From Balanoglossus misakiensis (Eukaryota; Animalia; Hemichordata): 64,000 nucleotides of DNA. This document shows, in pieces, positions 1 to 64,000 of the stretch. The position numbers and the translations under genes were made by a program. Location of the stretch: positions 868,001 through 932,000 of the forward strand of contig CM082598.2 of NCBI GenBank assembly GCA_040954595.2, written 5' to 3'. The notes under the pieces are model-generated. The model had not been told where the DNA came from and did no database searches. It saw nothing but the letters and a program-made list of their open reading frames with translations. Within the stretch, counting starts at the first letter, position 1; each line of letters starts with the position of its first letter.

Positions 1-82
1 CAGTCCAAACCAATTGTGTTCTATGGTAAGGTTGGACCTCTCTAGAGGAAATGGGGTGGGGGGTGGGTGGGGTGAAAGGGTT
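1..82 (-). mobile_element. Partial copy of the ~85-bp piggyBac-like MITE family
   Basis: Reverse complement matches the family core (GAGGTCCAACCTTACCATAGAA...TTTGGAC). The copy ends in GGTGAAAGGG on the + strand. Confidence 0.7.
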
Positions 83-155
83 CAAATCCCTATACAAATA
101 GAAAAATTGTAAAAATAATTTAAGTGTTATTAAATTGTGTTGTCATTTTTTTCAG

Positions 156-829
156 GTGACAGTGAATACAAACATAGCAGATTTGAATACATATCTGAAA
201 CATTTAATAGATTCTACAAACATGAAATGCCTCACCCCTGAAAAGGTAAGTTAAAATAACTAAAAGCCGGTTTTAACTTGTCAGATTTTTGTGAGAATTC
301 TAGAAGTTTGATTACATATACTGCCGTGGAAGTAACATGTAAACGTTTGTGTGATTGGTCTATTTTGAAATTGTAATTTCATTGGTTCACAAGCATGGAT
401 ATAAGCCCCTGTCTGTGATTGGTTTATCAGTGACATGATTATAAAACTGTAATATGATTGGTTGATTGCAGGCTCTGAAAGGTCAGTGTGGATTCATGGC
501 AGCCAATCTGTATGCCAAGTCTATCTTTGGAGAAGATGCACTGGCTAATCTGAGTATTGAAAAGCCATACAATTCACCACCTGAAGCTCCAGTTGTCGGA
601 CATATAAGAATAAGAGCCAAATCACAAGTAAGTATAAACTTATCACTTCTAGAAGATAATAACATATGATGTTACACTTCAGACTACCATTTTTGACAAA
701 TTATATTTCCTGAAATATAGAATTATTAACGTTGAATTTTTTTATTTCCAGGGTATGGCACTGAGTCTGGGCGACAAGATCAACATGTCACAGAAAGTCG
801 ACAAATCCAAGCTGGTTACAGAAGAATAA
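156..829 (+). CDS. COPB1: Coatomer subunit beta, last three coding exons (5' part lies outside the window)
   Basis: Exons 156-245, 472-627 and 752-829 have GT-AG boundaries and join in frame to [62 protein letters not shown]...[35 protein letters not shown], the recognisable beta-COP C-terminus. Confidence 0.96.
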
Positions 830-2871
830 GAAAAACAATAACAGAAATGAAGGAATAGTCTGCAAGCTAGCAAGAAAATGTTTTGCCAAAAAATAGTTGG
901 CTGTGAAAGTACCATTTCAAATCCTTGTAGTCACACTTCAACCTCCTTCATTGAATTTCGTGTGCTCCACACATAAACTCCAACCATCCATACCTTTCTT
1001 TTGCTACCTGTCACAAAACTTTCTGTGTTGTTGCTTACTGCTTTAGTTTTGGCATGTTGGTTCTTGAAATGAAAAATGGTCATAAATTAGGTATTTTGGG
1101 GTTACTTATATTGTCAATATGATTGTGGTGGAAGTATGGAAAACTTCACTCAGTTTCCTATCATTTATTGAGTTTTGCACAGAAGGATTGTACTAAGCAT
1201 CAATGACATTGTTGGGAAGTCTGTCTGGAACAAAGATTGAGATTAAGTTACTTCTAACCCATAGCAAATAAATTTGCAAATGATGGTAAAGATTTGCAGA
1301 CTTTGAATTTGTTTTATTCTATTTGTAAATCAGAAGATTGATTTGAATGTAAAGGCATGGACACCTGCCTTGATTGTGCAAGCATTACTTTGATTGGATG
1401 TTGCTCACTTGTGCTTTGTATAGAGTCATTTCACTTGAGAATATAATAAAACATGACCTAATACCATACCCCCCCCCCTTTTCTGTGTTTTATCCATGTG
1501 CATTGTGTGTTTGTGTGTGTGTGTTCATGTTTTTGTATCGCAGCTGTCATTACAGTGACAAAACCCGAGAAGTCGCTTATTCCAGTAAAGGATTCATTTG
1601 TTGAGCACTTTAGAGACAAGTTGGCTCAGAGACACAACTTTTACAAATTAAGTTGATTTATTTAAAAAAATGTACATAAAAACGAAAGTAAATCCTATAA
1701 TTATATGCACATAGCGCCCCCAACGACTACATCGAGACTATGTTGTGATCTACAAATCTCCAACCATGTGCGTGATAGATTCAGGATTTTGCATCTTTCT
1801 GGATTCTCAGCCACATATTTGACAGTTTTTTATTCAGCCGAACAAGGGATAGTGTCGCTGGGTCGCTCAAATCCGTTGTTAGCAGCTCAGAAGACGGAAT
1901 AGTCCTTGTGTGGTCAAAATGGTGGACACGCCCCCGTCTGCAGGTAAGAATCTCCCGAATGTTGCAGTTTCATTGACACATGTTTCACGCGCACGAGATT
2001 TGCAAAGCTACCTTTTGTTTACCGTCATTTACATTTAGAATAGGTGTGAAATTCTTGCTTATATAGTACATGTACTTGTAGCCCTGCGTACAGGTCTGTG
2101 TGTTCGCGGCGTATGTTGTGGAGGCCATGTAACGCCGTGAACGCACGTGTATGTACTTGGTGTGCCACGCCCCCTCCGTTGCTAATGGGTTCACGTACGT
2201 CACGTACGTTGCCTTTTTGCCATTACATATACCAGGGAAATCTTCTAGCTATGGCATTGCAGCGAGTGTTGATTTTATAGATAACTGTGCATCTTAAATA
2301 TTCAACAAAAAGAAGCCACCACCAAGTCCCTGTTTTTACTTCAGGGTTGGAAATTGTGGGTGTTTTTCTTTTGCTTCATGTGGTTTCGTGAGGGAACTTA
2401 TGGAGGAAGAAACGTAAAGGGTGCGGTTCTACTAAATTTTATCATATTAGATGTGATCTAAATTAAATTTTTTTGGCATGATGTGAAATATTATACCCAG
2501 GGTATATTTCATTGAATTCAAAAACAACAGTTGTTCATGAAATCTTTAGATCATATCATTGAAACGATTGAAGGCCATGTCTTGTTCTGTTTAATTCAAT
2601 TTTTATTCATCCTTGAATGGAAATTTACTGCGATTCCCGGGAGGGAACACTTAAAATACAAATATAAGCATCATGAAAATCCAGAGGTACCATCATAGAA
2701 ATACTTATATCTTGCACATCATTTAAATTACACTAATTGTGACATTGGTCTAGTGTTAAGGTTGAAGCAAGATGTCAGTGGCATATTTGACATACAAACA
2801 TAACAAACACTTTCATCACGTTCTTTCTCTATCATAGAAAGGATAGTGAGCTGCTATAAAATGTTTCTACA

Positions 2872-3954
2872 TCATGTGAATTTAGTGTCAAGTTTGGAAA
2901 TCTCTGCTTGACTTAATCGTAAGCAAGGAAGTCTATTTTTGGAATGGGTTTGTTGATGGGCCTTCAAACTGATATTCTGTCGAAATGCCCGACCACACAC
3001 AGCACATACAAAAGGTTTTTCATTTGAATGATGGGTGCCATTACTCATCACACAAGGAAGTCTTTCCTGTGAATGGATTTGTTGATGTGCCTTCAGGGTG
3101 ATATTCTGTCGAAATTCTCTCCCGCAATCGTTACATTTAAATGGTCTTATATTTGCGTGAATCTTAAGATGTGCTTTCAAACCACCAGTCTGTCGAAAAG
3201 CTTGACCACATTCAGGACATATGAATGGTCGTTCATTTGAATGAATGCGAATGTGAACTTTCAAATGGCCACTTGTAAAAAAACTTTTACCGCATTCACC
3301 ACATGCAAATGGTCTTTCATTTGCATGACTTCTTTGGTGAACTATTAGATGAGCACTTTGTCTGAAGCTTTTACCACAATCACTGCATGCAAAAGGTCTT
3401 TCGTTTGTATGGGTCCTCATGTGACCTTTCAGATCTGCATTTCGCATAAAACCTTTTCCACATTCATTGCATTCAAATGGTCTTTCATTTGAATGACTCC
3501 TGGAGTGAATTTTGAGAGTGCCTTTACTGGTGAAAGCTTTTCCACATTCTTTGCATTCAAATGGTTTTTCATTGGCATGCACCCTTATGTGGCTTCTCAG
3601 GTGGCTAATTTGTGCAAATGTTTTTCCACACTCACAACATCCAAAGGGTTTTTCATTTGAAGGAATTACAAAATGAGGAGGGTTATTGGCTTCAAATGAT
3701 TCACTTCTCTCCCTATGTTCTTGATCTGCATGGATCACTTGATGAGACATCAGATCAGCTTCCTGTTGAAATGTTTCATCACATTCACTGCATGCAAACA
3801 TTTCTTCATTTGAATCAATCTTCCCTAGAGATCCTGGATTGTTATTTGCTGTGATTTGAAGTTCATCCAAAACTCTCATGTTGTCAGTAATTGGAGTTGC
3901 CCGTTCAGTTGTGATGTGACCATTGCATATAAGCGCTTGGATGATCAGTGACAC
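2872..3954 (-). CDS. C2H2 zinc-finger protein (9 fingers), large terminal exon; true start uncertain
   Basis: The ORF holds 9 CxxC-x12-HxxxH repeats (one isolated, seven tandem, one terminal). The frame stays open upstream to about 4077 and the ORF-track start is GTG, so an upstream exon is likely. Confidence 0.9.
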   Translation of the reverse strand: MSLIIQALICNGHITTERATPITDNMRVLDELQITANNNPGSLGKIDSNEEMFACSECDETFQQEADLMSHQVIHADQEHRERSESFEANNPPHFVIPSNEKPFGCCECGKTFAQISHLRSHIRVHANEKPFECKECGKAFTSKGTLKIHSRSHSNERPFECNECGKGFMRNADLKGHMRTHTNERPFACSDCGKSFRQSAHLIVHQRSHANERPFACGECGKSFFTSGHLKVHIRIHSNERPFICPECGQAFRQTGGLKAHLKIHANIRPFKCNDCGREFRQNITLKAHQQIHSQERLPCVMSNGTHHSNEKPFVCAVCGRAFRQNISLKAHQQTHSKNRLPCLRLSQAEISKLDTKFT

Positions 3955-4085
3955 ATCTGTTGGATGGAAATAAATATTCAGTTCTTCAGAGTCAATCCAT
4001 GTTTCGTGATTGGAGTTCTCGAAATCTCTCTGAACTATGACAACTAAACAAATTGAAGCCCCATCATATCTGTATATTTACTTAC

Positions 4086-4199
4086 CATCATCTGTCAATG
4101 ACCCATCGTTAAATCGCTGATGCAACTTTTCAGTTGCAGTTTGAAATAATCTAGTGAGCTCATATGCCTTGTATGGAATTCTGAATGTTTCATCTTGTT
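4086..4199 (-). CDS. Candidate upstream coding exon of the zinc-finger gene
   Basis: Pyrimidine-rich acceptor TTCTTCTTCAATTCAG, 114-nt open phase 1-1 frame (QDETFRIPYKAYELTRLFQTATEKLHQRFNDGSLTDD) and donor GTAAGT. Phase-compatible acceptors at 4043/4034/4025 imply a short 42-60 nt intron. Confidence 0.45.
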
Positions 4200-4679
4200 C
4201 TGAATTGAAGAAGAAAACACACACGATAATTGATATGTACATGTATGCATATGAAATGTACCCTTGATCGTTTTGTATATTACAGTATACAAGTTACGTG
4301 GGATGGACACATAGAATCGATGTACATAGCCCTCACTCCAAAATCACCAAAGACAGCCGATAGAATAACAGGGCTACAGTCTCGTCATCATGATATCTCT
4401 GCTCCGAATCCATAGCTCGTGATTGACAAGAACGGACAGTATTGAAAATGACAACTGGGTCATGTACTAACCGGTAAGTGTGATTACATGTTGGCCCGAT
4501 TCAGCGCTGACATCAGATCTCTGCGACATATTTTCTCTTTCATTGGCCTTGTTGTGTTCTTAGGAAAGTCTTAGTTGCGGTGAAGATATCGTACTAACTG
4601 TATATTCCTGCAATACTACCAAAATACTGCGATCGTGTTGTGAATACGATGATCATGCACCGCGTCTCTGAGATGTCAA

Positions 4680-4775
4680 AGGTCATTGACGGCGCCCTCT
4701 AGTGATGTAAATCATGAATACCCTCTTCTACTCTCATAAAATATAGACGTTATGCGCGTGCGCAGCCCAATGTAT
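4680..4775. promoter_or_regulatory. Putative promoter/boundary of the zinc-finger gene: CTCF-like and NRF1-like motifs
   Basis: GGCGCCCTCTAGTG at 4691-4704 resembles the CTCF core. TGCGCGTGCGCA at 4753-4764 resembles the NRF1 palindrome and is followed by CCAAT. The patch is locally CpG-rich. Confidence 0.45.
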
Positions 4776-4789
4776 TACTGGTATTCACT

Positions 4790-4822
4790 TCAACAACAAC
4801 AATAACAACAACAACAACAACA
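4790..4822. repeat. (AAC)n microsatellite
   Basis: caacaacaacaataacaacaacaacaacaacaa. Confidence 0.85.
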
Positions 4823-6345
4823 AGATTATTAAAAATAAACGCCAGGAAACTTCCTTGAAAAAAAATGTTTGACAAAAAATGAGACTGATAACTACAAGTT
4901 TGGATTATACATTTTTATTTATAACAAATACTTGCCAGTCATAGTGACTTGATGCAAATATTTGAAAAGTTCACAGAAAGTTCCACTATCTCATCTGATC
5001 TCTGGATCTAAAATGCAAGATGTGAAAATAGTTCTAATTTTAGAATATCAGTAGTCTAAATATATCCAAGCTGAGGTAAATTCTGAGGTTTTTTGAAGGC
5101 ATTTCATCCAAAACCAGCTCATGTGTGAAGCCATTATTTTTGCTACCTAAACAGTATTTGACTTCATTCCAGGAAATCATATCACATTACAATAATTGCA
5201 TTGTGGGTAAAAAGGTAGACAACTGTGTTGTATGGCTTCTTTGTGCTGCAAGAGTTGGTGATGCTCTAGCCAATTGAATATGATGCCTCTTTTTGGAATT
5301 AACCTTAATAGCCCTTATAATAATAAAGTATAAATTCAGATAAAAAACATGATATCAACCGGTGGATTGAGAATAATAAATACACCAAAGTTAAATACTC
5401 AGGGCGAGTTTTTCAAAACCTTGTCCCCCGTGTCCTGTGGTTTAACCCTACTGTTTCATAGAATAGTTGGATTAGCATAATACAATCATGGGGGTGGCCC
5501 ATCCGGACAATGCAAACCACTAAAATATCTCCTAATAATTCTAGACTTGTATACAAGTGAATAACATAGATTGAAAAATTAAATTTGACTGTACATATAA
5601 ACAGCCTCGAAGTTGTCAACAAACACTGAAATATAATGTCACATTGATAACTTTTAACTTTCCATTATTTAAATTTAATATGTCTTGCTTGCTTGGTCCA
5701 AAACATAATTATGCATTGATACTCATAAAAGATTGGTTCTACAAAGTTGTAGACTTTTGTAAGACTATATAAGACTAGCAATACATGTTCATGCATGAAG
5801 ATTATATCACACAGTATGAAGATGTTAAAATTCTTAAATGTGACAATATTTGAACAGTTCATATCTTCCCTATGGAAGATATGGTATGAAAATAGTTTAT
5901 AGATTTACTGATAAATTCTGAAATACAGGTTTATTTGCCCAATACCCTGAGGTCATTACTTCATGTACATGGTTTGTGCTCTGTTGAATATTATTTGGGG
6001 GTTGATAGGCACGATGTCATCTATTGACAATTTGTTGGTTCACTTTGGTTTTCTTGTCCTTTTTTTTTCAACTGAAGTGGGTACTCCACTCACAAACTGC
6101 AGTCAACAGGACATACAGAAATAATTCATGATATATTGCTAACAAAGATAAAGTTATTTGTTTGAATTTGTGATTTTCATTCTCGGAAGTGAAGTAATGT
6201 ATTGAAAAAGTTAAACCAGCTAGTCTACTCTTTTGAGTTCTTTACTTCGTTAAACTCTAGAATGGTCAACCATACATTTGTCATTGTTTGTAAAACCAAA
6301 TTTGAAATAGCAGTCTCATGGAAAACCCAAAGGAACAAGAAATGT

Positions 6346-6411
6346 GTTTGGTTTAGACAGGTGTCCAGATAAGACAGGGTTTGGTTTAGACAGGTTTCCA
6401 GATTAGACAGG
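6346..6411. repeat. 33-bp tandem duplication just past the anoctamin stop codon
   Basis: GTTTGGTTTAGACAGGT(G/T)TCCAGAT(A/T)AGACAGG occurs twice, starting at 6346 and 6379. Confidence 0.8.
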
Positions 6412-6414
6412 TTT

Positions 6415-9400
6415 TTATTCTAATCCTGCTGTCTTGGCTTTGTCCTCCATTGCTTTTTTGTTGAGTGCCGCTCGGTGCAGAGCTTGACGTGCCAAGTAGT
6501 TTTCACGTCGGATTTCATCCTTGACTTTCTGTGGTACATCCGGAATCAAATAGTCTATCAGCCACTTGAGAAAGAATACCACATGCTATAAACAGACAAA
6601 AAAATAACAGAATTTAGTGTCAGGGACTTCAGAGATTCTATGAATGATCTCAGTTTGTATCTACTGAGTTATGTAAAAGATGCTGTTATTTCCGGGGGTA
6701 CTACTTCCTATTATTGTTAGAAAGTATTTGGTATCATGAATATCTTTTCGCAGTCAGTCTAAGATCTTTTAAAGCTCACCTCAAAAACGATGACAAATGC
6801 CAGTTTGGAGGCTATGACGTGCCAATACTGGATGTTACGACCATATGGGATGGGTCCCCAAGGAGGCAGGCGATAATCCTTGTATCTGGTGAAGTGACGG
6901 ACGATACATAATTGTTATAAGTGCAAACCCTTTGATCAAGAACTCTCCTTTTTAAAAGGGACAAAGTCTCTCTCTTGCTGCCCTTTTCCCATTAATTATG
7001 TTTGATACAAGACACTGATTATGTTAATTTAAATGTGGATATATCGTGAATCAACATTCAGACTCACACCTTCCATCTCACTTGTCTTGTATCAAACATA
7101 GTTAATGGAAAAAGGGCAGCAAGAGAGCGACTTTGTCCCTTTAAATGTCTATGATTCTATCAACATCCCAACAATTACAGTTTGAAAGAGTCGTGTTAGA
7201 AAGTAAGACAGTTCATACCTGCAGATATCAACAACTCCTTGACCAGTTTGAGGCCAACTTTGATCCTGAGGTGCAGTCCCATCTTGAAAGTCGGTCGTGT
7301 TGAAATAAGCTAAGGAGTTGTCGACATAGCCGTACAAGCTTCCATCGTCGCTGTATTGGTAGATGTAGACAAGTCTTGGGATGAATTCCGATGTCAGTGC
7401 GATCACTAGAGCCTGAAAAGACAAGTTGAAGTGACTGTTCAGTGTTTGTGCCTCATCTATTGCAAGAGTACGCAACTATGCACACACCATCTAGGATGGC
7501 ATCAACAGGGGAGGATGTGCCCCCCCTTTGCTAGAATATTGGGGGGGGGGGTTCCACTCTGGCAAGGGGGAATGTAATATCTCCAACATGTGAGTGACAT
7601 ATTTTGTACCCCTTAAACCCTTCCACCCCCAGTTCCCTCTTTAGAAGTCCAAGCGTACCATAGAAAGTAATGGCTTTGGACTGAACCATGGTGGTGAAAG
7701 GGTGAAATAGAAAGCAGACACTTACATTGGTGACCACAGCTAGTTTCCCAACACCATCCAAGATGCCATACCAGATACCTGAAAGAAAGTTTGTGGATCG
7801 TCAGATACTTGTCATCAGCAGAATAGTATCAGAGGCAAAGGCATTATCTAACGGTCAAAATCAGGTTACGAGGTACTTCAATGTGTTTCTTCAGCACGTT
7901 TATACTTGACACAGGATGACAACCACTGAGAATTTAGGCTGTACCAGACAGAACTAAGGGGGGGGGGGGTTTACTCACCAATATCTTGAGCCCTAGCAGC
8001 CATTGGTCGTCTCATCTGAGACGTAAACTTATAAGCATCCAGTCGAATCTCTATGATGTTGTTTAACAGCGCAAACAGAGGAGCCAATGAAAAGGCAGCC
8101 ACGAAAAGAGTGACAAACCCAAACTGTAAAACTGGAAGGAGTCGAGATAAAATTGGAAAAGAATCAGTTGTGATGCTTTCACCCCTATTTGTCTTCCTGT
8201 GGATCGAGCCATGTTGCAACAACATTGAATTGGTTTAAATGGAAGACAGCTTTCAGTACAATCAGATACACAGATCAATAATACTGAGAATAAAGCCAAA
8301 AGTTCCACCTAATGTCCCCTTAACATTCTGTGAATGCCAACACTTACCCATTTCTAGATATTCACTGAAGAGTCCATGTCTGTCTGGTGGTCGCAGATCA
8401 TAATCCTGTTCCCATCTGGTATACTCATCTCCCAATTGTTTTTCTCGTTGCTTTGCATCTCGTGCACTCCACCAATTCAGAAATTTTCTGCATGAAAACA
8501 ATAATTGTAGTGGTCGTAAACAATGTCCCTGACACTAAAATTTAATTGAAGCAGGTAGAAAAGGTTTTGTGAAACTCTGACTTACGGGAGTATGATTTCC
8601 AAGCAGTTGTTGTAGGCTTGTTTTCCGACCATAATGATGGCAAGTTGAAGACACAGCTCTGGTAAGCAACCGCCTGGGTCACACTGAAAGTGATCACAAA
8701 GAGACAGGTCATGAATGTGGCAGTCTCATTTTGAAATTAAAGAATAGGCATTCTTATTGTTATTCATATACAGTATGTCTATTCCCAGATGACTTTTCAA
8801 ATTGTAACTTGCATATCCTAATTCCAACTGTACTTTCAAACTGACTCTGCATAAACTTGAAGGTAGAAAAGAGTTTTTACAAGTTATTGTGAAAAAAAGA
8901 TGACTTTCATCTCACCTCTTCAACTCGAAGTCCAAATATGGTATCATAATCACCAGGGTAACCATTCTTCCTGAATAAATTGAAAACAGACAAGTGTTAA
9001 AGAATTTGGGAACGTTAAGGAATCTTGGCCAAAGTTTTTGGAAACAGCACAACAAAACTGTAACGCTGTATTGACCATTTGGCTCCTGAATGTACAAATA
9101 TAGACTAATTCAGTACAGAACTATTTACCATGGAAACACAATGCATTTAATACGGCATCCTGTATTCACACTGAACAGCAAGGATAATCATACAAGGAAA
9201 ATATGAATGTCTAACTTACGGTCCTTTCAGGAAAGCGATGTAGAAAATCGAGGTGTAGTAGTTGACGAAACTGAAGAGATACATCTTGAAAGTAAAACTG
9301 TCTTCCCACATTGTCTCAGTACGGTGCATTTCTGTCGAATCATCAAACATTCAAAATATAATATTATTATTAAAATTTCATTAGAGCCAGGTCATTATGG

Positions 9401-12400
9401 CCACAACTTTAAACACAATGTTATTGCAAACTAGAATATATTCCTGTTCCCATTTTGAAACTCTTAAAACTCAGTATATGTAATTGATATTTGAAATGAA
9501 GAACTCACCTAGATCTGTCAGCCACACTGCAATCTTTTCATAGATCTGTGAACATGAAGGATAAAGACCAAATCATTTAATCAGCTGAGCGTTTTGTTTG
9601 TAAGACATCATTCATTTCATATGGTTATACATGTAGTTGACACAAAAATACTACACATGCAAGCATACAAGAAAGTGAAGTTGATACACCTCCCCCCCCC
9701 AAAAAAAAACATTCAATAGACATCTATAAAATTCTGTTGATTTTCTATAGATCTTTATAGAATTTCTATGGACATCTATAGATTTTTATGTAGTTTTGGA
9801 TACTTTTTCTATGGTTTGTGTACTTACCCTGTTGAGAATCAGAATGAGGACCAAATTGATCAACGATGCAGTACAGGTTGTGATGAGCGAAGAGTACGTA
9901 CTCGCCAAGTTGTCACCCGTAGCTGCGATAGCGGCGGACACAGCGATACGATAAACGATGACGCCAAAAACGCATGCGAGCACTAAACAGATCTGAAACA
10001 GGAATAGACTGAATCATAAGCTCAGATAGTACATGTAATTATTAGTGACAATATTCAAAGATTTTGTCTGCATGGAAAATGAGAACGTTTTTTGAATTTG
10101 ATGAACACCAAGCTCAGATAATGTATGTGTCAATATTGCCAAATTTTATCTACGTGGAGAATGAGATTATTTTTGGATTTGATAAACACCAATGGAGTCG
10201 CTAACTCAACACTTAACTGTCATGATAGTGTAATACCCATGTTTGAACCTCATAAATTTCTGAATATTGAAAATTATTCACTTGTGGTTTTACGTGTGTG
10301 TGAGAATGTTTATGAAGAAGTGTGAAATAACTGATAACTCCAATAACATCAATCGCTGTTCACTTTTCTTTGCACTCCAACTAAAATTCCATCAGACAGT
10401 CAATAGCATGACGCGATATGAAGATGGATTTCACATACCATAAAGATGATACCCGACACTGATGATACAACACGAGGTGCTTTCTTGTACCCATGGATCC
10501 ATTTCTCCTCCAGCTGCCATGACAACGGCGGGATGAAATGGCGTGCAAATTGTTCATTTGCAATGAAATAAAATGAATGAGTAGAATGGTGACTGGTTTG
10601 AAGTATGTAATGGGCGATGGCTGCTGATTGTTGATACAACACCATTTTCAAAGTACATGTATGTTTTATGAAAACCAAATAAGTCTCTCAATTATATGAT
10701 GTAAGATTACATCTGTTCACAAAATTTGTATTTGATGAAGAAGGGAACGTCAATTTAGAACATTTGAGATCACAATTTTCAACTCGTGAATTGGTATGAT
10801 ATTGCTGACTTTGAAAATGGTAGCAGTTGTCAACAAACAGCAGAAAAGTTTGTCTGAAAGATTCAATCGCGTTATGGCTCTCTGTGATCTCCAACCCTCA
10901 CCACCAGTGGCTAGGGTCGAAGGTCTCAGAATGCCAGAGCATGACAGAATCTTTCAGTCTACAGACAAGGTCTGTTTATTTATATACGCTCACCATCAGA
11001 ATAATAACAACCGAGGCACCAACCAATCGTGGAAATCTGTCCTTTAAAGTTACATGAGGAACTTCATCCTGTAAAGTCGTGTTTGATATGATAACACAAT
11101 TTTCACACAAAGTTAGACCTACTAACTCTTTAAACATCTCTATTTTTCCCACCAAAATGTTGATCGTGTACATAGGAACAAGTCTAAAGTACAGAGAGGT
11201 CTGTCCAACCACTCATAACACAATATCACAGAATATGAACATGTCATTTTCAGATGTGTAAAGTGCTGCAGTCTATTTTTGGATCGATTGAACATACCTT
11301 GGTGACAGGATTGATACGAGTATCTGGAGCACTGGCTTCAAACTCTGGCCGACAGTTTTCCTGTTAAAGAATAAAATTGTACGATCATTTGCAAGATGGC
11401 AAATCTGATAAACCGATCTTCACAGTTTTTGTCAAAATGTACCGGTACATGTATAACCAGACTCTTTGATTGCATACTTCAGATCCAACTACAGAAATTT
11501 CTTTCAGGGATTTGATCTATACTGCAGTGCGAGTCACAACACTGTCAGCATGCATTTCCATGGTAACAGTTGCTAAGCAATCAATACATACCTCTTGTTC
11601 CTCAAAACCAAACAAATCCCAGTCATACTGTATCTCATATTGTTTTCTCTTCCAGAATTCCAGGAACAATGTTGCTGTAAAAAGAATGACCACCAGAACA
11701 GTTTAATCCACTAGGCATTCATCCTGCTGATCATTCAGACAACCTCATTAATGTAAGTATCTGTTCAGTCAGCGATCAACCATGATTGATAATAATGAAT
11801 ATCAAATACCAACAGCAAGTTACTAAGCAAAACTACAAACTGCTGTGATAAAACTATAATAATCCTACTTGTGTGAGAAATTAGAGTCACAGATTTCAGA
11901 AGGAAGTAAAAAGAGGAAGAAGTGTAGATTTGCAAAATGCATTTTGTAATCAGACAAAACTACACTTAATTTATTTCTGGCTTTTATAAAGCACGATACA
12001 TACATTCTATGCACTGTTAATTCTAGAAGTTTGATGTTTTGAGTGTGGGAAAATTGGAACAAAAGTACATCTAGTTGAGGTGTGCCATGGGAAAATGTTT
12101 TCTGCAAAGTTTACTAAAACTGGACGTTTTTGAGGACATTTATTAGATTTTACAGATGTCTACATGTTTAGATTTAATGTCCAGGAGTTCTTGAAAAATA
12201 AACAGTTATCGGTTTTTGTTACCAAAATGGCAAAATTGGAATTCAGTAAATGAGAGAAAAACTATCAAACGACATTCATGCAAACAGAGTAAAATCAAAA
12301 GGAGAATATCAGGAGATTTTTGTTACCAATTCTTTGTTTATCAATCTTACCCCACAAACCCATGACTGCAGCAAAAATAACTGTAGCTTGGTTGTCAAAC

Positions 12401-15400
12401 AGACCAGCCATCTATCACACCCATGCAGAAGCAAAGAAACCACGCCAGACGAAAAAAGGAAATATTACAAAATTGGTGTTAATAAAATAAGCACTTAGGG
12501 AACATGCAGCAGACAGTGTTATGTGCAAGTGGGATAAATTCCTGCAGGAAATAAAGAAGAAAGAGAAGATTAAATTAAAAAGAATTCAGGGTTAGGTTTC
12601 TTTGGTTGTGTATAAAAACATCCAAGCTAAAGCAGATCAACGCAACACGTGCACTGGGGTCTGAAATCTCTCTTCATGTGAACACAAAGTTTGGGCACCT
12701 CTAGCTGCAGAGATTGTAGCGGGTGCTGCTAGGTTGACTGGTGTGTTCACAGCATTACCACTACAAGGCCATGTGCATAAGTGCCCTAGCTATCAACTTT
12801 TTGCAGCGGATCTGTTTTCAACTTACTCTAGATTTCTGATTGGCAGACAAGATGTCCTTTTCTATGAAATCTGCAAGCTACCATGTGACCACCCAGTAAA
12901 CAGGCGACTATGGTCACCCCTCTGTCTTATATCCCTCCCCTTAACCCCCCCCCTCCCCCAAGTAGGGCAAGTATTGTCAACTTTTCGTAGAAAATAGCTA
13001 ATTTCTGTATGATAAACTAGGTCCCTATACCTGAACGTATAGACTAATATACATAGAGAAAAGTCTGACAGAAAAGAACAGAGCAATTAGCAACAAATAT
13101 GTCCAGAGTAATATTCACTTAGGCTGCATTCACAAACACCTCTGGAGGGGGGGACGGGAGAATTCAATTTTTTTTACCGTTAATTTTCACATGCCCCCCT
13201 CAACAACCTGAAATATTTTCAAATCCCCCCCTTCCGAACTGCTAAAATTTTCAAATCCCCCCCCCCACCCATTTTCTTTCACAGAGCAAAACACATCACC
13301 TATCTATCTTGTAAAAAAAGAAAAACAGCGCTCCCATGAAAAGAATTTGAAACTGATGTACCCCCTCACTGAACATTGTTTTTATTTTTAAGTTTTTGTA
13401 TTCTGTGTTGGGAGACATTGTAAACCGAGAATTGAAGGGGGTGGGAGGGGGTGTCCCCCTCCTACATAAGAAAATTTTATAAAATACAGAGCTCAAAGCT
13501 GCATTTTAATGAACCCGGCAAAAGCAAATTAACTCAACTACCGGTATGTTGGGGAGGACAAATTTAACCGTCGCCGCTCAAAGTTATCATGGGGTGGGGG
13601 CAAATCCCCTGACCTGGAACACTAGACAAACCAGTCAATGATTGAAAGGTGCTGATGAATGGAGGGGGTGGGTGTGGGAGGGGGTGTCCCCCTCCCACAT
13701 TAGAAAATTTTGTAAAATAAAGGGCGCGAAACTGCATTTTTGTGGACTCAAAATAAATATTTAGTCGTCAAAGTTTTCAAGTCCCCCCCTTTCAGTCCCT
13801 AAATTATTTCAAATCCCCCCCCTTACATACCCTCAATTTTTTCAAATCCCCCCCCTCAATTCTCCCGCCCCCCCCTCCAGAGGTGTTTGTGAATGCAGCC
13901 TTAGTATGCATGCATTATAGTTAATGGTAAGTACCACCCAAGTAGTTTACAACTGAACCAGTTTCGAATAATATCATCGAATAATATCATCGGAAGAAAA
14001 TAACATTGAACTATTTCATGACGTTTCAGATGGCAAGGTTGGAGGCAGGGTCGGGGCGAGCTACTCACCCCAAAGTGCCATTAAAATGGAGAAGAAAGGT
14101 GCAGCATAGCTATCAAAGACACTACTTATCTGGAAGTAAAGCACACAGAAATTTAACCTGGTCCAAAGCTGTGAGTTTTCAAAGTTTAGATTCTCTTTTA
14201 TCCACTTGCGTAAAAGTAAGCATGTTTGTAACATTTGGTTGGATGCTATGAAAATATGCGTCCAGTTTTTTTCTGCAGAAATCACTGAATGTTTCTCGAT
14301 AAGATTTGATTTGTAGGCATTGAGTGAACACAGAAATCACTGACTGGTCTCCTCTGCAGAGTTTCCACTGCTATTTTATATTCATGATGCAACGATTGTA
14401 GAACTTTAACCCTTTCACCCCCATATCCCTCTATAGAGGTCCAACTTTACCATACAAAACAATGGATTTGGACCAAACCATGGTGGTGAAAGGGTGAAAG
14501 TAGAACAAATGAAACCGCACACCCTCTTTTGAGAACATCATGCCTCATTAATATGCAAAGCAATGAGATCCCTGCAGAAGACACCAGTCTGTGATATATA
14601 TGTACATCCTATGTCTACAGAGCAAATCTAAAAACCACAGCTCGGCCAGCCTAAAAGATATTAGATCTAAATGTTAGTTTAAACAACAATACATTACTGC
14701 AGCAACTGCAACCATCCGCAAAGACAATGCTGCAACTAAAAGAGCTAGCAAAGTAAAATATATTTTTAATAATGAAACAGTATTTTAAAATTACATTACA
14801 GAGACTAACCACGACCACAAGTCTATATTAGTCTTTGGAAATAATTAGTGCTCTGGAAAAAAGAATGATGGGACTATGCAAAACTAAGAAAGAGTTTACA
14901 CAGAATTTCTGTCGATGTCATTCAACAGAAGTTGTCATACATACAGAAAGCATTTCAGAACAGCAGAATCGCTGTATATCTCACAACTGTTATCTCGCAT
15001 ACTAGAAATGACTACAAAGTCTCAAAGTTAAGAGATTGTTTAAAATTTTTGTTTTGGGGATACTGTCCAACCTCAGTATGTCACTTATTTAGAGAACGGT
15101 TATTATACCATCACTTGCACTGAAAGTTACTCAAAGATGATGTAAAAACTCTCTTAACTACTGGGCCAAGTTATTGTTACATTTCTATAAAAGTCCTTGC
15201 TTTCTCAATGTCTTTGGAGCAAAGCTTCCAGTTTCTTGCATGAGTTGTAAATAATGAGAACACTGTAAACATTAGTGAACAAGATATTTAGTAATAATTA
15301 GGTGTTATGGGTGTGGGGTACAAAAGATGCCACCAGCAAGTCGTTGTAAGTTATCTGCTGCGAGAGATCAGTAACATTATCTATATGCAAAGAAATACAT

Positions 15401-18400
15401 GTGACATCATTAGTACTGCAGTTATTTAGAGATAACATTGAACACCATGCGCAATGATTAACTACAGCAAGGCCTATTATAAGTATATTATTTAGTGATA
15501 ATACAACAAGTCAGGTAATGGATAAAATACAAGAGATGCCAAAAATCAACAAGTTATCAGATGAGTACTATAACATCCTGGATGCAAAGAAAAACATGTG
15601 ACATCATTAGTACAGCATTATTTAGAGAAAACACAGAACATTATGCGTTAAAAGAGCAATGATATCAAAGTACTGTAAACTACAGCAAAGCCTATTATAA
15701 GTATGTTATTTAGTGATAATAAGTCTCCGGTAATGGATATGATTCAAGAGATGCTATAGGCCATACGTGATCAGCAGAATACGAACATGATTCTAGATGC
15801 AAAGAAATACGCATAACATTAGTTATTTAGTGATAAAAATGTTTGTGATGACAAAGTAAGTAACTGTAGGTTATCTCTGGATAATTTAGTGACAAAAGTT
15901 TGATGGCATAGTGGCGTTATTAATACTTGCTACTCACCCCACAAAGATGAGATAATAGCCAATATAGGTGAGAAATAGTTATCAAAGAGAACAGCAAACT
16001 GTAAAGAAAGCAAAAAGGTGAAATGACAGAGGATGACAGGGTTTAGTGGAAGTGGGAGATCGGAAATAAGGATAGATGTAAGATTTGCTCAGCAGGATAA
16101 TTCATGAAGATAAGACAACGGAGAAAATGAATCACAGATAATGTTAAGATGAGATTCTTTGATTGGTTTGAAAGATGTAGCATAAATTTTCACCCATATT
16201 TTAATACATCGCACCTGAAACACAAAGTTAATTATGAAAGCCTAAAGATATATGTTGAGAAAAGTGCCGTTGGTACAAATGTGTAATGTTTATCTGGTCT
16301 TAAGCTACTAATGCCGAGTAATATTTACATGGTGTTGTAAATGGCCCATGTGTTGCTGATGATTGTTAGTTTGTTTGTTATCATCGTCATCTTTAATGGT
16401 GTTTAAAATTACAGGAACATCTATGCAATGCTTGTCAAAATCAAATAGGGGGCTTGCCATTCCCGGTCCCCAGCGCACCCTCACGTCCCCTGATGTGTCC
16501 TTTCACACCAACAAACGCCAACAGACGCCCCTCTAATGAGCTAATTAAGCTCATGAATCATAATTAGTCACTGGCCGTGCATTCCAAGTGACAGACGGAC
16601 CTTCCTGGCATCTACAAGACATTGATTGTAAACACAAACAAACATGTATAATACATATTTGTTTTTGTATAGAAGTGATTCTTATCACAACATTTGCATT
16701 GAAATTATACTTTCGCAGAGCACAACTTTGGCAAAGCAGCAAGAATAGAAGATCTGGATTGGAAGAAAGGAAGAAAGAGAGGGCTTGTTAGTACAAGTGT
16801 GCGTTCGTGGTCTTTGTGTGTGTGTACATACCCCATAGTGTCATCACAATGGACAAGATCGGCGTCGCCCAATTGTCGAATAACAAGGAAAGCTAAATTC
16901 AAAAAAGAAGAATTAAACAGCATGCCTAACTGTCAATGTAAGTAAAATATATTTGTAGGTTGCACATGATTGTCACCTGAAATGAAACTTTCAGGTGAAA
17001 CATTTTGTATGGAATGTAGTAAACATATTAGATAAGCACAACAAGACATCAGCTGGAACCCTTTCACCCCCAGTTCACTGTAAACGGGTCCAACTTTTCC
17101 ATGGATAACAATGGATTTGGACTGGACCATAGTGGTGAAAGGGTATGTTCAAGATGTGACCATACCTTTGTGTAGATACAACTCTCATAGAGCAACCAGT
17201 AACCACAGCGTTCATTACATAAAGGACACATTGTAGTGTTACCCATTCCTTCTTCATCGCAAGTTTCCTGTAAAAGAAAAACAAAAGTTATACCATCCCT
17301 CGTACTGCTGCTTGTTTCACTGTTCTATAAAGTTCTATAGCATTCTGATGAGTCTATAGAAAGTGGTCAAAAACTACACAGAAATCTATAGATGTCCATA
17401 GAATATCTATAAACTTCTAAAGAAATTCATTAGGTTATAGATATCTGTAGAATATCTCTAAACATATATAGAAATTTCATAGGCTATAAAAATCTCTAGA
17501 TGTCCATAGAAATTCTATAAACTTTTATAGAAATGATATAGTCTATAGATTCTATAGATGTCTGTTGAATGCTTTTGTAAGGGGGGATAAGTGAAAGTTG
17601 GAAGAATTTCTTACTATTTGTACAGGATTGTCGACCATGACAATGCATCCATAGATGAAACAACCGAGACCAATAATAGCTGCTGGAATCAAAGCACCTG
17701 TGTAGTAACCGAGCCATGCGAAGTATATTCCTATCTTCTCTCCAAAGTATTTCCTGTAATCGGGTCATACAAAGGTATCTTTCAAACTTCGTTTTCTTTT
17801 TATCTATCCATCATCTAACAGGCGAGAACCCACACACAGGATGAGGTACCCACCACTCCATTCAGGGTAAGAGAGAAGCAGGGGGAAGTATAGTACCTTG
17901 GACACAAGACCACAGCCATGCCAGGGCTCGAAATTATGCAATGATACTGGCATCCAGCCAAAAAAGGAAGGATTCAGCCAATCGGTACGTAAGTACACAT
18001 GTAGCCAATTGCATCTGCCATATTTGGGAACTTGTGCTATTGTTTGCAAGTGTATTGTGTTTGTCAGATGGAAGTCGATGAAGTATCAAAAGAGTTTTGG
18101 ATCTTTTGAAGTGGAGTAAATCTGTAAAAGTTACTGTGGCGATCGAAGTTGCCAGATTTAAAATCAACCAACCTGACGAGATCCAATGGTTGATTCTTGT
18201 ACCATCTTCCTGGTCTGGCCCATTCTTCATACAACAACTATAAAAAAGCACACGTCTGTGATTTCTAAGATGTTCTGAGGAACTTTCTTTCATGTGGAAT
18301 CATAGCTGAAAAGCCGACACTGAAGATTTAAAACTCTAATGAGATTATTTCCCCTCTATTGGCCTAGTAAGTGGATGAAATAATGAGTAATATTTGATGA

Positions 18401-21400
18401 AACTGTGACTTACTCGTCGGTCATTTTCACTTCCGTGAGTCAACATAGAATGCTCACTCGTGTATTTGCCTTCATGCAAAGGGAATGCTGCAGTGTACGT
18501 CCCGTTGCTTAACAAATGCTCAATTCCTGAAATGTAAGCCGTAAATAAATAAATGTGTGGTTCCAATAATATGGTTGATAGGTAGGACAAGAACTTTTTT
18601 ATTTTTAGGATTTTTTCAGAACATGTCCTCAGTTTATTGATCACATCATGTCATTTCTAAATCTCTTGTGGTTTTGCTTTTTCGTAGTATTTTTATCATG
18701 GAAATTACATATTTAAGAACAACTGTCCATCCAACTTACCAAACTTGTTTCCTTTGTCCGGATCATATTTACATCTTTCTAAGATTTCATAAACCTAACA
18801 AGTAAACAGTTTTTAAATATTGCTTAGTATTTTAGTTATCACTGAACCAGAAATTGGATTCACAAACTCACAATGTCACTGATAAAAAATACTTAACCCT
18901 TTCACCACCCTGGTTCAGTCTTAATAGATTGTGTTCTATGATAACATTGGGCATCTAAAGAGGGAACTAAGGGTTAAAGGGCTGCATACCACTAGTAACG
19001 TTCTCAGAACAAACATAAAAACTTACCATTCGACTTCTTTCAGATGGTGTAAAGAACTCATCCTGATTTTCAATATTGATAAACCTAGCAAAGAATATCA
19101 TGAAATGAGGAAATTAATAGACTGTAGTTTACAGAATATAAAACTGATCTGGGATTCCTTTTCCAGTTCTTTTACCCTTTCATCAACATGGTTCAGTCCA
19201 AACCTATTGTTTTCTAAGACCTCTAAAAAGAGAACTGGGAGGGGGATGAGGGGTGGAGAGAGTTTAGGAAGAATACTTACTCGTTCTGCCTGTCTTTCAT
19301 AAATGCACATGTAAAATAGTTGGGTTCGGGTTTGATGAAGTCATCAGTCAATTGAAATGGATTTGGCATCTTGTTACAACATGTCAGTTTTTCATCTTCA
19401 TCGATATCATTTTCCTGATGAGATAAAAACACGAGAACAACTAAGCAAGAGAGTAGCAGTTGTGAGTGTAATTAGTTGAAGTAAAAATATAACGCATCAA
19501 TAACACAGTGTTTTCATTTGGGTCTCTTTTTTGGCTCATGCACATAAGAAGCTCATTGCCCTTTGATAAATAATTTTGACTCTTAAAATATGCAGACAAT
19601 CTACCTGAATTGGCATCTTTAACTTCAGACCTTCAGCTGCTGTTGTCAGTACGTCCCAATTGGCATGGATCTTGACAAAACAAGTCTTCTGATCCGAACT
19701 TTTCTGTTAAAATAAAACATACATTCACAATGATCAATGGCGGATAATTATTTTCATAATAATGGTTCTTGTCTGACATAACTTTGATTTGAAACTCAAA
19801 TCCCGCAGATCATGTGACAAGATGCAGCCAATGACACCACTTGCATGTCACGTGACAAGATGCAGCCAATGACGCCCCATGATGAGACATAATTCTTCAT
19901 ACAACTTACACTAGCATCTTCTTCCTCCAGTTCAAGTTGATGTTCAGTCACAAGATTACTCTGAAATTCTTTCCTCCTTGCGTTTTTCTTAGACTCGCTT
20001 TCATCTTCATCTTTGTCTTTGTCCGACACTTCGTACGCCAAGACGTAGTCTATTCTTCTTTTTTTGTCTCGGAAATACAGCGTCTGTTTGGCACTTGAGT
20101 CTTCATCATCTGTCTGCAAAGAGAAATTTTAAATGATTCATGCGCATTACAAACTACAGTTTATTTAAAATAAACTTTGGCTGTAATTGTTTTAATGGAA
20201 ACTGCTATCTCCCAGCTGTCTCCTTCCTCAGCGACGAACATTAAATGAACAGAGCGAATCCAATTTGTATATCGTACCAGGTAATTTCTCACTGACAAAT
20301 ACACAGCAAATTCTCATGTTTACTTTATTATAATGGATCTAGACCAGGTTCCAAAAATAAACCATATAGAAATTAATGGTATTGTCCTATATAATGGTAT
20401 AGAGTATCAAGTGATGACATGTACAGCTTGGTCACATACGGGATAATATTTCACTGCAAAATTATTTTTCTTTTGTTTTCTTTCATGTTTCTGTTGTTGT
20501 TAATTGTCGTGGGAATATGAAACAAATTCCAGTCTGACAATGTTAACATGATGCCCTCTCCCCCTGTTTCATACAAGTACAGTTCAGTAACCTAAAATAA
20601 TCACTATATGATATTGATCAATTACTTAGAGGAACAACACAACCAATGTACATTCCTCAGTACAGTAATCTGCAATCTCAATTTAAGGACAAAAACAACA
20701 GTTTTGACTTTTGTTTAATTTCAGGTCAGAAGATGTTTCTATTTTCCTGCTTATTGACAACGGCTGAACCAAACGTCTGCTGTTGCTAGGTCCTTACACC
20801 AGTCTTTCATATGGAACGTGTAAATGCAAACAACAATCACAGGTAAGATATTTATTTATTTATGAAACTTAATTAGCGATTCATGTGATGTCAGCATACT
20901 TCTTGCCTCACACACCCCATTTTTTTTTCACTGAACAAAAAACAGTGATTGTCAGAATGACAGGAATGTCCACGCGTAACAAAAATATACCTTTACTTTT
21001 TTATGTGCATGTTTTTGTGCAAATCCTAGTCAGTGTTTGTCCCTGGAATAAATTGTAGTGAAAATGACTGGAACTAGAGAATCTGCAGAAAACATGCAGA
21101 AAAAAACACATTCTTCAACAATTACCTTCGCCTATTAAAATACACACCCCTGATTTGAATAGAGACTTTCTCTCAATAGAAGCAAGAATACAATCAAGCA
21201 TTGTTTGCCGCTAGGGTCTCCATGCAGCAAAGTGTATACATGTACATGTATATAGTCAGTTCGTCAGTAAGTCATACCGGAACAGATTATGAGTGATCTA
21301 TTGCTGGCTTGATACATTTATAATCAGACAAAAATCTTGCATTAACTGACACTATCAAAACACTAGAACAGTGTCTAGTCTGTTAGTGTCTGTGACCAAT

Positions 21401-21966
21401 AACAAATAACATTGCCCTGGACTCTGCCCGTCACGCCCAAGTTTCTGTGAATGGTCAATACTTGCCTCGACCTTGATGTTAAGAAGCTCGTAGCTTCTCC
21501 GAAGCTCTGTTGGCGGAGGTTCTGCCATGGCTCGAGCACTGGCGCGAGAAAGACCGCTAAGATTCTATGATTACATAAAGATGAATAACACTACTGTGGC
21601 CGTAACAAGCACAGTTGACCACTTAACAGTGACGTCAGAATATTAATAGAGGACACCTTGGTAAATGATTAAAGTACACAATAGCATCTACAGAAAGGCC
21701 GTCAAACTGAATGTTGGGTTCGACTCTCAGTGGAAGTTTATGGTGGGCATAGACCGTAAATGCGACTGGGCGTGGCATGTACGGTTTGGTCTGTACCATG
21801 TGAGATAGGGGTGTGTTTACCTTGGCAAATTATGATGCAGTATGCTAGAAATACTGAAATCTAGGGACCTTGGGTTGAAGTCTTCAGTTTAAGGGTTTTA
21901 TCTTCCCTATTAATGAACAAATTTTTGATGTGGACATACATACATGTACACACATACATACATACA

Positions 21967-21998
<32 letters not shown>

Positions 21999-24900
21999 CA
22001 CACACACACACACACACACATACATACATACATACATACATACATACATACATACATACATACATACATACATACATACATACATACATGTATACATACA
22101 TAATATGTTGTTCGACTGGACCGACACAAAGTGCTCGATACTAAAGTAGAACGGAATATAAAGTAAGGGTAGCTGGAGAAACGGTAGGCAGTATAATCTC
22201 CTGATGAGTGAGGTTCCTGATGAGGAAATTTAAGGTTACTAGGTTAGGGCTAATAAAGTTGCTGGTGCATTTCACTCACAGTCACACAAACAGTTGTAAG
22301 CAATTCACTGGCCTGTTTGGCAGTTTTATGTCTTTGTAAGTTACAGCAAGTCAACCTGATCGGCAGTAAATTTTCTTTCAATGAAGTTTGTACATATAGG
22401 TCACTCGTTTGTGGTTTTTGTGTTAGCAACTGACAACTTTGCAGATCACAGCTTGATCTAAAATGCATACATAATATTGATAGAGATGATTTTCTAGAAA
22501 TTGAAAGTGTGTGTCAAAAGTGATTGAATGATTCTACTGAACATGCAAAACATACAGTTGTCGGAAATTACATTGTCACTGCTTTTGTTTTTTGATGATG
22601 GCTCAACTTCAAGATACTTAATTGCTAACTGAGAGACCTTTCATTAATGGGGACCCAGACATATACTGGTTTATCTCCTTCTCTAAATGTCCTCGCACTG
22701 TGAAAGGCTCATGGCCGAATCACTAACCTCGCAACTCAAATCATGCTATCGTGTATACCAAGAGTGACTACGTAACTTGTTAACACTGTATAAAAATAGT
22801 TCATTTTGTTTGTCCAGAAAAGAAAAGTTGAAATCCTTCTAACGTACAGGAGTAGAGTGTTCGCAAAAAAGTGCAATACAGTTCAGATGTCAAAAGTAAT
22901 GGTGTTTACACGATCAACAATTAATTTCACGTTCCCGTCTCTCATCAGACCTGATCAAACGAAAAATTTTCTCTACTGCATCTGTGAACGTACCTGAGAA
23001 ATTTCCTCCAAATCAGGATCATTAACAACAAGCGTTACGTGAGCACTGTCCATATTCTTTCATTCAGTGCAAACAAACCTTTCCCTGCTTCCACAAATCA
23101 ATCGAGATCAAGTCTCCCCGCAGTTGCATTTACTGTACAGCGTAGTTGCAACAGAAAAACTCTAGCAGAACACACCCCTTTGCTTTAGGGACAGCAAGCT
23201 ATTCAACCAAGTTATGTAATGAGGTGAATATCTGTACATAATAATGAAAGCGTTCTCTCAAATTTGGCTTTTGTTTGCCACTAAACAATGCACTATTCTT
23301 CAGAAATATGACAATCAAACCTCAGTACATCTTCAGCTGTGTTATTTAAATGATTGGGTCATTCTTATGGTTCAAATATTTGCACCCTGTGTTAGAAATT
23401 AAGGAAAGCAAACTACAGCTTAGAAGGACCTTGAGTTTTACAGAAGAAGGACCTTGAATATTGTAAAACTCAAGGTTACTCACGTAAACTACTTGTCCTT
23501 CAGACTGTACTGTACATGTACAAAAAAAAAAATGAGCAAAAAGCCTTTGATCCATAATTTGTTGAATAATATTGATATACAACTTGACACTGAACAGGAT
23601 GAATAATTGTTGTATTTTATTACGGTGCAATCAACACAAAGTTTACCAGAAAACTTGTGTAAATGTACATGTAATACAAGGCAACTTGATCGAACTAAAC
23701 GGCATGCAATACACAATCTAGTTATCATACAACAAACATCTCAAAACTCAGTTTGCAAAGTATGCTGGGACGATCTCATTCTCACTGTATATCGCCCTCT
23801 AGAGGCAGAACAACCATTAAATATACAAGTGAAATTTAACTTTTTTTTCCTGGACAGTTAAAACAATATGTCAGTCTAATGATGATTCAGCTAGCAATGG
23901 TTACCATAGCAATCAAAGAGTTTACTTACCGAGATAGCCAGATGTACAGCTTCTGAATCTTCAACCAGTTTCTTGCTTTCAGCCGCATTCTGACTCTCCA
24001 ATCCGATTGGTGTTGCTATGGCTGCATCTGTTTGAGTTTCGTTACCGTTCTCATTGACTGTTGGGTATAGATTCTGATTATCTGGTGGTGGTGGAGATGG
24101 TTGTCCATATGCTTCTAGGCCTGCGATAATAGGAAAGGATCAGTGTCAAGTCTTTTCTCAAATTCATATACATGTTGTATAAAGTATATCAATCTGTGAG
24201 GGCCACAGTCCCTCAAGAAAGATAGTCAGGAATCGCTTATTGGTCGGACGTGTGAACTAGAGGATTAGCTGTAGGATGCGCATTATGGTCACGTGACCAT
24301 CTTAGAGTTGCGCTTTTTCCTTGGAAGCAAGCGACAGTCGCTCTACTATCTACGATGATTTTCCCGATATGTTAGTTATGTTTCAAGTATATTCCAATTC
24401 AGTGCATTAAATTCATACGACATGTTTTTAAAGACAAGGGAAGTGCACATTTCGCGTATCAAATCGCTTCTTGTAGCACTCACAGGCATTGTAATTTTCA
24501 ACTGTGGATTGTGGGCATACACATTTTGTGGGCATTTCTGGGACCGCTTTAATTGTACCCTTTTTTCGATGTTATTTTTTCTCGATAAATGTTGTTTGTG
24601 CTCCCGTTATTAACATGTGACATTTACGTAATTGTGTTTATTACAACATGACTGTTTGGTAAACAGCAGAGCAGTAATGTGCTAATCCTGTTTTGTTCCA
24701 AAGATGACAATCGATGACAATCAGATCAACCACAGGTCGAGTTCACAACCTTTTGTAGAAAGACCCACCCATCTTATCTATCTCATCAACAAACAGACAG
24801 AAGCACAGTCCTTAATAAAACTCCCACATAAATACAACCTGTTGCTCAGAACATTTTAAGCAATCCTCAAATTGACTCCAACTTTTTATAAATCTTGTTT

Positions 24901-27900
24901 GTTAGAGGGCACACTGCCCAGGCCAGAGCTGACCCATTTCAAACATAACTGATCTGGACTATACGGTAATACGCCGTCACTCAACAACCCTGATATCCCT
25001 ATTACGGTCAAATTCCCACCAAGAGCAAAACGACAATTCCAGTGTACGTACCAATGGGATTACTTATACCACCATAATTGTCACTAGAACCTGCAGTGAC
25101 AAGTTGATACGCCTCCATGGTATCATTGCTAGTCCTCCGATATGAACCATTCATCTCCAAAACCACATGGAATTACAATAAGGATCACACCTGTACCAAA
25201 TCTATCCAAAACCACGTACACTGCAGGAGTCTGACCTGCCTACTGAGTTCTGGTATCTGCACTTTGGGTCACTGATCCACTTCAGCGCAGACTTATGTAA
25301 TTTGATGGAATCTTGTAACTTGGTTACTACATTGAACATTAACTTCAATTTTATTTGAGTTGAGCAAATCTAAGTAATCATAGATAATTCAAGATGCACC
25401 TGCGATTGTCTAAAATCTACAAGTATATACCTCAAGCAACAATCTTCTTCAAAACTATATGTAGAATGTAGGAACATATGTCTGTCATTTGGCAAAATGT
25501 AGGGTAATCTAAAGGTCCATCATCACCTGACCACAACAAAGGTTCAGGGTGTGTCTTTTACTAAAAAATATGTTAATGATTCCATGATAAGACAAAAACA
25601 CGTGTGGTAGTACTGCAATTTACATCGCCATCAATTCATCATAATGTTCAATATTTATTGTATTCGCGTACATGTTTTGATCGACAACAGGTAATATAGC
25701 TGTACCAATCCCCTCCCGATCTGTCATGTAACTGGACGGTGAAATGTGTGTTAGGGTCAATGGGTGTGTCTTCAACATACAAGTATAATGACTAACAAAT
25801 GTAGAGGGTGTTATCTTGGAGAAGGTCAGTCCAAGGAGAGTGGGTGATACTAGCTTAGTCATTTGAAATCTGAGTGCTGGATTCTGAACTACTCTTGAAA
25901 TCTCATGTGACTTTTGAATCTGTGACATACCATACTGGTTTTAAAGACAGCACATTGTTACAGACAATAACCACACACAAAGGGCTGTCAAAAACTATTT
26001 GTATGATAAAGGATGTACACATCACAGATGTCAGCAATGTGGAGCCTCTTTGATGTATTAAAATTTCTATAAATAAATGATGATCATAGACAACATCATG
26101 CATAAGCACTGCCCAAATAACCCTTTCACCCCCATTTCTCTGTGCAGGGGTCCAACTTTACCATAGAAAACAATGCATATGGACTAAACCAGATAAAAGA
26201 AATTGTTTCTTAATATTATGGCAGCATTTATGGTTATGGCCCCTTATGATGGTCTATTGGGGTGATTTAAAAAGGCGACATCAAACAGGGACCTGTCTGT
26301 AAAGACAACATTGCCTCATTATCAAGCAACCATCAGATAAAACACAAGACTGAGATATGATTAGGGAATGGGGGACCCTGATATGACAAAAAGCATTAGA
26401 GCTGACGTCCTAGTTGTGTTATTAGCAGTTATCATTGACAGGTCGATATAATCAACAAATGAACATCCTTCGTTGAAAACCATACAAATAGACATACTTG
26501 ACATGAAATTACTCACTGTCTGCGTGGCAATGAGTTCTATAATTTAAAGATAATTACATGTCTTGTTAGTGAATTATGGGCGATAATTACCAAGGGACAT
26601 GAAGGTTATAATAATATGAGGCCTATTTTCATTCTCTACGAATTCTGAATTCTAACTAGCAATGTGTGACAATTGCATTCCTGCTTTGCTCTGTGAACAT
26701 ACACATCATTCCTGAATATATTTTCATGAATATACCATAACAGCTACCTCTATTTTATTTTAATCAAGGAACTAATAAAAATTGGTGCGAAACTGTAGGC
26801 CATCTGTTTATCTGCTTACAAAATAGACAGTCCTTGGAAATATATTTTTATGCATTGCCAAGAAGATACTTGTTTTGCCCATATGTTTTTGTTTTTTATT
26901 ATCTGCATAATCTGAAATGAACATACTGTTGACTTCCATTTTGGAGTTGTCCATTTCGTTCACTGTAAAATAAGACCAGAAGCTGACACACAATTTATAG
27001 CAATGAAACAATTATGAAAGTAGTAGGGTTAAGTAGATATGAGAGGTGAAACAACCATAAATATTTGAAGTTTTGAGTGATGTAAATAAAGATCAGTAGC
27101 AACCAGAAACGCCAATTACTTCTCCATAATCATTTGACTCTCAAAGTTCTGCAAAACTGTACTATTTCCCCTACTGTTTTGGGACCACCAAATACTCAAT
27201 AAATTAACCCTTCATCACAAACTCAAGCCCCCACCCCCAATCATTTGCACCCACCCCAACTAGACTGCAACACAGTTGACACCAACAGATATTGTGTGTT
27301 AATACTACAAGTTGACAAATCTAGGTGCAGGATTTTAAATTAGCCTTTGCAAGGCAAGATGATATTGTTACTGATCCCTTGATCTCTGTGATCTCATAAT
27401 CTGGTTAACACAGGTCATGAATTATTCCTGTGCTAGGCACTAAAACATTTATTGTTATGTCATTATGCTGTAAAATTCAGTGATATTGTGTTTATGAAAT
27501 TTACACATGAATGAGTAGAAATGCTTGCAATTTCAGTACCAAACAAAAGAACTGCTAAAAAGTGTTAATGAACATTAGGAATGATGCTGTAGCTTAGCTG
27601 TATAAACCTGCTAACTTTCTTTTATTATGCAAAATAAATTCAGTCTTTGATGCTGTTTAGTATTTAGATATGTAGTTCATGTATTGTACATTGCAAATGA
27701 ACAACTCTAACATAGGCATGTCCCAATTGGTGTTTGACTATGATCGGGGATATAGTGAAATGAATTAGCTGTGGAATGTACATGGGTGTGTATAGTGCAA
27801 TTTCACTTGTGTTATTGATAGTCAAGCAGACACGCCCCAAACAAGATCGGTTGCGCCACACCCAGTCCAGTGACCCGAGGGTCGGTCACTACGAACAGAA

Positions 27901-28583
27901 AATACAGCCAAAAAGCTCAAAAGTCACGTTAAGAATTCGTTCCCATACAATAGTAATCACAGAAGGGAAGAAGCCCTACGTTACGTAACAACGCATAATT
28001 TCGATAATACAATGTGTGGGCCATTCACGCTGAACTTGGGCTGTACCATTATATGGTGGGGAGGGCCCTATTTATGGTATGTTTTGATGTAGGCCTATGC
28101 CATGTCGATTACACACCCAGTAGGGGAGTAGGTAAATATGTCGGGATTATTTCATGAAACGGACACGATCGTCTATATCTTGTCAGAATATTGTAGGTTT
28201 TCCTTCGTTGTATTTCACAACAATGTCACTAAAACTGCGAACTTTGACCCTAATTCACAAAGGCCTGGAAAGTGTTAATGAACGACTTCAAAGTGTTAAG
28301 TACAGTTGTACATATGAGATATGTTCATTACTTAAAAACGTACGTGCAATTTTTTAAAGTGCTCGGGATATATATGAATCGATCACTTACCGATCGGTGG
28401 GGGATTTTGATCACTTCCCAAATTTTGCATTTGGTAGTTATCGAATCCAGTGACATTAGCCATGTCTTCGTCGCTGAAATCTCCAAACGCTGCATGAGAT
28501 GCTAAGGGTACCCCACTACCCGACCTCTTAGCGTCATCGCCAGTGAGAGTTACTGCGCCGACTCTGTTAGACCCGAAGGACAT
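6415..28583 (-). CDS. Anoctamin/TMEM16 family Ca2+-activated channel/scramblase (ANO1-7-like), about 972 aa for the longest isoform
   Basis: Phase-consistent exon chain: 28583-28391, 24120-23930, 20113-19910, 19703-19605, 19414-19281, 19084-19027, 18794-18740, 18526-18414, 18237-18173, 17753-17615, 17267-17166, [one 61-nt exon], 11674-11592, 11360-11298, 10513-10439, 9992-9828, 9545-9509, 9331-9220, 8970-8916, 8683-8586, 8487-8348, 8131-7979, 7778-7726, 7412-7219, 6885-6780, 6585-6415. Family motifs present: [88 protein letters not shown]. Confidence 0.95.
6953..7144. mobile_element. Non-autonomous inverted-repeat element (MITE, Kolobok-like ends) in an anoctamin intron
   Basis: About 60-bp arms AAAGGGACAAAGTC...GATACAAGACA (6955-7013) and TGTCTTGTATC...GACTTTGTCCCTTT (7084-7142) with about 3 mismatches and TTAA-like flanks. 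Confidence 0.75.
7613..7706 (+). mobile_element. piggyBac-like MITE copy (~85 bp)
   Basis: CCCTTCCACCCCCAGTTCCCTCT...CCATGGTGGTGAAAGGG. Confidence 0.8.
12351..12411 (-). CDS. Anoctamin mutually exclusive TM2 exon D ([20 protein letters not shown])
   Basis: 61 nt, TAG acceptor, G|GTAAGA donor, phase 0 to 1, homologous to the anoctamin FDNxxTVxF...W segment. Confidence 0.9.
13119..13903. mobile_element. PIF/Harbinger-type MITE (element 13122-13900, TTA target-site duplication)
   Basis: TIRs GGCTGCATTCACAAACACCTCTGGAGGGGGGG...CCCCCCCTCCAGAGGTGTTTGTGAATGCAGCC flanked by TTA on both sides. Subterminal TTTTCAAATCCCCCC repeats and an internal duplicated block; no transposase ORF. Confidence 0.9.
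14069..14129 (-). CDS. Anoctamin mutually exclusive TM2 exon C ([20 protein letters not shown])
   Basis: 61 nt, TTCCAG acceptor, G|GTGAGT donor, phase 0 to 1. Confidence 0.88.
14406..14498 (+). mobile_element. piggyBac-like MITE copy (85-bp core 14410-14494)
   Basis: TTAA-CCCTTTCACC...GGTGAAAGGG-TGAA; the best-preserved copy in the window. Confidence 0.85.
15270..15900. repeat. Degenerate ~200-bp tandem repeat (about 3 units)
   Basis: ATGCAAAGAAA(T/A)AC..., TTATTTAG(T/A)GA(T/A)AA and GGTAATGGATA...CAAGAGATGC blocks recur near 15385, 15581 and 15796. Confidence 0.75.
15938..15998 (-). CDS. Anoctamin mutually exclusive TM2 exon B ([20 protein letters not shown])
   Basis: 61 nt, TTTCTTTACAG acceptor, G|GTGAGT donor, phase 0 to 1. 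Confidence 0.88.
16832..16892 (-). CDS. Anoctamin mutually exclusive TM2 exon A ([20 protein letters not shown])
   Basis: 61 nt, TTTAG acceptor with pyrimidine tract, G|GTATGT donor, phase 0 to 1. Confidence 0.88.
17057..17143 (+). mobile_element. piggyBac-like MITE copy
   Basis: CCCTTTCACCCCCAGTTC...GTCCAACTTTTCCATGGATAACAATGGATTTGGAC...GGTGAAAGGG. Confidence 0.8.
17320..17570. repeat. Low-complexity TCTATAG(A)-rich degenerate repeat (similar patch at 9715-9790)
   Basis: Many copies of TCTATAG, CTATAGAT and ATAGAAAT. Confidence 0.6.
18894..18981 (-). mobile_element. piggyBac-like MITE copy, reverse orientation, diverged
   Basis: TTAACCCTTTCACCACCCTGGTTCAGTC...GAGGGAACTAAGGGTTAAAGGG. Confidence 0.7.
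21466..21528 (-). CDS. Candidate alternative first coding exon of anoctamin ([21 protein letters not shown]), GC-AG donor
   Basis: GCCATGG Kozak context, 21 open codons, donor GAG|GCAAGT, phase 0 matching exon 20113. CpG-rich, with a TGACGTCA (CRE) site at 21630-21637 upstream. Confidence 0.6.
21936..22100. repeat. Compound (TACA)n/(CA)n microsatellite
   Basis: Long catacatacata run with an internal cacacaca run. Confidence 0.97.
22994..23053 (-). CDS. Candidate alternative first coding exon of anoctamin ([20 protein letters not shown])
   Basis: AATATGG start context, 20 open codons, donor CAG|GTACGT, phase 0 matching exon 20113. Confidence 0.5.
26118..26191 (+). mobile_element. piggyBac-like MITE copy, 3' truncated
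   Basis: TAACCCTTTCACCCCCATTTC...GGTCCAACTTTACCATAGAAAACAATGCATATGGACTAAACCA. Confidence 0.78.
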
Positions 28584-31014
28584 CGAGATCGATTAATAAA
28601 TCTGGGCTCTCTTTTATCAATTTCTCCAAGCGAGGTTCCCCAAGATTATTTAAAATATACTGATGTTTTCCACAAAAGATCGTCTGCTTCGACGGTGTTG
28701 TCAAGTTTATATGAGTTCTGCTACACTATTTGGAGTTTAAGTTAATGTTTGATGACACCCATAAAAACATAGCGACAATCCTAGAGATTTATATGATATC
28801 AAAGGGTGACCCATCAGTCATGACATGTCCATGGACAGACTAGACTTGTGTACACAGTTACCATAGTATGTCAGTTACTGTAAACATTTGATCCATCCAG
28901 ATTGCAATATATCAAACAACAGAAGGCTATAATAAATTTTAACAATAACCCTCAACTATAACAGATAATTTAAGGGTGGGAAAAAAGTCGAACTATTTTC
29001 TTGTCAACCTAGTGTACTCAGCTACTGCATTGATAAACAAGAAAAGGGTAGTTTTTCAGGTGATATCAACTGACGCAGATGTATTTAATGTCAAGACCAA
29101 AAATGTTTGATGTGGATCTGATGTCGTATTTGATTCTTTTTGGTTGCCATAGAAAGTTGATGTGAATTAGGGGACAATGAAAGCTTAGAGGAAGTTGCAT
29201 TTATTGTGGATTTTTAAGCTTATCACTTCTCGGTATTTTCCAACACAATTTGAATTACGTCATTCATACGTCATTTAAAAAGATGTTCTCAAAAATCTGT
29301 AAACAAGGTGAAGGTTTTTGTTGAGTCACTCAACTATTTGAATCACAAGATAAACACCCCCCCCCCCCCCACAGTTGTGCCTTTGTGTGGACATAAACAC
29401 CTGGGTTTGAAACAACCCAGGTGTACTTTAAATGTGTGTTTATCTCATTGACTTTTTCAGTCATTCATCAGGTAGCAATGCCAGATATTATAATGAAACA
29501 AACATAAACAGAAATCTCACTCTGGTTACCAGGACACAAAGTGCGCCATCGACGTCAATACGATTCATTCACAGACAGGCATACCAGAACACACAGCAGG
29601 AACGGGGAAAAAACTTCTCAGACACAACTTTGAGTGTTCAAACATCTAAAGTATTTCTTTTTAATGTACACATAAGATATAAACAATATTTACTTGAATG
29701 TTCCAGACTAAATCTTTCAAACACAGACAGTCAAGTCCTGAAGAATATTATGACAATTATCTGAATTGTTGGTTCATTACCAGGTTTGATCATTACACTG
29801 AGAATTGGCTGTAACTGCAATAAACACAGAACTGTGAAAGAAATCAGGCGAAATCATTATATTGTTTTAAACAGAAATTGCATTGCTTTTCTTACAAAAG
29901 TATTTTGAGATCTGAGTCTGTTTTCTTCTACAAGAAATAGATTCCCTAATGTAAAACAAAGGAAACACATAAAATCAACTCAAGGGGAGACATACTCGTG
30001 AGTTCTTACAATAAATTAACGAGACAGTTAGCAGATTGATGAATAAGAGAATAACAAAAGCAAATGAAGTATTCAATAAAGTTTGGAATAACAGTGGAAA
30101 CCGAAAGGAGTGTTTGGACGGATGGATAAAGTACGGGGATAAAATAGTCAAATATTTAAGTTGTGAAAGGGTTACAGAGCATCAAGATGGTGGATGGGGA
30201 GCTTTGTTATCCCAACACCAGAACTTCACCTATCATTATTGTATCTTGGTTTAACCCTAGTGTTATCAATTACTTTGGTTGGATCCAAGTCCATGGAAAG
30301 GGGGTGGCAGGGGTGACCAATGTCAAATACGAGTCAGGATAGAGAACAGAAATCTCTGGATATAAAGGTTGCACCTGAGATCAGTTGTTTCTGAATCTCT
30401 TGTTTCATATTGTGCGCTTTGCTGTTCTGCATTAAAACTTACAAGTAAGAATGACACTAAACCTTAGAACGATGGTCAAAGATCATTCATGTTACTAACA
30501 GAGTGTTTTTTTTTAAGCTGACAGAGTACCTTTTAAAACCCAAAAACTGAAAATCAAGGTGAAAGAGTAAAAATATAGCACAGAAAACAACTAGATCAGT
30601 GAGAATAAAAATGTAGGCCAATAAATATATTTACTTAGCTCAATATAGATCGTTGTGAACAAGAATTAAACTCCAAACTTACAATAATTATTCATTGAAT
30701 AACTACAATCATAATGTCCCATGATGTGTGTTGTTTGTTGTCATGGAAATGACTGTCTGTATACAGAAATAGAATTTTGAAAAAGACTGACAAAAATCCG
30801 GGCAAATATACACGACTGGTGATCATAAATAAAAGGATCAGCATATCATACTTGATGATTGGTTTTTTGAATGTTTCGGAGCATGAGATGCCACCTGGTG
30901 CGTGTCTCTTCATGCAAATTTAGTAAGAAGCTTGTGAGTTGTTGGAAAATATGTAGCAGTACTAGAAAAGTTTGTAAAGCTGGCTATTTGCTGTATGGAC
31001 ACTGTCAGTCATTT

Positions 31015-31105
31015 TTACCCTTTTCACCCCCACTTGCTTGTATAGAGGTCCAAGTAAACCATAAAAAATAATGGATTTGGAACAAACCATGGTGGTGAAA
31101 GGGTT
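31015..31105 (+). mobile_element. piggyBac-like MITE copy
   Basis: CCCTTTTCACCCCCAC...GAGGTCCAAG...AAACCATGGTGGTGAAAGGGTTA. Confidence 0.8.
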
Positions 31106-31679
31106 AGTTAAAGCTGTATTGTCTGGAACTCTGAGTCAAACTTAGGAAAACTACAAACCTTCTGCTGTCAACTAGTTTATGAAAAAAACAAAAACATTCA
31201 TCACTTCATCAGTTCAGGCGCTTATCACTCTTAATAATACTGCTGTGACATCACCCAAATCAACTGCGAAAACAAAAGACTGTAGCACGTTTTGAAAGTT
31301 CTTGTAAAACTTCCATAATGGACAGATTCAATGAAGATAAAAAAAATCACATTTCAAGCTTGACATAATTTAATTATCATTCAAGTCTGGGCTTTACATC
31401 AAATTATTTCAAAGTTGGAAGAGACTGAACACTTTGAATCTATTTTACAATTTTTGTCCCCTCTACCCTCCCGATATCACAAATTGTGTGGATTCTATTT
31501 CTCCACATTACAGCTTTTTGTCTTACTCATTTCATCTCTTTCTCTTTTGTAAATGAAGTAGAAAATTGGACACACATACACGCACACAAAATCTCATCTC
31601 CTTTTCAGGAATGCTGACTATATAATCATTGCCAGAATCTCACTCACAACTTGAGTTAACTCACAATATCTTGGTTGCC

Positions 31680-31772
31680 TTAACCCTATCACCCCCAGTT
31701 CCCTCTATAGGGGTCCAATTTTACCATAGAAAACAATGGATTTGGGTCAAACCATGGTGGTGAAAGGGGTAA
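31680..31772 (+). mobile_element. piggyBac-like MITE copy
   Basis: TTAA-CCCTATCACCCCCAGTTCCCTCTATAGGGGTCCAA...CCATGGTGGTGAAAGGG-GTAA. Confidence 0.85.
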
Positions 31773-32381
31773 CTGGCACTTAATATGAGCGTTTACGTAA
31801 AATCCTCATGAATCTCATCATAAGCATTTGAGTTAGCACATAATAGCAGCTGACTGGCAATTTTATAAGGGGGAAAATCTGTGATATTGCATCAGCTCAT
31901 TTGAGTTTGTAATATTCTGCAGTCGTACAAAATTGTGAGTTAACCTGGATCCTGAGATGGAATTGCCAGTTAGAAATGAACTTCTTATGATAAAACGCAA
32001 GATTCAAATAATGACACGTTGAACTTTCTTTAAGATAGTTAGTGAACTTGAAACTTCATGGTTGGATGAGGTGTATTGATTGGTCCATTTGAGGTGAGGT
32101 TTGGTTTCAACTCGTAATCGGACATGAAGTTCATTAACTCGCAATATCATATCAAGGCCAAGGAATACCCAGTCTTCTGTGAGATTCTATGTTCAATCAC
32201 ATTCATATATAAAAATTTGAGGCTCTCACAAAGTGAAAACCATATACAGAGTATAAATATTGTCTTGGACTGAAACAGATTCCAGAGTACAGCGTTTCTT
32301 TCAGTAACACTGCAAATGCTGTCAATTACTGGAGATGTTCCAATCTCTTTGAAATTCTGGACCAGTTTTATACGAGCTCTC

Positions 32382-35300
32382 CTACGATCTTGTAGCAGTT
32401 TCTTTCTCTTCCTTATCCTCTGAGTTTGGTGCCGTGTCCAATCCACTGTCAGATGACAAGTTCAAATCATCAAAATTCTGAAAGTGCAATAAACGTTTCC
32501 TTGAAGTTAGTACATGTACATGTATAACATTCCCAAGTTGGAGAAACCTTAAGTAAAATTGATAATAATGACTTTATAAATATTGCTTCACCTATTGGCC
32601 AAAGTTTTTGGTTCCACCCAACTACATATGTGGTGCATGGTTGAATCCACACACACAGGTATAGGGGTGGAAGGGTGATCTTACCTCTAGTTCTCTCATG
32701 ACTTCATCCATGAAGTCTGTGCTCTTCTCCTTGTATTCTACAGATAGTTTAATTGCTTGCCTAAATAACTGCAATGTAAGAATAACATTCAATGCCTTGT
32801 TAAATAGAAAACACAGCCCATCGTACTAAAACTCTGTAAACCCCATTTTGAAGTACAACGGTCCAACCTAACACTGAAGACAAATCACCATGGCAACACT
32901 TTGTATCTGACCGATAAAAAAGCAAGTTCTCACCTTAACTACATTTGTACCATCTGATGCAGACACAAAATAAAAGTCCATATTATGTTTCTTGGCAAAG
33001 TTGAAAGTTTTCTTGGTTATATTATAATCCACGTCGATTTTATTAGCAGCACATATACAAGGAATAGAAGGTCTGTATTCTCGAAGTTCTTTATACCAAT
33101 TAAGAAGATTTTTATATGTTATTTTTCTTGTTATATCAAACACCTGTGAAATAAACAAAGAAAGTGATTCCATGAAAAAATACCATTAATGTGGTCGCAG
33201 CTTCATTAAATTGGATTGGACACAAAATTAGGCACATGCACATTAGACGATCGTTGCCCTTTAAACAGTACCGGTATGTAGTGTTGTCCGCTAAGTTTTA
33301 CAATTCTTTGCAATATCAGTGCAAGTTCTGTGATGATAAGAAAATTCACCTTGAGAACACCAAATGTAGTTACTTACAAGTATACAGCAATGTGCTTGAT
33401 GGTAATATGAAGGATGCATACTACTGAATCGTTCCTGTCCTGCCGTGTCCCAGAAATCTATAAGGGAAAACAAAAACATGGTACATGTATAAAGGAAATG
33501 GTATAAGCCATTTTGTAGGACAAAATTTGACTATAATTACTGGCACCAAATTATTTATTTAGAAGAAAAAAATGTCCAGATTGGCCACAAACATGCAACT
33601 GGCCCAAGATTTCTTCGTCTCTTAGTACACTTACCCACAGTAACTTCTTTGCCGTCCACAGTTGTGTTGTATCGAAATAACGTCAATGCATATGTTGATA
33701 ACTGCTGTGGTTGGCTGAATCATTGATGTAGAAGGAAAATAACACCCACTACCAAGAAAAGGGTTGCTATAGATACCATGATGATGTGTTGTTTATTTTT
33801 ACGGTAAAATGCAAATGTCTGACGAAATAAGAGTGAAAATGCACTGCACTTTTCAAGTAGTACTCAACCCACTTAAACTGGGCTTTGATAAAGTTGTAAT
33901 GTTAAGAAGCCATTATTTTAATTGATTAATGGATTTGAAGAGTTATTGTGGTCACATCTTCATCATGATGAGTAGAAGACACAAAAATGCCCAAAGCTTT
34001 TTAGACAAATACTACCAGTAGGAGTAATATACATAAAGCTGTGTAAAGGATACTATCCGTCCATTAGAAAGCGTTCAACTAATCTGTAAAAGGAAGACAA
34101 GAAAGAGGAAAAATATTAAAATGATGAATTATATTTTAAGGCAGACAGGCTCTTCACTTCTCAAAATGAATAATTATTAATGATTGGTGACAAAGTATCA
34201 CAAGATAAAATCTAGACATGAAATTTATTTCTAAAATTCATCCTTGATAATCTTAATCTCCATAAAAGTATCCTTATGATACATGATATGCTGTCATAAA
34301 TATTAATAATATTTCCATGAGATCTGTACAACATGAAATATGGCTTAATGACAAAACAGGTACATGTGTGTAAAATATACCTTACTGAAATGCATTTGCT
34401 GAGAGAAAAAAACTAGAACCTCTACTTTTCTAATACTAGGGATATTGTGAAAATTTTCTAATTGTTTTAATTTATTTTTTTGGTATCATTTACTCTAAGC
34501 ATTGTCAAACTGTTCATCGCAATCACTTTAAATCGGACAAAATGTATACATTTCATTTGTGAAATGTTTAACTACATTCACAGTCAGATCAGTCTCAGAA
34601 TTCCACTGGCTTCATACTGGCCTGAAGTTATAAAATCAACTAAACTGGACCTTTTTTTAATGTCACTAACAACTGTGGAACTCTACACGACATCAATAGA
34701 TACCGACTCTATCAGAGGCTTATGCAAACTTATCTCTGTTAAGTAACTCATGATTTCAATATTTTTTCCTTAGGCTAGGATATAGTTTTACGTCAGCCTT
34801 CTATATTCAACTGGTATTTTTGTAAAGGCTGGTTATAAAGCTGCAGAAATGTTGTCATGGTTACATAATCATTTTATGTCAGTATTTCTGATGTCATGAC
34901 CATGTGACAATTTATTAAAACTTTGTGTATCCATAGCAAGAGAACATGGACATCTAATGAAAAGGTCAATGTATATTTCTTCTGTCGATATTGATATCTC
35001 GTGACTTGTGTTCATTCTTCTATATCACGAATGTTTCCTGTAGTTGCTATGGAAACATGAATGAACAATTTCCATGGAAACATACATGAACAAACTGTAC
35101 GGTCCACTGGACTGATGGGAAAATGTTTGACCTTAGTGACATATAAAGGGTATGCAAAGCTAGGCAATGAGAAATGTACAACTGTACTAAATGACAAATT
35201 ACTTCTATACACAGAATAAAAATACCGACAATATGAAGAATTTTACAGACGCAACCAAAAAATTCAAATTGGATGATACTTTGTCTTTCCTAGATATATA

Positions 35301-36869
35301 GAGTCTGGAGTTTGTTGTTTGTGCATCAATTATGTCTGTCTTCCACTGCATGCAACTGTACAAAATAATTGGCAAATGTAGAATGCTCTCCACAGACTAG
35401 TTAATTCCTTTGAGAAAAGCTTAAATAGAACCACGGTAGACAATAATTAGAACATTCAAGAGTGACATTACTGACAAGGCACTGACACGAATAATAACTA
35501 TCAATCCCAAAGGATCAATTATTAGCCGCATGTGCCATTAAACATAAGGTTCCTTGTGCATAGAAATAAGGCTGAGGGAGGTAAACTACATCAATGTCAC
35601 ACTAAATGCAATTATTTCCTATATATGATTGGTTCAATCTCGCGTCAAGTAATACATGTATGGTGATTACAAGTTTCAACATTTCAAGCCTCTCACAATT
35701 CCAGGTCTTTTCAGTGGATTTCAAAAGAATTCTAGATCTATGAATGAATGGACAGCCTGTTGACCTGAAGCAGTATGCATGGGGCATACAGTTTAAGCAA
35801 GACAGGATTTCGAAAAGGACCTTTCCATTCCAAGAGCTGAGCCACTATTTGGATGCTCTCAAGGCTGTGTGATTGATTATTCTGGATTCAGTGAACAATT
35901 TGGTCTGATCGCTCAAGGTAAGAAAGGCTATAGTAGACTTAAAACATATAATTGGTCCCATTTGGGGAGAAAATCGCAGCTTAATGATGTCTGTCGATGT
36001 GTGTGTCGTATTTCAACCCCAGTTGAATTACCGAGAAACACTTAATGAAGTACCAGTTTAATGATGTAAAGGGATATGAACCTTGTACAGGAAATTAAAC
36101 GATGTTGAAAAGGTATTGTCCCAGAACAATTTGTAATTGTATATTATCTTTAGCTTTTCCTTATAGCATCCATGAACGATGTACACAAACAGAAAAATCA
36201 TGTTTTATTTTTTTACTGGGCTTTTAATGGCAGTATGAGTATAATATGTAATGTACATATGACTGAACCTCGACAATACCCAGTTCGGTTAGCGCCGGTA
36301 TTTCAAATCCTTGAGATGGATGGCTTACATAACCTGTTTTCCAAACAAGGCACAACCATATATATCTTACTACAAATATGCTGATTAGATTTACTGTACC
36401 AATATTGCAACGCCAAACAGTTATATGCAAAAGACTTCACACTGCATCATGTCCGTTGCCATGTCCACGACTTGTCAAACGGAAATCGACAATCTCGAAT
36501 CGTGTGTGTGCCTCCAAGTGTAAACTAAACGATCACTGTCATTTTCGGGAAATCGGAATAACAGAGTCGAGGTAGTTTATGACTGGAAACGATCAGAAAC
36601 CGAGTTTGCCGCATTCCGTTAGTAACAGAGCAACATGTACACAGTACGCCGATCGTTGAGACGAGACTGTGTTATTTATGCCGTTGACGACACGCTCACC
36701 TGAATGTTATTTATTTGAATATCACACTCTTCTACAGATCAAACAATCAGTATAGATATGAGACTTACTTCGATTTTCCTACTGCTGAATCGCCTAGGCA
36801 TATTACTTTTACCGAATTTTCTCTGTCGATTTTTGCGTTTTCCGGGTCTGTACCTGAGGTTTCCGCCAT
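32382..36869 (-). CDS. RABL2: Rab-like protein 2 (ciliary/IFT small GTPase)
   Basis: Seven exons: 36869-36769, 34083-34054, 33714-33635, 33457-33378, 33143-32934, 32768-32685, 32477-32382. They give KVICLGDSAVGKSKLVERFLMDGYQPQQLSTYALTL...DFWDTAGQERF...ANKID...FVSASDGTNVVK...DFMDEVMRELE, with no C-terminal prenylation cysteines, as expected for RABL2. Confidence 0.95.
33715..34053 (-). other. U12-type (minor spliceosome) GT-AG intron, RABL2 intron 2
   Basis: The 5' splice site is GTATCCTTT (U12 consensus). A TTTTCCTTCTAC branch-like motif lies about 13 nt before the AG and there is no pyrimidine tract next to the AG. Confidence 0.85.
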
Positions 36870-37317
36870 CTTTGCAAATATGTGCGCTTTGAATGCTGGG
36901 AACTCCGGCGCCACCAACGCGACGCCGGAGGGCGGTCTAAATTTAGGGCCCGGCCATTCTTCTTTACAGTGGGGGGGGGGGGGGGTATATATATGACCAT
37001 GGAGCTACCAACACAATCAATCGATCTCGCTTTAATTGTCAAACTAGATCAGTTTCAACCAGTATGATTACAGCGTCTAAGCGCGCGCGTCTGCAACTGA
37101 CACGTCGATGTTTATTTACGGTAGACTGGCCTCAGTTGACCCTAAATGACCCAGGTCACTCAACATATGTGGCTACCGTCATTTTTAAAATCACACATGT
37201 AGTTCATCTGCCGCTGCCAGGAAGTCAAACGATAAAAATTCCCCTCTCTTGGCTTCTGTACTATCCAACGCACCATTTCTTCGGAATACGCGTCGTGTTC
37301 CGCGTTGCGCTGGATGG
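36870..37317. promoter_or_regulatory. Bidirectional promoter region RABL2/UFSP1
   Basis: Divergent start codons about 450 bp apart; CpG-rich; AAGATGGCGG (YY1-like) overlaps the RABL2 ATG; CAGGAAGT (ETS-like) near 37218. Confidence 0.7.
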
Positions 37318-39029
37318 ATGGACAGCCAACACCTGCTGATTAATGCCCACGACGGACTACCGTTGCCATGTGACGCAACCGAGGTTACTATGGTAACAGG
37401 GACTTACGAATACTATCATTATGGATGTGACGGTCTTGATGATCGGGTGAGTTGGTTGTTGGTATATTCTATCTTTTTTGAGCCACAGTTTAGCCAACCT
37501 TCATAACTTGTTAGGATTACATATTTTCAGTTACAAAATATTGTGCATTATAATCATGTGTATGAATAATGCAATTTACATCTGGAAACTTTTTTGTATA
37601 AAGTGCAATGTATTCATTTTCAAGAGCTAGATGATTCCAATACAAATGTTTTTATTCCAGGGATGGGGTTGTGGATACAGAACTTTACAGAGCCTTTGCT
37701 CATGGATACAACATCAATCACAAAACCGTGAAGACACAAAACAGGTTCCAAGCATTCCAGAAATACAACAAGCCTTAGTTGCCATGGGAGATAAGGAGCA
37801 AAGGATTGTGGGATCAAGAGATTGGATTGGTTCATTTGAAGTTTGCCTTTGTTTGGATTATTTCTATGATGTAAGTACTGTCACATTTCTTAAATTGGGG
37901 AAATATCATATTAATCAGAAATTGTTTTTTTAACTGTGTGGTTTATACATTGTATAATGGCTTTCTGAATTTGGAAAGGAATGTGAACTGAATAAGAAAC
38001 GTATCACCCAAATTTAGGAGCCACCAAAATGTAGTATTGAAAAGTGGAGCTTAATATTGAAAGAGATAAGTTAGTAATATATTCGGAGTGTCAATTTCTG
38101 TTGAGATATCCCACGGTTAAATTGATGATAACAAATACAATGTATGAATGTTAACTTGACAGGTACCTTGTAAAATTATTCACATTTCAAGTGGAGATGA
38201 AATAACCTCTAAAGTTCCAGAATTAATGAAGCATTTTCAAACAGTATCCTCGCCAATAATGATGGGTAAGTAACACATTCCATATTTAACAGAAGATTCA
38301 ATGGAAATATGTTGCAAAATTTGCTTCTTCCCTGGGGCTGTTACATTTTTCAGTAAATAAGACAAGAATATTATTACCATTAATATTTGATGAGGACGTT
38401 TTATCTTCCTGCCGAGGCTGTCAAATGCATGATGCAGTTGTCATAGCGACCACCATGTATAATCTGAGAGTAATTTATACAGTTGTTATTGGTTCATCAA
38501 ATTTGCAGGAAGCTATTCTCTTGCCCAGGAAATGAATTTTATCCTCTTGAATTTTCATTTTCATGTCATTGCAACAATCATGTACTGTCACAAATTTACC
38601 ATGTAGGAATGACAAATAACATTTCTAATGATCCAAAAATGAATAGTTGAATAAAATGTTGTTGATTATGACCTTTGTCTCTTTCAGGTGGTGACAGTGA
38701 CAATTCCTCCAAGGGAATTCTGGGAGTTTGCAAGACGTCATCTCAAACATACTTACTTGTGTTGGTAAGTGCAACGATATAACACTTGCATTAATTCTAG
38801 AAATTGTTGTCTGCATATCAGTCAGTCAAGTCAGATGGATTCCTTCCTTCAGTTGAAACTTTGCACTTCAAATTTTCTTCTCTTCATGTTCTTGCAGGAT
38901 CCACATTTCTATGGCAACCCTGAAGTATCATGTTTACAAGAAGATGGCTGGATTAAGTGGAGGCCATTGGACAGTTTTATGAGCAATTCTTTTTATAATT
39001 TTTGTTTACCACAATATAAAAATTCATGA
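37318..39029 (+). CDS. UFSP1: UFM1-specific protease 1
   Basis: Five exons: 37318-37446, 37661-37870, 38163-38265, 38688-38764, 38898-39029. Motifs [22 protein letters not shown] (catalytic Cys), MGDK, WIGS, MMGGD and LDPH (catalytic Asp/His). About 216 aa, without the UFSP2 N-terminal domain. Confidence 0.93.
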
Positions 39030-39801
39030 TGAGCATGAAACAGTGATATAAGGGCTAGTGTTGGTTTCTGAAGAGGTAAATATTAACGTACATCCTTGGT
39101 GCAAAATGGCAGTTTGAGAATGTTCTAGTCTTGCCGTAGAGGGAGATGTTACACTGCTTGAGGAAAACGTTTGAGGGACGATCAGAAACCAGAAATTACC
39201 TACAATTGCTCATATGTCGAATGAAATTTGCCAATGATGTCTTTACATGGGTGTGTTGTGAATCCATTGGTTTTGGTTGTTCATTTGTGATGCTTGTGTT
39301 AGAAGTACTGGTCCGTTAAGTTCAAATCTGTGCCTTTGTTCTCATCTGCTTATAAGTTTCCGACTTAGATTTGCAAGGACTTCCTTGACTGATTTGAGCT
39401 TCGACACCAAGATGTTGCCCATAGCTCTGATATACTTTTGGTCATAAAAAAACACAAACAGGCGGCTTCACATAGTTGAAGAGATATTTATTTCCACATC
39501 TTTTTGTGTTACAACACTATAATATCCCTAGGAGGCCATTATTTCTAACAGTTTTACCCCTTTTTATTATCTGTAGAAGACTTCATTCTACTTGAGCATT
39601 ATTGAAATCAAATGTTCAAACTTTTACAATTTATAGACTTACAGGAGTCTTCAATTGAACCAATCAACACTAGCGTGCCTCCAGTCGGTACAGAAATAAG
39701 AACACAAGAAAATTGCATAGCATAGGAGCAGAAGAAAATGATTGGTCATGTCTGCTGAAAAGAACTTATCTCACTGGTAGGCAGCAGCTGTTGTTTTATT
39801 C

Positions 39802-39872
39802 AACCCTTCACCCCTGTGTCTTTGTGCAGAGGTCCAACTTCACCATAGAAAACAATGGATATGGACCAAACT
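39802..39872 (+). mobile_element. piggyBac-like MITE copy, 3' truncated
   Basis: AACCCTTCACCCCTG...GAGGTCCAACTTCACCATAGAAAACAATGGATATGGACCAAAC. Confidence 0.75.
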
Positions 39873-40265
39873 AATACAAGGATAGGATTAAATGAGGCAA
39901 TGGTAGGTTGCTTTGAAAATCACTGGACACAATCGGTGTAACTAAATCAATATTCCCAAACTGATACACTTTCACTTTATACTGGCAGATCAAATATACA
40001 TCATTTAAAAAAATAATCAAAAAAGCTAAATACTACTATATTTTTGTATATATTGTGGCAATTTCTGATTTTGTGGAGAAGCGTTTCTTTACACAGAATT
40101 CAATGTAAACATTGTGAATAATACCATGAAATGCTCCCATGAGCAAACCAATTTTGAAATTAAAACATGCACCACTGAAAAAATGTCATGGCCTATGATA
40201 ATATTGGCTTAAACTTTAGGGTAGCTGTTTAGCAAACATATCTGCCACCTAGGCTTGATATATTT

Positions 40266-43200
40266 CTAATTAGCAAATATATCTCCCATAGGAATCCAGA
40301 TATTTTTATTCTGTATTGCATGATACAGGAACTCTTCTCCTTGACCTTGTTCAGGGTCTGTCCAATCACGCGTCTTGCCGTAGTTCACCCAGGTGCGTTT
40401 GAGATTCTCTGCAGACATCCATTCCACGAACTTTGAACCCTGGGGTGATCCGAAGTACCACATGGACTGAATATCTTGATGTTCTGTGAGGTACTTGGTG
40501 AGATGTTCACGATCACCAGTCAGGATATTGACGACACCGCCAGGCAAATCAGATGTATCAAACACCTGAAACATCAAAGATGGCCATAAATTTTAAAGCT
40601 ATAAAGTCTCCAAAGTTTCTGGAAGGTTTTAAAGAGTGTAATCAATACATGTAAAATATGTTTTTGAATTGTTCCCATAGCAGACACATATTACAAGTAA
40701 CCTGTCATCTTAACTTACCTGGTAGAAATCAAGGGCTGACAATGGGTGGTTCTGACTGGCTGCCATGACAACACAGTTGCCACGGATAACAGCTGGTGCA
40801 AACAATGAGATGAAACTAAGCAGAGGATATTCATCTGGGCAAGCAATTCCGATCACACCGATTGGTTCATGAACTTTGACTGTTGCTCCATATAAGGTCG
40901 TTTCCTGCAATACATAAGGATTTATATTCATTCATCAGGAGAAATGTAGCAATGAATATGCTTCTTTCATCCCCAACAAAAAATGTTTAGCAATAAGACC
41001 TGTGTCAGAAATGACATGTTCACTTCAGAGTGATTTATCCATGTAGTAAATGCTACGACAATTTTGACAGCACCATCAGCAATGATTACTTTTGAGTTGG
41101 GCTCGATGTGATAGTGCAACTTTCAATTTTTGTAGCTAGCTCCTGAACATAAGACGTAGGTCGCATGACACACAGTGCAATCCCTACCTGAACAGTGCCA
41201 CCAAACTTGTCAGCATATGCACCCCAGTGGAACAATCTCTGGATTGCAATATCAACTTCCTGTCTCACATCCTGGTCACTACGTCCTGTCATTTTCTTCA
41301 GCTGATTGGCAAACTCGTCACGTCTCAGTTCCAGATTCTCTGCCATGTAGTAAACAATCTGTGCTCTGTTGTGAGCAGCTCTCTTACCCCAACTGTGAAT
41401 TAAACAAAGCAAAACAAGTGATTGTTAATGACACACTGTATACTCCTTCAAATAAGCTCCACCCATGATTAGGCTCCAAGCAGACCTTTTCTACACACGA
41501 AGGAAATGCCATTTATCCTTGATTTTCCGGTCGTTATGTCCACTCACCCCGGCGCTGCCTTGTGAGCTGCTTCCACAGCATTCCGGACATCCTTCCTGTT
41601 ACTATCTGGAACTTGTGCCAACACCAGACCTTCTGGACTGACCACTGGTCTGGAGTACTGACCATCAGGTCTTTTCTGAGCACCTCCGTAGTACAACTTG
41701 TATGTTCTGTCGATGCTGTTAAGAAAGAATAATTGCATATAAACTGCCATTACGGTCAAACCTATCAAAATCTCCCATGAGTAAATTTTATTTTCCGGGA
41801 CTTTTTATGCTGAATGGAGAGTATGATGTAAAACTGTAGCATCACAAACAATTCTCACGTACCTGGGTATAGCAACACCACTCACTTCAACAACTTGCTT
41901 TTCCATCTTGGCATTGCTTGGTGGGGGTGGAATGTTTGCTCCGAATGTTTTATAATTCACATCAACATTGTCCACTTTAGTTTTTTCCATCCATCTTGGC
42001 ATTACATATTCATACAGACCCTGGAACAAAGTTCGATACAGTTTTGACATCTTTGGTCAACCAGAGAATGGTATGTTTGTTACCATGGACACCAAAGTGA
42101 CTGTAAAAATGGTTGTTTGTACTGATGTGTCTGGTCTATTGAAGTTCTTGTAATGTGGTTTTATGTGAAGGGATTGGTAAAGGTGTTCAGTGTAGGCAGG
42201 GTGTAGTTTAGACAGGTTTCACTAAATGTAACATAGAAAACAACCGATTTGGCTCAAACCATGGCAGTGAAAAGGGTTTGATTTTTACCTCTTTGCCGCC
42301 ATCTCTGCCATAGCCACTCTGTCTGTAACCACCAAAACCACTGGCTGCATCAAACATGTTATGTGCGTTGACCCAAACAGTGCCAGCTTTTAAAGAGAAG
42401 GTCACTTCCAAAGCCAGACTGATATTCTCTGTCCAAACGCTGGCTGCCAGACCATACACTGTGTTGTTACCGATAGCGATGGCTTCCTTGGCTGTACGGA
42501 ATGGTAACACTGTCAACACTGGACCAAAAATCTGCATAAACAAGAAAACGTATACATCTTTAAGTTTCTTGGACTCAATGTACAGCAAGTATTCTTTGAT
42601 TCTCAGTGAAGAACCACCAACTTCTATGAAGGGTGGACAGGGAAAGAAATGATTGTGATACTTAATTTTGTGACTGCATTTTTTGTGTATAGCGGAATGT
42701 TTTTGTCGATGGTGGATAATTTGAGCTAGGCAGTGTGATGACAGTAATAGTGATGCTTGCCATGGTCAGTATCAAACCTTCATACATTTTCCACTTCATG
42801 CAATCCATTGTCATGGCAACAAAGACCACCACCACGAAATTTTGAAGACTGTCACAGGAACTGCATTTTGTGAGCTTCATACATTTCCCTTCCTTGACAT
42901 GCTTCAGTGCCTTGTCTTGGCAACGAAAACCAACAGTCTTTTATTGGATTTTGTGTGGCCACAAATGAAGTGCTTTGACATGACCTTTGACCTTACCTCT
43001 TCCATGACAACAGTCGAAGATGTCTGTACATTGGTGATCAACGTGGGCGGATAGTAACATCCCTTATCTGGGATGCATTCATACGCTTGGTACACTTCCC
43101 CACCTTCTTGTTTTGCTATCTCAACATATTCATCAATCGTCTTGCGTTGTGTTTCATCAACTATTGCGCCCATGTCGATGGCTTTGTCCAAAGAATCTCC

Positions 43201-45704
43201 GAGACGCAGGTGAGACATTCTCACTTTCAGTTTGTCCACCATTTTCTGTGCCACTGTCTCCTGTACAAGCAATCTGGATCCTGCACTGCAGACCTACAAA
43301 TATGACCATTGAAATGTTACGATTTGATTTTGTCAAAAGACAGCTTAAAATCACAAATGACCATGAGAAGTTTCATAAATTCCACTCAAATTTAAAATTA
43401 TTGAAATTCAAAATGGCTGCCCCCTTTCTTCAATGTAATAACCCTTTCACCACCATGGATCTATGCTATCTATCCTCACCTGGCCCTGGTTAAACCATAT
43501 TGCATCAACAATGCCCTCCACAGCACTGTCCAAATCAGCAGATTCAAATACGATGAATGGTGACTTCCCACCAAGTTCAAGGGACATCTTCTTACCAGTT
43601 CCAGCTGTAGCACGTCTTAATATTTGACCAACCTATTGCAAAAGCAATCAAAGGATAAATTAGTCCAAGAAAAACAGAGCTATATGTTGGCCAGTGTTTT
43701 TGCTAACCTTGGGGAACATTGGTAAATGCCTTGAGAGCTCTGGTAACATTTCTGTGACCCATCAATATGACTTCATTGATATATGTAGCCTCCTTAAAAA
43801 CACTGTGTTGGCATAGCAACAGAGTGACTAGTTCCAAAACTTACTTGTGTAGATCCAGTAAAGGCAACTTTGTCAACATCTGGATGTGTTGCCAACTTAC
43901 TCCCAAAACGGCCGTCTCCCGTGACGACGTTAAACACACCGGGAGGGAGACCAGCTTCAGCACAGATCTCGGCCAATAGGAGAGCAGTCAGTCGGGTGTA
44001 GGTGGCAGATTTCAGGACGACGGTGTTACCCATAGCCAAGGCTGGACACACTTTCCATGTCAACAACATGAGTGGAAAATTCCACGGTGTGATACCACCA
44101 ACAACACCTAGTCAGAAATCATAAAATCAAATCAATTGCACTAGTTGCTTATGCTCAACGTTCCTCACCCAGAATTCTTTTAACCCTTTTCACCCCTGTT
44201 CCTTTTTAGAGGTCCAACTTTACCATTAAAAAGAAAGGATTTGGTGCAAACCATACATAGTTCTCCAAGGATCTTGTTTTCAGTCAAATTGAATGTTTTT
44301 CATGCAGTTTCTTGTTTGACAATGACTTCAGAGTTTGATACCTCAATCTGTAAATATTGCCTTTTATAATTGTCATCAAACAAAATCAAGGTTAACAAAG
44401 TTTCCTCCTTAGCAACCGTTGCTGAGTGATTTGAATTCAGTATTGCCTTATCCAGAAGACATAATACAGACAATGCTAGCTGGTTTCATTTCACTACCCC
44501 AACAAGAGTTAAAGGTCAAAATAGTAACTTTAGAAAGTGTTCAAAGTCAAAAGGTGATTTCATCTCACCTATAGGTTTCCATGCAGCCATCTCAGTGTCC
44601 ATCAGTTGGGCCCACCCAGCATGGTGATAAAAATGACGCACCACAGTAGGGACATCGCAGTCACGTGTTTCGCGGATTGGTTTGCCGTTGTCTAAACTTT
44701 CCATGACACTCAGTAGACGCTGGTGTTTTTGTACATTTCTGGCAACGCTGTAAACAGAAATGGTGTTTATTAAGATTTCATTCAGCAAATCCTGTTTTCA
44801 TCATCCGGTCCTATCATATCACATGACTGTTTCTGATCACATGACTATTTCTGTTCCTCTAACATAACAGGACAACAGAATTGGGCAGCCTCTTCCAATC
44901 ACTACTCACCTGTACAGATATCTAGCCCTAACATGACATGGTAGTTTACTCCAAGAATTAAATGCTTTTCTGGCAGCGGACACTGCCAATTCAACATCTT
45001 CATCTATGCCTTGTATTGTTGTTGCCAAGGTTTCTCCTGTGGCTGGGTTTTTATTTGCATATGTTTTACGTCCGTCTGGTTTCACCCATTTGTTATCAAT
45101 GAAATGACCCAAGCTCCTCTCATGGTTATCAAGCCAAGTCTAATTTAAAATAACAAGTCATAAAAAGTAGAGTTAAAACAGGATTTTAACGTTAATAAAT
45201 GTATGTGAAATAACTTTGAAATATTATCTCTCAATGATATCTGTTGATAAATTACCCAGCCTTCGGACGCGCCCACACTTATCAACCAATCAGACAGCAA
45301 CATGCAAATTACTGCAATGGAGTATGTCTCAAATGTGATTTATTTCGGATAAAATCTCTTGGTTGCGAGAAAATGTCTCAAGCAATATAGGCGCGCCAGC
45401 ATAAAATAAATAAAGGTTCCAGTGATTGCAAAAATTATTGTCACGATCCATCTATCTCACTCGACACGTGACCTAAACTCTCAAACTTCGAAGTGACCCC
45501 TGTCTGTATATCTATGTACGTGGCTTGCGCGCCCGTGCAATTGCATCGACAACATTCTACATCGGCAGTCGAGGTCTACTTTCAACGTGAAAAGCTTGAC
45601 CTAACCTGTGCGACGTTTGCTGCTTCTGGGGCTGGCCCGTATGACATGCTATCAAAGATGTCGGCTACGGAGTTCGGCGTGCTTTTCCCCGCCACAGTGG
45701 CCAT
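40266..45704 (-). CDS. ALDH16A1: Aldehyde dehydrogenase family 16 member A1 (two-domain ALDH, about 826 aa)
   Basis: Twelve exons: 45704-45606, 45139-44910, 44747-44569, 44107-43845, 43632-43480, 43293-42997, 42531-42289, 42020-41863, 41715-41548, 41392-41188, 40904-40719, 40565-40266. N-terminal [41 protein letters not shown] and EEIFGPV motifs, plus a second truncated ALDH-like C-terminal domain. Confidence 0.94.
44179..44254 (+). mobile_element. piggyBac-like MITE copy, 3' truncated
   Basis: TTAACCCTTTTCACCCCTGTTCC...GAGGTCCAACTTTACCAT...GGATTTGGTGCAAACCAT. Confidence 0.75.
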
Positions 45705-46363
45705 GTTCGTGGTGCGTGGAATAACAGCGTGACCTTTCAACCTGGCCACTCGATTACTTCATAGGGGGAGAGGCCTATCTTGGGGGGCGTAACTTTCTGT
45801 GAGAATAATTCGATATTTGCATAAGATTTTCACATGACTTACAATTATTTTATATATTTTATTTCTGAGTCTTGATTTGATAAGGACATTTTTAACCCGA
45901 AAGACGTTTTTTAGACTGTTTATTTAAATCTTTACTCAACTCTTCTGAAATTATACGTGGCATACCCCGTACATGTAAATGGTCTTACTGATAGAACATA
46001 TAGGTTCCGCAAAGGCTTATGGGTATGGAAAGCCCTATATACTGTATATATAATTAAGAAATTCGATCGAACAGGTTTGGCGAAAATAATCGATCATTCT
46101 GTCGTTGTTTTACCACCAAATACTGTTTAAGTGAGAAAGTTGTATTGGTTTTTTTAAACAACAGCGTGTCAACTCGCGATCGCAGTAATATTCGTCTACA
46201 AAGGACTGAGTTCACACTGTTTTTAAGTGGTTACCACCCAAAGATAAACAGGCCAGCACGACCACCTGTGCGACGCGAACAGTGAAAGTGACATTTCCCA
46301 ATGTTAATACAACGTGACCTACTGTGAAAAAAAGATCACTACGTGTAAGCTGAAAGAATCAAG
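45705..46363. promoter_or_regulatory. Divergent promoter region ALDH16A1/synaptotagmin-1, with a candidate non-coding first exon of Syt1 ending at 46363
   Basis: CpG-enriched patch at 46060-46350 ending in the donor AAG|GTAATC. A second candidate UTR-exon donor, AAG|GTAAGA, lies at 51977. Confidence 0.4.
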
Positions 46364-47889
46364 GTAATCCGATTTTTCTTTTATCAATACCCTAAACTAG
46401 TATTGATTTTTAATATCAATATGGATGTACACAGGTATAAAGTGACAACTATGCGAAGTGCAATTTTTAATGGCTTCCGCTGTTCAAGCGAAATGTTTGA
46501 ATTGAAAAATAAAATCAAATGGGTGTGTTCGTTTATGCGCTACCGATTACACTGGTAGTCTGTACAGATCTAGAATTAATAACATTAATAAATTTAATGT
46601 TTGTTCAAAGTGTCGCAGACAACCACTGGATATGAAATATACAGATATGAAATGTACATGATGTAGTTTTCCAAATTTATGTAGCAACACTTCGCCCTTA
46701 GCCATGGTATTATATTTTTGTTTGTGGTGATATAGAATAAAATTAGTTTACATTTTCAATTGTTATTCATTGAGTATTATTAGTAAATTTGAAAACAAAA
46801 ACGATTACTCTGTAAACATTTAAATCACCCTCATTTTGAAACATCTTTTCTGCACTGTAATGCATACAATTGTAATTACCCACATATAACCTAGTTACCC
46901 TCATCCTTAATAATATGCAGGCGGATGGTCAATAGAGTAATGACTATCTGATATGTGAATGATTACAATTCACACAAAACTGAATCAATAATTATTTTAG
47001 GATTGGGTGAACACTCAAAGTTATTTTTTAAATTAATGTCAATATATGTGGCGTATGAAACTTAGAGAAATCAATAATTACGAGATGGCCTTGATACCTC
47101 TATAAGCCTAAAGGTCCAACACAATCATTGAAAACAATATTGTACAAGTGATGGTTCTCGGTTGGTTGTCTGTGACAACCATAAAAAACTAAGCAAAAGC
47201 AATGATATTCTAGTTGAATAAGATGCTGGTGTTAATTTTATGATATTGATACAAGATTCAGTTGAAATATTTGATATGTATTTGAGTTAACATCATGAGT
47301 ATAAATGTTACATAACCTAGAAATGATGGAAAATTTGAATTTAAATTAAATGAAATTCATCCATATAAATTGTTGAACTGTTTATGTAACACTGATCTGA
47401 TTGAAGGGAAGAGAGAAACTATGATTATTGATATATTTTATATTGACATGGAAAAATAAGCTTTTTAACTTGATTTTAAATCAGTCTGACTTTGATTTTG
47501 ACAATTTTTAATTATGTTTGATATAGGTTACAGTGCTGCAAGCAAATTTAAATGAATTTCTTGTATGTGTCTATAATTTTTATGTTCTAAGAATGCCAGA
47601 ATTCTTCAGACTATTCTCTGTATAGTCTACTAATCTTCTACCAATAACAGTAGTATTTTTTTCCTGCTCCATATCTGAAGACAAATATTTGTTCAACTAC
47701 CAACCATACTTATAATCTTTCAATTCACTGAGGAATGTGAAGTGAACAGTCCACCATGAATGCAACGTGCTTTGTGATTGGCTGTGAGAATTGATCACAT
47801 GATCAGTAGAGCAAAGGGTCAGATATCCAGTTGATTTTGCTGGCTACCTGTACCAGAACTATCCAGTGTATAACTGAAAATTATAATCA

Positions 47890-47979
47890 TAACCCTTTTA
47901 CCCCCATTTTCATTCATAGAGGTCCAACTTTGCCATTGGAAACAATGGTTTTGGACCACACCATTGTGGTGAAAGGGTT
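47890..47979 (+). mobile_element. piggyBac-like MITE copy
   Basis: TAACCCTTTTACCCCCA...GAGGTCCAACTTTGCCATTGGAAACAATGG...GTGGTGAAAGGGTT. Confidence 0.8.
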
Positions 47980-49889
47980 GGTTTGGAATGCAGCCAGGCA
48001 AATGTTGTATTCAGAAAATCTAAGTCATGCCGTAGAAACCGGTATTGTAACGAGATGATGACTCATGGTCCCACACAAAAAATTCAAACAGATCAGTCAA
48101 TGCTTAGTTAGTTATGCATTGATGATTTATAAAGGTACCAGAAACTTACCTGTAACCAGCATGGTAACATACAAATTCACAAACAGACAATTTCTTTGCT
48201 CTGACAAAACGAACTCACATGTTATATAGAGTTCAAAGCAAAGAAAAAATCTACCATGTGTGTTGTTTTAAGCCCTTCAAACATTTGATCTGTTTGGAAT
48301 CTCGTTAGTACACCTGAAAATTACCTCAGGTGTTTTTTAGGTCCTATATATACATGTATATATGTATACCATTAAGACCTTATGGGATCAGCTGCATCTA
48401 TCCTATTTTTGTCAGCTGAGTAACAGGACCGTTGATAGGAAAGACATTTTAATGTAATAGTGGTTTCTAAATGTCAGGGTATTATATTTCTTTACCCTCA
48501 TTTCCTGCACAAGTCAGCTCATCCTAGAATACCATCAGATTTAGACCTTTATCATGGTTGCTGAGGTAATTAAGCTAGACAAAGACAAAAATAGCACAGA
48601 AAAAGTCCAAGGGATTTCATCCATTAAAGCAAATTCAAAATGCTGGTAGTCTTTATTTTTTAAATTTGGAAAACCAGATTGGACAGCACTATTATATTAA
48701 TCTGCAAATGAAATTTTTGTGAGTAGTGTCATAACCTGAAGATGGCTTATGTACACGTAAGTGTTTGTGATTTTTTTGGAAACTGACCAAATTTGTAATT
48801 ATCTTGAATTTTTCAGATAAATGCCAGGCCTCCAGAGAGTTTTGTGACAACACACATTGGCTAATCGTTGTTTACTGTGGCGTATCTGAAGACAGGTTAG
48901 TGCTGGTACTTTTTGCATTAGATTTGTGTGTGTTGTTTGTGTGTACGTGCATGTGTGTGAGTGCGTAGGGACGCAAGTGTCTTGTGAGGTATCTGTCAGG
49001 GTTTGTCTGTCCATGTAATAACGTTGTGTAGTCTATAAACATTTTATTTTGTTGATCAGAACCGATCTCTTCTATGATTGATTGCAAAGAAGACATATGT
49101 CACCAGTAAGTCCAATCTGTGCGTTCATTGACGTCAACCATTGGTTGCTATGGCAATACTTTTATCCATCACGTTGGCTGTCCATCCGGCGGTTAAAAGT
49201 GGGTTGTTTCATGACCGGGTTTGTGGAATAAAATACAGAAATGTGATCATTATGCACCGAACAAATATACTATAGTTACCAGGTGAGATAGTTATCAGAA
49301 AGGTAACCATGGTTACTAGCAGAGTCATCATGATGTAATGTTCCCAATTCATGCCTATGCCTGAAATGAGAAATGAATTGTCCCATACTTTAAAAACCAT
49401 TTCTGGTTTGTCAACATTGGTAACATCGTGAATTTGCCAAGGTGTTTTTGACAGCTGTTACAATGTACTAGCCTCAGAGCAATCCATATTGCACGATGGG
49501 CAGATATTTTGTGATTTTTGCAAATTGTTAAACACCTCGGAGAAGGAAAATTTGAGGGATGTTCCGATTGATAATTGATCTCTTATTAACTGTTACTTAA
49601 TCTGTGCCCTGCATGGTTTTTTGTTTTAGTTTCTTGTGAAAATCAACTTGTGATTTCAGATCAAAGTAAGCCCCTGCACTTAACTGCCACTGAGTCTGAC
49701 ATCAACAGACCATGTAGCAGTAATTACAAGTCAATGACGTGTTTTTTTGACGTCAAAAATTCCACCATTGCATCAGCTGTCTGGGTTTGCTGTCTGATTG
49801 CTCTCTAGAGCTAGTGATGTTTTTTTTCTTTAAAAACAACTGAAACAAATAACTAGAAATGTTTGTTTGGCGCTAGAGATTGTAAACGT

Positions 49890-49964
49890 CCCTTTCACCT
49901 GTGTTTACCGGTATAGAGGTACAACAGTAGATTTTTGACAGAACCATGGTGGTGAAAGGGTTAA
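49890..49964 (+). mobile_element. Diverged, shorter piggyBac-like MITE copy
   Basis: CCCTTTCACC...TATAGAGGT...AACCATGGTGGTGAAAGGGTTAA. Confidence 0.7.
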
Positions 49965-52900
49965 GAATAGTGAAAATGATTTTACAATGCAATATGGCAG
50001 AAATGCAATTTCTTTGTTCAATTCTAATGCCTGCGTCTTTAAGAAAATGCGTAAATTTCACCGTCAAGGCAATGTTGATAGTGACCATGATTGGTTTATA
50101 TAAATCTGAGAACTTTCTTTTTATCACAACAAAACACACTCACAACAACAGGAAGGCCACGTCCAAGGCCATAATTGTGCCATGATGCACGTTTTAAAAA
50201 TATTATCTCTTACCCATTGCTGTCTTGAAATATAAAAACTTGAATTTTATCATGTGTAGTCATTTTAATGGTGACTGGTTTATGTCAATGTGAAAGCTCA
50301 GTCCATTAGCGGATATAGGGGTTCATTAAGGGTAGAATTGGTTGAAATCGTGATTGTCTAAATCCGAGTTCAGCCACTTTGGATGAGATTAGAATCACAA
50401 GGTCTGTTTTCATGACAGTTCTGTTGGAACCCACACCAAAAGAAGTATTTGTGCATAATCCCAGTGAACTAACAAAACGATTATCTGAGATACATGTAGC
50501 CATCAGTCATCTTATGTTTTAATTATGAAAAATACAATATTTCTGAAGATCTTTAGAATATTCACCTTTACCTTACTATCAATGATATTTCTTAAGTTTG
50601 GAACTAAAATCATAAAAATAATACGAGGAAATAACCTCAACGAAGTTTAAATTTATCAACTTTTACCCGTTCTGTATTTTAAAATATCATTTCGATTTAT
50701 TTAGGTTCAAGTTTGGCAAAGAATAATTTGATATTATATCTGACTCATATAACATAATTATAGTCAACAGAAATTGACCTAAAATATTTAATATAGTTTT
50801 CAGAAAATGGCAGTGTATTATTAAACATTAGACATTTAAGTTTCACAAATATATGTTCACCAGACTTGGTCATAAAATTTTAGACAAACAGATTGTGTAA
50901 ATATGAAGAACGTCAGAGTTTTTTTTTCCATATTGAATGTTTTGTATTCCGTGCTGCAGAGAGATACATTGTCCATATCCTGTAGAAAACCTCTGTGGAT
51001 AAATTATAAATGTACATTGATTTCCAGTATTGACGTCATGACTGCTTTAGAATTCTATCTTCCAGCCAGGACCCTTGCATTATTTTTAGGGGGGAGTAAC
51101 ACTGTCAGAGTGTGCATTTGATAATTTTTATTAAATATACATTGAGGTACACTGTCACAGATGTTAGATGATGAAGCTAATGACACAGTTGTTAAAATGA
51201 TTTGTTCTCTTGTATCAGCCTAGGGTGGGTTCTTTCATATTAGCTTGGAGTATTTGATACCTGCAACAAAAAATGGTTTCTTCCATCGTTGTCATGGAGG
51301 ACACTAATGATATTGGAATATTGATCAGCGTGGTTGGGTTATACTATTTTTGAAAGAGGTACTAGTACTTCAAAGGAATGTTCGTAAAAACTGTAATCTA
51401 TCATGATGAGAGAATATTCCAATATTCAAATACTTTAGTTTTCATTTTTGTGCTGATGAACAAATCTGATGTGAATTAACAAGTTTCAATAGAAAGCATT
51501 TGTTAAAATTTCTCCCGAATTTATTCATGTAGTGTGTTATACAGTTACAAAAATCCCAAATGTAAATTCCATTATCATTTTTTTTGTATTTCCCCGAAAT
51601 CATTTATGTGTACCTTTTTATCCGTAAAACAGAAAAGACTTAAAATTATATCTTACTTCACTGCAGTTACCAGAGTTTGGTCATTACACTATTTCCATAG
51701 ACCCTTCTCTCCCTACTATTTCGAAATGGACTATTCTCATTTAGTAATGTTCCCTTTTTGTCCCCAACATGAATATATTATGACCCGTTCTTGGGATATT
51801 GACTGCTATCCGCCATTTCACAGTACTTTTTCCATAATTTTTTCCATGGACTAAAAATACGTATTTGACAAAAACATTGCAAAGTGGACATCATCCTTAA
51901 TGTGGTCCTGAATGCTCTGTACACCGTGAAGCAATTTGGATCTGTTTTTTTCCTTTTCACTCGCTCTTTTTTCGAAGGTAAGATTTTTCCGCTGAGTATG
52001 TGAGCAGCCTTCCACTATTGATTGCTTTTCATGGCGTGTGGCGTTTGGATATATTTAGACCTTTATTTCCCTTGATAGTGAATTTCACACAAAGATACGC
52101 AAACAAATACAGAGTAGAAAATCATGAGAAATGTGTATACCAGTATTTTTACTGAATTTAAACCAGATTTCTGTTCTCTATTCTCTAATATTTTTGTTTA
52201 ATTCGACGTGATTACCTTGCAAGGGTCCAACAATAGGGATTTCCATTAATGCTGTATTACAATCTGATCAAAACACCACTTCCAATTATAATCATCTTCA
52301 ATGGTTATAGTCTTATTTTAACCGCCAAATGAGAACAAAATTCTTCTTTAGTTTTATTTGAAATTCATCCTTTTTAATAAGTCTCCTGTGAAATAAAATA
52401 AATCTTGATTTATTGCATTTTTCATATTCGACATAACAGAATTACACCTTTCCTATCTTAATAATTTAATTAACATTATTAATTGAGCAATTTTAGTGAG
52501 CACTCTACACAGTATTTATTGCAACCCCAGAATTGTATGTCCATTTCTGTTGCGTATGAAATGCCAGATTTGGCACCTTTTATGATATGAATTGGTAGCG
52601 TTTTCTAAACAGAAAAGAATCAAAATATTGCTGATTACAGACTGATTATATTTATCACATGTTTGGACACACACTGCATCAGTAGAAGTGATCATAGTTG
52701 CTGGACAACAAAATGTTTATCTCATTGTGTGAAACCCTTCTGTCGATGAAGTCATCCTTTTCTAGAATCATGACACTCATTTTGGATGGGATTACTGTTA
52801 TTTTATGTTTCATATGTGTGGTATACATGTATTTCTGACCGTGGTTTTGAAATATCAATCACATTCAATTTGTAAGATTGTTGTTTGAGTTCATGTTTTT

Positions 52901-54326
52901 TCTGACTTAAATGAATACTCTGATTTTGCCACTCCAGACAGATTGTGGTTTTCCTGTAAACTAGAAAACACAATTTCGTACACAAAGACCAAAGAATCCA
53001 TTCAGAGTATGCAACAATGGATTTTAATATCATAATACCCAGATAGGTGATCTGTTTAAGTTTGATTTCTGACAATTGAACTGATGAACAATGGACAATA
53101 ATTTTATTTCAATATACATATCAATAGAGCCTCAGTTTATACAATATTACATAATTTTGTTTCCTGTACACTGCTCATGGTGAAAACACTTGGGATGGCT
53201 TATGACTCTGCACATGTATAAACTACCGAACATAAAGTGGGGCCACACTATGGGTAGTGATTACATCCAACCCGTCTAGAATAAACACTCGGCCATTACA
53301 CACTATCCATTCCATGTTCCACTATCAGTAGAAGCATGAATAACAACTCGATAATTTAATTAGTCTTTGCCTTGAAAAACACTTAAGCTTCCAAATTCCT
53401 GCTTGATGGCATTTTTTGATTGCAGAAATATGTTTCCACTTGACAATATGAAAATATGTTAAGCCTGTGGTCGGCTCTTTTATATTGAGAAAATCTTGTC
53501 AGTTTAATAGCAATCCAGCAAATGTCACCATCGTAATTAAAATCTACATTTTACTGGGTGACCTTTTGTCTCTGGTTGAATATTTTGTTTGACACATTAT
53601 GTCTCATAAAAAACCATACCAGTACGTGCACAGACTTTTTGCAGTCAAATGAAATGGAATTAAAATTCTTGTACTCAAAATGAAAAGGACAGGAACGGTT
53701 AAGTCTTCGTCCAGATGTTGTCAGAATTATTTTGAACCAACTGTGTGTCATGTCAGTTGATCTCCATTGAAATGTCTCAGAAATATTTAGCGTACTCAGT
53801 GAATATTTTAAATTAGCTTTGTCTACATTGTAGCTATACGTAACATAATGGCATGTAGATTGTGTTCAATGGCTTTAATGAATTAGTACACTTATTGGAC
53901 TTGAAAGTTCATCAGCAATGGAATTATATTGTTGTCTCTGTTATGTGCTCATTCTTTTGTCAAAAGAATTCTTTTGCTACCCTGGCTGATTTTCAAAGAT
54001 CATGGGTGGGGTTCAAGTTGTATTGTGTTTATAGAAATTATAGTGGAAATTTTTAAGTTCTATGTTTAAAGTGATTGTTACATCAAGTCCTTAGAAAATT
54101 CTCTGTAAGTGTAATTTTCAAGGCAGACTTGTGCCTTTTAAGTCTTGAATTTAAGTTTGTGCAGAAAAAGATGAATCTGTTGTTGATGTCCTTGTCTTTG
54201 TCTGTTGGAAATCAAAATTAAACTTTGCTTTACAACTTCACCAATGTATAAAGCAACAAAGAATAACCTTGTATTTCATGTTTGTGTTTCATTTCAGGTC
54301 ACAGTCTTTAATTTCTTCAACCCCAA

Positions 54327-57300
54327 ATGCCGATCATCATGGCGGATAACTACATTTTCAGAAAATTACAAGAAGCAGCTACAGGAGCTGCCGATACAGG
54401 TGGAGGTGATTCCCCAACTGGTGGTGGAGACACGACAGGTATTTCTTTAGAGAGTTTAGTTTTGATACTGTAAAACACATTGAAAATAAAATAACAAGCT
54501 AGCTAAATAGCCATGTTTTACAGTGGTACATGTACCATATCACCATGTTATACGTGTACATGTGAAATTACGTACTAAGATAATCCATATACATACATAT
54601 GTTAACAACATTTACAATAAATCATGTTATAGATTGGGATATTCATTTCTACTATATGTAGAATGTGTAATTTATTCATTCATTCATTCATTGATGTATT
54701 CATTTGTCCTTTCATTCATTTGTTCATTCATTGATGCATTCATTTATCGTTTCATTGATTCATAGATGGTGGAGGTGGAGGTGACAGTGGCTTTGATATA
54801 GGCCGTGGTGCCTCCCATCTTGCAGACAAGTTTGTAGATAAATTGAAAGAACTTCCACGTAAGTATTTCATTTTCATGGCATTTTCTACATATCCTCTCG
54901 GCTCCAGTCAGGTTCAACTTTACTAGTTATGGTAGTAATGTGCCTTGGAGAGAATTCTAAACTAAAAGAAGAAAACAGGATGATCGTCTTGTTTACATAA
55001 AAATCACTACTTTAATTTGTCTCCGTCAGAGGCTGACGGCCATTTTGACTTTTAAATTTGAGACGATATTGCTTTCTCAGTAAAAATGTTGCTCAATGAT
55101 CCCTGATGTTGATTCTCCATTACAAGAGAGAGTAAACTAGTTGTCTTGAGAATAAAATGAGAAGAATTTTAAGACATTGGTTTCCAAGGCACATAATTCC
55201 ATAAGGTGATATCTGTGTTGTCATTGGTCGGTGGTATTTGATTTGATTCAAATGCAACATTGGTTGACATATGTGAAGGGTGTATATCCTCTATTGTTGG
55301 AATTCACACACACTGTCTTTGTACCTGTTCATCCAATTAATGGATGCACATTGTTTTCTACAACTCACTCTTGATAAGTTCCATCTAGCACCCAAAAAGT
55401 CACAAGTTTTGGTTTGTTTTCAAATCACTCATTGTCGATACCTGGCCTTGTGTTTCATTCTGAATCAAAGCTCTGTGTTTAGTGTAATTAAGCAATGATG
55501 TGGATGCCTTGGTCTGAATTTTTATTAAAATCCACAAAAAACAAGTGTTCACATAATTTTGAATGGTTTGGACAGGATTCAGGTGTTCTATTAACTGATC
55601 TGCCCTTTTGAAGTTTTCTAAATATCTCTTAGCTTTGGTGGCTGGCTGTGTGTTTAGCATGTGGTGATGTGATGAGGTCAAAGGTTGACTGGTGATGGGA
55701 AAAGACAAGAAAGTTTTGGTGTCTTTTAGGTCAAAAACATAAGTGTGTGCATTTGTTTGTTTGGATTGTAGTATGTCACGTCTGGTGATTGGTGGCTGGG
55801 AGTTTGTTCAAAATGGAATATCTAGTTTATTTTGCCCCCAATATTTTGTCTAGTAGACCATAGCTATAGAGATGTATCCGGGAACGTGATGCAGGGTTAC
55901 AAGAGATACGAGCCAACACAGCTTATGTATACAATAACACCAACGAGTGGCAATACAACAGAAGCAGGAGGGATTATATCCGGGATCCTGTCCGACATTG
56001 AAAACTTAGCAGGGTCGTCCGTGTCAGCGTGGATTGTTGCAATTCTAGTTCTAAGCCTTGTAGTTATCCTTGTCATTTGTCTGGCCATAACTTACATTGC
56101 ATATTGCAAGAATGGGAAAAAAGGAAAAAAGGTTATACATATTATCATCTTATAGTTACGTTATACAGAGATGAATTATTTCTGCCATCGCTAATAGAAG
56201 TTCAATATGGCAGAAACATTTCATCTTTTGAGATTCTGGTTGTCAAGGTTACTTTGTTTTCCCTGTGTTCACTACAGAGAAGCCAAAGTGAATCATTGAC
56301 ATAAGTCAGAATGCTTTAGAAGTCAACATCTGTGCATATACAGTTTATAATAGAGCTTATCTTTTTGCTGAGGGGGTGCTTTGATATCTGTGACGTCTTC
56401 AAGATTACGAAGAGAGACTCCAGACACCTGTCAGTGCTGCCAATCAACAGAGTATCTTTTTTCCAATTTGACATCACAGAATGAAATGTTCTGATTTGAA
56501 ACAGCGTTTTTTCAGATTGTGCAAGCACTTGAACAGACATCAGGAAACATTTTCAGAAACTATGGAATCTACCACAGATTAATGATAAGCACCCCCTGGT
56601 TACAGGATAAAGTTGATCTTTTTGTTTTTCCATCTACAGCATGGATTATGCAGAGAAATGATCTCAGCATGACGTTTGCTTCTAATTCTGATATTTTCTC
56701 TTCATCATCAGTGCCCATGTGGGCGATCATAGCCATAGCTATTGTTGCGGGACTTCTACTTCTCTGCTGTTGTATCTGCATTTGTAAGAAATGTTGCTGC
56801 AAGAAGAAAAAAAAGAAGGAAGGAAAGAAAGGATTGAAGGGTGCTGTGGACTTGAAGAGTGTTCAAATGCTCGGAGCTAGTTATAAGGAAAAGGTCTGCA
56901 CAAGGGTTCTGTCCTCTCTGCATGATTGTGTTTCCAAACTCTTTCTGGGGATTTCCACGGCAAAGCTGTACACTCTCCAATACAACAAATTCAGCCATTG
57001 GTCTGTCCATGTTGCCATCACCAATCCATATATTTACTTTATATCAATTGTCCAATAAATGTCCATGTTTAAGTTCAGATGGCTGTAGATTTTGTATCTG
57101 GAGTGTACAGCAAGCTAGGGGTACCATTATACTGTTCTGATATTGTCCTGTTTTGTGTACTGTCCTGTCTTTTTGCTCTGGTGATATTCAAATCCGATAT
57201 TGTGTGCCTATTTCATCCATTTCACTGTGAAGTGCACTGATGGTATTAGGGTGGTTACCCCTGGACATTTCCCAGCCACATGCACCAATCAGGGTTAGAG

Positions 57301-60300
57301 ATATGGAGTGTCTGGTGGGTACATATCCAGGGGGTAACTATCCTAGAACTACACTGATGTATCAACTAGCATGTTTCTACATTGCAAACACATGCACCCT
57401 GCAAGATATAAGGTATTCTTGGCACATCTTCCTCCATTGCAGAAAGTTCAATTAAATCCACCACATCACTTTCACAAAGCAACATTTTGAGATTGCAACC
57501 AGTAGTTCTGAAAATGTCATTTTTTTGTCATTCTCGTGAATTGTCTGGTAATGTTTGTGACTCTGATGGTCTTTGTATTTTTCTCCTTACACACGATATT
57601 GCATCATGCACACCTTTACATTTACTGGTTGGTATTGATCATTTTGCGTGTAACTGACTTCTTCAACCCCCCTTTTTTCCAAACCTAGTCTTGTTAGATT
57701 TATCGTAACTTTCACAAACAAGACAGGGAGCAATACAATCCTTTAAAGTCACACAATGTTTAAGTAGTCATGACAATTCCAATTTCCAATTTTTTTCTAC
57801 TAGTTTCTATCTGAATCATCTAAACTTCAAGAAATAGACATCTCATTCCAAAGTAACCATGAAAACCGATTATGAAGTCATTCTGACAGCTTAATGGATT
57901 TTAAGGGATTTGTATGAACCCTGTTCAATAATACAGACATACTGCAAACATGTAAAGACACAGACAGACACAAACACACACACACAAATCTACATGTGTG
58001 CACACATATGCACGTGCATACACAGACACATGCACAAACAAAAGCACACACATACTCTGTACATACAATATACATACATACACACACAAGCAAACACACA
58101 TATACCTAATTTTCTATCAACTAATTTGACACTAAACCTTCTATCAACCATCATCACTTTTCCACTCGTAGTTCCTGCAGCAGCATGCTTCAATTTTTCT
58201 ACCATAATCCAGAAATGATCTGTTTATATTCTAATCCTGGTGTGATTTTAAAACCAACCAAAGTCCTCCAATCCCAGCAACCTCAGCAGATGCACGTGTT
58301 CAAATTGCCTCGAGTTTCCCGCTTTTATAACCAACAATTGCCAGCAAACTATCATTGCCATTTCACAATACACAAAAAATCGTAGCTTTTCTGACAAAAT
58401 GTCTTCAATTCACAAGTGACCTGTTTGCGAAATCCCTGGTCTGATGCATTGCAATAAAACAAGTTCACCTCTCTTTTGTGATCAGTACCTGATTGAAAAT
58501 CACAGAATACATTCTGAGTTTACAAACAAGTGTTGAAATGGCAATGAATGGTTGATTCGCACAATGTTTTTTGCCTTTGCTTTTCCAGCAACCAAAAAAC
58601 CCAAACGAGAACATACTATCATCATCTCCTTTCAGCCAATAGAAAGCATGTATACGAATACTGAATCCAGATCACCTGTGTAGTGACCAATTAAAAACTG
58701 TGTTCAATGCAGACCACTTTAAGTATCCAATCAGGCATTTGATGACAGAAGATGGAGATAGTTTGTTACCGTTGGAATAAAATTGCTCGCTTGATGTTTT
58801 GTTGAGATGTTTTTCCCCCATTACAATTTGCTTTGTTTTGGAGTGAGTTCATGCTTACAATCATACAGTTTTTACGATGTAGTAAATTGAATCCAAGAAA
58901 ATCCTTTCCAAAGATTAAATGAATATTTAAATGAATATGTTAAGGTGAACTCAACTCGAAGTATAGGAGATTGTATGAATGGAGTCTGTGTTTATTTCTG
59001 TGAATAATACAACTAACATTTCAAATTGTAACCATGGTAACAAAGTGTTTTCAGTTGATGTATTGAGTTGGAAAATTCCATTTATTATTCTGTTGTTGGG
59101 AAAAGAATTCTCTGATTTTAGTTTGGCAGATTGTTTTCATGTCAAAGAATGAAGCTCTTGCAGTCAATGCTTGAATGATATGGACATCAAATCTGACATG
59201 TTCGTGTTTGTTTCTCTTGTGACAAAATTTAAATAGCGAAGGACTTTCAAAAGATTTCCATCAGAATGCAGAAGTCTGTGTCTTATTAAATATGACTGTA
59301 TCAATAACAGGTTCTTGCCTTTTCTCTCAGAATGTTGCAAGAACAAAATCAACTAGGACTTGTCAAATTTTGATGCCCAGTTATAAAAAAATATCAACTG
59401 AAAACAGTCTTTGTGTATCATGCCTCATATTTTTTGCATTTTCATTGTTTTTATGTCTTTATTATACATTGAAATCTTTGCATGGTCAATGTCACATATC
59501 CTCCCTGTGAAACATGGAAAGTGGACTAACCCTCAGGATAGGACAGTAGGACTTTTCCAAATACAGCAGTTGCAGGGAGGGAAGATGATTGTTGAGCATT
59601 GCAATGATATACCCATTTCTGAATTATAATTTTTGTATGATTCCCTGATATTTAAGTATTTAATCTGTCATAAATCTGTTCTCAATTTGACATACCATTC
59701 AAGAAAATTCATGTATCTTAAATGAAAAAACTTGCTTTTGTTTAATTTATTTTCAAATCAATATTCTTTCGTATTGAATAAGTCACCAGTGACATACCAT
59801 ACATTAAGGTGTAAGGAACAGCTTTCTGTCAAATTCAGATCAAGTTCAGATTTCAATTGGTATAAAATATTGAACCAACTTTTGTCAAATTAATATTGAC
59901 AGTTATTTGTACGGTTAACCAGCAAAGGAACACAGAAGTAACTTGGTTATGACCTTTGACCTTACTAGGTTCAGCCGGATGTGGAAGAATTGGATGGTGC
60001 CGGTGGTGAAGATCAAGAAGACACGGATTCGGTCAAATCAGAACTTAAACTGGGAAAACTGCAATTCTCCTTGGATTATGACTTCCAGGAAGGAAAGGTT
60101 AGCAAGAGCCATTAACCCTTTCACCATATTTGCGACGGTAATCTTTACCACCAAAACCGTAATCTCTTATATCTGGTTTGTCTCTTAGTTGACTGTTGGT
60201 GTAATACAAGCAGCCGATCTACCAGGCATGGATTTCTCTGGCACTTCTGATCCCTACGTCAAAGTTTATTTACTACCGGATAAGAAGAAGAAATATGAAA

Positions 60301-61960
60301 CCAAAGTTCACAGGAAGACTCTTAATCCTGTCTTCAATGAGACATTTACATTCAAGGTTAGTTCAACATGATTTGTTTACTGGCAGTTTAGTCTTGGCAG
60401 TGGCTTGTGCAGGTTGGGATGTGGTCTCGCATAAAAGTTTTCTGCGAGGTTGTTTTCATATAGTTGGCACAAGCTCATACCCTCTGTGCTCTGTTGTGAC
60501 ATTCCTGATGATTGTGCCTGCGCTCTCCATTTTGACAAAGAAGGCACGAGTGACATCTGACAATCTGGGCAGGATTCAGTTTCACCTCTGAAGTCCTGAA
60601 ATTTCAAAACAGATAGGTCTTTGAAAGTCTCTTGTATTCATGATTGAATTCCTTGTTCAACACAGGTTCCATACAGTGATGTGGCTGGTAAGACGCTGGT
60701 GTTTGCCATCTACGATTTTGATCGTTTCTCGCGCCATGATGTCATCGGTGAGGTCAAAGTGCCACTAGGCACAGTGGATCTGGGTCGTGTCATTGAAGAA
60801 TGGCGAGACTTGCAAAGTGCTGAAGTCCCAGGAGGAGAGGCAAGTCTTCTCAAACAGTCTGGTGTATTCTGATTGTATTCAATATAAAGTTCTTTGAATT
60901 TCTTATTTTGTTAACAATGTTTGAATTGACTGTTTTATTTTCCTGCAGGGCAAATCTGAGCTTGGTGATGTTTGTTTCTCTCTGCGTTATGTTCCAACTG
61001 CCGGTAAATTGACTGTTGTTGTCTTGGAAGCGAAGAACCTGAAGAAAATGGATGTCGGTGGACTGTCGGGTAATTGTTTGTTTGGCATGACAGATTCTCT
61101 TTTTGTCAACCTTTGGCTTTGATCTGATTACCCTATCGTAACTAATCTTTGTCACCCATATCCACAACAACTCAAGGCTACAAGATAGCCATAGAAAGAT
61201 CTGGGTTGAAACAATTGAGCACTGTTGCCATCTTTGTATCCCCTGACCTATTTACCTCAACCCATAATTCAGTGTGTGACTTGTGACTTATCCTTGTCAT
61301 CAGTCCTTACAGATGGTCACTTATTTTCATTTGATTGGTTGGTTGGTTGATTGATTGATTGATTGATTGATTGACAGATCCATATGTGAAGCTGTCGGTG
61401 TACATGGGTGGAAAGCGAATGAAGAAAAAGAAGACAAGTATAAAGAAGAGAACTCTGAATCCATATTACAACGAATCATTTGTTTTCGAAGTGCCCTTTG
61501 AACAGATACAGGTGAGAATTAGAACCAGATGTTCTCTGTGCTTTGCCACAGTTTATAATTGTCATTGCCAACTGTTTACACAATGTAATGTCAGTGTTTC
61601 CAACATTCTCTTCTGCAAACTTTTACCCTTTTATCGACTTATCAGAAATAGGTTTGACAACACCACTGCAACATCAGTAGAAAAGAATTTATAGCCAGGT
61701 TACCTCCAAAAGTTTTATCAATGTTTTCTAGGAAACTTGCTAATTCTTGTTGTCTTGTTTTTGTTTGTTCCCTGAAACAGAAAGTGACACTAGTGGTGAC
61801 AGTTGTTGACTATGACCGTATGGGCAGCAGTGAACCAATCGGAAAAGTTGTCCTTGGATGCAACGCATCAGGTGCTGGTCTCCGACATTGGAGTGACATG
61901 TTGGCATCGCCACGACGACCCATCGCCCAATGGCATACATTGGTGGAGCCAGACTCTTAA
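54327..61960 (+). CDS. SYT1: Synaptotagmin-1
   Basis: Exons 54327-54438, 54766-54858, 56712-56893 (TM + Cys/Lys cluster), 59969-60097, 60189-60356, 60666-60839, 60949-61069, 61378-61511, 61781-61960. C2A ([19 protein letters not shown]) and C2B (MDVGGLSDPYVK, KKKKT, DYDRMG) domains and C-terminal [11 protein letters not shown]. The start could be ATG 54327 or 54339. Confidence 0.95.
54675..54762. repeat. Degenerate (ATTC)n microsatellite forming the 3' end of a Syt1 intron
   Basis: attcattcattcattcattg... running up to the acceptor at 54765. Confidence 0.75.
55854..56131 (+). CDS. Candidate alternative lumenal+transmembrane exon of synaptotagmin-1
   Basis: 278-nt open frame, TAG|TAG tandem acceptor, AAG|GTTATA donor, phase 1 to 0 like the canonical TM exon. 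Encodes ...GNTTEAGG...[38 protein letters not shown]. Confidence 0.65.
57950..58103. repeat. CA-rich degenerate microsatellite
   Basis: acacagacagacacaaacacacacacac...catacacacacacaag. Confidence 0.8.
61332..61374. repeat. (GGTT)n/(GATT)n microsatellite next to a Syt1 acceptor
   Basis: tgattggttggttggttgattgattgattgattgattgattga|cag. Confidence 0.85.
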
Positions 61961-64000
61961 AGTTGGACATATCCCTCAAAATGATACAAATCAAGATAAA
62001 TATAATAGGCCAATTATGTACTTAGTCTGAAATTATCTATTTATCATCGGTGGTTATATGTCAAACAAAATGGAAGACTTACAAGTGAATAATAGTAAAG
62101 AGAGAATACAAAAAAAATCCAAATTTATGATATTTTCTTGGTTTATTTTGGTTTGTCAAGGATATATACAAGTAATCAATCATTTGGTGGAAAATTAAGA
62201 TAAAAATAAAATCCATCTATAATTTTGCCTGACAATCGAAATTATTTAAGTATGTCTAATATTCTGAAATACAGTGTTGCTGTTGTTGGTAGACAAATGT
62301 GTTGCTCAGATTATAGACTTGTCAAATCTGACACTGTAGCAAAAGTAAACAGATTGTTTTTAGTCATGAAGTGTATCGGTTCTTTTCCAATCTGTCACAG
62401 TATTTGTTTAACTATTTCTTTCTGTATGAGATGTTACAAATAATAGCATGATACAGTTAGTAACAAAACATTCACCTATATCTATCTAAAATTTATTTAT
62501 GAGAAAACAGTGAGTTGGTATCAAAAACATTGCTGAATTCAAATGTAAAATTGAGTGAAAATTGATTATCATAGCCACTAACACTGCCCCCATAGTCTGG
62601 CATTATTGGCAGAAATACTAACATCGCCCATATTTGGTAGTTAATCTCAGGTGTTCATGTTCGCTGCTTGTTTCCTCCAGTATTAGTGTGTTACAGTTTC
62701 ATCACTCCAGTATCCTTGTTCACTTCCTAAGTCTAAACATTGGAGGTCAGAATTATTTATTGGTTTGGATCGTTTGCTGTTTTCTTCTCAAATTCAGAAC
62801 TCTGAGTGATATTTGGCTGCTTTGACTTTCAGATTATTCAAATGAAAATCTTCAGTGAGTTTGGATCAAAAACTACAAAAATTCTCAATTGAATTTTATC
62901 TGAAATGTAGATATATGTATATTATGTATGGCTAGAACAGTTTTAGCCAGGTGACCCGTGGTTTGTACAGGTCATGACCTTTGATTTATTGAAGTTTGAC
63001 CTTCACATAATGTGGAAAATCGTTTGATGGGTTGGACTTTCTTTCAGTTTTTCTTTTAACCCCTAGATCATGTCATAACCTTTGACACACTTTTGGGGTC
63101 ATGACATGACAGAATAGGCAAAGTTTTGAAATGGATGAGGTCATTATATTGTGGGCATATTGGGCAAGGTCATGACCTTTGACCTTTTATAAAGACTGCT
63201 GATGTACATCATTGTATTGTATTTATTATTTTGTAGACATACTTCCCTTTGCTTATAGGGACCAAAAAAGTAACCGTGTAGATATGAAAGTTGTCTTAGT
63301 TGAGTTGTAGATGTATATTTATTTACTTGTTTAGTGCAATGTCTTTATGTATACTGTGCTTCTTGGATGATGCTGTGTGCTGCAGTTGTAACTAAGACTA
63401 TAGATTAGTTTGTTAGGATCAACATGACATGCATGATTTTTCTATTGTCAGTCTAATTATGGTCATTTTGTTCATGGAATGACCACGATCCAACTACTTA
63501 ATCCAAAACAGGGTACACATCCTGCATAAATAACAGCTATGATCTGCAAAGTTTTGTTAGAAATCCATGTCTGGCAGAGACGAACAGACTGAATTTTAAG
63601 ATGACCCACCCTGAAACTTCAACTAATATTTTTGGATAAATTTGCTTATCAAATGTGAGAAGTCGAAAAATTGCAGTAAAATGTCTTTCTGGAAAACAGA
63701 GTTGATTTTGCTGCTAGAAAATAGTCGGTCCTAGAATCACAACTGTAGTCTGTCTGTCTCTATTGTACATTTTCTGTCAGAAAATTCTAACTTGTCACAA
63801 CAAAACAATTGTTACAATGTATCTTCTGTCTGTGTTGTCAAAATAGATTAACAGACTACAAAATGTACATTTTCTGTCAATCTTATAACATGGGTAATGA
63901 TATATTTCCTAGCAACAACTATACTGTAATTATTGGTGTGTGTTTCGTGAACGTTATTTGTGTATATATACATAGAATTATACATACATGAAACTTTAAT

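Follow-up and report, generated by a model that had tools for sequence, protein, structure and literature searches.

An anoctamin (TMEM16) gene of the acorn worm Balanoglossus misakiensis contains two tandem clusters of homologous exons, four that encode part of TM2 and two that encode part of TM3. Probably one exon of each cluster enters a given transcript, which would give up to eight variants of the protein core, with predicted differences in gating. The window, meaning the whole 64,000-nucleotide stretch of DNA that was analysed, holds the complete gene on its minus strand.

The host gene

The gene and its alternative starts are as follows.

6415..28583, minus strand: complete anoctamin gene (TMEM16, ANO3/4/5/6-like) of an enteropneust hemichordate, from gene model and protein similarity
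28389..28583, minus strand: alternative first coding exon matching Ptychodera flava isoforms X1-X5 (tblastn, 86%)
25056..25154, minus strand: alternative first coding exon matching P. flava X6-X7 (tblastn, 48%, E 2e-5)
21472..21528, minus strand: alternative first coding exon matching P. flava X10-X13 (tblastn, 79%, E 5e-6)

A 25-exon model (24120..6415) stays in open frame through to the stop codon. The predicted protein is 84% identical to an anoctamin-4-like protein of P. flava, 77% to that of Glandiceps and 70% to that of Saccoglossus. Two exons in the window match the Pfam Anoctamin domain (PF04547), and the 84%-identical P. flava ortholog matches both this domain (E 2e-165) and the dimerisation domain PF16178 (E 4e-74). 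An AlphaFold2 model of the P. flava X1 ortholog (pLDDT 77) has the TMEM16 fold; its match to TMEM16F (6QP6) has E 1.8e-55, a TM score of 0.90 by target and 44% identity, and it also matches TMEM16A. The acorn-worm product is predicted to be a channel, a scramblase or both, in a family of calcium-activated channels and scramblases. No duplicates were found among the remaining 21 internal exons of the gene. In a search of short transcript-derived fragments, 67 of 146 candidates matched, all at 47% identity or less, so that no hemichordate fragment was among them.

The TM2 cluster

The first cluster lies between two constitutive exons.

17166..17267, minus strand: constitutive exon 5' of the cluster, ending in phase 0
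16832..16892, minus strand: TM2 cassette exon A, 61 nt, intact AG/GT; best match of both the P. flava a-type (12/20) and Glandiceps X1 (14/20)
15938..15998, minus strand: TM2 cassette exon B, 61 nt, intact AG/GT, strongest acceptor of the four; the least supported of the four
14069..14129, minus strand: TM2 cassette exon C, 61 nt, intact AG/GT; 18/20 to P. flava c-type, 14/20 to Glandiceps X2
12351..12411, minus strand: TM2 cassette exon D, 61 nt, intact AG/GT; 16/20 to P. flava d-type
11592..11674, minus strand: constitutive exon, inner TM2 with the residues of the third Ca2+ site (equivalents of TMEM16A E425/K428)

The original prediction had placed four stop-free 61-nt exons between 17267-17166 and 11674-11592, and their coordinates, AG/GT sites and peptides proved exact. 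Its rule that exactly one must be chosen also follows from the reading frame. A, B, C or D alone keeps the frame open, and skipping all of them shifts it. Stops arise in all six pairs (A joined to B meets TGA at the sixth codon, as predicted) and in all four triples. Joining all four restores the frame by length, yet internal stops kill this product as well.

The quartet is not a product of chance. The 5.5 kb that separates the two constitutive exons contains exactly four open AG-61-GT candidates. On a profile built from 107 non-hemichordate sequences only, A to D score 23.5 to 37.6 bits, and the best of 200 dinucleotide shuffles reaches -22.5. A profile search across the window found these four TM2 copies and no fifth, further or decayed one.

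Any two of the four share 29-37 of 61 bases, with 14-17 of 20 second codon positions kept and just 3-11 of 20 third positions. This excess of second over third positions is the pattern of old duplicates under protein-level constraint, and it fits the selection on all four, despite diverged DNA, that was originally proposed. A rival idea is that the additional copies go unused, or stem from an error of assembly, and that the gene makes one protein. The poor acceptor of D would suit that idea: it has the lowest score of 29 exons, with an AG-free zone of 82 nt. However, a collapsed or duplicated assembly does not explain copies with so few shared bases (29-37/61) and unrelated flanks, and for three of the exons clear orthologs are present in other species, each in an isoform of its own, so this explanation is extremely improbable. 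D also has the top score on the outgroup profile and, of the four, most resembles the exon that other animals have as a single copy.

TM2 alternatives in related species

Evidence for one exon per slot comes from the frame logic above and from the isoforms of relatives, which are predicted (XP_) models. All 14 RefSeq isoforms of P. flava contain exactly one 20-residue TM2 segment (A-type in six, C-type in three, D-type in five), and five of the six combinations of TM2 and TM3 segments occur among them. A- and C-type segments are found among the four Glandiceps isoforms. Across the matches listed, 160 ambulacrarian isoforms were examined and three fragments dropped; none of the remaining 157 (at least 500 residues each) has two copies or zero of either segment.

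Saccoglossus has a single TM2 form. It is nearest to B by BLOSUM score (62, against 53-55 for the others), and B and D tie on identity at 11/20. Its grouping with B has a bootstrap of 69, and its sole annotated exon shares the SSLW end of B. These trees were built on 20 columns for TM2 and 25 for TM3, and bootstraps of the TM2 groups range from 50 to 98.

A more modest version of the proposal is that the cluster is three-way, with A, C and D used and B silent or rarely used. No B-type segment occurs in the 14 P. flava or four Glandiceps isoforms, and the link to Saccoglossus has the bootstrap and the tie with D just given. B is nevertheless intact, with a strong donor and an acceptor that scores highest of the four, and keeps the FD, W and length of the others as well as the ending seen in Saccoglossus. 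Because it has only 4-11 of 20 third positions in common with its paralogs while remaining intact, B appears to be old yet undecayed. A silent B is accordingly rated unlikely. A one-of-four choice, as originally predicted, is the likely reading: at the protein level the alternatives are retained across species, well for A, C and D and weakly for B.

TM2 alternatives were seen in two of three enteropneust species and none of 14 echinoderm species among the matches listed. Such species counts rest on at most 15 listed members per cluster (of up to 62), so that presences and absences are both incomplete. Among the species compared, the TM2 cluster appears to be known only from acorn worms.

The TM3 cluster

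A second cluster, absent from the original prediction, lies downstream and consists of two 75-nt exons, E1 and E2.

11298..11360, minus strand: constitutive exon, TM2-TM3 loop, upstream of the cluster
10994..11068, minus strand: TM3 cassette exon E1, 75 nt, phase 0/0; 15/25 to P. flava e1-type
10439..10513, minus strand: TM3 cassette exon E2, 75 nt, phase 0/0; 16/25 to P. flava, 17/25 to Glandiceps, 12/25 to Saccoglossus
9828..9992, minus strand: constitutive exon, rest of TM3 and TM4

Both clusters consist of neighbouring homologous exons of equal length and phase with intact splice sites. In both, any single exon is enough to keep the reading frame open and to supply the structural element that its fellows supply. 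Every one of the 14 P. flava isoforms has one 25-residue TM3 segment, E1-type in three and E2-type in eleven. TM3 alternatives are more widespread than those of TM2. Among the matches listed they occur in at least two of three enteropneust and at least 11 of 14 echinoderm species, the latter with two to six each (up to six in a brittle star), and in none of the outgroups examined. E1-type exons of three hemichordates and nine echinoderms form one group with a bootstrap of 98. In the sea urchin S. purpuratus, the TMEM16 entries AAY82885.1 and NP_001073009.1/AAY82887.1 (921 aa) differ at 17 positions, nine of them inside the 25-residue TM3 slot.

By this species distribution, the TM3 cluster is the older of the two. 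Its duplication would predate the split of hemichordates and echinoderms, and that of TM2 would have arisen in the hemichordate line. Protostome-like metagenome contigs contain the 61-nt and 75-nt exons as single AG/GT exons (L057, L071-L073; L075, L078). None of the 79 metagenome loci scanned has a duplicated slot exon, and for the 11 compared with their nearest named relatives there was no sign of an ortholog from a hemichordate or an echinoderm. Human ANO5 may also have single exons of these two lengths.

Control of splicing

In the TM2 cluster, regulated choice of splice sites would pick the exon. Errors would probably be cleared by nonsense-mediated decay, since premature stops result whenever the number of 61-nt exons is not one. 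For the 75-nt TM3 pair the frame cannot police the choice. The gene probably relies there on splicing regulation, perhaps through a folded intron between E1 and E2, in which two stems are predicted.

10854..10957, minus strand: predicted long RNA hairpin, candidate splicing element, 36 nt after the E1 donor; z -7.5
10621..10843, minus strand: second predicted stem, in which 10843-10808 pairs with 10654-10621

The hairpin sequence is single-copy in the window. Even when folded, the intron keeps its donor 79-93 steps away from the nearest candidate branch point, more than the steric limit of about 50 nt. Among 23 other short introns, two reach a similar or better fold.

Steric or U2/U12 exclusion was considered and rejected; the introns between cassettes measure 833, 1808, 1657 and 480 nt, all are GT-AG, and their donors are ordinary. 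The original prediction likened the cluster to Dscam. The layout agrees, but docking-site/selector pairing did not rise above shuffles in a single-sequence scan of this locus. With an upstream docking site the best worst-case duplex is -18.2 (shuffled mean -17.5, best -20.2); with a downstream one it is -15.8 (shuffled mean -15.4, best -17.3). The best upstream docking candidate sits inside a dispersed 88-nt repeat.

Position in the protein and predicted function

Read off the structure model, the TM2 exon covers the first 11 residues of TM2. The original assignment to the extracellular half of TM2 has to be widened, since the exon also takes in the end of the preceding extracellular helix and the FDN turn. 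The Ca2+ ligands E425/K428, on inner TM2, sit in the next, constitutive exon. No published Ca2+ or PIP2 ligand falls within the TM2 exon itself. The TM3 exon spans the strand of the TM2-TM3 hairpin plus the cytosolic half of TM3, and aligns to the TMEM16A PIP2 residues K480/R484/R486.

Roles of these regions in TMEM16A, F and K are described in PMC8640346, PMC7786149, PMC13095661 and bioRxiv 10.1101/625897, and all functional steps proposed here draw on mouse proteins with about 42-44% identity. By analogy, the TM3 exon would most likely tune PIP2 and Ca2+/voltage coupling, since the three PIP2 positions lie in it and a basic residue shifts from 484 in E1, which also has R486, to 485 in E2. 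The TM2 exon would most likely retune helix packing above the third Ca2+ site.

Alternatively, the exons may be alternatively spliced into isoforms that behave alike, the copies persisting because their expression is divided and not because they function differently. Most substitutions exchange one hydrophobic residue for another, and the known ligands are invariant or outside the TM2 exon, as such a model would expect. However, type-specific signatures are held across species (W407 in A, Y407/P410 in C, Q407/V410 in D, and likewise the charge patterns of E1 and E2), and orthologous cassette exons are more alike than paralogous ones. Equivalent isoforms are thus considered rather improbable, and functional differences are preferred. 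A far-reaching form of the preferred reading would make the TM3 exon a dial on PIP2-sensing coupling since the ancestor of echinoderms and hemichordates, with the TM2 dial added in acorn worms, shifts between channel-like and scramblase-like behaviour from cell to cell, and an RNA fold enforcing the TM3 choice. This is a speculative extension, with perhaps a small chance of being correct in full.

Relation to known systems

Other ion channels are well-established carriers of tandem mutually exclusive exons, and what would be new is their occurrence in an anoctamin. Such exons are enriched and convergent in ion transporters, and in 60% of predicted human clusters the exon length is not a multiple of three (catalogues PMC8373072, PMC9741552 and PMC5740500). 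In CACNA1C, GRIA2 and Drosophila slo, homologous internal exons of equal length and phase encode a membrane-embedded part, one per transcript, as is probable here. What differs is that two clusters lie next to each other, with four exons in one and, across ambulacrarians, two to six in the other. Drosophila Dscam1 likewise has several tandem clusters in one gene, with one exon used per cluster, whereas the acorn-worm gene has far fewer exons, no detected docking-site/selector pairing, and encodes a predicted channel rather than a recognition molecule.

Vertebrate TMEM16A/ANO1 also has alternative splicing in the TM2-TM3 loop (segment c, EAVK), and the variants (ac) and (a) differ in PIP2 sensitivity. 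EAVK is a four-residue segment that is either in or out, unlike the homologous segments of 20 and 25 residues, partly intramembrane, that the acorn-worm gene would swap.

The original prediction knew of no description in anoctamins. A search, mainly of the open literature, likewise found no paper on tandem mutually exclusive exons in this family, although the isoforms are already implicit in the automated RefSeq models of relatives and the original description of sea urchin TMEM16 may mention variants. No ANO genes were found in the supplements of two human exon catalogues, where CACNA1C and GRIA2 are present.

Significance

With a single shared fold, TMEM16 proteins may act as chloride channels, as scramblases or in both roles. 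Work is still under way on how their gate is coupled to the TM2-TM3 loop, to PIP2 and to the third Ca2+ site. The gene supplies natural variants that have been retained across species and whose differences are confined to 20 or 25 residues at the TM2-TM3, PIP2 and Ca2+ elements. They can be compared directly, because the background is otherwise identical. The TM3 cluster is also present in laboratory animals, namely sea urchins and starfish. On the strength of these genomic comparisons, anoctamins would join the ion-transporter families in which tandem mutually exclusive exons have evolved, here twice in one gene.

Two clusters in one gene

The anoctamin gene contains two clusters of tandem alternative exons: one, encoding part of TM3, is ambulacrarian, and the other, encoding part of TM2, is met in acorn worms only. 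This exceeds the original prediction, which concerned TM2. The gene model has 25 exons on the minus strand (24120 to 6415) and is open up to the stop codon. Its protein is 84% identical to the “anoctamin-4-like” protein of Ptychodera flava, 77% to that of Glandiceps talaboti, 70% to that of Saccoglossus kowalevskii, and 52-55% to starfish and amphioxus counterparts, a ranking that points to an acorn worm as the source of the window. When all 23 internal exons are searched against neighbouring introns for duplicates, the TM2 cluster and one further pair, E1 and E2, are found. The constitutive intron 7218-6886 folds at z -12.8, arising from a long inverted repeat.

Exons of the anoctamin gene
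16892-16832, minus strand: TM2 exon A
15998-15938, minus strand: TM2 exon B
14129-14069, minus strand: TM2 exon C
12411-12351, minus strand: TM2 exon D
11068-10994, minus strand: TM3 exon E1, 75 nt, phase 0/0
10513-10439, minus strand: TM3 exon E2, 75 nt, phase 0/0, duplicate partner of E1
28583-28389, 25154-25056, 21528-21472, minus strand: alternative first coding exons, each with a sequence match to an N-terminus of P. flava

A fourth P. flava N-terminus (isoforms X8, X9, X14) is unmatched anywhere in the window.

Other features of the window
2872-4077, minus strand: array of C2H2 zinc fingers, immediately downstream of the anoctamin gene
32868-33185, minus strand: Ras-family GTPase exon
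37631-37933, plus strand: peptidase C78 (UFSP-like) gene exon
466-669, plus strand: coatomer beta exon
17144-17057, 14495-14408 and 11 more places: MITE-like element of 88 nt bounded by terminal inverted repeats, hit 13 times by blastn across the window

Anatomy of the clusters

The positions, 61-nt lengths and AG and GT borders predicted for A-D are all exact. Each exon taken singly gives an open frame with the flanking exons. Leaving out all four causes a frameshift, and stops occur in every pair, in every triple and in all four together. The 5.5 kb between the flanks holds four open AG-61-GT candidates in total, which are A-D. They score 23.5-37.6 bits on a profile of 107 non-hemichordate sequences, against -22.5 for the best of 200 shuffles. 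Compared with each other, they are identical at 14-17 of 20 second codon positions and at 3-11 of 20 third positions. On a matrix built from the gene's constitutive exons, all four donors score 9.1-9.9; the acceptors score 6.3 (A), 12.5 (B), 9.6 (C) and -5.4 (D). With a profile of non-ambulacrarian sequences, E1 and E2 reach 28-37 bits, versus -20.9 in 200 shuffles.

A stretch of the A-B intron (16620-16440, minus strand) is GC-richer, with TAATTA motifs and a local fold z of about -4, and is a possible regulatory element. The C-D intron contains an element of about 790 nt (13117-13905), likely a non-autonomous transposon, whose ends are 48-nt inverted repeats (96%) and whose interior carries G/C-run repeats.

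Isoforms in related species

Cassette isoforms of relatives are already in RefSeq, without comment. XP_ entries are predicted models, whose alternative forms are commonly backed by transcript alignments. Variation among the 14 isoforms of the P. flava ortholog is confined to the N-terminus and the slots for TM2 and TM3. Each isoform carries exactly one TM2 segment (A-type in 6, C-type in 3, D-type in 5) and exactly one TM3 segment (E1 in 3, E2 in 11), and five of the six combinations are seen. The four Glandiceps isoforms have A- and C-type TM2 segments and E2 alone; the two Saccoglossus entries share a single TM2 form, nearest to B, and have different TM3 forms.

The survey of echinoderms covers 137 isoforms from 14 species, with up to 15 members per cluster listed. 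Among these, every species shows a single form at the TM2 slot, and the TM3 slot has at least two forms in 11 of the 14: at least six in Amphiura, four in Patiria and in Acanthaster, three in each Asterias, in L. pictus, S. purpuratus, D. antillarum and Apostichopus, and two in each crinoid. The three species without TM3 alternatives have 1-3 sequences apiece. Two S. purpuratus “TMEM16” entries differ at 17 of 921 positions, 9 of these inside the TM3 slot. No within-species substitution in either slot is found among 127 listed sequences from amphioxus, molluscs, a nemertean, a priapulid and corals.

Four abalone (Haliotis) isoforms, P0098, P0339, P0087 and P0113, have short insertions immediately ahead of the TM3 segment, which suggests separate alternative splicing at the same loop.

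History of the duplications

In a tree on 25 columns, E1-type exons of three hemichordates and nine echinoderms form one group (bootstrap 98), and a second group (96) unites the four E2 exons of hemichordates. The TM3 duplication is thus older than the hemichordate-echinoderm split. In a tree on 20 columns, TM2 exons cluster by type with weaker bootstraps: 97 for D, 98 for C (window and P. flava; 50 once Glandiceps joins), 71 for A, and 69 for B with Saccoglossus. D is nearest to the outgroup sequences. Since protostome-like metagenome contigs contain single AG/GT exons of 61 nt (L057, L071-L073) or 75 nt (L075, L078), both units are older than their duplication.

Likely basis for using one exon per slot

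TM2 exclusion likely works via frame and premature stops, which would render any exon count except one unproductive. According to the accessible text of PMC5740500, this type is the commonest among predicted human clusters (60%). Steric and U12 exclusion do not fit the splice-site and intron data, and a docking-site scan gives no outstanding candidate.

The TM3 choice is beyond the reach of frame control, and 0 of 157 listed ambulacrarian isoforms carry both segments or none. The E1-E2 intron (10993-10514, minus strand) has a much stronger predicted fold than its shuffles (z -5.8); this includes a 104-nt hairpin (z -7.5, single copy in the window) and a second long stem. Two points speak against a role of this fold in the TM3 choice, and it may be an old insertion: the donor-to-branch distance after folding is still 79-93, and among 23 further introns of at most 700 nt two also fold, at z -4.6 and -12.8.

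Structural position

By alignment, the TM2 exon corresponds to A400-W419 of mouse TMEM16A, and the TM3 exon to about 476-500 in (ac) numbering. In a structure model of P. flava X1 (pLDDT 77, TMEM16F/A fold), residues 451-470, from the TM2 exon, complete helix 443-456, make a turn and begin helix 460-489 with its first 11 residues. Residues 521-545, from the TM3 exon, supply strand 522-525 and the initial 18 residues of helix 528-568.

The third Ca2+ site of TMEM16A involves TM2 residues E425 and K428 (accessible parts of PMC7786149, PMC8640346), whose equivalents map to a constitutive exon, outside the cassette. Within it, residue 407 is W or Y in A, the window's B, and C, and in 10 of 107 outgroup sequences; residue 410 is P in the same exons and in 5 of 107. 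For TM3, the available portions of PMC8640346 and bioRxiv 10.1101/625897 report K480, R484 and R486 as PIP2 residues of TMEM16A, and those of PMC13095661 and PMC7786149 describe an activation relay in TMEM16F and K through the TM2-TM3 loop plus its hairpin. A basic residue occupies position 484 in 9 of 12 E1-type exons and position 485 in 0 of 12; in the other ambulacrarian TM3 exons it is at 484 in 4 of 29 and at 485 in 23 of 29, the sequences being related and the counts not independent. The E1-type charge pattern resembles the R-D-R of TMEM16A.

Relation to known exon clusters

Tandem mutually exclusive exons are an established class that is enriched in ion transporters and has arisen there convergently (accessible text of PMC9741552, PMC8373072), with Dscam1 as a member (likewise PMC11802352). 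No mention of anoctamins is found in the accessible part of PMC5703972. Searched by term, the supplementary files of two human catalogues show CACNA1C and GRIA2 but no ANO gene. The open literature, in its accessible text, yields no account of such exons in anoctamins. The class of mechanism is familiar, and the family and the sites are, as far as could be searched, new. Functional differences between the variants are predicted, and the cassettes permit a clean functional test of them.
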